Shown one piece after another: positions 1-64,000 of a stretch of 64,000 nt of DNA. The notes beneath the pieces are model-generated. The model had not been told where the DNA came from. It searched no databases and worked only from the letters and a program-made list of their open reading frames with translations. This DNA comes from Blasia pusilla. Its lineage: Eukaryota. The stretch is taken from NCBI GenBank assembly GCA_050084515.1, contig CM114271.1, positions 5,704,001-5,768,000 on the forward strand. Reading direction: 5' to 3'. Each line of letters begins with the position of its first letter. Positions within the stretch are counted from its first letter, which is position 1. A program made the position numbers and the translations under genes.

Positions 1-1340
1 GCTAGAGAGCGGGATTGGATTCTACAGCGAGCTAGACGGTTCCGGTGGGAGGTCACACATATGTTGCAAGTGTGGGAGGATGGTAGAGTACGTGTAGTGC
101 CTCATCCTTCATAGAGAGCACGTTTGGTGGGTCATGCCCACAAAGAGTTGGATCATTTTGGAGTGAAGCGGACGTACAACTTGCTCTAAATATAGTATTG
201 GTGGTAAGGCCAGTAGCTTGACGTTCAACAGTTTGTTGCCATGTGCGGGCATCGTTCAATGCTCGAATCCACAATTGCATCCACTTCCGATCATGGGTTT
301 AGGTTATAGATGGAGTTTGGATTTTGCAAGACCTTTACCTTTGACGGAGCGCCATAGTCGTTATGTGTTGGTGATGGTCGAGCACTTCTCGAAGTGGATA
401 GAGTTGGTTGCATTGTTTGACAAAATGAGTAAGGGAGTAGCATATGCCTTCCTAGATTGAGTGTTGAGTCATTACGGTGCACCATATGAGGTGTTGACAA
501 ACCAAGATACCGAGTTTTGCGGGGAGTTTCAAGCCTTGTGTGATGAGGCGATGATCGACCAGTGCACCACTTTGCTAGATCATCCTCATGCGGATGGACT
601 AGCGGAGAGGGTTGTGCATACGGTGAAGAGAGGATAATACAAGTATGGCATGCAGAGAGGTCACATAGGAGATTGGGACCTCCAGTTTTTGTGGTTGGCG
701 ATGGGATATAGATTCAACAGGCACGCATCCTTAGCATCTTTCTCACCATATTTGCTACTTTATGGGCGAAAGCCTAATTTACCTACGGCCATTTGTCAAG
801 GTATTGGTGAGGTGTTGAAACTTGATGACCTTGATGTATGGATGCGAGCATGTTCTCATAGGAGTGAGGTTGTTTCGGAGATTGATGCCCATGGGGTTTG
901 AGAACTTGGCGATTGCGCAGCATCCGGATACGTTGAGGTATGTGACTACTCGGGAAGGTGGTTATCGACCTACTATCCGGAGGTTTCATCAGGGAGACTA
1001 TGTCTACTTGCATCAGATGGCACCCATGATGTTGGATGTGACTTCACGGCGCACTATCTTGAGAGTGCGTGAGATTTTGCCATGTGTTGTTATCTTATTG
1101 GAGGGATGCAATGGTATGGTTTGGAAGGACCATGTGCGTAATTGTGCGCCATGTCACCTTTCGAACATTGAAAATATAGTAGTTCCTGTAGGCTTACGAT
1201 GTATGTTGTGTGGTTATGGTTGTGGTGCAGTCACTATGCTAATCAATGATGGGTGTTCGAGAGGATGGCAAATGGCATGTTTGACGCCACCTCTCACTAG
1301 GGTTCCTCAAGGACGATGAATGTTTCCCAGATTTACATAT
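1..1340 (+). pseudogene. Ty3/Gypsy pol 3' end: integrase (HHCC zinc finger + DDE core) followed by a degenerate PHD finger; frameshifted
   Basis: Fragments LHPLPIMGLGYRWSLDFARPLP, YVLVMVEHFSKWIELVAL, HPHADGLAERVV and ASLASFSPYLLLYGRKP are integrase-like. C-terminal CMLC...MLINDGCSRGWQMACLTPPLTRVPQGR matches a C4HC3 PHD pattern. Confidence 0.9.
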
Positions 1341-1520
1341 AGTAGGTAGTTCTAGATTCCAACTTGTGTCAGTGACAACGATGAAAAGAAGGCAACTAAC
1401 GATGGGCCATATGAGCACCCGACCTTTTTGCTCTTAGCGTCCTAAAGATGTATGTCATAAAAGGTAGGGATATATGACTATCTGGAGTTAGAGGGACCTA
1501 ACCACCAGCTAGGGGGGCGA

Positions 1521-2226
1521 TTGGAGATATTTTGGTACTTCTCGCCTCTGTGTTTGGATGCCATGATTTAGCATGGGATCGTGCGTGTTTTTGTGTGTGT
1601 GTGTGTGTTCGATGACAGCGATGTATGTTGTGTAGCGATATGTATGAACACGATAAGTGTCATGTCTTTTAGGATATATCGGTGAGATCTAGTAGAGCGC
1701 CTTCGCGAGTAGTGGAGGACATCTGAGGAGGTCGAGGATGACTTGTTGAGGCCCCGGGAAACTTGAGAGAGCAAGTTTCCCCTTCATTTCAGCTCATTTG
1801 GGGCCATATTTAGAAACTTGCTATTTTGGGCAATTATCATTTTAAGAATATGATCAGTTTCTATTCTAGGAAGTATCCCTTACCTCCTACATCAGTTCAA
1901 GAGCCAAGGAGGTGATTTGGGAGCATAGGTTACCATGGAGAGAGCTTGATAGCTCATTCTCTTTTATTATACCTCTTGGCATGAGGTGGCGGAGCTATGG
2001 TCCTGCTTGTCTTGTGTGTGTAACCCAAGCCTCTCATTAGGAGAGTGGGTTTGGTTTGACATTGAGAGAGACATGTGAGAGTTATGGTGTTGTAAGAGAG
2101 ATTTGACCTTATTTTATTGGAGATATTTTGGTACTTCTCGCCCCTGTGTTTGGGTGCCATTAGTTAACATGGGATCGTGCGTGTTTGTGTGTGTGTTTGG
2201 TGATAGCGATGTGTATGAGCATGAAA
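1521..2226 (+). repeat. 3' terminal repeat block B1-A2-B2 of the integrase-PHD retroelement
   Basis: 1521-1655 and 2117-2226 are direct repeats (ttggagatattttggtacttctcgcc...). A2 starts TGTCATG at 1658 and the block ends CATGAAA at 2226. Confidence 0.85.
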
Positions 2227-2399
2227 AATATGCCGATAATTTTGGAAAGAATATCTGAAATGTTAACTTGGCCCAGTAAATTCTTCATTGCGTGGGCCTT
2301 AACAAGAGTGTGAAAATCCGCAATTCCGTTGACTATTTCCCTATGCATGCACTTGTGTAAATATATCTAGGATTCAAGGCTGAAGATAGATGAGAAGGT

Positions 2400-5000
2400 T
2401 CAGATCTGAATGAAATACTTTGGAGCAAGGTTGCATAAAAAAACTCGTTCCATTGATGGAGAGGGTGGAATTCAGTAAATTGAACAATACGATTTGTATG
2501 CAAGACAATATTTCAAAGATTTTATGAGGCAACAAACTTATTCATATTGACAAGGTAAACTTTGGATAATTCATAATATAACCAATACTCACAAAATGTG
2601 ATGTGATCAAGTTGTAGTGGCCGATTACAATACAGGATAATAGGATGAATGCAGGGAACATAAAACATTCTTGTACAAGGAGTTGCGACAGTGGGGGGGA
2701 TTGGAGTAACATAGTGAACAGTTTGGGAGCGATAAATAATTGGTATTTGCATAGAGGTTAATGAAAAATCTATCGAGGAAATATATCTATTGAGGACTAC
2801 TCCGGAAATTAACTTGAGCTTAATTTCATCTAATCCTCCTAATCCTAGGGAGCGTGCAGTGTCAATGTCAATGTCTAAGGATCTTGTTGGTTCATATTTA
2901 AGGGCATATTTTAGTAGATAGAAAGACTAGTCACTGTTTGTTACCCCTTTTATGTTCATGTTGGCTCCCCATAGTAGTAAAAGCAAAGGATGGTATGGTA
3001 TTACGTTACGATGGTCTAGAGATGGTTGATAATAGTTCCATCTCATGGTTTTTGGATCAATATATGGATGAATTTATCGGTTTGGAGATGAGGGAAAGCC
3101 AAGGTGGCAATATGGTTTTTTATTTCTTTTGCGTACAATGCAGACCCCCTCTTTACACCTATATAATGGATTATTTAAGACATATTGAGAAAGAAGGTCA
3201 TCTGAGGAAAGTGTTGACACCTCATATGATGTAGATGGAGTGGACTCATAGCTTAAAGAGATATAGGCAACTATCTCTGATGTTATGTTCTTTATATTTG
3301 ATTCATCAACCCATAGTATCATGTGGCAATGTAGGTTGCCTCGTCCCTATAGTTCATACCGAAGTAAATAATAGAGTACTCTACCAAGTATCTTTGGACC
3401 GCCAAATATGAAGTGCGTTAGAAAATATTGTAATCTTGTGTGTAAAAACTGGGCACATTCTCCACGTGCATCTTGCTATGTAAATGAGGCATTGAACTTT
3501 TTCAATATGAATTCTAGATCATCATACTCACTCCATTGTGTGGCTGACACTTCGACGGTTGTTAAGGTAAGGAAGAAGTGAGACATGCCCCATTTTTGGA
3601 CCATGGACTTGAGGTCTTTCAAATGTCTACGGTGCCAGGAGGGGCTACGTGGTAATTGAGGACTGATGGAGTACTTTGATAAGTGGTAAAAGAGATCCTC
3701 CTTAGGAAGATCAGGTTTGTCTCTCCTCAATTTGTCTAATTCTCGGTTCAAAATGAAGGATCGGCTTGTAGAGCATAACACTATGGATTGCCTCAGTTGA
3801 TGCATTAATAAGGAGTATGGTTTATAGAGAGAGAATATGCTAAATTATTGTCTTGAACGGTTGTGAATGTAGTCTAAGAATGTCGAATCTCCTGTGTAGT
3901 ACCCACGTAAATATGGGAAAAAAAATGGAAACAGACTTGTTTCTATAGTGAGTTGTGGGTCTAATGAGGTACCTGTATTATCCATGAGAAGACTCTCACG
4001 AGTTGAGGAGTTCTCACGCAAATACAAGCTTCCATTGTAAAATATGTCTGCAGAAGTTCTCTTCTTAACAGGTAATGAGTAGGCCACATCTTGCAAAATA
4101 ATCAGTTCATGATGGTAGGGATCATGGTGCATGCGCATGTTGTGAGTGACCTAGCCATTCTCTTGGGATTGTTTGAGTACTCCTTCTATTGATTTAGAGG
4201 GAAAAACAACTAGACCACATAAAGGATGTGGAAGTTCTAGTAAAGTCTTGTAAGTTTTATATAGCTTGTTAACCCTCATGTTAATTGAGAGAATTTATTT
4301 TATAACATGATCAAATTGCAATGTAAGAAGAGGATCACGATTATGCATGTTAAATCCAACAAGAGGAGAATCAAGAAGGGAAGAAAGAGTGAAAAATCCC
4401 TTGTGGAAGCCATTATACTTGGCTTCAATACCTATGCATAAGTCTACAATTGACAGAAGTTGAAGCTCAAGGGGATTGACACTCAATATGCGCCTAATAT
4501 AGGCAGGTGTCATGTAAACATAAAGGGTAGTTCGTGGTGTTCTTGATGTACATTGTTCACAGACATGAAAGTAAGCTGGATGTGGTATAGTGTAGTCTTT
4601 CAAAAAGCCATTGCATAATGCATATGACGCGTAGGATGTAGACTTGGTGATTGACATCTTACTCAGAGGATTGCTATAAAGAACTTAGCCACAATAGCCA
4701 CAAAATTATAGCATTTTTAATGTCCTTGAACATTCATGTTTCCATTTGAGTAGGTGTTCACTAGAGGCTGACCAAGCATAGCAATGAGTCTACATGCAAG
4801 CTTCCTATTCAAGGATATCTTTGCACAGATACAAATTCTATGCAGTCTCAACCTTTCCTTATTAAAGGTAGAGGGCTTCCTAAAGATGTTAGATCGAGTC
4901 CTTAAGTAAGTCTAGTGGTTATCAGTAGCCATTGGATTTTGCACTTGCCTCCTATGATAATGTCAAGCTTGCTATTGGTAAAATAGAAGTGTAGCATGAA
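2400..5000 (-). mobile_element. Degenerate Helitron Rep (RepHel N-terminal) remnant
   Basis: ORF pieces QLPRSPSWHRRHLKDLKSMVQKWGMSHFFLTLT (Rep motif-1 region) and IETSLFPFFFPYLRGYY; many stops; boundaries approximate. Confidence 0.75.
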
Positions 5001-7207
5001 TTTGGAATGACCCTCTACATATTATTACCTCTACATACAAATTTCACTCTGGTGGTCTGGTATATGGGTGGAATAATTGAATTCAAAGAAGTAGTTGTGA
5101 TGTTCCAGGCTTAAGGGTACTTTATGGTAAGGTTTACTACAAGTGTGGTTTAATACTTCTGATTTTTTAACATCAGTACTTAAGTCACTAAATACTATAA
5201 TTGGTTCCTACATAAATGGCAAAAACCCTGAACTCACTACCTGAGTACTGGAAGTAAGGAGAGGAATACGGAGAATGGAGCCTCATAATAGATTACATGT
5301 ACAAGAGCACACTATAAACATATAAGAAAGTAGTCAAGTTGAAGTAAAACTTAACTAATGAAGGCGTGAATGATGAACAAACATGAATTTGTGACTCGAG
5401 TAGTAATAGAACCGACCTGCTTTGCACTTCAAAATGGTTGACTTCTGGAGAGGAAAAGGAAAACAAGCTGAAACAGAAGAGAGGAAGTAAACCAACACCA
5501 GAGATCACATAAATGTGGTCAATCTTGGGTCTCTCGTGGTAGTACAAGTATGTGTGTGATTCAGGAGAATCCAAAGAAATCTCTATTAGTTGTCATTATT
5601 GTCAACCTCAGATAGATATAAAATAGAGTTAGGTCAAAGGTTTTGAGTTCATAGTTTAGCATTAAAAAAACGTGTGTTTGTAACGGTAGTCATTGGATGT
5701 ACCAATGATAAAGACTCAAATCAAGGAGTTTTGAGAATTGTGCACATGGTGCCGAGAAGTGAAATGAGCAGGATGTGGACTGTGAGAAGATTTTGAAATC
5801 TGCAGAGTCGTGGACATCTAGCTAGGAGCTAGTGAACCCTCATTGAAGTATTCATTGAAGCTTTAGGAAAGCAATTGGATGGAGTAATCCTGGGTGAGCT
5901 TGAGCATGACAAGAGCTAGCCTTTCACCTTTACCAAGACTTCTTATATTGTTGATTGTCAAGTAAGACTCTACACCTTGGTGTTTTACAACTAATGCGGA
6001 TGTGACTAAGTTGGGATACCGTCCATCAACTTGATTGATCCTGCACATCGACTACAGAGCAAAAAAATAGTCTAGACATTCTGAGTAGTAGATAGAGGTA
6101 TAGAATTTTAACTCAAGAGGTTCATCGACCTCGTTTAGTAGGCGCTTTCAACCATCCAAGAACATGGATAGCACTCTCTTCCATTGCTAATAATATGTAT
6201 GGATTTTGTGACCAAGTGTAAGTCTACACTCACACTTACACGGTGGATGTAGGCTATCTGCTGTATGTTGAAAATGAAAGCAGACTCATAGAGGAATCTA
6301 CCCTTGATAACCCTAGGATTAAACCCTTGGTAGTGCATCAAAATTTCTTCTTATGTGCTTGTGACACTCGACACCAAACGTCGAAGGCTCTAGAGATGTT
6401 GCTACACTTGAGATACTCATAATCATAGACCTGCATTGAAAGTTGGAAGTTGTCAAAGACAAGGTGGTGTGTGTGATGAGGAAGAATGGTGACTACTCTA
6501 CATACTTATAATTGAAGCAACATATGATTGATAAGGGCACCAACTATGACAATAAAAAACAACAAGGAAAGTCAAACGATGTAAAAGAAAGGTGACAAAA
6601 AGTCGCAAGACACTTCACAACGGACGATTGGTGTGAGGAATCCTTCTGTTGATCTAGAATTTGCCTATTTATGATTGCTGATGAGGAAATGCGAATTGCC
6701 TTTTGTGCACATGGGTCACCAATCTGATCGTGCATTTGGATTTCCTCAGTTCTGAGCTACACAGATGGTGCATTCTACTTCGATTAAGGAGCAGACACAA
6801 AATCCAACATTAGAGTTTCCCATGACGAAAGTTCGCAGGTGCTTAAGGTCTCAAGGGAACTACTTCAGGGGCATTCTCCTACTATATTTGACGATATCGT
6901 TGCCATATTGGAAAAGGGACATCAAGAAAACATTAAACAATAGGAAAAACAAGTCATAAGAGATGATGACAGAGCGAGGAGTTTCTACTCCAATCGGGAA
7001 ACAATAACATGATGGACTCGCAAAGCTATCTCGCTCACAAGAGTCAAAGAATCGGCCATTACAAGTTCATCAAAAGATGGTGACTATGACCAACAATGTT
7101 AGGTCTATTTGGCTCTTATCGTTGTGGTATCCATGTAGTGCATATCACTGCCGAGTGATAGAAACACGATGACTTTGAGTACTCCGAGGGCTGCTAAGAA
7201 CATCGAG

Positions 7208-7211
<4 letters not shown>

Positions 7212-7286
<75 letters not shown>
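7212..7286. repeat. (GA)n microsatellite
   Basis: Directly visible. Confidence 0.98.
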
Positions 7287-7287
<1 letters not shown>

Positions 7288-8729
7288 GGTGAAAAAGAGG
7301 AGGAGAACCAAGAAGCTCCAAGTAAGTAAGAGACCTGATCAACAAGAGAAACCTCAAAATCCGTAGAGCAAAGGCTCGCGCGAAGATGTTCATCAGAGAA
7401 AGTAGCGAAGAAGATCCCGAAAGCATAAGGCGCCCAAAAGGTTTAAGAAAATCAGGAGAGTAAAATGCCCGGAAGAAGACCCATTTTAATTGAGTTCTCA
7501 AAGAGCAAGATCTCGAGAACACAAAGCCGCGGAAAGTGTGAAGGAACAGAACCGCGTCGATCTAAAGAGAACAAAATGCCACAAAAAATAGCAAATGTGA
7601 AGTCGATGCAATCGATGTATAGAGCGCGCAACAATTTCATAAAATACAAAGAAAGAAAGAAAGAAAGAAAGAAATTAGGAAACACGCTTGGAATGGAGAC
7701 GGAAAAGAAAGGTCTCTCTCTTGTATCCGTATATTGAGGCGAATATGAGCTATGTTTTGAACGTAGGAGTAAATTTTTATGGAGAATCCGATGAGCACGC
7801 TCCAAGCGAGATGGTCCATGCAACATGCAACAACGATCAAGAGATAAAATTGAAACGACGGCTTCCTACACTCCCTGCATTGTTTCCGCACAAACTAGGA
7901 GAGTGTTGTAGTACTCCCTACAAACATAGTGGAACGGTAGTGCTAATAAACATTTGCTACATATGCAAAAAGTCTAGGTGGAGTGCTTCCCTGCCCAGAT
8001 AAGAGACGAATGATTTCCCTAAACAACATTTATAGCACAGTCCCTAAACAACATTTAATTAAGGCGTAGTCCCTAACCAACATTTAATTTAAGGCCTACT
8101 TGTAGGGGCCGTAAGTAATGTGGATGAGATATCAAGACTATCTTTTTTTGTAATTCCACTTTTTTATGCATTAGTAGTGCATGTCATAGTGCTGGCCCAT
8201 GGTAAATATTTATGTATCCCTACCCAATTTTGTTTGATCCCATGACATGTACAATATATGTAAAGTGTGGCTGTGTCTACCTAGTTGAAATGCAAATCTA
8301 CATGTTGATGGATGAAAATTGGCAAAGCCTTGGCCTAACCATTCTTGAACCCAACCCATTTCGATACTACTATGAATATTTAAAGATCATATAATGATTG
8401 AGACAGAGATCAAACAATTGGATATGACAAAATTTGGGTATCCTTTCACTTGTGGCAAGACTCCAATGTTATTAATGTCCAATCCAACCTGAGATGCAAA
8501 TCTACATGTGGATGGTTGAAAATTGACCATGTCTGGGCCTATTCGTGTTTTTTAATATTTCCATTTCAAAGCTACTATGAATATTTAAAGTTAAAATATA
8601 CATTTAAACGGAGACAAAATAATTGCTCATGATCAAGATAATATTTTGATACCCTTTTACTTGCGGTAAGATGCAAATGGATATCAATGTCTAATCCAAG
8701 ATTTGGAACTAAATTGCGAAACTCTAAGT

Positions 8730-9660
8730 GTTTGGAGTTATTAATGAAATCCACCGTTCTTAGGTTAGGGTTAAAAATTTGGTGACATGAAGGCACTTGA
8801 GTAATCTTTCACACCTGACTGTACAACATTGTGTTCGTTGGCCACCGCAACTTTGGACGGCCCCACCCAAACTTTAACTATTTGAAGTAATTTTTATACT
8901 CCAATGTTCAGAGGGGTAGGTCATGTGGTTATCGATGGAGGCACTTGGGTATCCTTTGAAAACTACATCAAGATAAATGTGGTTGTTGAAAATAACGGTG
9001 TTTGACTTATGTGTATGAACTTTGATAATTTGGAGTAATTTTTGTACTCAAGTGTTCAGAGGGGTAGGTACAAATAGTGACTTAATGAAGGCACTTAGAT
9101 ACACTTTCACACTTTCATATACATCAATGTACTCGTTGGCCAGAGAGGATTTGGAAAGACCTACACAAACTTTGACTATTCGGAGTTATTGGTGTACTCT
9201 AGTGTTCATAGGGTATGATTATTTGGTTATCAATGGAGGCAGTTAGGTATCATTTGAAACTCACGTGGAGACAAATGTGGTTGTTGGAAATTTCTTTTTT
9301 TGGACTTCCGTGCGTGAACTATAGTAATTTATAGTATTTTTTATACTCAAGTGTTCAGAGGGTAATGTAAAAAAAAGTGAATCAATGGAGACACTGTGGC
9401 ATACCCTTTTGACATCTTTGTGGAGACAAATGTGGTCATTTGAAACGGATATGGCTTTGGACTCCCATGCATGAACCTTATTTATTTAGGATAATTTGTG
9501 TAGTGCCGGTGTTTAGAGGGCATGATACAAAAAGTGACTCAATGCATGCACTTGGGTATACCCTTGCACACCTACTTGGAGGCAAATGAGGCCATTAGCC
9601 ATGATGGCATTGGACATTGAACGCTCCAACTCCGACTATTTGGAGTTATTGGTGTATTTG
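8730..9660. repeat. Diverged ~150-bp tandem repeat array (about 6 units)
   Basis: Recurring tttggagtaatt...tactcaagtgttcagagggg...aatggaggcacttgggtat...gagacaaatgtggt motifs at about 150-bp spacing. Confidence 0.8.
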
Positions 9661-10399
9661 ATTGCTCACACTACATGGCCGTGAGAAACCGTGTCTTTGG
9701 AATGCCATTTGTATAACGTCTACTATATAATCTGACATTTAGACATCCACTCAAAACCAGACTAGAAATTCAGCCAGTGCACCAATAGTAAAGTCAGAAA
9801 ATTGATGTTATGGATTTCAATTTGTGTGTTTGATGTAGATTGTAATATGCGTCTTGAATTTTTGCATGAGGTTTCCCAACGCCTCGGAAAATAGCATCTT
9901 ACACTTATCGGAAGAGTCACGTGACATTTGGATGCAAGGGTTGAAGTATCCTACTTATAGCTTCATGATCTAACTTTGTTTAAATTTCCTTAAACTTAAA
10001 ATTTTCTTTTCGGTTGAAGGGTGGTAGAGAATTTGGTCTGCACCCACGTCTTCTATGTAGAACTTCAACCCAATCCATCTTCCTTCTCAAACAATCGATC
10101 CATTGGCACATATGCTACAAATCTTTATGGACGTTGTAGACTACGTCATGAAAGTTAGAGGGTGCTAACTTTGATATAATTTGAACATTAAATCTCATAG
10201 TGCTAAATCTCATATTGATTTGATATTAATAAAAAAAGAATGATTTTTAATCAATAAACTTTGCATGCCAATTATATGCACACAATTTTCTATAAAAAAT
10301 TTCAATACATAAATGACATCCTAACTATATCAAACACATACCATATTCTAATTGATATCAAAATGATGTAGCTCCAAGTTTTGTGATGTAATAGACTTA

Positions 10400-12730
10400 A
10401 TGTTGGAAGTACACCCGCGTTGGACTCACTTTTGGCCTTGTAGATGAGCAAGGATTCGTACAATAACTTCATTTATTGTAAAGTGCGATCAAGTATAGTT
10501 TGCTTGCATTGAGCATCTTGAATGTATTCTATGATTTGCTGAAATATTTGTTGAATATCATGAGCAATACATTTTCCCATGCTGATGCTCCCATCGTCAT
10601 GAGTTTCATCATATGGAAATAAGTAACTTGCGTAGTCAACATTGATATCATGAGAGTCAAAAGGCGTAGACCCGCTTGAGGCTTTCATGAGGCTTTGAAC
10701 ACCACTTGCGTTTGTTCCACATTTTGTGCCAAGATATAAGAGGATTTGGATTTTTTTATGGCCGGACAATAGAAGACACTCACCGGCACATCATCGGAGT
10801 ATGGTTATGTTTAGTTGCAACTGGAGAACCTAGAATGCATTTTCTTGTTGTCTTGATTGTAGAAAGCATATAATAGACCTTTTTTATCAAGAGAAGCCAA
10901 TTCAATTGCACGATTATCTGGTGCTTGCACGTGAATCCTTCTTGAGCATAAGGACATGTCCATGCCGTAACTTTCGAATCGTAGTCCCAAATAGAGTGGA
11001 AAAGATAGGCTTTGTCTTACTTTGTACCTTGGCATATTTTCTAATTTCTTGCAATTCAAACACAATTGAAATATGTTCATCATGAATAGCTTTGGCATTC
11101 TATATGGTCATCCTCATTCTTCATAGATGGCCTTGTTCCACACCCTACCCTCAGACTTTAAGAGGGCCATATACTAGAAGAAGTATTCAATCTCATTGAT
11201 TAGAATGGACAATAGCCAAATAATGGACCGAGTATGGCTTGATTGCGCAAAGATGCATTTTCAAGGTAACATGTCACCTTTCTATTGCTGCATTTGTATC
11301 TCGGGAAGGTATGGCTTCTATGCAATACCCCTTTGCCCATGTGGAAAAATTGGGATATCAATAAAAAACACAATATTTCATGAAGTGCATCCCTGAATTG
11401 GCATACTTGTGGATGAACTTGATAGATTGTTGGGTTGGATCTGCAATGAACATGCGATCTTCATCACATAAAAGATATCTAGTGTATATTCATATGCAAT
11501 GCTTCCGCTCGAACTTTGATGCTCGTGAGAACTTCAACAACCTTTTTATGAGTGTGGCATTGGAGATTAGCCCAAACCATAGGTAGATTCAATTTTTGAA
11601 TGCATCAAACCCAAGGAAAATGAAGTACTGGTATTGTCATACAAGAAAAAAAAAAGTTTTAGTATGACATTCTCACGAGAGTTTGTTGAAGCTACTCTAA
11701 ATACTTGCAGAAAACATTGTATTCCGAAAGTTTAGGAGGAGAATACCATTTATTTGGAAAACCACAATAACACTTAGAAAATTGTTTATTCAACTATGAT
11801 TGTTTTTAGTAAAATATGCAAGATTCTAAAAAGAAGGAGCATACAAAGGAATAAAGTTATGTATCAACTTACCTTGTACATGTTGATTCCATGGGTGGCA
11901 TCCATGCTAATGGCACCATCATCTCCAAATCGAATGAGATTATGTGGCATCCATGATGTTGAAAATACAAGACAAAATGATTTATTGGTGACGGAGTCAA
12001 AGGGTTTGTAAAGCAATCCATGATCCGGGTGTCTTTGAACCCACGTCTGAATCGTTGTTGCATCATATGTGGTGTCGTATCCGCCTTCTCCACTTCTCAT
12101 TGCATTCTTACTTTTTAGAATATATTAATGCATGAGTAAGGTGCCTCTTGCTAGAGTTTTATTTCTAGAAATGTTGTTTCCCATACAATATCTGATCCAC
12201 TTTGTATGCATTTTCATGATGTGGCGGGAAGAGATACTCACATGTAGCAGACGTTCCACAAAGTCTCTATGTGTAGTGGTCAACTTTGGGGCTAGGTTCA
12301 CATTGCACACGGTAAAAGTCTCATCTATATCGTTGTGATAGTATCTACCATCTTTATCTATGTGGTGGACTTGAAGGAAATGAATTAGCATCATACCACA
12401 TCTATCATAAGGAGATACTGTAACAAAATGACATTAGCATCCCCTTCCTTGCGTTAAACCTAATTGTTTGAGTTGGCTCTTCAGTCTACTACCCTTCCCA
12501 GTATGTTTCCGAATATTTTCATTAAAGCTTAGAGGGGGCAAGTCCTTCCAAACCATCTTGCGCCAATTGATCCTGTGGTCAATAGGCATACCAGTAGTAC
12601 ATGGTCAACCCTTGAATGTGCTTCAAGTCAAACCTCTATTTTGTTGAAGTGTGTTTGGAAATAAACCATTCGCTCCTCACATGATTAAAAAATCAAGGAA
12701 ATGGGAGGCTTCTATCCATACCTCCTTCAT
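10400..12730 (-). mobile_element. Degenerate Mutator-like (MULE) transposase
   Basis: FCLVFSTSWMPHNLIRFGDDGAISMDATHGINMYK resembles the MULE catalytic xDxTx region; intron-like AT-rich gaps, stops and frameshifts. Confidence 0.75.
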
Positions 12731-13712
12731 AGGGCCATAAAAGCTAAGAGCATTCCCGTTTAATGATCCATTTTTTAATGACATCATAGCGCATATATAG
12801 AGTAGAGTTGAACTGAATTTCAAACATTGTGGGACAAAATTCATTTAGTATTCGAAGGTAGACGCTAAATAAATAGAGTTCACGTCCGAGGTCATGTGCA
12901 AATGGTCCAATGGTCCTTGGTGAGTGACAAACCCATGACCGTGCTTGACAAATATAAACGAAGCACGGAAGCCCCAAATGGCACAAATGGACACTAATCG
13001 ATCTATTCACGCCTTGCATTTCCAGGTAGAAATCCACATAAAGAGCATATGATAGGCCCTAAAGCCTTAGAAGGTGAACAAAAGAGGCTTCAACACGGAT
13101 GTCAAATGGCGATAGGAAACCTTCAAGACAAAACGCATAGCTTACCTAATAGTCAGAAAAGATTTCCAAGTTTAGAGCTATTCAACACAAGGAGTCCGCA
13201 TTCTCGAGCTCCACGATTGTCGCCACTATCCACTAATGTCCCCATGGTCGACCACTGTTCCTCAAAATCTCGCCTCTGACTTGCAAAACTTGCATTAGGT
13301 AAAAGCAAGATGCTTATCCCCATTTCCCACGACCTAAACCTCGCACAACCCTTGGAGGGGGCTAAACGCGGTTTGTCATGGACCCTGTTTGTATGCGGTC
13401 TAGCCGAAATCCTAGTCGTGGTCTTGTCGGACGCCATTGCGCTTCAAACCTCACCAGGAGACACCAAAGTTAGGGCTATTAGATCGACCAACCCATGCGA
13501 AAAAAAACATATTAGTTTGATTCTCCTATTAGACGACCCTAAATCCGATTGGATCCGTGCCTTAAAGTTGTGCCCACTGCAAGGCGCCTTGATGGCCTAC
13601 CCAGTGACTGTCATGGCCTTTGAAAAAAACTTATAGACTTAAAATTAAACTTGAATGTAATAAAACAATCCATACCAATGTTATTACGTCACAAAAAGCC
13701 GATTATAAGAGA

Positions 13713-13958
13713 TATAATATCTTTAAAAAATTACAATGAATATTTGTTTATAATTCTATAGAATGAAAAGAGGATGGGATTAGAGAAACCCTCATCCGAT
13801 GTTGATACCTGTCATTTAAACTTTCTTCCGATGTTGACATGGGTCAGGATTAACTAAACTAACTGGACTAAGAATTTAACAAATGCCTAGAATGCCTTTC
13901 CTCTTTTCATTCAATTATAAGGCAAATATTCATTAATTTTTAAAGAAAGACTATTATA
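13713..13958. mobile_element. MITE-like element with ~60-bp imperfect terminal inverted repeats
   Basis: aatgaatatttgtttataatt...gaatgaaaagagga pairs with tcctcttttcattc...aattataaggcaaatattcatt. Similar internal motifs (gacatgtgtcaac, aaacccatcctc) recur near 22440-22515 and 25780-25890. Confidence 0.6.
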
Positions 13959-14324
13959 ATGCTTTATGTCATTTGGGAGAGTGCAAGTTTAATTTTTTTG
14001 ATTTGCAAACACCTCTTTGACAAGTGACAATCCGATAGTAAAAAAATATTTTCTATTCTTCAAAAAAAAATAAAAATTCCGCTTATATATTCAACATTTT
14101 TTTTTTATGCCCAACATGATTGGTCCATTCACTCCCGTGCATGATCATACCAAAATCCATTCCAATAATATTTCTCCTCCAACGACTTAGAAAAAGGCGA
14201 ATTAGAAAAAGGCTATGCGAATTTAAGGGCTCTTGACGCCCAAAATCTCGAACGGGAAGATACAATAGTGAAACGACGGCCGTCGGCTCGTGTCGGAAAA
14301 ACCGGGAAACCCAGCTGTCTCACA

Positions 14325-14332
14325 AAACCCTA
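14325..14332 (+). promoter_or_regulatory. Telo-box (AAACCCTA) upstream of the snoRNA cluster
   Basis: Exact motif at an AT-rich to GC-rich transition; telo-boxes are typical of plant snoRNA and ribosome-biogenesis promoters. Confidence 0.55.
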
Positions 14333-14609
14333 AATCCCGCGGAAGATTAGCAGCCGTCGATCCTAGCCCCTCCTCTCTACAAGTCTTTTCAAAGGCTCAT
14401 GTTAACTTCAACGATCGAGAAGTTCATAGCTACGAGTTCCGGGGATTGGATTAGTACCGCAAGATTTTTCTCTACCGTGAGGTGCTCGAGGTCTGATTAG
14501 GAGACGGGTCATGACGGAGATCAGCGATGGCTGGCAGGATTCTAGTGTGAGGGTCTTTACGACTATGAGGCTTGTTTGTTCGACTCTTACACACGGACTG
14601 TGGTTCCGC

Positions 14610-14810
14610 GAGCTTTCTTGGGTTGTGAACTCATGCCGAAGGCTTTCAGATGGGAACTCGTTGGATGTCAACTTGAGAAGGCCGGGAGTATCGGTGTGAA
14701 TTGTCACTGAAATCTTGGTATCTGGTTCTTCAGTCGCTTAAATTTTGGGGAGCATGTCTAACTTCCTTTAGATCTTCAGGTTGGGACGCCTGATGCTCTA
14801 AGAGACATTA
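14610..14810 (+). ncRNA. Possible H/ACA snoRNA
   Basis: Hairpin gctttcttgggttg/caacttgagaaggc, and a 3' hairpin ttggggagcat/atgctctaa followed by ACA-tta; H box not clearly identified. Confidence 0.35.
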
Positions 14811-14871
14811 TACGTGCTGTTCTTGTGGGTCACGCTGTCGCGGGTTTTTTTGGGGCGTGGGTTGACCATAG

Positions 14872-14954
14872 AACCGCTGTGATGAACTCTTTCAAGTCTG
14901 AGCGCAAGCTGACTGAAAACTATAACATCAGAACATCTAAGGGTCTGAGCGGTT
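14872..14954 (+). ncRNA. Box C/D snoRNA guiding 18S rRNA 2'-O-methylation (U in CCCUUAGAUGUUCUG)
   Basis: Terminal stem aaccgc/gcggtt; C box GTGATGA 14879-14885; D box CTGA 14945-14948; guide cagaacatctaaggg is the reverse complement of conserved 18S CCCUUAGAUGUUCUG. Confidence 0.9.
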
Positions 14955-15267
14955 TAGAGCCTCGGGTACTCGTGTTTCATTGCACATTATTGTCACTGCC
15001 AAGGCCGGGATCCCATTCCCTCACATTGGCTCCTCCATATGTGCGAAATACACGAGCTAGATGTCTGCAGATCTCTCACTCACTGAGATGGACCAGGCGG
15101 AATGCTCAAGACTAGTAATATCGTTGGAAGGATTTTGGTCGGCAAAGTTCATTTTGGGTTGCGCGCATGGGTCCAGTAGTTTTCAAGATCTCATCCATCA
15201 TCAACGCTGTCGGAGGTAAGCCGAGAATCGATGTTCGTTACTTTCATTACTAATTGAGCGTGTCTCT

Positions 15268-15392
15268 GTGCTTCCATAGTTGGTCTCATGACTTTCCTGT
15301 AGTCTGGGTACCCGTTCCCGAGAAGCGAAATCAAATCCAGCGTCCTGTGTCCAGATTTCTTTAGAAATTCGGTTGTTGATGTTGGGACATTT
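15268..15392 (+). ncRNA. Box H/ACA snoRNA
   Basis: Hairpin 1 gcttc...gaagc; H box AAATCA; hairpin 2 tccagcgtc...gatgttggg with internal pocket and upper stem ccagatttct/agaaattcgg; ACA at 15387-15389 plus 3 nt. Confidence 0.7.
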
Positions 15393-15422
15393 GCACTACT
15401 TCTACATTACCGTAAAATAGGT

Positions 15423-15518
15423 TTCCACGATGATGACTCAATATAATCCCAGCTCGCTTGGAGACCATCTGGTCGTTGAAGAGAAACGGATTCCAACACG
15501 ACAATATCCTGAGTGGAC
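15423..15518 (+). ncRNA. Box C/D snoRNA, target not recognised
   Basis: Stem tccac/gtgga; C box ATGATGA 15430-15436; D box CTGA 15509-15512. Confidence 0.8.
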
Positions 15519-15620
15519 TAGTGATTAGGTCAAAAATCCTTAACTTGTACAGTATTGTATCACGCCCTTCTCTGCCTAGAATAGCGTGTTTACACAGGTC
15601 TTAGAACTTGGATTAAGAGA

Positions 15621-15696
15621 GGTTTCCAATGATGATTTACACGTCAGCCTGAATTGTATTGTGATTACAACTATATCGCAATAAACTGAGGAAACC
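15621..15696 (+). ncRNA. Box C/D snoRNA, snoR72Y/snR72-like (25S Am in CUGACGUG)
   Basis: Stem ggtttcc/ggaaacc; C ATGATGA, D' CTGA, C' GTGATTA, D CTGA. D' guide gatttacacgtcag pairs with 25S CUGACGUGCAAAUC (1 mismatch); the D'+5 rule gives the A of CUGAC. Confidence 0.85.
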
Positions 15697-16869
15697 AATT
15701 AACCAGAATGCCAAAGTGGGGCCTTACAGAACTAGAGCCGTGGCCAATATGCGCCCTCTCCTCTTATCCTGTGCTTTTGGGAGAGTTGAGTTAGGTGTGT
15801 GTAAGGTATAGTCGAGTGGAAAGCTTGACAGAAGCTAGTGTCCAAGTTGTAAATTTCTCTGTGCATCTGCGGGAAGATGTGTCAAAATGATCGAATATTG
15901 TTAACTGGTTCTTAGGCTGCCGGACCCGCTCGGGCCAAAACCCGCCTTGCGGGCATGGCGCGTTCACATTCGCTTAGCAAGTTCCTTGCGCATCTATGGA
16001 AGTACATTCGGGGCTGCAGACATCAACAGTGTATTGTTGTGAGTTGTTATTAACACTTTCACACACATTACGTAAAGGAATTGGAATGTACCTGCCCGGT
16101 GTTACTACCGAGTTGCCCGCCAGTGTACAGGATTGGTGTGGTTAGGCATTTCAAGCACTCATTTCCCCTGATCGGTATCTCAGTTTCAAGCGGAATCGCA
16201 GGTAACGGCTGCTCTAAGAATTCGTTTCAGATCTTGAGGATGGGATTGCGGATCCCCATGGGAACGGCAATTGATAAAGTGCAAGGTCCGGGAAGTCTTA
16301 CTAAAGTATTCAGATAGGATCCGGATATCATAAATCAGTTCGGATTTCTAAAATAGGTCTTATCATTAAAAAGAGGCGAATATGAGGATTATCCGTGAAA
16401 ATTGAATACTTGTACATTTACAGGTTCCTTATCCGGAAATCCGAAAGATGGTTCGGCCAATAACCGGTAGGTTAGAAAACTAGCTGTCGATGAATTTCCT
16501 CCTTCTCTTTCATCCCAATTCTATTTATATGACTTCTCCCATTAAATACTACCTTCTAAATAACATTCTCAAAACCAAAATTCACATTCGAAAACTTTCT
16601 CACAAAGTTTGCTCCATTATAATATTTGGAAATATGTAAATAACAACCATTATGAGGATGTTTAAATCTACGGATGACATTAGCTTCTGCTTGAGGGAAG
16701 AGAGATCTTTATGGATTAGCATAGAGATTTCCCATTGTACTGTAGAATTGTTGAACATATTCTCAAAATCAATAATAAGGGGCAATTGTGAGAACATTAT
16801 AAATGTTTATTACATAGCCTTGTTCTACACTTATTCATGTCTTCATTTGAGAATGCTCTCACAAATTGT

Positions 16870-18830
16870 AGTGCATACACATTGAATCTTTGCAATATCA
16901 GCAAGTTTGCAAACTTACATTATAATGATGGACTTGAATCCACCATTGCCAATAGACCATTGGAGTTGGGATCCTTCCATTCAGTTGGGGGCATCAACTT
17001 GAAGGACTAAAATTTCTTGCTTGAGAGCAATAGAGTTTATGACAGAAGTTTGTGGAGGCTTCTTCAATGGTAACTCAGATCCAAAATGTGCACATAACTC
17101 TTCTATTTCTTACATCCCTAACTCACGAGTTCTAGTTGTCTAGAATGCATGTGCAAGGAGATCAGGATTCTCATTGCACCTGTAAGAATATTGTCTCTAA
17201 ATCTATCTTGCAACGTTAGATAAACACTCTCAAAATAACTCTTCTAAAATAATAAAGTAGCTTCCAAATCCTTGCATGCACAATCCCTAATCATGTCTTA
17301 TTATGGAATTTTTCCTTCTAATTTCGGGTTGTAAACGTCCTTGATAGGCACTTGGAAGTTCAAAGTTTGGTAGAATGTGATATCCTGTATCTTCTAAAAA
17401 AGGAGATTCAAATCACATGTTTCCATCATGAAATTCATAGCAATTGCCAACAATCTCTATACTAACAATGGTAACAATGGTACTTACATCTACGAATTTG
17501 TCTTGAAAAATCTTGCTCAAGTTTGGCAACATAGAAAGAATGTCAGCCAAGAAGTATAATTGAAGATCATTTGGAATGACCTTAACTTTTCAAACAAATT
17601 TTGTAGCATTTCCATCATCTTCCGGAGTTGAAATGTCCCTAAAGTAGATTAAAACAAATTATAGTGAATCACATAAGATGGATACAGCTTGCCATCGGGA
17701 CAACCAACGGATCTTGTGATTTCGTTTCATGACTCTTTGGGAGTCATTCATCCTCTCTTGCAGAGAAGTTAGAACAACTTTTCTCTTGGAAGACCTCTTG
17801 AAATATCCTAATATTGCATTCAAAATGGAATCTACTTCTATGGATATGGATTTGCAATTTCTTGCTTTAGCAGTTGTGAGAGCTGCAAGATTTGTTCTAT
17901 GAGCAACACAATGCACTGAAAGAATGAATGGATTTACCTTTAGCTTCAATTGTGAAGCTATCCCGTTTTGGCTCCCTACCATAGAGGGGTCTCCATCCGA
18001 CCCAAAAGCTACCATTCTAGAAAAGTCTAAACCCCAATCTTTTAGTAATTCCAGCAAACTACTTGTGATAGCATTAGAACACTTAGATTCACAGCGAAGC
18101 AATCCTAAAAAACAACACTCTGCTTGACCATCTTCTATGAAGGTTGCAAAGACCACTAGATGCCCTGTCACGGATATATTAGTAGATTCATCAATCATAA
18201 TTCCAAAGAATGGTGAGGCTTGAACCCTAGCAAGGGTTCTTTTGAGCAAAATCTGACTTATAAAAAAACACATCTCACTGCAACTCTTCTCATCTTGGTA
18301 AAGATCTATAGTAATAGGTGCATTCACAGAAAGCATCAACTTGCCGATATCTGTGAACTTAGAGAAAGGCATGGCCTCCTTCACAAGAAAATAAGCACAC
18401 CTAAATAAAGTGAGGAGAGCTACCTCACAGGTTTGATTAGATGTAGCTATGGCCTTGGCCATGGATTTCTTACCTCCGTTAGCTGCCCAAGCGAGCTTTA
18501 CATGCTCGTTTGACTTTGCATGATCTGTAAAACCAGAGACCTTACAGTTTAGAGCACCATCCCTAGCAAAGACACTCTTGCCTTTTCCTGCCCTACAAAT
18601 CTTACAATGAATTTTTCATGTGGAAGAATAAAATGTGATCCAATCATACATCGTGTACCAAACATCTTTCCAAGCTTGTCGATTTTTTGTAGGTAAGGAT
18701 GCATTGCTGCCCAATGTACTCTGTTCTTCCCTCTCGTATGATGATCCTAACAAAGCTATAACCTCTAGAAGTTCTTGGGGAACCTCCTTGCACAACAATT
18801 CATTTATAGTCCTCTGTCTTTTGGCCATTG
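16870..18830 (-). mobile_element. hAT transposase pseudogene (ZNF862/DUF4371-like)
   Basis: FFGIMIDESTNIS, FGSDGDPSMVG, VHCVAHRTNLA and IRWLSRWQ motifs; N-terminal zinc-finger fragment; stops downstream; atccgg-rich subterminal-like regions at about 16.3-16.5 kb and 20.0-20.3 kb. Confidence 0.9.
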
Positions 18831-21800
18831 CTACAACTACAAAAGGTAAAAAGTAGACAGTTGATGGTTTGAGAGCAAATATGAAAGCTTTATGGATAAT
18901 TTCCAGCAAGCGGGTGTGAAGCACATATGTTCATACAACAGGTGCCGAGCTACATCAAGGTATACAGCTGAGTATAGGAATCGAAGCCTCAACACCCTAA
19001 GATTTTTGCCCAGCTGTGAACCAAATGCAAGGGAAGAAATGCAACTACACACAAGCAATAGCATAAAACCGCGAAGGCCCTTTCAATGTGAAGCCCTTGA
19101 GAGCAGGAAAATGAAATGCGGGTTCAGAGGAAAACAACAAGCCAATGTGCGGGTGAGCTGCCTCACGACGGCACAACAAGAGCGAGAGAGAGGCCCACCA
19201 AGGTGCCAATCGGCCACACAACCAAATCGAGTAAGGAGAACCAGCAGAAATGTGCAGGACTAGAGCAAGAGAGACCAAGTGAGGGAATTCGATATGCAAA
19301 GAAATTCTAAGAGAGTTCTAGCCGCACAATTAGAGCGGCTCCAAGTCACCAAGGCTCACGGAATGCGAGCTTCAAGAAAGCAAGCTTCCGGACGGGTATG
19401 CATGACTAGAATGTTGCACAACAAAAATCACACCGCATCAAACAGAAGCAATGCAATACCTGAAGAAGAAGACGGAGCCGCGGGCAGCAGGGATGAGGCA
19501 ATCAAGAGCGGCGACACTCAAGAATCAACGTTCGACTCAAGGATGAATTGGCGGGTCTGATGTGGAGCGGAAAAAATTTGTGAGCGTCGTTACAACTGCG
19601 AGTAGTTTGAGGAGGAGCGAGAGAGAATCCAACAAGAACACGAGCGGGGCTGTGGGTGTGAGCAAAGCTGCGAGGAATATCGAATCCGAAGTGCACGAAC
19701 ACGAGCGGGAGTGAGCGGAGGCTGCGGAGCGCCAAGCAAGACCAAACAAGGATGTGCGAGGCTGCGAGTGGCGAGCCTGAGCGCGAGCGTTTCGACAGAG
19801 TCCTGACTCTTGAATGTGGGCTGCAGTGGGAGTCTCCACCCCTCCGTAGGGCCCCTGCCCCCGACATCCTGCTGCTGATGCGGGACTCAGAAGAGCCGCA
19901 ACGGCGCAACCCATCCCTTTGGGCCCCCTTCACCCACAACATCTACCCTAACCACACTTTAGGGTTGTAACGGATACATGGACGGCCCAAATTCAGCGAT
20001 CCTAGCCAGATTGTGTGATCCTAGCCCCCGGTTTTCCCATAGTTAGAAAACCTCTCAATAGTCTTGCGCCAACTGTACATGAGCATACGACTTTAATCCG
20101 GCATGATACAAGGCCCAACGCCAGTTGCCTTTCAGGCTATGGGGGTATCCGGACCAAATCCGACCCAACCAGCCCGTTCACGTTGATTTCCAAAATCTGT
20201 TTCTAACCCATAGGTAAACCAGCTGGGAATGACATTATGTAGTCAAAAATTTTCAAAAATGACCGGCCGGGATTACTTGTAACCTCGGATCTCCCCGTTC
20301 CTTATTACAAAGAAGAGGTGGCACCAACTTGAAGCGAGTTTGATAAATACCCTAGTAATCACAAGGCAGCACACGAGTCGTATCAGGGAAGAGGGACGTT
20401 AAAGTGAGGTAATTTGAAGTGAGGCCACTGACGCCGCTCTGTCGCTTCTTAGAGGACGACATTGTACAGGGTGATTCTGCAACTCATCCGCATCATAGTA
20501 GTGAATTTGCTACAGAATTGCCCCAATCCCTAACGATTACGAAATGGAGTCGTCTTTAGTGAAAGTGGATGAAAGCTGAGAGGATACTAAAGCTCAGTCC
20601 TCTCAGCTTGAAATTAAGAACTATGCCATAGCGTCAGATTGAAAGTAAAACCTCTGCCAGTCATCGATTCTCGCACATAAACTTGCTCATCATCACCCTC
20701 AGCATCACCTTCATCTCTTAAGTGGAGCGGTGTATGATGGGTATCATCGTATGTTAGTTGCATTACCCATGCGAGTGGAATGTGTGCCGTAGAAAGGCAT
20801 CCTTCTTCTGGGCACACATTCCACTCGCACGGAAGATACCATGACCTGATGGTCCACTATCAAAACGGACAGCTATGTAACTTATCGTAATGTCGGAATG
20901 TTCTCCATTTACAGCACTGCTGTCTACTGGATCCTAGCATCCATTGGGTTCTCACTACAATGAAAAAGGCATAAATGAAAATGTTCTACACCGAATGTAC
21001 TGTCGTTTGTGGGAGAAGAGGAGTAAGAGTCGAAACAGAGAGCAAAGAAAATATAATATAATGGATTGGTAGCCAAAATGATATATGTACATTGAATTTG
21101 GTGTGGTATACTCAAAACAAGTTCTATGCAATCTGTTCTATAATGTGAAACCAAATGAAATTCCATGTTTATGGGGAGAGCAGCCTCCAACAAAATTTAA
21201 TCAACGCCAGAATCTTTGTTTTTGGTTAAAAGCTTAACCATGTGGCACAAGTAGATTGCTATCCCTCTACTATCTATTTCAAACATGCATTTACTAGTGT
21301 AATCTATTAGTATGAATGACATAAGATGATACAATGGGAAATTCCCTCCTCTTGTGAAACATAATATTTAAAGATAAAAGAATCATGATTAACATAATAA
21401 GTGCCTCTATTCAACAAACTCAAAAATGTGCCTCTTCGTATAAAGAAGGTAATTCTCCCTAGCCCATTTCACGCTTAGCTATCTCTCAAATCTACTTACT
21501 TTTAAGTTACTAGAAACACATTTTTGAGTTTGTAGAGTAGAAGCACATGACTAGAAAAGAAATACTTCCTATTAAACTTTACTACATATAAGCATGTATA
21601 TATTACTCATACCTATAGATTATAGGTATTAGATTTTCATAAATAATTATAATACCTCAAAAATTTCTCCAATAAGAGAAGATGGAAAAAACCTTTTCCC
21701 GAAATCATTTCAATGGTATAAATTAGTAAGTCTCATTTGCTGAGTGCATGAAAACTAAACTAGAAGACATAGAATCAAATTAAACGAAAATTTAAGATTT

Positions 21801-22652
21801 TTTCTTCGAATTAAAAAATAAATTTACGATGTTTTGGAAAGTATACTTGAATAATTTGATTATGCTACATATTGAGAAAGAATTGGTTTTCTATTTCTGA
21901 AAACTTTTTCATTTGAAGCATATCAACTAAATGGAGAAATTGTTTTACCAAAAATAATAGCACCTCTTAAATTTTTTGGAAAATAAATATGACCCCAAAT
22001 CTACACTTTTTGGGAGTACCAATGATAGGTGGACTTATACAAATAATCTCTCCTGAATTGTGATTTCTTAAGGAGCCACAAAAGAAAAGAAAAAATCTTT
22101 GAAATTTATTTTATCTTCATTATTATTGTCTACTGCCCTTTCGATTTTTAAACTCCTCCCGTGGAATCCTTTGGTTGATAAAATCATTCTAAGATTTATT
22201 TTTAAAATAAATAAATATTTAAATATGCCCCTATTATCCACAATAAGAGTGAATATGGGTTCCAATTATCTAATAATAAAATAATTCCAGTATTCATGAT
22301 TGGGTTAGAAGCCAATAAAAAACATTAATATTGAATCTACTCTATTTGATACTAGAGCGTTGCTCGTAGTGATATAAAATCTTGGAATTTTTTTCTTGTA
22401 TTATTTTCATTTTCTATTTTTGATTATATTTAGTTTTGTGTTGACATGTGTCAACATCAAAAACCCTCGGAGGACAAGTGTCACGATGAGGAATTCTCTA
22501 AACCCATCCTCCTTTAATAATAATAGATCAGATTGAATCTAATACATCTACTATTGGAGAATGCCTTTTTCAAACACCTCAATTTTAGACATTCTCAATC
22601 AACAACACCTTTCATAATTAAATTAAAATTTTATTTGAGAGTTTTAATATTT

Positions 22653-23063
22653 ACTAGTCCTCGGCCCGTGCCATGCACGAGAGTGAAGGGATTAATTATA
22701 TTGCAAATAAAATTTATTTCTTGTTGCCCGTAGAAATGAAAATATTTTTTTTTTCCGATTATCACATATCAAACGTAGATGTGTTTACAAATAAAAAAAA
22801 CATTCTCTAATAATAATATAAAAAATAACTAATTAGATGCCAAAAAATAAAAAATAATGATAATACATAAAAATTAAAATTCTTTTCTTGTTTCAAATCA
22901 CATATTTTCTTCCGATTCAACTTATATTAGTGTTTTGCAAATAAGAAGAATATAGATTTAGAGACGGATTTTTAAAATATTAAAATTCCGAATGACATAT
23001 TTGCAATTTCGAAATAGTTAAAAATCTTAAACCCGTGAGGATGCACGGGCTTACGCTTACTAG
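22653..23063 (+). mobile_element. Non-autonomous Helitron-like element
   Basis: AT-rich body; 3' hairpin cccgtg-aggatg-cacggg followed about 10 nt later by CTAG; a similar hairpin near the 5' ACTAG end. Confidence 0.7.
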
Positions 23064-24247
23064 CTCGTTCATCCGAAAGCCATCGTCGGGTCGGGTTTTC
23101 GAACCCGACGCAAAACTGCAAGGGAGTGGCAGATCATTGTGGAGACTGGTGCCGTGCGTCCGATAATGATTGCATGAAACGCCGCGTTGAATACAATACG
23201 GCTGCAACGGTCTTGGACGATCTTTCGGAGCCAAATCGCACAATTTCATCAAAGCTGTGGGCCGATGGTTTCGCCACCAGCAGCCCGAATCAATTCGTCT
23301 TTGGCGAACGGCGGACTCACTCATTCCTAGACGATGAGTGAGCACTCTCTCGTTATGGAGGGGTAGATGGAATTGGGAGAATTCTCTCGATTTCACGGGC
23401 TTGGCATGAAGTGACTCGGTGACCTAAGGCTCCGTGTATCTGTCGATTTTGTCACTGTTGGCCCGCGAAACTCAGACACCGTGTCTTTGTCTCGGAGCCA
23501 GCTGATTGGAAAGATGGCGATGGTAATCTGCAGGAGTGCGTTGCTGTGGGGAGGACAAGATATAGTGTTCAAATTTCCGTCGGATTCGGAGAATTGGCGG
23601 CAACCTCGCTCCGGAAGAGGGGAGGGATGTAGACGGATTGCATTGAGCTGAGAGTCGCTGAGCGTGGAATTCTTTGTGTTCTCTGTGGGAATTGCAATCT
23701 CGCCGAGTGTGCGGATCTCCTGACAAGTGCCTGGATGGGCCGACGACGTCTGCTGAAGGTGCTAATCGATCGTCGGGACTGGAAGCCGCAGATCGTGGCT
23801 GACGGTATACTGTCATAAATTCATCTCTCGAGCCTGTCAATTCGTAGAAGAGTGGCGCTGTAGCGTCTCATCCAAACTCCCGCCAGTCAGAGCTGGGACA
23901 GAAGAGGAGCGAGAGTTGTTCAGCGCAGAAGTCACCCAAACAGCCGCTACTCATGATCTTCACCGGCGCTGGCTTTCGATCGTATGAGCATTGCCGAAGG
24001 CCGTGCGCTGCGAGGATTTGTAGCTCTCCGAATTCGAGATCGGTCCTCTCGCACACCTGCTTGGCGGATGCAACACCACCACGTCCTTAGATCCCCACGT
24101 CACATGCCGACACCACTGGCGATGAAAGCTTCAGACGGCACTAATAATTAACGAGCAGAGAGCTTACGCTCTTCGTCGATCCGGAAACAGCTTGGACTTC
24201 ACTCACTCGAGTCCGATCTTTCTTGAGTTCTTGCAACCCGGCTCGAC

Positions 24248-27200
24248 ATGATGGCACCGTTGCACCACCACTACGCGTACCCGAAGTGCTTCCTGGCGAC
24301 CATCGTCGTGCTGCTCGCAGTCCAGAGATTGATCGTCTCCGAATCCGGGGTGCCAGATTCAGGCAGCCCCGATCTGCAGCGCGTCCGCATGATGGATCCG
24401 CGCGAAGAATCGCCGCATCGGCCGCTGGTGGTCAGCCCATGGCCGAGACAATCTGCCGGAAGGCGGAGATTGAAGCAGCAGGAGGGAGGATCGGGAGCAG
24501 TCGTATCGCAGTGGAAGTACGACGGCTTGCTAGCTTCCGACGGATCGATATCAACTGCGCAACTCCTGAAGGAACCAGACCATTTCGCTGCGGGCTCCGC
24601 TTCTTCGCTGAACACGGACGAAGAGCAGAAATCCAGGAGCTCAGAAGTTGTCAGCGGCAGAAGCAGCAATAGCAGCAGCGAACAGAACACGCATCCTCCT
24701 CTTTGTCCTGCGACGTTGAGAGATCTGGTTCCGTGCTCCAGCTCCGCCGCCTCCGGCCATCTTTACGGGCGCAATTGCAGCAGAGGAAGAGGACGGCAAC
24801 GCTGCGCGATTCCTGCCCCTGCGAACTACGGGCGCCAATTCAAATGGCCCTCGAGCAAGAACCAGGTCACTGAAACGCATGTTGGACGTTTTTCCAACAG
24901 CTTCGAGAATCCGGAAGTGGATGCCGATGCTCACGCATTTCTCGCATTTGACGTTTGCTTTTTCACCGCGAAACTGCTAGAGAGCGAGATCCACTCTCGA
25001 GTGTTTGGGATGCATCGTCGCACATTGGTTGGAACTCGCAAGGTTCCTAATTCTTGACCGACCAATATCAAACCAGAGAGAGAGAGAGAGAGAGATTGAT
25101 TGATTCTGAGGTGCGGATTGTTCCTGTCTGCGAATTTTCAGGTGCGGATTCCCAACGTGCCGAACGTGCCACTGCTGCGGAGCAAAGAGTGGCAAGCATG
25201 GTTGCGATTCCGGGGCAGCACGGCGGAATTCGTAGCGGGAGAACCGCATTTCCCCAATGGTACCAGCGAGCATTTTGACGACCTCGAACTGGTTCTTCTC
25301 TCCCTCTCTCGTCCATCCTTCTTCCACCACACACACAGCCTTCGACCTCACTTTTCTTGCTAAGTCGGAATCATTGAGCGGACCTCGAACCGGTTCTTCT
25401 CTTCCTCTCTCGTCCATACTTCTTCCACCACACACACACACACACACAGCCTTCGACCTCATTTTCCTTGAAAGTCTGAATGATAGAGCGGACGTAATGG
25501 TGTAGCGAACGTCCGTGCCATGTTACATAAGTTATTCTATCAATATTTTAAAAAGGTAATTATCTCGTTACTAACGATCTAATTCATCTTTAAAAAGTTT
25601 CCATCATCATTTAAAATAGATAATTACCTCGTTACTAACGATTTAATTCATCTTTAAAAATTCTGTCATTATTTTAAATACGTAATCGTCATTAAGTGTT
25701 AGTCGGAGCTGGGGATATATTTATTTTTCTTTGTTGTCTCTTTTTTATTTTTTAATTCACTATGTCACAAGAGTCAACAAAAGACAGGTGTGAACACATG
25801 TGTCAGAAGTCCTTAAAAGACCGGTGTCAACACACGGAGGAGATTTTTTTAATTATATTGATTGGGTTTCTCAAACCTAATTTTCTTTTAATAATATAAA
25901 GAATTTTTTCATTGCTAATAATTTAATTCATCTTCAAAAATTTCAAGTGAGAAAATTGAACCACGGGAGGTGTTTGAAAACAAAAGGCGCTATGTTTAAT
26001 AACATAGATCTTTGTATGGCAATAGAGATGTTTTGTTCCTAGAGACTCTCTACTTCGACAAACTCGTAGGCCCACAAGTTTCTAAAAAGTGGGAGGACAT
26101 TGCACGATCAATGTTGAAATTAGTTATGCTTTTGTTAAGAAAAAAGTTTAAAAGTGCAGATGGGAATCACTCGTTTAGAGTAGTATTTTCTTTTCTTGTG
26201 GGCTTTGGGAAAACGAAGCATAAATTAGAAAAGAAAAATGGGGAAATTATTCACGAGCCATTTAGGTATATGACCTAGAAGATGATTATAGACCCGGAGG
26301 AGCGTAAAGAGACCACTGAATTTTCAGCTGTATTGCATCATTCTTGCGATATGGGACTATCGAGATTAGATTGAATGCCCTTTGATTGAAGGTCTATGAC
26401 ATTTAATGAAAAAACTCCTCTGCCATCACTTTTGGAAACTCGAGTAGTAATTGTAACCGTTATTCTTCTTGTGTGTGTGTGCAAGGGCGTATTGACTGAT
26501 ATGCACAAATTTCTTTTATATACTACAATGGTCATACGACACGGTGTGCACACGTCATTAATATCTACTCGTTTCAACTCTTTGTAAACAAGCACACACG
26601 GACCACTTCGTTGTGGAATTAAATTATTTCTCCTGAATTAATTTCACTATATTACAATCATAGAAATATTGTCCAAACCCTTACAAGATGAAGAATTTCG
26701 AGAAAGCAACTCCCAAATCTTGTAAGATGTTACATCTCACCTCCCACCAAGCCAACATGACAACCACCCAACACCCCATTTTATGCAGCCCACTGCACCC
26801 TCTTGGCCTAGAGTCTCTCGGGGAGAGAGAAAGGGTGATGCCCTTTCATTGTGAGCATTCCAGTCCATTCAACTCTGAGACAACAGGGGAGATCGTCTAC
26901 TGGGATTCATGAAGGCCTCTGGAGTGAGTCTGAAGGAGCGTCGAAGTTTCACACTCACAAAGAAGTGTTGTGAGCGATGGTACTGATGCTTTGTTCATGT
27001 CCCATGGCAGATGGTGCCAGAGCTACGCTTGGGGAAGCGAGTGAGGGTTGTTCTGGACATGGGCTGTGGAGCGGGCAATGTAGCAGCTGCTCTGGAAATG
27101 CGAGGTATAATCACGCTGTCGGTGGCTGGAGAGGGATCGCCAGCCAATGGAGTGCAGCTGGTGCTGGAGAGAGGATATCCAGGCCTCATTCAGGCGCTGG

Positions 27201-30055
27201 ACAGGCACCGATTGCCTTATCCCAGTCAAGCGTTTGATCTTCTTCATTGTGCAGCATGTGACGTTCCATGGGAGAGTGATGGTAAAAAATCGTATTGTCC
27301 CCTTTCCCTGAGTCCAAGTGTGAACTGATGGTTAGATAGCTCGGACCTCAAAGAGAGGGATTATTGGATCACTCGATCATTAATTCCATAGTAATCCACC
27401 GGTACCAAATGTTATAACCCTATACCCCGGAAAGCCTAGATAGCCTGGAGATCAAATAGACGAGTTGGAATACTCGATCATAAATTCCATGGCAATTTAC
27501 AAAGACCAATTATTATCACCTGTTCCCCAGAAAACCTCCATAGCCTGGGGATCAAAGAGGGAGTTCGGACCGCTGGATTATCAATTCCAATAGTTTTTAC
27601 CTCTTACCTAAAAGACATGCGAGTGCAGTGGTATTGAGGACATCCCAAATCCAGAAGCTTGGAGAGAGAAGGTGTCCAGGAGTCAAGTCATCTCCCAGGT
27701 TCAACAAAGCTCTTAGTTGCATTATGTTTCGTGTGAACACATGAGTAAAGAGTTCCACTGTCTGTAGAAACGGAAGAGTGTAGTGAAATACGTTTGGAAG
27801 GCACTCCACCTAACAAGAAGCGGCGATGAACACAGGAGTAATTGTTCGGCGCTCTTAATTGCTGGGTTTCTGTTCTGGTACGCCACACTCGAAGAATTAC
27901 AAGGAAAGCTGGGACATTCGTATCTACTCACACCAGACTACTGCAATGCAGGTGGGTTGATGCTGCTAGAGGCAGATCGCATTCTACGTGCAGGAGGATT
28001 CTTTGTGTGGGTTGACCCTTCAGAAGCTGGAGCTGGTATGAAAAGTACACACCAGCCATGCTTCTACTTGACCATAAACTTTTTTAATTTGGAACTGGCA
28101 CTTTCATTGTGGGTGAATTTATCAGAAGCCCAGGAAGCTGCAATGGAAAGATTAACCCTGATTGTCTAATGGGAATTGATTTCGATGACTGACACGGGCA
28201 TTTTTTACATGAAACTTGTCGCTGTGTCCTTGTGATTTGCCTGATTTCTGCTTGCGGCATCTACAGTAGAAATGAGCTGCAAATAGCCCTCCATTTTCGT
28301 TAGTTAGTCCCTGTCCAATAAGAGATAGCTTTGTATCACCACTCCAAACCCTGGATTCTCTACAACAGGAATGGCGAATCTAGCAAAGCAAATGTGCTGG
28401 GAGATGATTGGAAGACAAGGTAGAGTTTCCGTTTGGCAGAAGCCCACCAATCAAACGTGCTATTCGCTACTCCCTCTGCCAACTCTATCCATGTGTAATG
28501 ACTCAATGTCACCTGATACTTCCTGGTAAGCGTCTAATTCAATCCCGTCCTTATAGCTGGATGTGAAATAACAATTGCTTCCGCTGAAGATTGCCCTTCC
28601 AAAATGCATTCTGTATGCCAACTGTCACATGCAAATGGTTTTCATAATTGGTGGCCTCCAAATCAATGAGTTACATGTTCTGCAGGAATGTTCCATTACA
28701 AAATTGCCTTTTTGGCTTCCCAGAGTCAGGTGCAGCCATCACCGATGCTTGGCCCATGAGACTTGACTCTCCACCACCAAGACTGAAGAAAGTGCCTGCT
28801 GCAGGACTACGACGAGCCAAGGCAGAGGTCTACAAGGCAGATCTAAACTATTGGAAGCACATCCTTGACTTTTATGTGCGGGATTTCGGTGACACCCGGG
28901 TCCATGACATCCGTAACGTCCTTGACATGAACGCCGGCTATGGCGGGTACAGACCTACCTCCAGTTCTTGAGAGATATTTAGAGTCCGACCAGCAGTGGT
29001 TCCAGTAAACTACAGAGTGCAAAGTGGATAAGAGGTCCATTTTGGTATCCCTGCTATCACTATTTCAGAATCTTTGACATGTATTCGGCCAATCCACCTT
29101 GTTAGCTTTCTTCTCACCGTCTTTTCGAGGGATAAATAATGTTATTGTTGTTGATGTTATTTCCTCTGGAGACATCATAATACTCACAATCTCATCTCCT
29201 GAGTTGCAGGTTTGCAGCTGCTGTTTCGTTGATGAAGCCAGCCCTGCAGTGGTGGGTGTTGAATGTCGTGCCTATCGACAAGCCTGATCGGATTGCTGTC
29301 ATTTTTGATAGAGGTCTCCTCGGAGTGTACCATGACTGGTCTGCCATCCATCTCTATTCCCAGTGCTGCAAACTCCGAAACAAACTTTTGTGTCCATCTT
29401 CTAGTAGAGGTCTTGTCCCTAGTCACCTTAAAAGGATATTCAAAACAGGCAGATACTTGAGGATGATTGACTACTGAATTCGTCCAACTAATGACACGCC
29501 AACAGGTCATGTTGGCGTGTCATTAGTTGGAGGAAGAAGAGGAATGTAGTAACTAATGTTTTGGCACGTTACTTGGTGATCAAAACAGGTGCGAGGCCCT
29601 GGATCTTCATCCCAGATCGTTTGACTTAGTACATTCATCTGGACTTTTCTCTTCTAAACGGAGGTAAGCTAAATCCAATTCATGGAGATCTGGCCAAACA
29701 GAAAGTACTCACATAGGAGAGTAGACCAGTTACTGACGCACACAATTCCAACGGAAAGGTACCAGTGAACAGCGTACAATATTGTGGTATCTCTCCAAGT
29801 GGTTCTTGTCAGGATGTTCCTCATTTCTATGGTACTGTTTGCAGCAGCTGCAGGATGGTGGACATAGTCCAGGAGATGGACCGCTTGTTACGACCAGGGG
29901 GGTTCGCCCTGATTCGAGACCAGAGGCGGGTGCTACTCCGAGTCCAAATTATTGCCTCAACTTTTCACTGGAAGACATCAATAGATAACACTGAGAGTGG
30001 ACCTGAAGGAAAAGATAAGGTGCTCAATTGCCAAAAGAGATTCTGGCAAAGTTAG
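24248..30055 (+). CDS. Probable SAM-dependent methyltransferase, DUF248/PMT family (type II membrane). Exons 24248-24865, 25142-25291, 27011-27281, 27952-28035, 28369-28525, 28686-28946, 29210-29338, 29589-29663, 29845/29848-30055
   Basis: N-terminal TM segment; motifs VLDMGCGAG, RLPYPSQAFDLLHC, LLEADRILRAGGFF, IRNVLDMNAGYGGFAAA, DRGLLGVYHDWCE, EMDRLLRPGG; all introns GT-AG with frame continuity. Confidence 0.93.
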
Positions 30056-31018
30056 GATAGAAAAGGGAACGGCATGCCTTGCAGGGTGAAGGAGAGTAAA
30101 AATTCTCACTTGAAGTTGGCCCTCTCGATATATGTCCTTCTACCTGGGCATACATGCACAAAATCCGAACTATAACATTAAGATGGAAATATATATTCCT
30201 TTGCTTTCCGACAGTTCTTGAAAGAACTGGGGCCTCCCCCTATTTCTGATGAGTACTCCCTGCATTCTTGCTCTTATCCAACAGGTGCAAACCCTCCCCT
30301 ACATTCTTGACTTTGATCCAATATAAGGCAAACTTCCCCAAGCCGGACATCTGCTTCTCACAGAGGTAGTTTCAACAATATCTGTCGTTCAGTCAAGACA
30401 AATTCGCTGGGAAAGAAAAGGTTAACAATTAACTTCTTTTGCAAACCAATTATGAATGCAAACCGGTTATGAAATTGGATCCTACCCGCCGGAGAAGATG
30501 GACCTACTAGAACTGGAGAAAAGCATGGTTATAAATTGCCGAAAAATGTTCAAACAAACCTCAATGATATGTGGCCACACAAGATTAACAATTTCTGGCT
30601 ACGTGAATCAATGATTTGTGTGGCCACAAATCATTGACTCATGCAGCCAGAAATTGTTAACCAAATTATATTCACAATGTCTAATCACCACCTTGCCATC
30701 TGTTCATTGCCTGCACTTACTAAGCTCACTCCACAACTACTGAATGTCTGATCCATATTCTAGTTTCGTTCCACTGGGTTAAACATTCCACTCCCAGACA
30801 GGTCTGATACAAATATACAATAAACTGGTATATACATGTGAGTGAGTGATTCCAACATGGCAGTGACATCTCCGGGCACTACTATACCCCACAACCCTAG
30901 AATAATAGGACAAGTCTTTCAAGCTATCTAGCCCTGTTAAGAAATATGCCTTTCCCACTAGTCTCTGCACTGGCTTATGTGATCATATCGTCCACCATGG
31001 GTAAGCTTCTATTCGGCA

Positions 31019-33341
31019 TTACAAAGCTGCCTCTTCCTCTGGTCTCATGAACTTGGTATATTCCTGCTGCTGCATTTCACCACCTTGGACTGGATCAAAT
31101 GCACATTTATAGAAACTGCAAAGACAAGGTACCACTGTCAGTATTTGTTCAGAGTCCAATTTGTTACAAAATTATCATCTCCACCATCCTGACTCAACAC
31201 GCACACTGATTCTTCTCAGAATGCTGCAATGTAGTAAAGTCTGTTAACAATATGTCCTCTTTTGAGATGTATACGACAGCATAGACCACTCTTTGAGAAG
31301 AAAGTCATACCTGCCATCTGAGCCAACAATGATAAGCGTGTCTTTCTGAGGTCCAAATGCCACAATGGCCTTTGTCTCTTCAGGGAGCCGATACTGGGCA
31401 AATGACCATTCTGAACTGAAGTACTTTGGCAGAACTCCTGAGTAGAAGTACATGAAACATGTGTTAGACCATTTCGCACATGAGGTATTCTTGACTGCTC
31501 TACTCCACAGCAGGTGGAAAGTGGTCATATAGATGAGGGTGTTATGGGCATTTCCAGAACAAGATGTCTTCCAAAACTGAACGAACAAGACAAGACCACA
31601 ACAGGGTAGATATGAGCTGTTGAATGGCACCTTTCATGAATGAAAACGAAGAGCCAGGATTTCCAGTGGCAAGTGGGCTGGATCCTGCCACTGGGCTTCC
31701 ACTTCCATTGCCATTCCCATTTCCAATCATAGGAGCTTTTGCATTCACTGGAGTTGCTGAAATTTTGTTCCCAGGAATGAATTTGTTCTTAGTATTTCCC
31801 TGCACATCTGCCTGGGTATCTGTACCTCGCAAGTCATCAGTACTGGCACCTGACCGCAGACTGAACACGTGAACAGTTCCTTTATCGCTTGAAAGAGCCA
31901 GCCATGAGGCGTTGGAAGAGAAAGCAAGACTATAAATCTCAGCTCTATCTGCACCTCGTCGCAGCTGCATAATAATAGTCCCAAGTCTGGGTCAGGAACA
32001 TGAAATGATACGCCCTAATTGATTCACCCATCTTGCATCTTACAGGCAAACTGCCCTAAATCACCCAAGTACTTTCTAATGATGCAGAATTGTGAATCAA
32101 CTGTGCAGGAGCTGCGTGTTTCTCTTGAGGCATAGTGTGAATGCCCTCAAGAGTCTCCTGATTCCAGTGGACAGTCGGTACTCAACGAAAGATGTAATAT
32201 GAATGAAGGTGATACCTCCAGACAGTATCTTCAAAACATATGATCTAACCCTCAGGACGGATCTCATGAGAAGTCAGATGAACACTCAGAGAGACACATA
32301 AAGGGAGAGGGGATTCAAGAAAACACAGAACCTCCTTTAGAAAACTTGCGATCAAACGCCTGTTTCTAGATAAATTTCTAGGGTTCGAATCGATTTTCAA
32401 CAAGTATGGTACAGACGGCATGCTCGACAACATGTGACGATACTGAAGAAACACTCACCTCCTGCAGCCGAGTGCCATCCAGTGTGTTAAAAACACGGAT
32501 CAAAGTGCCTTTAATGCTGGCGGTTGCAAGAATACGGCCATCCCATGTAAGTGCGAAGCAAGCCAAATGGGTTTCGTGGGCTGGGATAAACTTGGTCTTC
32601 TTCATCCCGTAATGCTCGACTCGCACCTGCCCTCGATGTAGACCTGGGCACGCAAGTACAGAAGGTGTAGAAGCCGGGGAAAGAGCACACAGACCCTTGG
32701 GATTTACCATGGTCTCAATTTGATGTAGCAGCTTCAAATCCGCGAAATTGTAAACATAGATCTTGTGTTCCAAAACCACCACAATCCGGTCCCGTCGTAG
32801 TCGAACAGCGCGTATATCCGACCGGAAAGACAATTCCCCTATACAGCGGCTTTGATGATCATCCCAGATCATGACCTTATTAGGAGGGTAACGGGGAGTG
32901 CTGCCGCCCCCGACAATGGCCAAAATATTGCATCGAAAAAGCATTTCCACCAGTCCGATTCCTCCATTTTTGAACTCTCGGCGAAAAGTTTCCTTGAAAG
33001 GTTCACAATTGTAGATACGGAAACCAGTGTCAGTCCCACAAGCGAAAGCATCCGTAGTCCTGATTGAAACCCACGGACAGGAGATTATTGTTCTGCGCAA
33101 CTGGTTCCCCGTCAACGACAGGAGGTGCTGTGGAGATCACTGCAGAGGGAACGGGAGGTTTGATACCGGCGGTGGCAGTTGCAGTGGCTTTGGCAGCACT
33201 CGGAGAAGTTGGTTGGTAAGGATCACTGGACGTCGGCGACCAGAAAGAAGGGTTCGAGTAACCAGAGAGCGGACTCGAAGGCAGGGATGCACTGTCAGGT
33301 ATCGTAATTATGGTCGGTAATTTCGGAGATACAACTGCCAT
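31019..33341 (-). CDS. ATG18: Autophagy protein ATG18 (PROPPIN WD40, ATG18a-like). Exons 33341-32459, 31964-31631, 31437-31311, 31115-31019; +1 frameshift at ~33046
   Basis: [52 protein letters not shown] phosphoinositide motif, [23 protein letters not shown]; canonical splice sites. Confidence 0.93.
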
Positions 33342-36099
33342 TTAGAGCAAACAAGCTGATGCCAGGAAGAGTTCCATACACCGAAAAGAATTCCAACTCC
33401 GATGCAGAAACACCGGCTCCCTCTAATCCCCTCCCAACACAACGGGAAATGTCCCCCCCCCCCTCAACTCAACCTGCTCCCTTCCTCCCTACTCTACCCT
33501 ACTTATCACTCACTCGACCAAATAAACCAGTTCCTCGTGCTTCTCCTTCTTCCGGCGAAATCCGCCTTCTTGTGCACCTCCTCTGCCCCTTCCCTTCACC
33601 TTCGCCGATTCGATCTCAACAGCGAAAACTCCACGATCCCCAGTCCTTAGTCCTCGACTGCCGCAAAGGCCGAAACCCTCCCCCCCCCCCCGCCCCCCTC
33701 CAATCCGCTGCGCCACCACCACCACCACAACCATAGACAGTAGACCCAAGCGCACTTCCCTCTCCCCCTCTATCTCTCTCTATCTCTCTCTTTTGTGTGT
33801 CCCAATTCATGCAACGCACAATGAACCACCTCAACCCCCGGAAATACCACCACCACCACACCCCCAATCTACACTGTGCTGCTGCAGTCGCCAATTTGTT
33901 CCTCCGTACTCTCGCTCGCTTTTCCTCGACAGCGATCAGGTGACAGAAACGACCCTTCCTCCTTCCCCTCCTCCCACCCCCTCTTGTCTGTCTCACTCCG
34001 GAGCTTCCTCCACTCCCCTGCTCCTCGCTCTCTTCTGTGTTCCGTTTCTCCAGTGATGTCCGCTGTCCCCCCGGTGGACGGATGGAGACGGACTTCCTCT
34101 TTTCTGTTCTTTCCTGTTCTTTCCTTTGCTTTCCTTTCCCTCCTTTCCTTTTCTTTCCTTCCCTGTTCGCGTCTGCCTTCGGTTACCGGGCAGCTCCTCT
34201 CGCCAGACCTTTCCTCTCTTTTTTTGTTGTTGTTGTGTGTTTCGTTTCGGTCACCGGGCAGCTCCTCTCGTCGTGAGTGTGGGGGTGGGGGGGAAAGAGC
34301 GCCCGTTACAGGAGCCACGTCATCAACGGACGCAACCACGCACGAGCGCTCGGGTACTGGAAGGGTATGGGCGCTACGATCGGAGTTATCGACGGCACAC
34401 GTGGAGGCTCTCGCGCTTCATCACAGCGGCCGCCTCATCCCCGATTCCCCGCGCTGGGAGAGGAGCAGGAGAGAGACGGCGTAGCAGCAGCAGCAGCAGT
34501 AGTAGTGCGTGAGACAGCGTTGCCTACCGTCAGTCCTCACATCCACGTTTCTTTCCCGTCACGGCGCAGGCGCAGCTTGTCTCGAACGGCGCTCCCCTGT
34601 CCGGAGAGGAGGTGAGCTCTCACGAGAGTACGTTCGACGCTAGCTAAAAACCGATTAGCATTTTAGTGTACACTAGTCACATAAATTTTAAATTTTAAAA
34701 AATATTCATTATCTAAATTAAAATTAAATTAATTCTAACATCGATTAAAGTCGCTCCTCACCTTCCGACTCAACTAAACCCATTTCTCTTCCCCATTTCA
34801 AGAACCATTATCTCATTTCCAAAATAATCTCCAAAATTAAAATCCTTTTCGAATTTTCAACTTCTACTTTTCCTTCCAAAAATACTGCTCTCCCAAAACC
34901 CACAATTTTATTAGATTCACTTTCCCAATCCAAATCGTTACCCCTAAAAAATTCTTAAATATTATTCTATTTTGAAACATAAGGTAAAATCCGCTATTAT
35001 AATGACAAGAAAAACTAACAGTTTCTTCTCCCTCTGACTTCACTCCAACTAGAGGCGAAAATTAGGGAGTATGGTACCTGAGGAAGGAGTGGTGGCAGTA
35101 GTCACGACGAAAATATGACGGCGTCAAATCTCGCGTTCGCCGGTATCCGACGGAAGAGGATATTCGGAACTTAACGTGTACGTATCCGGTGCTCTTGTAC
35201 CGAATTTTTCCTAGTTACAGCTACACCTACATTAGTTGCAGCTACTCGGAGCGAAAGATAGCGGCACTATCTTGCGTAAGAGGGAAGTTGACTTGGGCGT
35301 GTAAAATTCGTACACATGTTTTTCGTCCACATCTATTCATTTGTTCGTGTCCTGCACGATTAATATTTTATTAAAAATAGGATCTTTTTAAGATATTTCT
35401 TTGGTTATGAAACTTTTTTAATTTATTTACATTATAGCAAGACTAAATAGTAAAACATTACATTTTTTTCAACCCAAATTTTTAAAAAAATTGCTTAATT
35501 AAAATTTGAAATAATATTTGGACCGGTTATCAATTCGAATTAGCATTCCCCCATATCACAGACTATTCATCCCAAGTTTTGGCATCTTATTAATAATTTC
35601 TTGTTTGGATATTTATTCCTTTCTATGCATGGCAAGTATTTTACATCCTCTCTTGCTTAATATCAAAATTCTTATACAACATTAAATAGAATTTTAAAAA
35701 AATTATTAAAACTACTTCCCATCCCCTAATGAGAGTTTCTTTGTTATTTCTCCTCTACTCTTCTATTAAAAGTTAAAACACTCAAGAAAACACTCGATGA
35801 GAGAGCAATCTTGTATTGAAAATTTTTCATTTTTCATTTTTCCTCCCCTATATTAAATTGAACAGTGTCTCTCATCTCCTTCCCTATTAAAAAATAAATA
35901 TTTTTAGTCTTAATGATAATGAATGAACTAGTAAAAAAAATTATAAAAATGTAAGTTTAAGTGAATCAATCAAAAGAAGGCACATACAATGCTTTTTACC
36001 AAATGTCAAACAAATTGAACTTATAGAATAAGGGATACTTATTTCTTTTCATCTTATCCCCCTTCTCCTCCTTTTGTGTTATACATGGGTTTATCAATG

Positions 36100-37712
36100 G
36101 GTCCTAGTCGAGGGAGTCTAATCTCTAGTCATGGATTGAGTACATCTCCTCGGATGGTAGTGTTGTTTCCTCAAGTCTAGAGGTAGCCACGATGGAGATA
36201 ATGTCTCTTTTTGGGGACGTGAATACATATGGAGTCGTCAACATCGGTTAAGTCAAGCAATTGAGCGTGCACTTTTCACCCATGGTGTCATCCTATTGGA
36301 TAGTACCAAAGGGGTATTTTGTTGGTTAGGCCCTCTAGTATGATGTAACAACCAAAATGTGTGCTCTTGGACTCTAGAGCACAACCCTTGATGTTGGGTA
36401 GAGTTACGGTCTCGGGATTGGGATTGCAAAAGTCCAAATTGGGGAGACACCCATTTTAGATTCAAACGGCACTTTGTCATTCTAGTGTGCCGCAATTCAT
36501 GTGGCGTTAAGAGTTGATAGTGAGGGTAAAGCCAAAACATCCTAGGAATGGTTCGATTGTGAGGGGCCAGTCGAGCAATCGGCATGGAGTTGTGTAAAAT
36601 GTTAGTTGGCAGTGTTGTATAATATCCCATTGGATTTAAGTAAGACTCTTGGGAGAAGTCAACCTCATATTGTTTGGATTTCTAGTCATGTGGTGGTCGT
36701 GTCAAATTTTTGCCAATGTATGTGATTGGAAATGTTAGTGGAGTATAGTGGGATCCGATGGCGAGTGTTGCAACTTACTCTTCAACGGTGAGTGGGGTTA
36801 GCAAGCAACCTATAGGAGGACCAACCACTCGTCGATGATGTGTTAGACAGTGAGGATAATATTGGAATGATGCCATGTGTGAATTGGGGACCAATAGTGG
36901 ACCTAAGTGAGTTTTTGTAGCAAGCGAGCATCCAACCCTTTCATCTTAGCATAAAAAAATTTGCATATTACTTTTGATTGTTGTTGACTATCTCAGTTCG
37001 GAGGGACTCAACTATTATGTAAGGTTGGTTTTCTAGACTCTTTATGTCATGATGTATTTACGGATGTGATGTGGTTGAGTTATGTGTTGTTTTGGTATTA
37101 TGTTTGTGTGTGCATGACAACGATGTTGTATAGTAAAATGATTCAACATATATATTTCATTCTTGTAAGTGTTTGAGAGAGTTTATATAAGTGTTTTCAA
37201 TGAGTGATTATTTTAGGAAAATAAATTTTTATGTTAAACCTTTTAAGAATACATCATCTATGTGTGCCAAACTGTAGAAAAATAGGTCATAAATGAGATA
37301 TGGAAAACATACAAATAAAATAGTGGGTTGGTATATGAAAATAAAACTAAAGTAGTCGTGGTTAGTGAATTAAAACCTCCTCGATTATGTTTCAATATCA
37401 GTTATTCCATTTTTCTAGTGTATAAACGTAAATTGGGTTATAAAGAAATTTATAAACACCAAAACTTCATAGTTAGAAATTTTGGGATTTTGTGCTACGA
37501 AAAAATAATAGCCTTGGTACAACCATTTATGATCCCTATCAGTAGATAATGGAGAGTGTATGTCATGCTTCTATATTACATAGGAAGAAAACTTGTTACA
37601 TAGTTCATTTTACATCAAAAATTGCTCCATCTAAAAGATTCACTCTAACTCAAATAAAGGTTCTAGACACGACAATGATATATGTTGTGTAACGAGGTGT
37701 TAACGCATAACA
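36100..37712 (+). mobile_element. Internally deleted member of the split-repeat Gypsy group (protease remnant + 3' end with a single B repeat)
   Basis: VLLDSRAQPLMLG protease motif at ~36360-36400. 36920-37010 resembles 1410-1510. The B-like segment continues across the solo-LTR insertion and ends gcataaCA at 37712. Confidence 0.7.
37124..37674 (+). mobile_element. Degenerate solo LTR (same family as 59267-60546)
   Basis: TGTTGTATAGTAAAA...GACACGACA ends; flanks ACGA/ATGA (4-bp TSD, one transition). Confidence 0.8.
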
Positions 37713-39149
37713 AACATAAATGTTGTGATATATATCAAGGTATTTATATTGAAGAGAGAGTATGTAATAGGCCTCAGTAGGGACGCTATATGTGTAGCTA
37801 GGTATAAGGAGGCCAAGAGAAACCTTCCTTGTAGACATGTATATAAAGATCATCTTGTGGGAGATTTCTTGGTTATATCCCAAGGGGAGGCTTGGAAGGG
37901 CTCATCTTTCCACAATTGAGCCTTCGATTTCCAAGCAAAGTCTAAGGCAGGGTATTGCCATCATACATTATACATGGATTCCCTCATTTTCAAGATAGAT
38001 TTGGTTGATTTTTTATTTATTGTGAGAGGACCTCTATACCGTTAAATCTCCTTAAACAACAAATTGAATCTCCCAAGTGCAAGTGTGGACTTAACAATCA
38101 ACATTGATGTGTATCGCCATATCTAGTATTTAATCATTGATCTAAGTACAGATCAACATACTAATAGTCAATCAAATTTCATCAATTAATTCATAATGAG
38201 ATGGCAAATTTTCGGGTAAGTCAGAATCCCATGCTCAACACACCATAACATCTATAGGAAAACTACGAGATGAAAAATCATGAAAAAACCCATTAAAACT
38301 CTTTAATTAGAACAAATCCATAATTAATCAAAAAATAAGCAAAAGTAGATAGGTAAGTAAATTGCAAACCGGCCATTTGCAAGTTGGGTAGAATTTTTTT
38401 TTTATGGATAGGCCAATCCACCACGTAATTCCATGAATTATATGTAGGTTACTTTGCATTGTATAATAGGAAAATGACACAATTGGTATTGAACCTCACA
38501 TACACATACTTTATTGCTACTCCTATGATAGGTTGTTACCAAAGAATCCTATTAATAAATGGATAGTAGTTCCGTACCCCTTTTCAAAGAAAAATTCAGA
38601 AAGCATAAATACAATATCTCCACCAAGGCTCTCCAACGAGGCAACTTCACTTCCCATCTTCACACGACGAGTTCTCCCTTCCCCACTCACTTTTTCTAAG
38701 TAAAATCAAGTAAAAAAATGACACACTTGGCCAATTCCACCTTCAAACCAATATGCGGATCGGGTTTGGGTTTTTTAAGAGTTTTTGGGAAGACAGTTCA
38801 GAGAATATAGTGGGAAGAAACTGGGCAAAGAGTAACACGGTGAGAAGAAACGAGGGTTAGAGCTCCGGGTTTCCTGAGGCAACACAATGAAGAAAAAAAT
38901 AACCCAAGAGCGAGAAGCTGAAGACGGTGTGAATAATGGTCCCATGGGAAAAGCATTAATACTAACACGAGGCAATTATTGATTGGGAAAAGACAAAAAT
39001 TATCTTAATCCATCCGACGTGCCAAAACTTCAAATCAGAGGGTTGAGAATAATGTAGAATAACTTGTATTCAGCAGGCTCTACACTCCAACTCACATGTT
39101 TTAGGGGCCATAAATACCTAATTTTATGAAGTCACATCTATCCTAGCCT

Positions 39150-41340
39150 CTAACATAAGGGAATCCAAATCTAACACACTATATCCTAGCAAACCTTAGA
39201 AGAAAGAATATTCTTAGGTTCAACATGAGGAAGATGGCTCCAAAGAGCCATCTTATCATCTCACATACCCTTCTACAGAGCCCAGACCCCCCCCCAAAAA
39301 AAAAAAAAAAAAAAAAAAATTAAAATCTTTCCTAAGACATAAGATAGCCCTAAAATAATTGCAGGTAGATGATCATATCATCGTTGATGAAGTCAATAAG
39401 TCATTCAAACCAAAACATCAAAATAGGGAAGTTGTTAGTAACAATAGTGATGATCTCAACCTAATCCAACCACTCAAGAAAAACTTAGAGTCAAGTAATC
39501 TTATGACTCCCTATCTCATCAACACTTAAGAACTTTTATAATTAACCAAATATGATGTGATACCATCACATAACCCTCATCAAACTTCCTCTAGAACCAA
39601 TTTTGGTATGACACTCCGAAGGACTATCATTATGACATCTCTTTCATATCCATAATTTCTTCATGGCATCTATGCTTTTGTATGGTATATTGATAACCAA
39701 GTCCTTCTTGTAAATAAAAATAGGAATTAGGAAAAGAAACCTTGTATATGAGGTAGGTGATATACTCAACCCCAAGTCCATATGCATTTAGAGATTATAG
39801 ACGTGAATTCATGCTAGAACCTTCTTTGAAGACATCTACATGTGGAAATGATTTTTGGTGACCCACTTTCATTATTTTATCTTCCAACCATAATTGATTT
39901 AACTTATCCCAAGGACACCTACCCTAAGCTACAATCATATCTTCCTACAAGATGAGAGTCTCGTATATACCAGTTTCAAACAACAAGGAGGCCCTTCTAA
40001 AAATCACTTTTGAGAAAAGAGCAACCATCCAACCATGATTTGATATTATGCATTGGGAACTCTAGCTTTGGTTGTAAGGAGGGATAGAAGAGGAGTAAAG
40101 GATCTGCACTACAACGGTTTTGGCTCTTTACATTCATAACACACCACTTCAATAGACAATGGTATGTTGAATATTGGCTATTAACTTATATTAGTGGTCC
40201 GAAGTAAGGGTTACACGCTTATGTATTTGATAGTGTTTCATACTCATCACAAGTATTATGAGTTTTGGTCAAATTCGACAATAACCAACAATGGCAGATG
40301 ACATCCATAAGTGTTCGCAGGGAGAAAGTGGGTGGTAGCTCAAAAAGGAGTCAAACTTTCAAGAAACCTTACCATAAGCTAGCCTTAGTAACAATTTGTA
40401 CCATGGAGGAGATATTTATTCTCATTTTTTGTTGTATTTTTTTGGATTGTAACTAGACGGCTCTAAAGAAGTTTGACTCATGCATATCCTTGTGATCTAC
40501 TTCGTATATGAATCCCTTATCGTAATTATGGATCATTTGTAATTTACATTTATGACTTGTAATTTGTTTGTTTGTGCGGCCTTTTTCAATCAAGGACTAG
40601 ATGTAGGCATCTTTTATTTTTCCTAATTTTTTGTTGTTGTTGTTGTACATGGTACTCAATCTTCACCTTAGATGAGAAAATTTTCTTGTGGATAGAAGAA
40701 GAGAAACCAAAATTATTTGAGGGAAAAGGTAAAATTTGGCAAGGATTAAAAGTGAAGAGACTCTTGGATTCTCAACATCTACTTCGTTGAGCACCATTAA
40801 TCTTGTGCGCCCCTTCATGAGTGGCTCCCATGTGTGTTAGATACTTTTGGGACTCTAGTTAGGTGAGTAGAAGGAGCTAGAACAACAATCTGCAATTTAT
40901 ATGGGATCATTGGTGCCATTCGGACCAAGATGGTGGCAGCTCACACATCATATTGGGATAGGAAATTAGCTTCACCTGTCCATGCTTACAACACAGCTGA
41001 GAAGAGTACCACAGGGAAAAGTCCCTACTTCTTGGTGTATGGGCAGAACCCTCTCTCGGTAGTAGAGTTGGAGTTGAAGACTGATCATACTCTAGAAGGG
41101 CACTTCCAACCTGAAGATGGCATAGATAGCACGCTGGATATGATTGATGCCCTAGAGGAGGAGAGAAAGGCAAAGATTAGAGAAGACCAAGGCCGTTCAA
41201 AGAACAAAGGAAGATGAGGTTTGATAACCGAATACAACATGATCCAGTGAAGGAGGGGACATGGTGCCGATGTATGATAGTCGACCCCAAAAGTTTATAG
41301 AAAGCTACACATTCGATCGCTTAGGCCTTATCGGTGAGGG
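39150..41340 (+). pseudogene. Highly degenerate Ty3/Gypsy pol; integrase C-terminal half recognisable
   Basis: WDRKLASPVHAYNTAEKSTTGKSPYFLVYGQNP at 40930-41217; upstream pol traces are weak. Confidence 0.65.
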
Positions 41341-41655
41341 AAAGCAGGAAGTAATGAGATCAGGTGAGGAGCAAGAGAAGTAATGAGATCAGTGAGGATG
41401 AGGAAGTAATGAGATCAGGTGAGATCAGTGAGAGCAAGAGGGAAGTAATGAGAGGTGAGATCAGGTGAGGAGCAGGAAGTAATGAGATCACTGAGGAGCG
41501 GGAGGGAAGTAATGAGATCGTGGTGAGCGGTGAGGAGCAAAGAGGAAGTAATGAGATCAGGTGAGGAGTTGAGGAGCAAGAGGAAGTAATGAGATCGGTG
41601 AGGAGCTAGGGAGCAGCAGGGAAGTAATGAGATCAGGTGAGATTAGGTGAGGAGC
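41340..41655. repeat. Irregular minisatellite, core GGAAGTAATGAGATC(AGGTGAGGAGC), about 9 copies
   Basis: Directly visible; the intervening sequences are variants of one another. Confidence 0.9.
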
Positions 41656-42337
41656 ATCCAAGGGAAGCTTGAACCACCTTGAGAAGAAGCAAGCTTGGGA
41701 AATGCTAGTTAGAACAGGGTTGAAGTAGATGAGGTCGAAATTTCAGGCAAAGAGATGCCTTGGAGTAGATGCTTAGGGGAGGTAGATTTGTAGGAAGGTA
41801 GGAACCCAGAAATCCAGAGAAGCCCAAGAAGAAGAGGGCTCTCAACTTCACTTATAAATACTCTGGTGGGTTTGCTTGAAGGCGGGCATAGACATGTTGT
41901 TGGCTAGTAGACACTCGATCTCTTGAGCCAAGCTAACCAGCAGAGTTATGTGCTCCTGTGTCTAGGTAGTGTGTAGTGTGCTTGAAGGGGCGAGAAGAAG
42001 AAGGTCTCTCATGTACTCTATGATTTTGTGATACACAAGAGGTAGCCCTGTGAAATGAGTTCACACCATTGCCCTCAGATTCGAGTATGTGCATGATTGA
42101 GTGATGAGTTGGGGAGGGCTTGATGAAGGGAGATTCTTGGAGATGATTTAACTAATCATTCAAAAGTGCAGGAGAGGACAAGAGGTCTGTACTAGTAGAG
42201 GGGAGGCAAGCTTGGGTTCCAAGATTGTGCTCCACCAAGGTGTGCTTGAAAGCTTGTCTGCATTCGCCCACCTAAGCTTGGCCTTTGACACCAATCACAT
42301 GATTACTTCAGGGTGTGTGACGTGTCCTGGACTTGAG

Positions 42338-42527
<190 letters not shown>

Positions 42528-44619
42528 CATGCTTGAGCTCCCCTATAGGTAGAAGACCATGGGCTCATCCTGTTAAGTCTCCTACTACTGAACAAGAAGG
42601 GAGAAAATGGATCAGCAAGGTACGAGGAGAAGAAGAAGGTGATTGCACTACGATCGGTTAGGAGTTGGGTGTACTTTAGAGGATGCCTTGGTACATTCAA
42701 CTAGTCCAAGGCAAAGACATTGGAGGACCTTATGCCTTACTGGTCATCCTTGATTTGTGAATTCTAAGTAGAGTGTGCTTGTTGGGTTCCACTGGCCACT
42801 CCACTCAAAGCACTCAAGAGGAAGGAAGGAGTTTTGGTTAGTAGGGTGAGGATAGGATTGTGATACTGAAGTGGAGAGAGTTCCTCCAGCCTCTTAAGGT
42901 AAAGAGGTGGGTTTAGGTGAGTTAAGGAGTACATCTTGTAGATCTTGATCTTCTGATCTGGCCCTAAGCTCTTACATGGGACCGAACTGGTGGAACTAGC
43001 AACATTTTCACCTGGGTTGTGTGCTGGCCATGTATTACCTGGTGAGACAAATCTAATCAACCCCCTTGTATGAGGAGAAGCCTATATTTATGGTTCCGAC
43101 TTAGACGTCGAAAGAGTCATAGTAATATGACGTAGGTGGTTTATGGAGTAGCTTTACTAAGACTATCTAACCCTATATTGCATCAGGGTGCGGGATGCAA
43201 CAAAATTTTTTAATAGAAACAAAGAAAATTAGGTAAAAAACCCTAGTTTCCTGAGTAGTGAAATAGTCGGGAGCCGCAGCGGTAGCGGATTTGCCGAGTT
43301 ATCTCCATGTTCAGGATCCATCGAAGCTCTTATGTGAGCACACAGACGGACTAGGCCACTTTATATCTCCAAGTTTTGTAAAAGATTTCAATGATTTTGT
43401 CACTTTCTATTTTCTCAAAGAGACCAAATTGAAGTCCAATTTTTATATTTATCCCCTAATATCAAAGAGTAGGAAATCTTCCCAATAAATGATAGATCTT
43501 GTTTTTGGACCATATCCTTTCTTTACAAGTAGAGCACAAAACTGAAAATTAACTCTCTTTTTTGGGTATAGGTCAGATCTTCATCTTAAAAGAAAGGAAG
43601 TTCTATCTTTTCTAAATTTTCAAAATGCCCTAAAATAGCCTAGGCCTTTAGGGGATAAGCTTTTTCAATTCTCAAAATACTAGGGGAAGAGAGAAAGAAA
43701 TAGATTTCCAACAATTGAGGGATTCATAAATTTTTTAAGTGCTTAATTTTCAATAAGGGAGGGGAAGAGGTAAAAGTGTGAATGTTCAACAAGAGAGATC
43801 TTCATAAGGAATTTTGTAAGAGTGTTTAATTCTCCGTGGATAGGAAAAGAGAGATCAAGATAGATTTCCAATATAATAGGATATGCAGAGGAATAGGGAA
43901 TTTAATCTTCAATAGGGAAGGAGAGATAATATAGGGGAGTAGAAGACAATCGGAGATGAGGAATGTAACGACCTTCCTTTGACCCTCTTTGGAGAATCCT
44001 CTCCATTCCTTTGGAAAGTGAATGGAAAAAACCTCTCCATACCTCTCTCTCTCTAATGGATCAAAGAGTAAAAAGATCAAGTGAGAAAGTCAATCGCTAT
44101 ATACCCATCTATATTCATATGTTCCCTAGAGAGAGAAAATAGAGTCACATTGAAGATATGTGATGACGGGAGGATATGGATTAACCTTGTTGATTTGAAG
44201 AGGAGAGATACAAAGAGGATATACATAGAGACTAGGGGGTACAAAAAAGGGGTTATCGAAGTTACATCCCATAGATGTAATATCAGAGACCTAAACAAAA
44301 AAATCAAAGATCATTATATGTCCTCCGAACCCCCCATAGGGGCATCTAGGCAAGCCCTTAGTGACTTCTCATGTCCTCTCATGAGGTAAGTACGTGTAAT
44401 AAATTGAAAGCTACATGCTTTTGCTACCACGATAAATATGGCCCTCTTTTTATTTGTGATAGATTTTTTTCAAGAATGATCTTAAAGTATTCCAATGTGT
44501 TTGGTTACAGAAATTCATAATAAATATTATAATTACCATTACCTTCCAAAATTATCAAAGGAAAAAATGTCACTAATAGCTAAGTGTTTGGCGCTCATGC
44601 AAGCAGGGACTTGAGAAGC

Positions 44620-45530
44620 GAGTTATGATTGTGAGTCTAAGGAGGAAAGACTTCGGTGTGACCTATCAAAGTTAAATCAGAGACTAGCTAGCCACAAGAC
44701 TGAGAACAACGGCGGAATGGAATGTGGGACCAACGCTAGGCAAGATAGGCATGCACCTTGAAACTAGCCTTCGGCGACAAAGGGATGCAACAAGCCATAG
44801 GGATAAGGGAAAGAAAAGCAAATTTTAAGACCTTAGATTCAAGCTTCAAGTCAAAGGAAAGCATGAAGGAACATATTAGTAGTCAAGACGAGCAAGACAC
44901 TATGAAATGCAACGGATGGCAAGACAATATGAGACACCAAACGACGGGAGTCAAGATGAGAACAAGCAATGATAAACAAAACTATGGATTCCAAGCTCCA
45001 AAAGGCATTTTGATAGTCGAGAGTCTTGGAGTATATAAGAAGACTCCGCCAAGTCATTTTGGGGAATATCTAGTCAAACTTCGGTCCACGGATCACCAAC
45101 CGTATTTGGATTTTGGACCAAAATGGAGGGCCCAAGGTTTCCTAAGAGAATCCCATAAGTACCTACAAAGGGGGATACTCTTCCTAGCTCCCTATCCATT
45201 CAAGTCCATGAACAAGCTTAAGGGACTTATCGTGATGCGAATTTGGCCATGTTTGAAATTTGCATTAGGGCATCGTTTGGGATACACCTTGCGGTAATAA
45301 TCTATGTGCTCTGATATAGACAAGAAGCTTGGGGAGATTGGTGAAGGGTTGGAAAAAAAGTCTTCATATGGAGATGGTATGCACTTGGGGAGACTTGATC
45401 CAATTAGCACGTAGCAACTTTTTTTGATACTTTTAAAACATGCAACTGGATGAGTCTTCAAGTCTCAATGATTAAACCCAAGACTTCCGCTTGCAAAGCT
45501 CAAGGTCGGGAGTGCTTCAGATGAACCAAG
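44620..45530. repeat. LTR-like fragment weakly similar to 49394-50599
   Basis: Only short shared motifs (cattttgggga..., cttccgc...caagg). Confidence 0.3.
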
Positions 45531-48500
45531 AAGAAGTAGAGGTTGAATTCTATGATGAAATTTTATAGAATAGCTTCACTTTATACCTAGATAAAAACTC
45601 GCTAACATTATATTGCTTAGTTGGACAAGGGATTGGATTTGTAGAAAGCCGTATTAGATTTGTGAAAAAAAATATTTTGAACTCACTAATATTATATTGC
45701 CTACCTACCTGTACAATGTAATGGTTCTAATTTGTAGAAAATCCCATTACTCAACTTATAATCACTAGTACTACAATGCTTACATACATATGCAATGCAA
45801 TAGGTTTGATTTGTACAAAATCCCATCAAATTTGGAAAAAGTTTGACTTCTTTTAAGCTTGAACTTCCATAAGCCGAATATTTTAATATCTTTATATTAT
45901 TTACGTCCTCAACACATTTATTTAATGGTTTTTTGGCTTTAATATATATCTGATACAAACTAACTAAAGTAGATATTACGATTATTTTGGAATACAAACC
46001 TTCAAAACAAGTGGATGCCTTGTGCAAAGCAATGATGGATACTTAAAATTACCCATCATTGCTCTAAAATGTAATCCAATAACTTGATTGATCATTGAAA
46101 CCGACTCTCGAGTGACCCTAAGATATATGGGACATGAGGCAAGCTTGTGTTTTTTAAAATCAAGACAAGGTTCTATAATCTAAATCTTTACTATCATAAA
46201 TGGTAAATAAATCAAACATGTGGAACCCAATGGATCAAAAGGCTAAAAGACACATCTTAAGTAATAAAACAAAACATGAAAAAACCCTATAAGTCTTATC
46301 TTAGCCAATGCCTAAAGCACTTGAACGATGAATAATGATATCCCTAATATAACAACCTAAATCATAAGGTACTAGTTGTAGTAAATAATGTAAATTCCCC
46401 ACATCTATTTTATAAGATAATATAATCTCTTCATACCTAGGACACGTAACAAACACATACTCGTCATCTTCAATACATCATACGTCACATAACCTACAAA
46501 TTTGTTCACTTCTATCAATGTTGAGTCATTATCCTTCCTCAATTCCTAATCTATGAGGCCCACTCCTATGCTGTGCGATAATATGACATAAGACAATGGA
46601 GATCCCTGCAAATAGGTATCTTTGTTCATAATATACAAGCATAGGATTAACATGAAGTTGATAAAATCCCATTTTTTTACGCGGGTTGCTCCAAAGAGTG
46701 TTGAGAAATTGCTTTTGTAGATGCTCAAGGAGTGCCAATGGTTCCAAGTCCCAATCCCTTTCAACCACATTCCACTTTGTAGACGAAGTCACCACATATG
46801 TAATCCATCCTTTGGAATGTGTGGCTCGTAAAGCTTAATGAGAGAGGCGAGAAATATTAAGATATCTCACTCTTGCGATATAAGTGATGGTCAAGTAGAG
46901 AGCTTACGCTTGAAGAGGAAGATAATATGTTTCCGAAAGAAGAATAACATAAAGAGTTTGGTTTCTCACACCTAATTCTTCTAGAAGAAATATTTTTTGC
47001 ATCCTCTCCACGCGGTTTGAATACGTCTTCTTGAATTAGGGCCCCTGACTTGGATCCCATATAAGATCAGAGGGACAACTAAGTTCTTAAATAATAACTT
47101 CATAAACTCTAAGATACAATACTAGCTTTTCTACGCCAATTTAAAAGTGAATACAGAGCTTTGTAACTTGCTTCTACTCTCTTTTGAAGGCAAAATGTCG
47201 AACTATTGTCATGAGAGAAATCCATGCCTAGAGACTTATAACTCTTCACTGGTTTTAATTATAGACCTTTGTAAAAGAATGAGAAGTTGGATCTAGTATC
47301 CACTATAATGATTTTAGACTTCTCCATGTTAATCTCCATCTGATTCTTTGTACAAAAACTTTCCCAAGTGTCGAGGTTTTTTTGTAAACTAATGGGCATC
47401 CCATGCTAGTAATGTGATATCATTTGCATACAATAAAGCTTTGATAACAAAGTCTCCAAGCTAGCTTCACACCTTCACTTTCATCCTCATTGTTGGAGGT
47501 ATGTGTATAACCCTATAAACATGGCTTTAATTGACTCTTGTTCGTTTTCTCATGGACCTTTTTGACAAGAGGCCTAATTGCAAATTTGAATAATCCATAT
47601 TTTTCCCTCTTTCTTTTGTACTATATTTATTTTTTGGATGGATGCATACTCTTGTTGATCTTTGTATTTACTTTCATATTGAAAGGAAAACTTTATGACG
47701 ATTGATGTGTTCTATAATTCCTATTCTATCCAACCCTATTTATATATATGGTTTTTGTAACATGCTAGATGAAGGGACAAAGACGGAAATATGTTGATCG
47801 TGTTCAGAAATCCAATGATTACAAGGTTTACTATTCACGACATTATTCTTATCTTATTAGACTTAATTTAAAACCAATTTATGTTTTCTCTAAATTATAA
47901 TTGAAATTATAATTGAAATAATTCTCTAAATTAAATTATAATAGAGTTTTTTTTCAGTCTCACATATGTGTATATAGAAATTGCACTTAGAGTTGGTGGA
48001 GAATAATTTTGTCATATAGGTTTCGCGCTTCATAGAGCTAAGGTACCTACCTATATATCTTAAATATCAAGAATAGATCATATCTTGAGTGCAAATCTCG
48101 TATCGAATAGATAGCACAAGTTGCAAAAACTTATGCAGATTCATCTATTTTAGGCCTTGCTCCCATATTTCAAATGGTTACCTTATTTTCCGGTTGCATA
48201 TCTTGAATGAACCAGAGAGTTCATGATTTCTTTGGCACAGTGAACCATCAACTCGAATATGCCATCATAGATGGCTCTAAGATACCCATATGCATCTTCT
48301 CCTTCAATAACTCAATCAGCTTGGGAATCATAGCTGGTGGAACTGGTATGGGTTTCAAATCCCAAGGCACATGTGGAATTGTAAAAATTACCATCGACGT
48401 CACCACACATCGTGTCTACACAACCAATTTCTTGTGTAGTAAAAAAAAAGGCCTTACCATGTCTTCTTAACATCTCCCGAAAGTTTTTTCTTTCAATTTC

Positions 48501-49393
48501 AGTAAGAAACTCACCCCCTCTAATTTACAAACGATCCAATGTTTCTTTTGTGAACTTGTGTCCTATCGTCCTTACATCTCATAGATTTGGCTCGACTGAT
48601 GTACGTTCTACTTGTTTCCCACATCCCTTTGGTAGTTGAGTAGCCATTGGTGTCACCTTCTCAGCCACATGTACTTGGTGTGCACTCATGCCTCCATACG
48701 ATGTTCTTCTGCCTCAAACTCATGCACATCCACTTCCTTCAAAGATCTATATCCATCTTCTCCTTCCATGAACCTTGCTATTTCTTCATGCAACTCACGC
48801 GAGTGAATTGTAGTCACCCTTGTTCCCAATGAATCGGTGCTCATTTGGGTGAATACTTCCTCAAGATTATCTCCAAAACCCTCTTCTTCATACATCCCAC
48901 TAATGAACTCTTCTTATAATAAAATATCCATACACTTTAACAAACATTTTTTTCTTCATAAATCTTTTTTCTTCTCATTCATCTCTTTCATCACTTGGAA
49001 TCTACTAGACCATGAAGAAAAAACATTGAGAAAACACACACCTAAACATGTATGATTCTTCCCCCTATGCTAGCGGAAGACTCTTTTTTTCCTTTGCATC
49101 CCCATATTCTCGCCCTACAAGAGTGCTAACTAAAATCCGAAAACTCTTTCTCTACCTTCATAGGACTCTCTCTCAACTTCTCCCTATTCCTTTCATGACC
49201 TATTCGTACATTAAGGAATTGAATTGATTTCGTTTCACCTTGACTTCTAATACGGGCATAATGAGACCAATCATCCATCATTTTGGTCTCCATTCTAGAT
49301 GTTGTGATGTAAGGTTGCCCAAAAACCACATGATAAGCAACTCCATTTTGAACAAAGAAAATTTTCTCAATCAACATATCTCCGAAACAGTTT

Positions 49394-50599
49394 TGACGGT
49401 TGGACAAGCACCGTAGAGTTCACCTTTTTGATTTTTGGTTGTACGTAGTATCCATCCATGCCTTGTATCAATTGGCCACATCTGTTGCGACCCTCGTAAC
49501 CAAAAAAGCTCCAAGCGGAACATCCGAACTCTAGCGAGCTCATGCTAGGATGGTTTGCGCTTTGGGAGTTAAGGAAACACAAGGGCGAGACGCGAGTGTT
49601 TCGTATGTTGTGGTCGTGACCAGGAAACGAGAACCAAATGCGGTACTCAGACTTGAGAGAAGTCAAGTCTTGGACGAGATACAGCCAAGGGGTGAAAACC
49701 GGACTTGAGACGCGGGCAACATTTGGGAGTTTTCGACTCTAATGTTGACCATAACTTTGAGTCCCAAGAAGCATTTGGGACAAGTAACTTAGCGTTGAAA
49801 AGCTTATGTTGAGCCACTTCCAATGCATGAAAGACCTTTGCAAACGCCTATGTAGAGATTGAGATATGGGCCAAAACCAACTGTAAGAGGAGCCAGGTTG
49901 AGGGGCCCGGATGGTCTTTCCCAAAGGTAGGGGGACCCTAAAGTTTCCCATAAGTACTAGTAAGGGGGAAGGTCTCCAAGAGTGCTTAGGACTCGAACCC
50001 CACTTTGGGCACCGCGGGGCGACCCAAGGGCATGGAACGGATTGTGAGTTTGGTGTTGGGCTTCAAAACCCAAACCAAGTTCAATAGAGGGATTTCGGAG
50101 ATCCCTATTGGATTCCAACTCATATTGTTGAGTCTTGGTTAGGGGCTCATGCAAGGCCTGTTGGACACTTGGGACCGCTAGGTGCGGAAACGCCATTTCA
50201 TGTGCTTGGACTAACCATAAAGTCTGTCCCAAGTCTCGGAAGGCTTTCCCGTGTAAGGAACCTAGGAATAAGAGAAGGTTGAGCTTGATGAAATATCAAG
50301 TTGAGGACTCGGTGGGTTGGAAGACCGCTTGATCCAAAGCTAGACTAACGTGAGTGCGTTTGGATGCAGGTTGGCGATGAGAGCGTGTCCTACTAAACGT
50401 ACGCTTCCGCAACACTAAGATTGACGTTCAAGGAGAGTAGGTGCACGGCAACATCCCTTTGTCGTATACGCTTTGTAACATTATGTTGATTTCCAAACCA
50501 TGATTAACAAGAGCCAAAATTGACTCTTGGAGAGAGCCAAGTCAGATTGTGGCCTCCGTCGTTGCACGCGCCCAATAGGATCGAGAGTAGTGACCACCA
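49394..50599. mobile_element. Solo LTR inserted in the host gag-protease region
   Basis: TGACGG...ACCA ends interrupt the host ORF; flanks GTTT/CTTT are an imperfect 4-bp TSD. Confidence 0.6.
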
Positions 50600-53147
50600 C
50601 TTTTCCTTTCTTCACTTTGTTCTGTTAAAGCTTCTCCTACTATCGTCTCTTCTCCCTATAATTCAAGCCTTTGTCCAAAAACTTGGCCAATCTCTTCGTT
50701 TTCTTCTTATGTGATATCAGTATCCAATGCTCTCACCATCATCATATCTACAGTCATCTGCCTTTTTGTCTTGATCATATCTATGATCAACTCATGAAAA
50801 TCAAGTTTGGGTATCCCCAAGACTTCCCTAAAAGAAAATTCTATTTTTGCGTCCAAAATCCTTTCCTCAAGAATCTCCTTCAAATTCGTGATTGCCTCAA
50901 TATCATACTGCAATTTGTATGTAGGAGTCTTACCCTTTTTCTTTTGAGGAGACCTCATTTCTTTATTCTTAATCCCACCTTCTTTCCTATAAAAATCCAT
51001 CATAGATTTAGATGTAGAAGGCCCTTCTTCTTTTTATGGCTACGCCTCTGATTGTCTTTTCCTTCTTGTGGTCCTTGCTCTTCTTGCAACTTCCTTAGGA
51101 TCAACACCATCATTTTTGCATCTCCTCTTCTCCTCCACACTAGCATCTTGCCAACTCAGATGTTTCTCTTGTGCTAGGTATGCTTTAACACACCCAAATT
51201 CCACTGGATCATCCCATCCAGTCAGATGACGAATAGTCTCTCCCCTCGTAGCATCACTTCTTGAGGAAATTCTAATGATTCACTTTTAGCTACAGATATA
51301 ATATGTGTTTCTATTTTTAGTGCAAAGATATTAGAATCTAATATCATAGTGGTAACTCCTACTTGAACTCTCACTAACCTCTTCATTACTCAACTACCAA
51401 AGTTCGTATTCAATGACATATAAGTCTACGTTGAATGAATTTTCCCATCTTTGAAGTTTACAATTTCATTCCTAAGAGCTTCTGAGAACTTCTCACATTC
51501 TTAAGGTTGATGCTCAACACTATCACACCATATACATCTTCTTACAAAGTTTCTACTTATCGAAGGAGCACCAACATTAGAATTCCTATCAAGTTTAAGC
51601 TCAACATTTCTACTCTCAACTCTCTAAAACCTTTCACCAACTCATCAATGGCAAAATCTTCGAGTTTTGTTGATATGGGCTTAGGCAAGGGAGTTGGAAT
51701 TGATACCTCTGACTTGAATGTTGTGGTTCTACCTCTATTTTGACTTTGCTTTGTGAGGATAGCAAAAACTTCCTCCACTTTCTTCCAATTTGTGTTGAGT
51801 TCTCCTTCTCTGATCTTGTCTGCAAACATTATGAAAAGCTTATCCTCCAAATTCTCATCAGTCGCCTCAAGGAATAGCTTGATTTTTCTCAAGTCTAGAG
51901 TTGCCATTCCGGAAGAAGATAACTCAAAAAACCGCTTCTCAAACTCACGCTAAAATTCATTTGGAGTCATTCTCTTTCCTAGACGTTGCTCTATCCATTA
52001 TAGAAAACTCCTCTTAGTCACCCGATCCACATCATCATCGAAGAATTCTCCTTTCAGCAACTACTCATATTCCTCCCACGAGGTTGGATTTTCTACTCTC
52101 AATTTTTTTACTTGACTACGAATCTATGGTATTACAGCTAACTCAAAACTTGACACCATATTTCTTTCTGGTACATGATTTACCTCCATCTCATAGATGT
52201 ACTCTTAAACAAATTTGGTGATGTTCCTCCCATCAAATCTCCCCAACTTCTTTACAATCGCTTAGAGAGCCCTTATTGATCTTTGCTCTCCCAATTGAAC
52301 TCCGCTTTGTTGGCTCAATAATGTTGTTAAATTTAGAAGAAGATCCTCACCTCCCTCAGTTCCTATCGATGAAGTAGTACCAAAAGAAATCATCTTGATA
52401 AGACTCCAACTTGCAAACACAATCTACCGCCTCAAAAAGCTCTTAGTGGAAGCATCATTTATCGTGTCGAGAGCTTTTCTTCGAGTAAGGGCGGACCTTC
52501 TAGCTATGGCAAACGTGATTGATATAAGGTGAACTCTATGAGCAAGTTATCTTTTCTCAATACATAATTATTACATAAACCCTCCATTCTCTCACGAAAA
52601 GAAATCAAGAATGGCAGTATCGAGGCGATCACTTCTTCATAACATCGAATCCCAAAATTCCTAACTATGAAGTCTCTGGACACTAATTTACGCTTATACA
52701 CAAGAAAATTAACATAAATAGTGTTAAACCCTACTCAAGCACGCCTGTTAACATCCATGGATCGATATATAAGAACATACAACGTACAATTCTATGTCCT
52801 CCCATACGTGACAATAGGAAAAATCATGGGAGTTGGAGATTGCATGACCTAGTTCATGAATGCTTCTCAAAAGTGGTAAACTAGATAGCGAGTAAACCAA
52901 TGCTATCTACGAAGAGAATCTTCACGTGATACGGGTTAAGGAAAGGAACAACATGTACAACTTGTGCTCCACCCCTATCCATACTTGACGGATATCCTCT
53001 ACTATCCTTAGGAATAGGTTTTGGCGGAGTTGCTCTCCCAAGAGGGGTAATCCACTCTCATTCGGAAAATAACAAGCCAAAACCATCTACTATCCCTAGT
53101 ATGACTAAACATACCACACTCGGAAAAACACTCAAAGAATAGACCAT

Positions 53148-56100
53148 TGTCGTGCGCATACACATCGCTACACAACCCACATTGCAAGTCATATCTACAC
53201 ACCACACATCATCGATCTTCCCCAACATACGGATAGATCCACACATAAATGAAATTCACTCATGCATATACACTAGGAACCCCACAACTAAAATCATGAG
53301 TAGTAAAAATGGCTCACCCAGCCTAAAACTCCACTCATGAATCTACATCGACATATCAAACCACATCCATCCTCTACTATGAGGGAATCCGGACGCTAGC
53401 ACCCTAACTCCTACACACCCACACACGTCTATGCAAGAGAAGCGCTCCTAAGGCTCAACATGAGAAAGATGGCTTGAGAAAGCCAGCTCTCTCACTCTTA
53501 TATCCTTGGGAAGAGCCAAAAGGTTCTTCCCCAAAAAATAGCCTCCAAACGATAACCTACGTGCACAAGTTACCGGGTGACTGTTGACTCGGTCAACGGG
53601 TCACCTGATAGCCTAAAACCAAGATAGGGAAATTGCCATAAACTCACAACAAACATGTCTCCAACCTCATCCGACATCTCGGGATGAAGATACACCCGGA
53701 GAGCCCGTTGACTCTCTATGCCGTTGACGCGATAGAACTCTATCTTCGCCAAAATAAGATGTGACAGTTATCGTGCGCATACACATCGCTACACAACCCA
53801 CATCGCTGGTCATATCTACACACCACACAACACCGATCTTCCCCAATATAATGGTAGATCCACGCATAAACGAAATATACTCACGCATATACATTGGGAC
53901 CCCAAAATCTCCTCCCTAGCTGGCAGTTGGGTCCCCCTAACTCCAGATAGCACACACATATATACCCGACAAGATCTCCTATCGTACAAACATCTAGCAC
54001 CATCGGTGCCGTCATTCCCGCAACATTATCACACTGCAGCAACCCGCCGTGTTGATCCCTTCCAAGAGATCTAACACTCTTGTACCTTGCTCAAAACAAA
54101 GATACGGCTCCACGTATGCCTCACGAGCTCGTATGCACTCTACGCATCTCAACGCTTGTCCCCAACAACAATAAAGTAACTCGGCATCATGGGGAAGAGA
54201 CACCCATCTTGGCATGTCTCTCCGTAGGACTATCCGCTACGGGAATGTCCTCCGCATGTGTGCTCCTCTCCCCAAACCCTCATGATCAGCGAACACCTCA
54301 TGTGAATGCTGCCAACGTGGTCACCGCATCCTCAAGTGGTTGATCATCACTACTCCGTGCAAACTGCATTGGTAGATGGCTCACTCGTCCATCACCTGAT
54401 CGCCACCCTGGCTGATATGAAATCGTCTCCTCCCAAATTCAAGAATAAAACCAAGGGGATACAACACCGTACTTCCTACCAACGCATCATACGACTCTAC
54501 CAGTGTCATAATTTCCCGAGTATTGGTTATAGTGACCAAAGCAAAGCCCTGCGTCTCGAGCGGCTGAGAGACAAGACTATCATTCTCTCCCGAGATGTCA
54601 TTCTTGAAGATCAAAGACCACTCCACCGCTCTCTTCTTCGGAAGATCGGCTATCCAGTGATCCTCTATTTTTTCCGCATTTCTTACATGGTCCTAATCCT
54701 CAACCTTCCTTGTCTCTTCCTGCTAGTTCCCGATTATTCCCAAGAATGGGAACTCCTTCTCCTACTATGTCTTCTTGTGGGAGTTCCACCTCTTTTAAAT
54801 TTGCCTCAACCAGCGGACGTGCCTTCACCAATGTCCTCTTTCTGCACACCCCATACCTGGTCCCGGGCGCACCCATCTTTACTATGAAAGAAGACCACGA
54901 GCTCCTACTCCTCCTCTTGCTCAAAGAAAACTCCTCAAATTGCTCGGGCTGTTGAGCGTTATGATGCACTTATTGAAGCTGAGAAGGACAAGAAGCGAGT
55001 TGCAGAGAAGCGTTGGCTATCTGACACATGCTATGGCTGGAGTCTAACCACCAACTCCTGTCAAGTCATGAATTGCGTGGGTGATATGCCCCCAATAGAG
55101 GTCTGTATTTGAAAGGGACCACGCTCAATGTCGCCTTTCCGTAAACCCAACGCCAAACACGCCGCCTTCCCTAACATCAAGGGCTGCGCTCTTGAATCAA
55201 GTAGAACGCGCCGCGGATGGTACATCGTTCATGTGGTACTAACCAAGCGAAAAAAATCCTGCTCGGTTATCCAACAACACCACACCTAGTGTGATCATGC
55301 CTCGCTCTATCGCTGGCCTAGTTGGCATATATACCAACTTCGTTGTCGCCGCATGCCATGAATCAATGGAGGACGTCATGAGTACCGCCGAGGGTAAGTC
55401 TACCACCTTCTCAACTACCTCTGAAGGAGAGGCAGTCACCTCTCCACGCTCACACAACGTGGCGGCCAGCCGGAACACCTCCGCTAGTCCAACTCCCAAT
55501 GTTGCCATTTCCATGGGGAAAAACAACAGAGCTTGGCTCAACCTAGTGGCCACCTCCAACAACGTGGTCAACACTGGCTCTTCTCGAGCCGCCATAGGAG
55601 TCGTCTCTCCAACTCCTCGTGACGTCAACGCACTTTTCCCACTTGTGGGTACTACTGGTTGTTGAGGCACCATCGACGGTGTATGTAGTGCCTCTGACAA
55701 TGTGAACAACTAGGGAGCCCTAGCCTACCGCCCATCGGTCCCCTCCTGTGGGTAAATCTCAACCCCACTTCTCGATGACTCGGTTACTCTCACAGCACCC
55801 CGAGTCACCACCGCAACCAACAACCTCAACCTGAGCCGCACTGCACATAAATCCCATCCCCGCAAAATCCTCACCAACATTGTGGTATGATGTGGAGGTT
55901 GGCGCCACACTAGCTACTCTCGGCTCTGGGCCCGCCTGTAGCTGCATCATTGTCATGGCAAAAATCCTTTGCTCCAACTGATCAATGCACGTAAGGAGCA
56001 TTACATCGGGTGCAAGTCCTCCATCTCCCGTGATTGATGATGGCACTCTACCACCACGGTCATCTTCCACTCGATCTCCACCAACTCTCTCGCCCTCAAG

Positions 56101-59100
56101 TCCTCTGCCTACCTTATGACGTACCTCCCGACGAAGATCATAACATTTATCCCTAGTGTGACCATATCGGTGACAATGATCACAATGTAATTGTGGTGGG
56201 GTCATCCTCTGTGGCTCCTAAGCAATCGGAGGCGCCCGTGCTCCTCTCCCATGCTATGGGGAATCCATCTGCCTATGTGACCCACCACACGTCCAAAAAG
56301 TCAACCTTGGGCCCTGTTGGGAAACATATGTCAGTATGGGTCGTTGCCTCATCGGCTCACGATACCCGCCCGGATCCTTGGGCCCACCAACCCGCTCTCG
56401 TAGTATTGGTGCATGTTGGGGCATCTGTGGGTATACTCCTACTTGTCGACCCATCGAATCCAGCGAAAAACCCATGGTCACCACCTTCTCCTCACTCATG
56501 TTGAGCTCTATCCGCTCAGACAACTCGAAGACCACCTTCAAAATGGGCTTCGCAGCGTGAAGCAATATCACATCCCAAACTCTCCTCTGTAGCTCCTCAA
56601 CTAGCATCCTCAACTAGCACCCCGTATCAAGACTGCACTGACTAAGCCTCAATCACCCCATATGTGGCAACGATCAACCGTCCCATGCGCGTGAACACCT
56701 CCCTTAGACTCTCATCCGATCTCCGCTGAAAATCATGTAGACTCTTCACCTTTTCAGTCCGCACGCCATGATAGCTCCTCCCCAACTATCGGAAGAACTC
56801 CATTGTAGGACTGAAACTCCGCGGTCCTCTACCACGAGAGGTCTCTACCACCTCACCACTCTCACTACCATCCTCTCCATCTAGTCCTCGGGCTGATGGT
56901 GAAGGTCTCTCCGCTCTCACTATCCCATCATACACCTCGCGGCCACTAGTGGACATATACCCTGGAGCCCAATACACCCTCCAAGCATCGATCTCTATAA
57001 ATTATAGAGATCGGAACCCCATGTAATCATCCATCGGCGGATCCTCCAAGTGATGGAACAACCCCTTCCATGCCATAAAAGGGCTGAATCGCGTAGGGGT
57101 CCGTATCTCCTCTCCTGAAAGTCGCACCACGTGTCAGATTCCTGGATGAAATCATCTAACTCTATAGTGCCTACCGCACCCGAGAAATGACACATGCCCC
57201 GTGGCCCATATTGTCCATCTCTCTCCACGTATCATTGTCCCCCTACGCGATCTCGTCACCAGAGTCGTTGTCTAGTGATGACGATCCAGCCACAGATAGG
57301 ATTCGGGGTGGTTCCTCACTAGAAACCCCTCGATATCTCACACCACTATGTGTCACTCCACTACCACTTCTCCTACTACCCCGTTCTTCCAAACACAGAA
57401 ACAATGTCGTGATGACAACCCTGTCTTATCCGCTCAAACACTCAAACTCGCCAAGAGTCTCCCACACTCCTCACTAGCTCACATACGCTAATGGTAATCC
57501 TGTGACGACACACCCGGCCTCACGCACACTCAACACTGGGGCTCACCATGAGCCTCCTATTAACTGACCTAACTGACACCCTCGGGTCATACACACGATC
57601 CCTACTCGGAAACCGCTGTATTTCCACCAACATGCTACACATGAAAGGAATCTACACTTGTCACCATCTCTACAACCATCTAACACCAACAACTACCCGA
57701 TATCCAACACCCTCCATGACACAAGATAAGTGCGGGAAAAGGGACTCGAATGGGTAACATGATCACACCCTCCAACCTACTGCACCGTTAACACTCATTC
57801 CTCCATGTAGCACAACAACCTCCGCGACATAATACTCTCCTCGAACACACGTCAAACCTCCCATCACTAGATGCAGACTACCCGTCGGCATCAGCATACT
57901 AATACTCCATTGCAAATCATCGGTGTGGATCACTCGTCTCATCCCCAATCAACAAAGTACTAGCAACTCTCGTCGAAAATCCCCTCCACGCTCGAAAAAC
58001 ACCAAGTCCAAAAATATCTCCGCCTACGTAGTCTGAATCAACCATGTTGTGACTTCTACCATGTACTTTGGCCGTACCTCGACCCGGCCCTAACAATGTT
58101 GATTCCAACCATATAGCCTCGTCATCACGTTATCTCACCAACCACGATCGCTTCAACCCTCTCAATTCTCCTTCCACCACGTCCGCTCACGGACCTAGAC
58201 CTACGTCCGCCTCTCACGGCCACGCTTTCACTCCCGAAATCTCTCACACCGGCTCGTATGCTCTAGCTAACCCGAGCACGCATCCATACGCGCATCCCCG
58301 TACCCACTCCTACAAGTTTGGGCCATAATGGCTCCTTCTTTCGAGACATAATAGCTCTTGCCCTCTCCTTGTATGACTCAGCTATGTGTGGCTACACGGC
58401 CTTATGGTCAAGCACACCACCCTATGCAGGGTGCACAACTACCCTACCCCCTTCTCAAGCCCGTGCCACCCTTCTTAATCCCATTCGATCCCTTCGGCTC
58501 ATGGCTCCGACTCTTGGCCCGGCGCCCTATGCAAGGCCTCATGCCTTGCCCTTTCCCAAACCCAACTCCCTATCCTCCTCTCCTTGCCTCCCGCTTTAGC
58601 CTCGTGCAACATTTCTCTCTATGCAAGCCTGTCGAGCCTTAATTGCCTCCTTCCGACCACGGGCACATGAGGATGCGTGGAGGCCTATGCATCTCCGGCA
58701 ATGTCCTTCTCCATCCCCCTTTTGCCCTCTCAACCTTATGCTCCCGCAACCCATCCAACTCTTCCCGTCTCTACAATTAGATTCCCTTCCTTAGATACGC
58801 GGAAACTACTCCTGCCTTCACATTTCCTCTACCTTTCCTAGCTCCGAGCTCTCTGGCCCTCCCTTCGTCATAAAGGAAAATCCGCCTTCTCCCGCTTACT
58901 TCCGTCCGTGGCTTAGTCGCTCACCCGCGCTCTCGCCTTCAGGCACACGCCCCTATGGACGCGCCTTTTGCCCTCGAATATCTGCCACCATGCACTTCCA
59001 TCCGACGACCTACCTTGTCCACCTACGTAACTATATAGTTGTATGCCTACACGACCTAATCTTAACCTAGGCGGCTGCAACCTAGCCTGTAGTCTACCTT

Positions 59101-61175
59101 GGCCGCATACATATGAGACCTACGGCTACAAGACGTGAAGTTACTCTCTCTCTTTCCCAAAACTCCCGCTTCTCTCAACAATACACTCACCGCCCCTCTC
59201 TGTGCTATGCTCAACCGCTGTCCCCCGTCACCCGCACCAACAATATATGAGAAAAATGGACAGCCCTTTCATATAATAAAATCACCCACTATGTAAACTC
59301 TTCTATCATTGAGTGTTAGAGAGAGTTTTATTAGTATTAAGTAAATTAGCCAAGGAAAATGAAATTCCCATCTTTAAACCTCTTTAGGATGACTAATTTG
59401 CACACGCCCAACTTTAGAAAAAGAGATAATAAATAAAAGATGGGATTATAAAAGTAAAGTAGTGGGGTCGGTGCTTTAATGAAACAAAAGCAAAATAGTC
59501 TTGGTTGATGACTAGGGTAGGTGAGGTAGTTTGAAAGATATAAATGGAGTAAAAGAGGATATTTTGAAAGAGATAAGAGGTAATCTACTTGTGTCAAAAT
59601 GTGTTTGGCTAAGCCTTGAGAGGAAGCCATGTGGCACAAGATAAGATTAGCCTTATTTTGTATTCTTATATATCCCCTGTGAGTATATAAAAAGGAGGGA
59701 CCTTCAAGAGTTCATCACCTTCTACTTCACATCTTGAGTCTTCCGTGTCACTCTTGAGTGTATGGCTTTGGGATTGCTTGTTCTTCCAATGAGAGTAGAT
59801 TACCCCTATTGGGAGAGTAACTTGACCTTGGTCTATTCTTCGAGACGTTTCTAGAGTGTGGTATGTGTGGGCATGAGAGACTTGTCACCTTAGATGAGTT
59901 TAGTCATACTAGAAATAGATGATGGTTTGGCTTGTTATTTTCCCAATGAGAGTGGATTACCCCTCTTGGGATAGCAAATTCGTCAAATCCCATTCTAAAG
60001 GAGAGTAGATGATATCCGTCAAGTATGGATAGAGGTGGAGCACGAGTTGTGTCGGATTTTCCCTTTCCTAACCCACACCACATGAAGATTCTCTCTGTAG
60101 ATAGGCACCGGTTCACTCACTATCTAGTTTATCACTTTGGGGACGTGTTCATGAACCAAGTCATGGAATCTCCAACTCTGGTGATTCTTTCTATAGTCAT
60201 GTATGGAAGGACATGGGATTGCATTTTTTATGTGCTTGTATAGTTATCTATAGACGTCAATAGGCCTGCTCAAATAGGGTTTAACACTAGTTGTGTTATT
60301 TTCCTTATATAGAAACGTAAAGTAATTTACAAGGACTTAATAGTTAGGAATTTCACGATTCCATATTATGAAGAAGTGATCGCCTCGGCACTACCTTTCG
60401 TGATTCTTGTCGTGAGAGAATGGAGGATTTACATAATAATTATGTACTGAAAAAGGATAAATTCTTATAGAGTTCGACTTGCATCAACCACGTCTGCTAC
60501 AACTAGAAGGTCTGCCCTTACTCGAAGAAAGGCTCTCGATACGACAGCGCTTCCGCGCACAATCTCTCGGACTTAAAAATGACTATACAAACGCCAACTA
60601 GAGTCTCCAGGGGCTTACGACCAAGGCAACTTACTTGCCTACCTGCAAACAACAAATTCTCACCTATCCCCTCGCATCTTTCTCATGTAATATCATGAGT
60701 AGTCCAAATATCTCACCCAGTCTAAAACTCCACTCATGAATCTACATCGGCATATCGAACCACATCCACCCTCTTTTATGAAGGAATCCGGACGCTAGCA
60801 CCGTAACTCCTACAGACCCACACACGTCTATGCAAAAGAGGCGCCCCTAAGGTTCAACATGAGAAATATGGCTAAAGAAAGCCATATCTCTCACTCTTAT
60901 ACCCTTGAGAAGAGCCAAAAGGCTCTTCCCCCAAAAATAGCCTCCAAACGGTAACCTACGTACATAGGTTACCGAGTGACCGTTGACTCGGTCAACATAT
61001 CACCTTACAACCTAAAACCAAAATAGAAAAATTGCCATAACCCACGTTCCTGACACAACAAACTTGTCGCCAACCTTATCCGGCATCCCAGGATGAAGTT
61101 ACATCCGAATAGCCCGTTGATTCTCTATGCCGTCGACGTGATAGAACTCTACCTGCGTCAAAATAAGATGTGACA
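53148..61175 (-). mobile_element. Full-length non-autonomous Gypsy-like element with split direct repeats: A1 61175-~60690, B1 53904-53769, A2 53766-~53290, B2 53284-53148
   Basis: TGTCAC...CACGACA ends; perfect CCAT TSD; gag with zinc knuckle CDHCHRYGHTRDKC; protease RVLLDSRAQPLMLGK; no recognisable RT or integrase. Confidence 0.88.
59267..60546 (+). mobile_element. Solo LTR (~1.28 kb) nested in the 5' region of the split-repeat element
   Basis: Reverse-complement homolog of 61740-61176 + 53147-52460; ends ATACGACA; flanks GCCC/GCGC. Confidence 0.85.
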
Positions 61176-62701
61176 CCATGGTCAAGTTAATCTCCCAAGA
61201 AGGGTAATCCATTCTCAATGGAGGAGCAAGTAAGCCCAATGCCATCCACTCAAGAGTCACACAAGAACTCAAGCAATGAAGTAGAAGGTGATGAACCCTT
61301 GAAGGTCCCTCCTCTATATATATTCACAAGGGATTCATAAGAGAACAAAATAAGGCTAATCTTATGTTGTGTCACATGGTTTCCTCTCAAGGTTTAGCCA
61401 ATCAAATTTTGACACAATTACATTACGTCGTATATCTTCCAAAATATTCTCATTTACTCACTTTATATCTACCAAATTACCCCAACTACCTTAACCACTA
61501 ACCAAGACTGCTTTTCGTTTTCTTTCATTCTTACACCAACCTCCCTACTTTACTTTTATACTCTCATGTCTTATTTATTACATCTTTACCTCAATTTGGG
61601 CCCGCAAAACTTAGCCATCCAAAAGAGGTGCAAACATGAAAAATTCATTTTCCTAAGCAAATTTACTTAATACTAATAAATCTCTCTCTAACACTTAATG
61701 AGAGAGGAGTTTAAAAAATGGATAATTTTACTATACGACAAGGGGACGGTACTCATCGTCGTTGAATGGCTACCACCTCAAGACATAACAAGTCGAGAAG
61801 GGAGAAATACAACCCTATCAATCCAAAAAGGTTATCGTCCAATCAACAACAGTGAAGAACGCGACGTCGACGACAGCCAACAGATGGAGCAAAGACGGCC
61901 CAAATGGATGGTGAAAGTCAATAGTAATTATAATATGATAAAAAATCTTTATTTTTTATCATATTATATTTTAACCTTATTAAAAAATCTTCTTTTTTTT
62001 TTTTCCACTCCACTAACTCCTTAAACTAACGGCACTAAAATTATTCACATTTGGCCTATACTCCACTAAGTCCCATAAATATTGGGTTAACACCTATTAA
62101 ATAAAATTTCCACTCATCTTAACCTCAAGATCTTAAGTTTTACTTGTCCTTTCCACAATAAGAAAAGATTTTTGAAGTTTTCTACCTCAACTAAGAAGTT
62201 ACCAAGAATTTTGAAATTTGCTCTTTCTCAAACAATGGCTATGGCAGCTATGCGGAAATGATCATAACTTCTTGCTTAGATGTTTAAATAGCACACCGTT
62301 TTTTCCACAACGTGCACAAATTCTTAATCTAGCCCTGATTTCTTTGACCTTCCAATAAAAAGTCACGAGGACTATCATGCAACCCTTCAATTTACACTCA
62401 TACGTCAAATTTGATAGCACTTCCGCGTTGATTTCTCCTCATAGAAATTTCAAACCTATCACAACAAAAATCAGAGAGCTACATGGTGCTCCTGATAGCA
62501 CTGACATGGAGCAAACCGCCCCATACTCAACAAAATTTGGGCAGCACTTCCGCGAGTCACTCTCCCACACGAAAAATTGGACAGCAAAACAGCAAACGGA
62601 GCCGTTGGAAAGGAAACATAGTCCCCAACCTACAACAACCAACAAGCACCAGCGTGCTCCTCCATTTTTGCTCTCAAATCCTCATTCTCTCTTTGTAAAT
62701 C

Positions 62702-63197
62702 AATTAAATCTCTCCATCACAAGAACAAGGTCTGACACCAAGCTCTCCATGGTGTGCACTCACTCTCAAGTCAAACCAAACGCACTCTCCTAATGAGAGG
62801 TTGGGGTTACAAACACAAGGAAATGACGACCATAGCTTCGCCGTCTCATGCCAAGAGGTTCAACAAAGAGAGAATTAACTCTCAAGCTCTCTCTCTCTTG
62901 GAGGTATACCCCCTTCCCTCTCCCAAGCCCTTTCCATGATTACCTCTTGACCTATTGTAGCGGGTCAAGGAAAACTTCCTAAATTTTAAAGTCAACTATA
63001 CCAAGAATTCAAATAATAAATTACCCGAAATAATAAGATCGTCACTATGGCTCCAAATGAGCCAACATGAAGGGGAAACTTGCTCTCACACGTTACCCGT
63101 GGCCTGAGCAAGTTATCCTCATCCTCTCGAGGATGTCTTCCATTCTCTTTGAAGGCGCTCTACTAGATCTTGTCGATCTATCCTAATAGATGTTACA
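62702..63197 (-). repeat. 5' A1 repeat of an element related to the one at 1-2226
   Basis: Reverse complement aligns with 1658-2105, starts TGTAACATC, and similarity stops before the B segment. Confidence 0.8.
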
Positions 63198-63199
63198 AT

Positions 63200-63452
63200 G
63201 GAGATTGGAGCAAAAGGGTAGTGTGAACGATTACATAGAGGAGTTTCGTGACTTATAAATATAAATTTGCGCATGATTAGGGCACAAGCCCTTGCTCTAT
63301 TCATTAGATTCTTAAAATTAAAGACGTGTCAAGAAATGATTCAAGATAACGTGAAGGACATCAATGAAGCAATCGTATGTGCCCAATATATGGCAAATAT
63401 ATATGAAGGAGGAGGAGATGTGGTTCCTTTCATGAAAAACCACAGTTATTAA
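63200..63452 (+). pseudogene. Retrotransposon gag fragment
   Basis: RLEQKGSVNDYIEEFRDL resembles the retrotransposon gag QxGSVxxY motif; interrupted by stops. Confidence 0.65.
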
Positions 63453-64000
63453 GTTGGGTAGCCTTGCAGCACAAGATGGTTATGCACCATGAAGATTTCA
63501 TTGAAGGGTGCCAATGGAGAGAGATTGGAACCCCAATCCACTAAGGGTTGCTTCTCGAATTGACGGGGTTTTTTGAAGAGGAAGAAAATTACAAGCTCGA
63601 CAAAATACGCGCCAATAATTTGAGAGTGGTAGATATGATAGTATCGCCATGAATTTTTGCTTTTGTAGGCTTAAAAATACACCATATTGCCCTCCTATCA
63701 ATAATTTATATTGAGGACACATGCACGAAGATGACGAAGAAGGTAGATCTACGGAAAACGCCAACCAATAGTAATTTTCCTCGCAGATTTATTGGTTTTA
63801 TGGGAAGGAGGAAAGGTGGTCCCAAGTTAGACTGTTGATTGATCCGAGTGTAGTAGAAATCTTCCTTCCAAGAGCCATAGATATGAAGTTGGGCTTGGCT
63901 TTAGAGAGGGATCAAAATGAAGAGATAGAATTTCCAAACATGCAAACAAAAGAAATTGAGAAGCTTCTTCGAAGTATAGAGTTGAAGATAGGAAAGTATC

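Follow-up and report, generated by a model that had tools for sequence, protein, structure and literature searches.

In textbook classification, long terminal repeats (LTRs) belong with a DDE integrase, whereas a tyrosine recombinase goes with repeats that are split or inverted; tyrosine-recombinase elements insert without target-site duplication. The split direct repeats of Ngaro/PAT-like elements follow the order A1...B1-A2-B2, with both element ends lying side by side at the B1-A2 junction, according to the accessible part of the description (PMC7192593). As far as the available text goes, this split layout has previously been noted once in an integrase-bearing element, in an alga and without explanation. 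KnitGypsy-Dnmt3 of Klebsormidium nitens carries a cytosine DNA methyltransferase inside a Gypsy Pol, and the legend of Figure 4c describes its repeats as DIRS-like, A-coding-B-A-B (de Mendoza et al., 2018; PMC5890265). The accessible portions of that paper treat the gain of the methyltransferase as restricted to the K. nitens lineage, do not mention a PHD finger, target duplication, primer-binding site (PBS) or polypurine tract (PPT), and give no mechanism. No further description was found in the main text of the openly available articles that were searched.

Here we describe a locus on the minus strand of a 64,000-nt stretch of the Blasia pusilla genome (contig CM114271.1; hereafter, the window). 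The element at 53148-61175 is an old, pol-deleted copy of a Ty3/gypsy lineage of bryophytes (Table 1). Self-comparison of the window showed an A repeat with 85.7% identity over 488 nt (53289-53766 against 60688-61175) and a B repeat with 86.5% identity over 141 nt (alignment spans 53147-53287 and 53768-53907), in agreement with the ~485 and ~140 bp given in a first-pass annotation. The order A1...B1-A2-B2 proposed there is exact when read on the minus strand, with AC between B1 and A2: the 5' repeat lacks B, since 60547-60687, beside the A copy at 61175, resembles neither B copy, and B flanks A2 twice. The TGTC...GACA termini, also claimed earlier, were seen in the sequence. Considering that A1/A2 and B1/B2 have each diverged by ~14%, the copy is old; at its A2-B2 joint, the U5 tip reads ~6 nt short. 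Both element flanks are parts of one 1.28-kb repeat (R), an inverted paralog of which is nested within the element. This paralog is uninterrupted and spans the empty site (59824-59835), reading ...aatagaCCAAggtcaag. Since an uninterrupted paralogous target site thus exists within the window, the perfect CCAT duplication reported by the first-pass annotation, present on both sides, is real rather than a chance match.

Table 1. Features of the main element and of related sequences in the window.
Feature	Position	Strand	Remarks
Second, diverged family copy	1..1337	+	Cut by window start; RNase H/DDE integrase/PHD-finger frame
Second copy, 3' end	1478..2222	+	PPT block 1478-1520, B1 1521-1655, AG, A2 1658-2116, B2 2117-~2222
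Third, strongly diverged A-like repeat	38960..39566	-	Starts ATGG, then TATCACATC; self-primer segment present
Target-site duplication CCAT, 3' side as read on minus strand	53144..53147	.	
B2, terminal B copy	53148..53288	-	Element 3' end reads ...GCACGACA
A2	53289..53766	-	Starts TGTCACATC; holds promoter and predicted transcript start/self-primer segment 53471-53459
2-nt spacer	53767..53768	-	AC on minus strand, in near-palindromic junction ...CGATA-AC-TGTCAC...
B1, internal B copy	53769..53907	-	Begins directly after putative PPT
Putative PPT	53908..53950	-	Conserved purine-rich block (..AGGGGGA..GCTAGGGAGGAG)
gag remnant	55239..56613	-	Three stop-to-stop ORFs; tblastn homology to autonomous relatives
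gag ORF 3	55709-55239	-	Ends in degenerate protease-like VLLDNRAG
gag ORF 2	56217-55759	-	CCHC knuckle CDHCHRYGHTRDKC
gag ORF 1	56613-56254	-	
Nested 1.28-kb repeat R	59264..60542	+	Unrelated to element; flanked by GACAG (59259-59263, 60543-60547)
Putative self-priming PBS	60675..60687	-	CATGAGAAAGATG; directly after A1; perfect 13-nt complement of A2 53459-53471
A1, 5' repeat	60688..61175	-	Starts TGTCACATC; no B after A1
Target-site duplication CCAT, 5' side	61176..61179	.	

The first-pass annotation had called the element Gypsy-like and credited it with an aspartic protease. A six-frame Pfam scan of the main copy, with stop codons treated as X, found no protease, reverse transcriptase (RT), RNase H or integrase. 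Searching by tblastn with pol proteins of 21 relatives gave no pol either; the cytosine methyltransferase is also absent from this copy, where pol is deleted. The gypsy affiliation stands, since the gag remnant is homologous to that of autonomous relatives and a second family copy lies in the window. Although its ORFs gave no above-threshold Pfam match, the remnant is colinear with the gag region of those relatives at 30-41% amino acid identity by tblastn (e.g., locus L015, 3657-4970). The second copy shows 61-67% amino acid identity to Ty3/gypsy pol proteins with rve, Integrase_H2C2 and PHD domains, and its ORFs reveal stops and one frameshift. Its likeness to the main copy is confined to the PPT block (86.7% identity over 45 nt, 53908-53950 against 1478-1522), the 3' portion of B and the very start of A. 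No matching PBS was recognizable for the A-like repeat at 38960-39566, which is possibly a 5' fragment. On the plus strand, a weak SH3_retrovirus match at 54306-54887 (E ~1e-3 to 1e-2, below cut-off) represents a possible copia fragment or a chance match.

To place the locus in its lineage, we compared it with 80 related loci drawn from short-read metagenome contigs and distinguished three layouts: pol-B-A-B (type I), pol-B-flank only (type II) and A-B-NN-A...B (type III). Type I occurred in 28 of the 80 loci, corresponding to 21 distinct insertions in two sublineages, and the GACA-NN-TGTC junction of the main copy was found in 28 related loci. A systematic lack of B at the 5' ends, a check named beforehand, was borne out: among the 20 loci showing an upstream A, B was never found before pol, and none of these A repeats adjoined B. 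Type II accounted for 21 further distinct sites, as against 21 for type I, while type III was absent from the 20 loci with an upstream A, compared with eight type I loci that show both ends. The integrated copies of this lineage are thus organized as A1-PBS...PPT-B1-NN-A2-B2, with TGTC...GACA ends and 4-bp target duplications. Both copies in the window, which come from a genome assembly, have the 3' B-A-B of type I.

The lineage encodes gag, protease, RT, RNase H and a DDE integrase, along with a cytosine-5 DNA methyltransferase and, at the C-terminus, a PHD finger; a PHD finger is reportedly also carried by REM1 of Chlamydomonas. By tblastn, the methyltransferase was detected in 42 of the 80 related loci, and in locus L070 a DNA_methylase domain (PF00145) lies upstream of RT at 7968-8621 (E = 4e-8; 33 bits, cut-off 22). 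Compared by description, the lineage therefore resembles KnitGypsy-Dnmt3, as far as the accessible text of that report extends, in having a methyltransferase within a Gypsy Pol and the order A...B-A-B. It differs in its hosts, which are bryophytes rather than the alga Klebsormidium; named protein relatives came from Riccia, Calypogeia, Marchantia and Sphagnum, and no K. nitens protein was among the relatives found by protein searches. Methyltransferase-bearing Gypsy elements, reported as Klebsormidium-specific, now extend to liverworts and mosses.

Relatives encode rve integrases in which D382, D442 and E477 (D,D35E) are invariant across 12 aligned pol proteins. The 4-bp duplications of relatives were perfect in 8 of 16 cases, matched at three of four positions in six and were absent in two. 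Compared with Ty3/gypsy elements, the lineage fits the PR-RT-RH-INT order with rve, which the main copy, lacking pol, does not; short duplications (14/16 relatives at three or four of four positions) and TG...CA ends are present, whereas two identical outermost LTRs are not, the 5' end being A only and the 3' end B-NN-A-B. The lineage consequently breaks the link between architecture and enzyme regularly and heritably in land plants. Conventional LTR-detection programs look for a pair of identical terminal repeats delimited by a PBS and a PPT; they will get the ends, the age and the solo forms of this lineage wrong.

The absence of a TGG-type tRNA PBS after A1, noted at first pass, holds for the main copy; in its place is a 13-nt self-complementary PBS, to which A1's own copy of the target has two mismatches. 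A TATAAG motif (~53502-53497) lies in A2, 31 nt upstream of the self-primer complement. Among relatives, the first bases after A1 formed a perfect 11-17 nt complement to A around position 163 in 10 of 19 loci, compared with 0 of 200 control windows; in the remaining nine, perfect complementarity covered only 6-10 nt. The PBS sequence varies by sublineage with pairing kept (L015, 16-17 nt; L042, 15; L028, 13-15; main copy, 13), and TATA(A/T)A occurs 31-34 nt upstream of the complement in six of nine loci, and the main element has it in A1 and A2 alike. Since the sequence that follows A1 can pair with a segment of A ~31 nt downstream of a TATA box, this arrangement indicates that priming would be of the Tf1-like, self-priming kind. 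Tf1/sushi elements and Tcn1 chromoviruses similarly lack a tRNA PBS and have a transcript start, here predicted, complementary to the PBS after U5; from the accessible description, they differ in having two identical LTRs and a chromodomain, whereas the present lineage has permuted ends and a PHD finger at the integrase C-terminus (Neumann et al., 2019; PMC6317226). At the other end, a G-run directly precedes B1 in 28 related loci, and B2 starts at the same base as B1 in all 28 type I loci, bar small indels in L041/L042, L059, L072 and L047. Judged by sequence, a PBS next to U5 and a PPT next to U3 fit the lineage.

The mechanism of reverse transcription and integration that we infer from the integrated DNA would begin with transcription from within A, ~31 nt past the TATA box. 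With its first 11-17 nt, the RNA would fold back onto the PBS after A1 and prime the minus strand, and plus-strand synthesis would start from the G-rich PPT directly before B1. Since the PBS adjoins A1 and the PPT adjoins B1, the LTR generated by reverse transcriptase would be B-NN-A rather than A-B. Rather than the cDNA tips, integrase would use a near-palindrome of the upstream LTR, ...GACA-NN-TGTC..., which lies inside U3, and would cleave each strand behind CA. The two tips, U5 at the end of A and U3 at the start of B, would be linked to each other, whether earlier to give a circle of the 2-LTR type or later through host end joining, which would make A2-B2 a circle-type U5-U3 joint. Given integration via the U3-internal near-palindrome together with this tip-to-tip joint, the provirus would be a circular permutation of the standard form that mimics a tyrosine-recombinase element with its split direct repeats. 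For the integrases of two retroviruses, PFV (PMC1180852) and HIV-1 (PMC1905944), the accessible parts of reports describe cleavage at palindromic LTR-LTR junctions, and the likeness lies in a DDE integrase acting on an internal CA...TG palindrome, here as a proposed step. Retroviral cleavage, however, concerns the U5-U3 joint itself and is a side path, whereas here the palindrome would be U3-internal, with a 2-nt spacer, and the route is proposed to be obligatory.

Distances between copies were alike for B1-B1, B2-B2 and B1-B2 (0.088/0.077/0.084 and 0.111/0.132/0.121), and no position-specific differences between B1 and B2 were seen; these results suggest that B1 and B2 derive from one template per cycle. 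Up to where B1 ends, loci L005 and L006 are 99.4% alike, and beyond it they differ; since B1 and B2 of L005 are ~6% apart despite this likeness, the pair is at odds with repeats being identical at insertion, barring a chimeric origin of one contig. Also against the explanation that we prefer, a 2-LTR circle with two identical junctions predicts type III to be as frequent as type I; considering the 0 of 20 against eight given above, that explanation needs an unexplained asymmetry. Overall, we put the combined reading, in which the locus is a pol-deleted member of this lineage that would have used ordinary Tf1-like reverse transcription and internal-palindrome integration, at slightly better than an even chance. 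It is a more tentative proposal, and one we hold to fall somewhat short of probable, that the whole streptophyte DDE-integrase lineage integrates obligatorily via the internal palindromic junction of circular or end-joined cDNA and that its proviruses are permuted as a result. If this were true, the split direct repeats of Ngaro/PAT would be an outcome of circle opening at an internal junction, independent of tyrosine recombinase, and the lineage, its enzyme being well understood, would serve as a tractable system for end rebuilding in the DIRS order. The anatomy yields unusually explicit, testable predictions on cDNA circles as integration substrates.

The first-pass annotation had inferred a lineage combining split-repeat, tRNA-independent replication with integrase insertion. 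The layout and the self-complementary PBS support this, as do, at the level of the lineage, the rve integrase and 4-bp duplications; split-repeat replication in the DIRS sense does not carry over, since a permuted ordinary LTR cycle appears to fit the anatomy better. A variant closer to the original idea keeps the family and the integrase insertion and takes B1-NN-A2 as a bridging template, the analogue of the internal complementary region (ICR) proposed for DIRS/PAT/Ngaro, on which a tipless single-stranded cDNA would be completed and circularised, so that A2-B2 would arise without end joining. The layout is the same as that of PAT/Ngaro in the accessible description (PMC7192593), the B1-A2 junction unites both integration ends, and such a template could account for the single permutation observed. 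However, it is unneeded, since the PBS after A1 and the PPT before B1 already delimit full B-NN-A LTRs under the usual two-jump scheme. Moreover, an ICR-type model does not predict that A2-B2 unites the U5 and U3 tips, and the small indels at this joint, located exactly there in four distinct insertions, resemble end joining. Together with the ~6 nt missing from the U5 tip of the main copy, these indels suggest that the joint is formed afresh. We therefore regard the bridging template as rather unlikely.

Type II loci, which also weigh against the explanation that we prefer, raise a further alternative, in which linear cDNA would undergo internal 3'-processing at both LTRs, making A...B primary; A...B-A-B would be secondary, e.g., through recombination with, or insertion of, an excised A-B fragment, and would be retained as the only form to yield terminally redundant transcripts. 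Type II matches type I in frequency and has the same ends, with 4-bp duplications perfect in four of eight cases, at three of four positions in three and absent in one. Age comparison of types I and II by terminal branch length was equivocal, with p = 0.036 in one group and p = 0.94 in the other. This alternative nevertheless requires a second precise event in each replicating lineage, while B1 and B2 look like products of a single template, diverged about as much as A1/A2 in the same copy, both window copies are type I, and later B1/B2 deletion could equally give type II. We consider it quite improbable; type II loci may instead be products of 1-LTR circles, B1/B2 deletions or assembly collapses.

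A one-off rearrangement, with B deleted from the 5' LTR of an ordinary element and duplicated before the 3' LTR, would suit an old copy with a nested insertion beside A1 and a large internal deletion, but is refuted by recurrence of the layout in the diverged second copy and, across two sublineages, in 21 distinct insertions, by 5' ends without B and by the PBS adjoining A1; the expectation that most copies would carry complete A+B 5' LTRs fails accordingly, and the probability of this explanation is negligible. Equally remote is a true tyrosine-recombinase (Ngaro/PAT) retrotransposon, to which the repeat order alone would point: the lineage instead has 4-bp duplications, TG...CA ends, rve integrases with D,D35E and a PBS/PPT pair defining a normal LTR, only ~70-190 nt separate the end of pol from B1 in relatives, and the one relative scanned over its full length, L070, gave no Phage_integrase (PF00589) match, whether in three frames of 2955-5602 or in the ORFs outside this interval.

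Contigs of four sequencing runs were also aligned to the window at 80% likeness, and the family and repeat R were covered by thousands of them. Shares in five DNA sequencing runs were small (0.07-0.12), with none listed for RNA; only 66 contigs came from the run presumed to be RNA, nearly all below 90% likeness. The contig joints listed were mostly mapping ambiguities between repeat copies. In 34 contigs of run X1, the letters that continue before 53756 match, by eye, the start of A in the second copy.

Self-comparison of window 52000-62500 resolved the Gypsy-like retroelement at 53148-61175 (the main copy) into two repeat pairs, A (53289-53766 and 60688-61175; 85.7% identity over 488 nt) and B (53147-53287 and 53768-53907; 86.5% over 141 nt). 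These lie in the order B-A-(gt)-B ... A on the plus strand and A1 ... B1-AC-A2-B2 on the minus strand, bearing out the split-repeat order described in the first-pass annotation, and neither B copy had a match in 60547-60687, the stretch adjoining A1. On the minus strand the main copy starts with TGTCACATC and ends with GCACGACA, with CCAT on either side, and its flanks are the two halves of a single 1.28-kb repeat, R. Within the element lies a paralog of R, inverted and without interruption, that reads ...aatagaCCAAggtcaag... across the insertion point; since it displays the empty site, the proposed 4-bp duplication of CCAT is real. This paralog is a nested insertion with GACAG on both flanks. 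R itself is a family with defined ends, one copy of which has this 5-bp duplication, and is covered by very many contigs of sequencing runs; a 560-bp relative with an internal deletion also exists. Window 58052-58993, in the element's long leader or internal region, had almost no contig cover, unlike the remaining element, and may be private to the main copy.

In Pfam searches of the six reading frames of 53911-59264, in which stops were treated as X, neither a protease nor an RT, RNase H or integrase was found. The aspartic protease previously attributed to the main copy is a degenerate remnant at most. The sole match was a sub-threshold SH3_retrovirus (copia-type integrase C-terminus) at 54306-54887 on the plus strand, opposite to the element, which is either a copia fragment or chance. 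Three ORFs were colinear with the gag region of autonomous relatives (30-41% amino acid identity; e.g., positions 3657-4970 of L015, a related locus on a metagenome contig, as are all L-numbered loci), identifying the minus strand as the coding strand. Since gag-region homology is present without pol domains, the main copy is an internally deleted, non-autonomous family member, i.e., a dead, pol-deleted relic. When 21 related pol proteins were compared to the window by tblastn, matches occurred at 1-1337 only, where a decayed RNase H/integrase/PHD frame on the plus strand is 61-67% identical to Ty3/gypsy pol proteins with RVT_1, RT_RNaseH, Integrase_H2C2, rve and a C-terminal PHD finger (named relatives: Riccia sorocarpa, Calypogeia fissa, Marchantia polymorpha and Sphagnum fallax). 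The repeats of this second copy are arranged like those of the main copy, and the B-A-B order is therefore present in a diverged relative with a DDE integrase. The A repeats of the two copies did not align except for their first bases, and likeness is otherwise confined to the PPT block and the 3' part of B.

Coordinates of features in the window and in locus L014
Feature	Position	Strand	Remark
R, split by main copy	52462-53147 + 61180-61743		
R, nested in main copy	59264-60542		inverted
R, short form	37116-37679		
Gag-region ORF 1	56613-56254	minus	homology to autonomous relatives
Gag-region ORF 2	56217-55759	minus	homology to autonomous relatives; CCHC knuckle
Gag-region ORF 3	55709-55239	minus	homology to autonomous relatives
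Second copy, purine-rich (PPT) block	1478-1520	+	86.7% over 45 nt to 53950-53906
Second copy, B1	1521-1655	+	followed by AG
Second copy, A2	1658-2116	+	
Second copy, B2	2117 to ~2222	+	
L014 tandem repeats	8097-8414 and 8535-9002		

To survey the layout, metagenome contigs were scanned with an alignment of 12 pol proteins; 539 of 597 candidates were confirmed and 80 loci kept, and layout was scored by self-comparison of the loci and by mapping reference A and B repeats onto all 80. All surveyed relatives derive from short-read metagenome assemblies, and the two window copies, both type I, from a genome assembly. The order pol-B-A-B (type I, A...B-NN-A-B, where NN is a 2-nt spacer) was found in 28/80 loci, or 21 distinct insertion sites when loci with the same 3' flank were merged, and pol-B-flank (type II, A...B) in 26/80, also 21 distinct sites. 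A few of the 80 loci were truncated or rearranged, and 16 had no A or B match because their contigs end or their repeats are more diverged. Among the 20 loci with A upstream of pol, B never preceded pol; a full A+B 5' LTR followed by a PBS is thus not the state of most copies. The layout recurs in two sublineages whose pol is only 43-48% and 60-70% identical to the query, belongs to the whole lineage and is regular and real. L014 departs from B-A-B: its pol is followed by two tandem repeat pairs, of 159 and 234 bp, each arranged head to tail.

In the loci with both ends, A starts with TGTCATG, B ends with CACGACA, the internal junction reads GACA-NN-TGTC (NN being GC, AC, AT, AA, GT or TC), a G-run (..GGGGGGG) lies immediately 5' of B1, and B1 and B2 share their starting base. 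The distance from the end of pol to B1 is only ~70-190 nt. Duplications of 4 bp at the start of A1 and the end of the last B were perfect in 8 of 16 cases, matched at 3 of 4 bases in 6 and were absent in 2, and were equally common to types I and II. D382, D442 and E477 (D,D35E spacing) were invariant in all 12 aligned pol proteins, and Phage_integrase had no match in L070 (three frames of 2955-5602 and ORFs elsewhere in the locus). The earlier suggestion of a split-repeat lineage with integrase insertion is supported.

Directly 3' of A1 lie bases that form a perfect complement to part of A, 16-17 nt long in L015, 15 nt in L042, 13-15 nt in L028, 11 nt in L070 and 13 nt in the main copy (CATGAGAAAGATG, 60687-60675 vs. 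53459-53471). In 10 of 19 loci the observed length was reached by 0/200 control windows; in the other nine the complement spanned no more than 6-10 nt, which would fit decay of the copies or a weaker signal. The pairing is kept between sublineages although the sequences differ. Of nine loci examined, six have TATA(A/T)A at 31-34 nt 5' of the complementary segment, as do both A repeats of the main copy. Together, complementarity and TATA spacing would fit Tf1-type self-priming, with the transcript's first bases priming at the PBS; self-priming has been predicted for the Tcn1 lineage of non-seed plants (Neumann et al., 2019; PMC6317226). It would follow that A holds the promoter, the R region of the LTR and U5, its end being the U5 end, and that B starts at the plus-strand origin, i.e., the beginning of U3. 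By eye, a putative hairpin follows the PBS ~15-45 nt 3' of A1 in L028, L032 (CTGTTGCT...AGCAACAG), L042, L059 and L070; most differences between copies would still allow pairing, as G-U, on the sense RNA.

Under the ordinary two-jump scheme, the LTR made by reverse transcriptase would be B-NN-A and the cDNA [B-NN-A]-PBS...PPT-[B-NN-A], of which the integrated A-PBS...PPT-B-NN-A-B would be a circular permutation. A2|B2 would then represent the U5 tip joined to the U3 tip, the classical circle junction, and the near-palindrome GACA-NN-TGTC within the upstream LTR's U3 would supply one half to each insertion end. If both strands of this junction are cut 3' of CA, the products would presumably be recessed CA-3'OH ends that carry 5' overhangs of 2 nt, the normal strand-transfer substrate; palindromic LTR-LTR junctions have been reported to be cut by retroviral integrases (PMC1180852, PMC1905944). 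B1 and B2 had no position-specific differences, and between-copy B1-B1, B2-B2 and B1-B2 distances were alike, which would fit the copying of both from the RNA's single B every cycle. Small indels exactly at A2|B2 (-5 in L041/L042, -2 in L059 and L072, +1 in L047), and a U5 tip ~6 nt short at this joint in the main copy, would fit a joint that is not copied but newly formed by end joining. Since a 2-LTR circle has two identical junctions, and opening the other predicts the mirror order A-B-NN-A...B (type III), an asymmetry is required: this order was seen in 0/20 loci with upstream A, vs. eight type-I copies with both ends. We speculate that the upstream LTR becomes double-stranded long before the downstream one and so engages integrase first, and that the free tips are joined later. 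This combination of a permuted provirus, B-NN-A LTRs made by self-priming and integration at an internal palindrome is a new, albeit unproven, mechanistic reading.

The 21 single-B sites may be 1-LTR circle products, later B1/B2 deletions or assembly collapses. Of the two groups compared for terminal branch length, one had longer branches at these sites (P = 0.036) and the other did not (P = 0.94). L005 (1-2713) and L006 (38-2750), contigs of two different metagenomes, share 99.4% identity over pol, PPT and B1 and part ways exactly at B1|A2, where A2-B2 follows in one and unrelated sequence in the other; B1 and B2 within L005 differ by ~6%. Either contig chimerism or partial duplication in recent times may explain this split.

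Judged from its sequences, the lineage appears to share its working mode with self-priming Ty3/gypsy elements, and it shares its look, i.e., the repeat order, with Ngaro/PAT elements. It differs from the DIRS order in that no tyrosine recombinase was found in L070 and duplications are present, and from canonical LTR elements in one defining trait, identical outermost LTRs. Apart from the Klebsormidium element described below, no description of the layout was found in full-text literature (subscription journals, Repbase and supplementary files lying outside its reach). In relatives of both sublineages, pol encodes, upstream of RT, a cytosine-5 DNA methyltransferase domain, detected by tblastn in 42/80 loci (e.g., L070 7968-8621, matching PF00145 at 33 bits; cut-off, 22); named protein relatives are those of Calypogeia fissa, Sphagnum magellanicum and Marchantia polymorpha (among P0022-P0036). 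KnitGypsy-Dnmt3 of Klebsormidium nitens is a Gypsy element with Dnmt3 in Pol, which de Mendoza et al. (2018; PMC5890265) took to be an acquisition particular to the K. nitens lineage. Their Fig. 4c legend notes DIRS-like repeats in it, and the account of the element there gives no mechanism, target duplication, PBS or PPT. The bryophyte relatives widen methyltransferase-bearing Gypsy elements beyond Klebsormidium, and our element adds a new bryophyte member to a kind previously noted a single time, in a charophyte. The related protein P0035 (1948 aa) has a different domain order, with RT-RH, methyltransferase (weak, residues 811-866), integrase and PHD, as well as a weak Tudor-like match.
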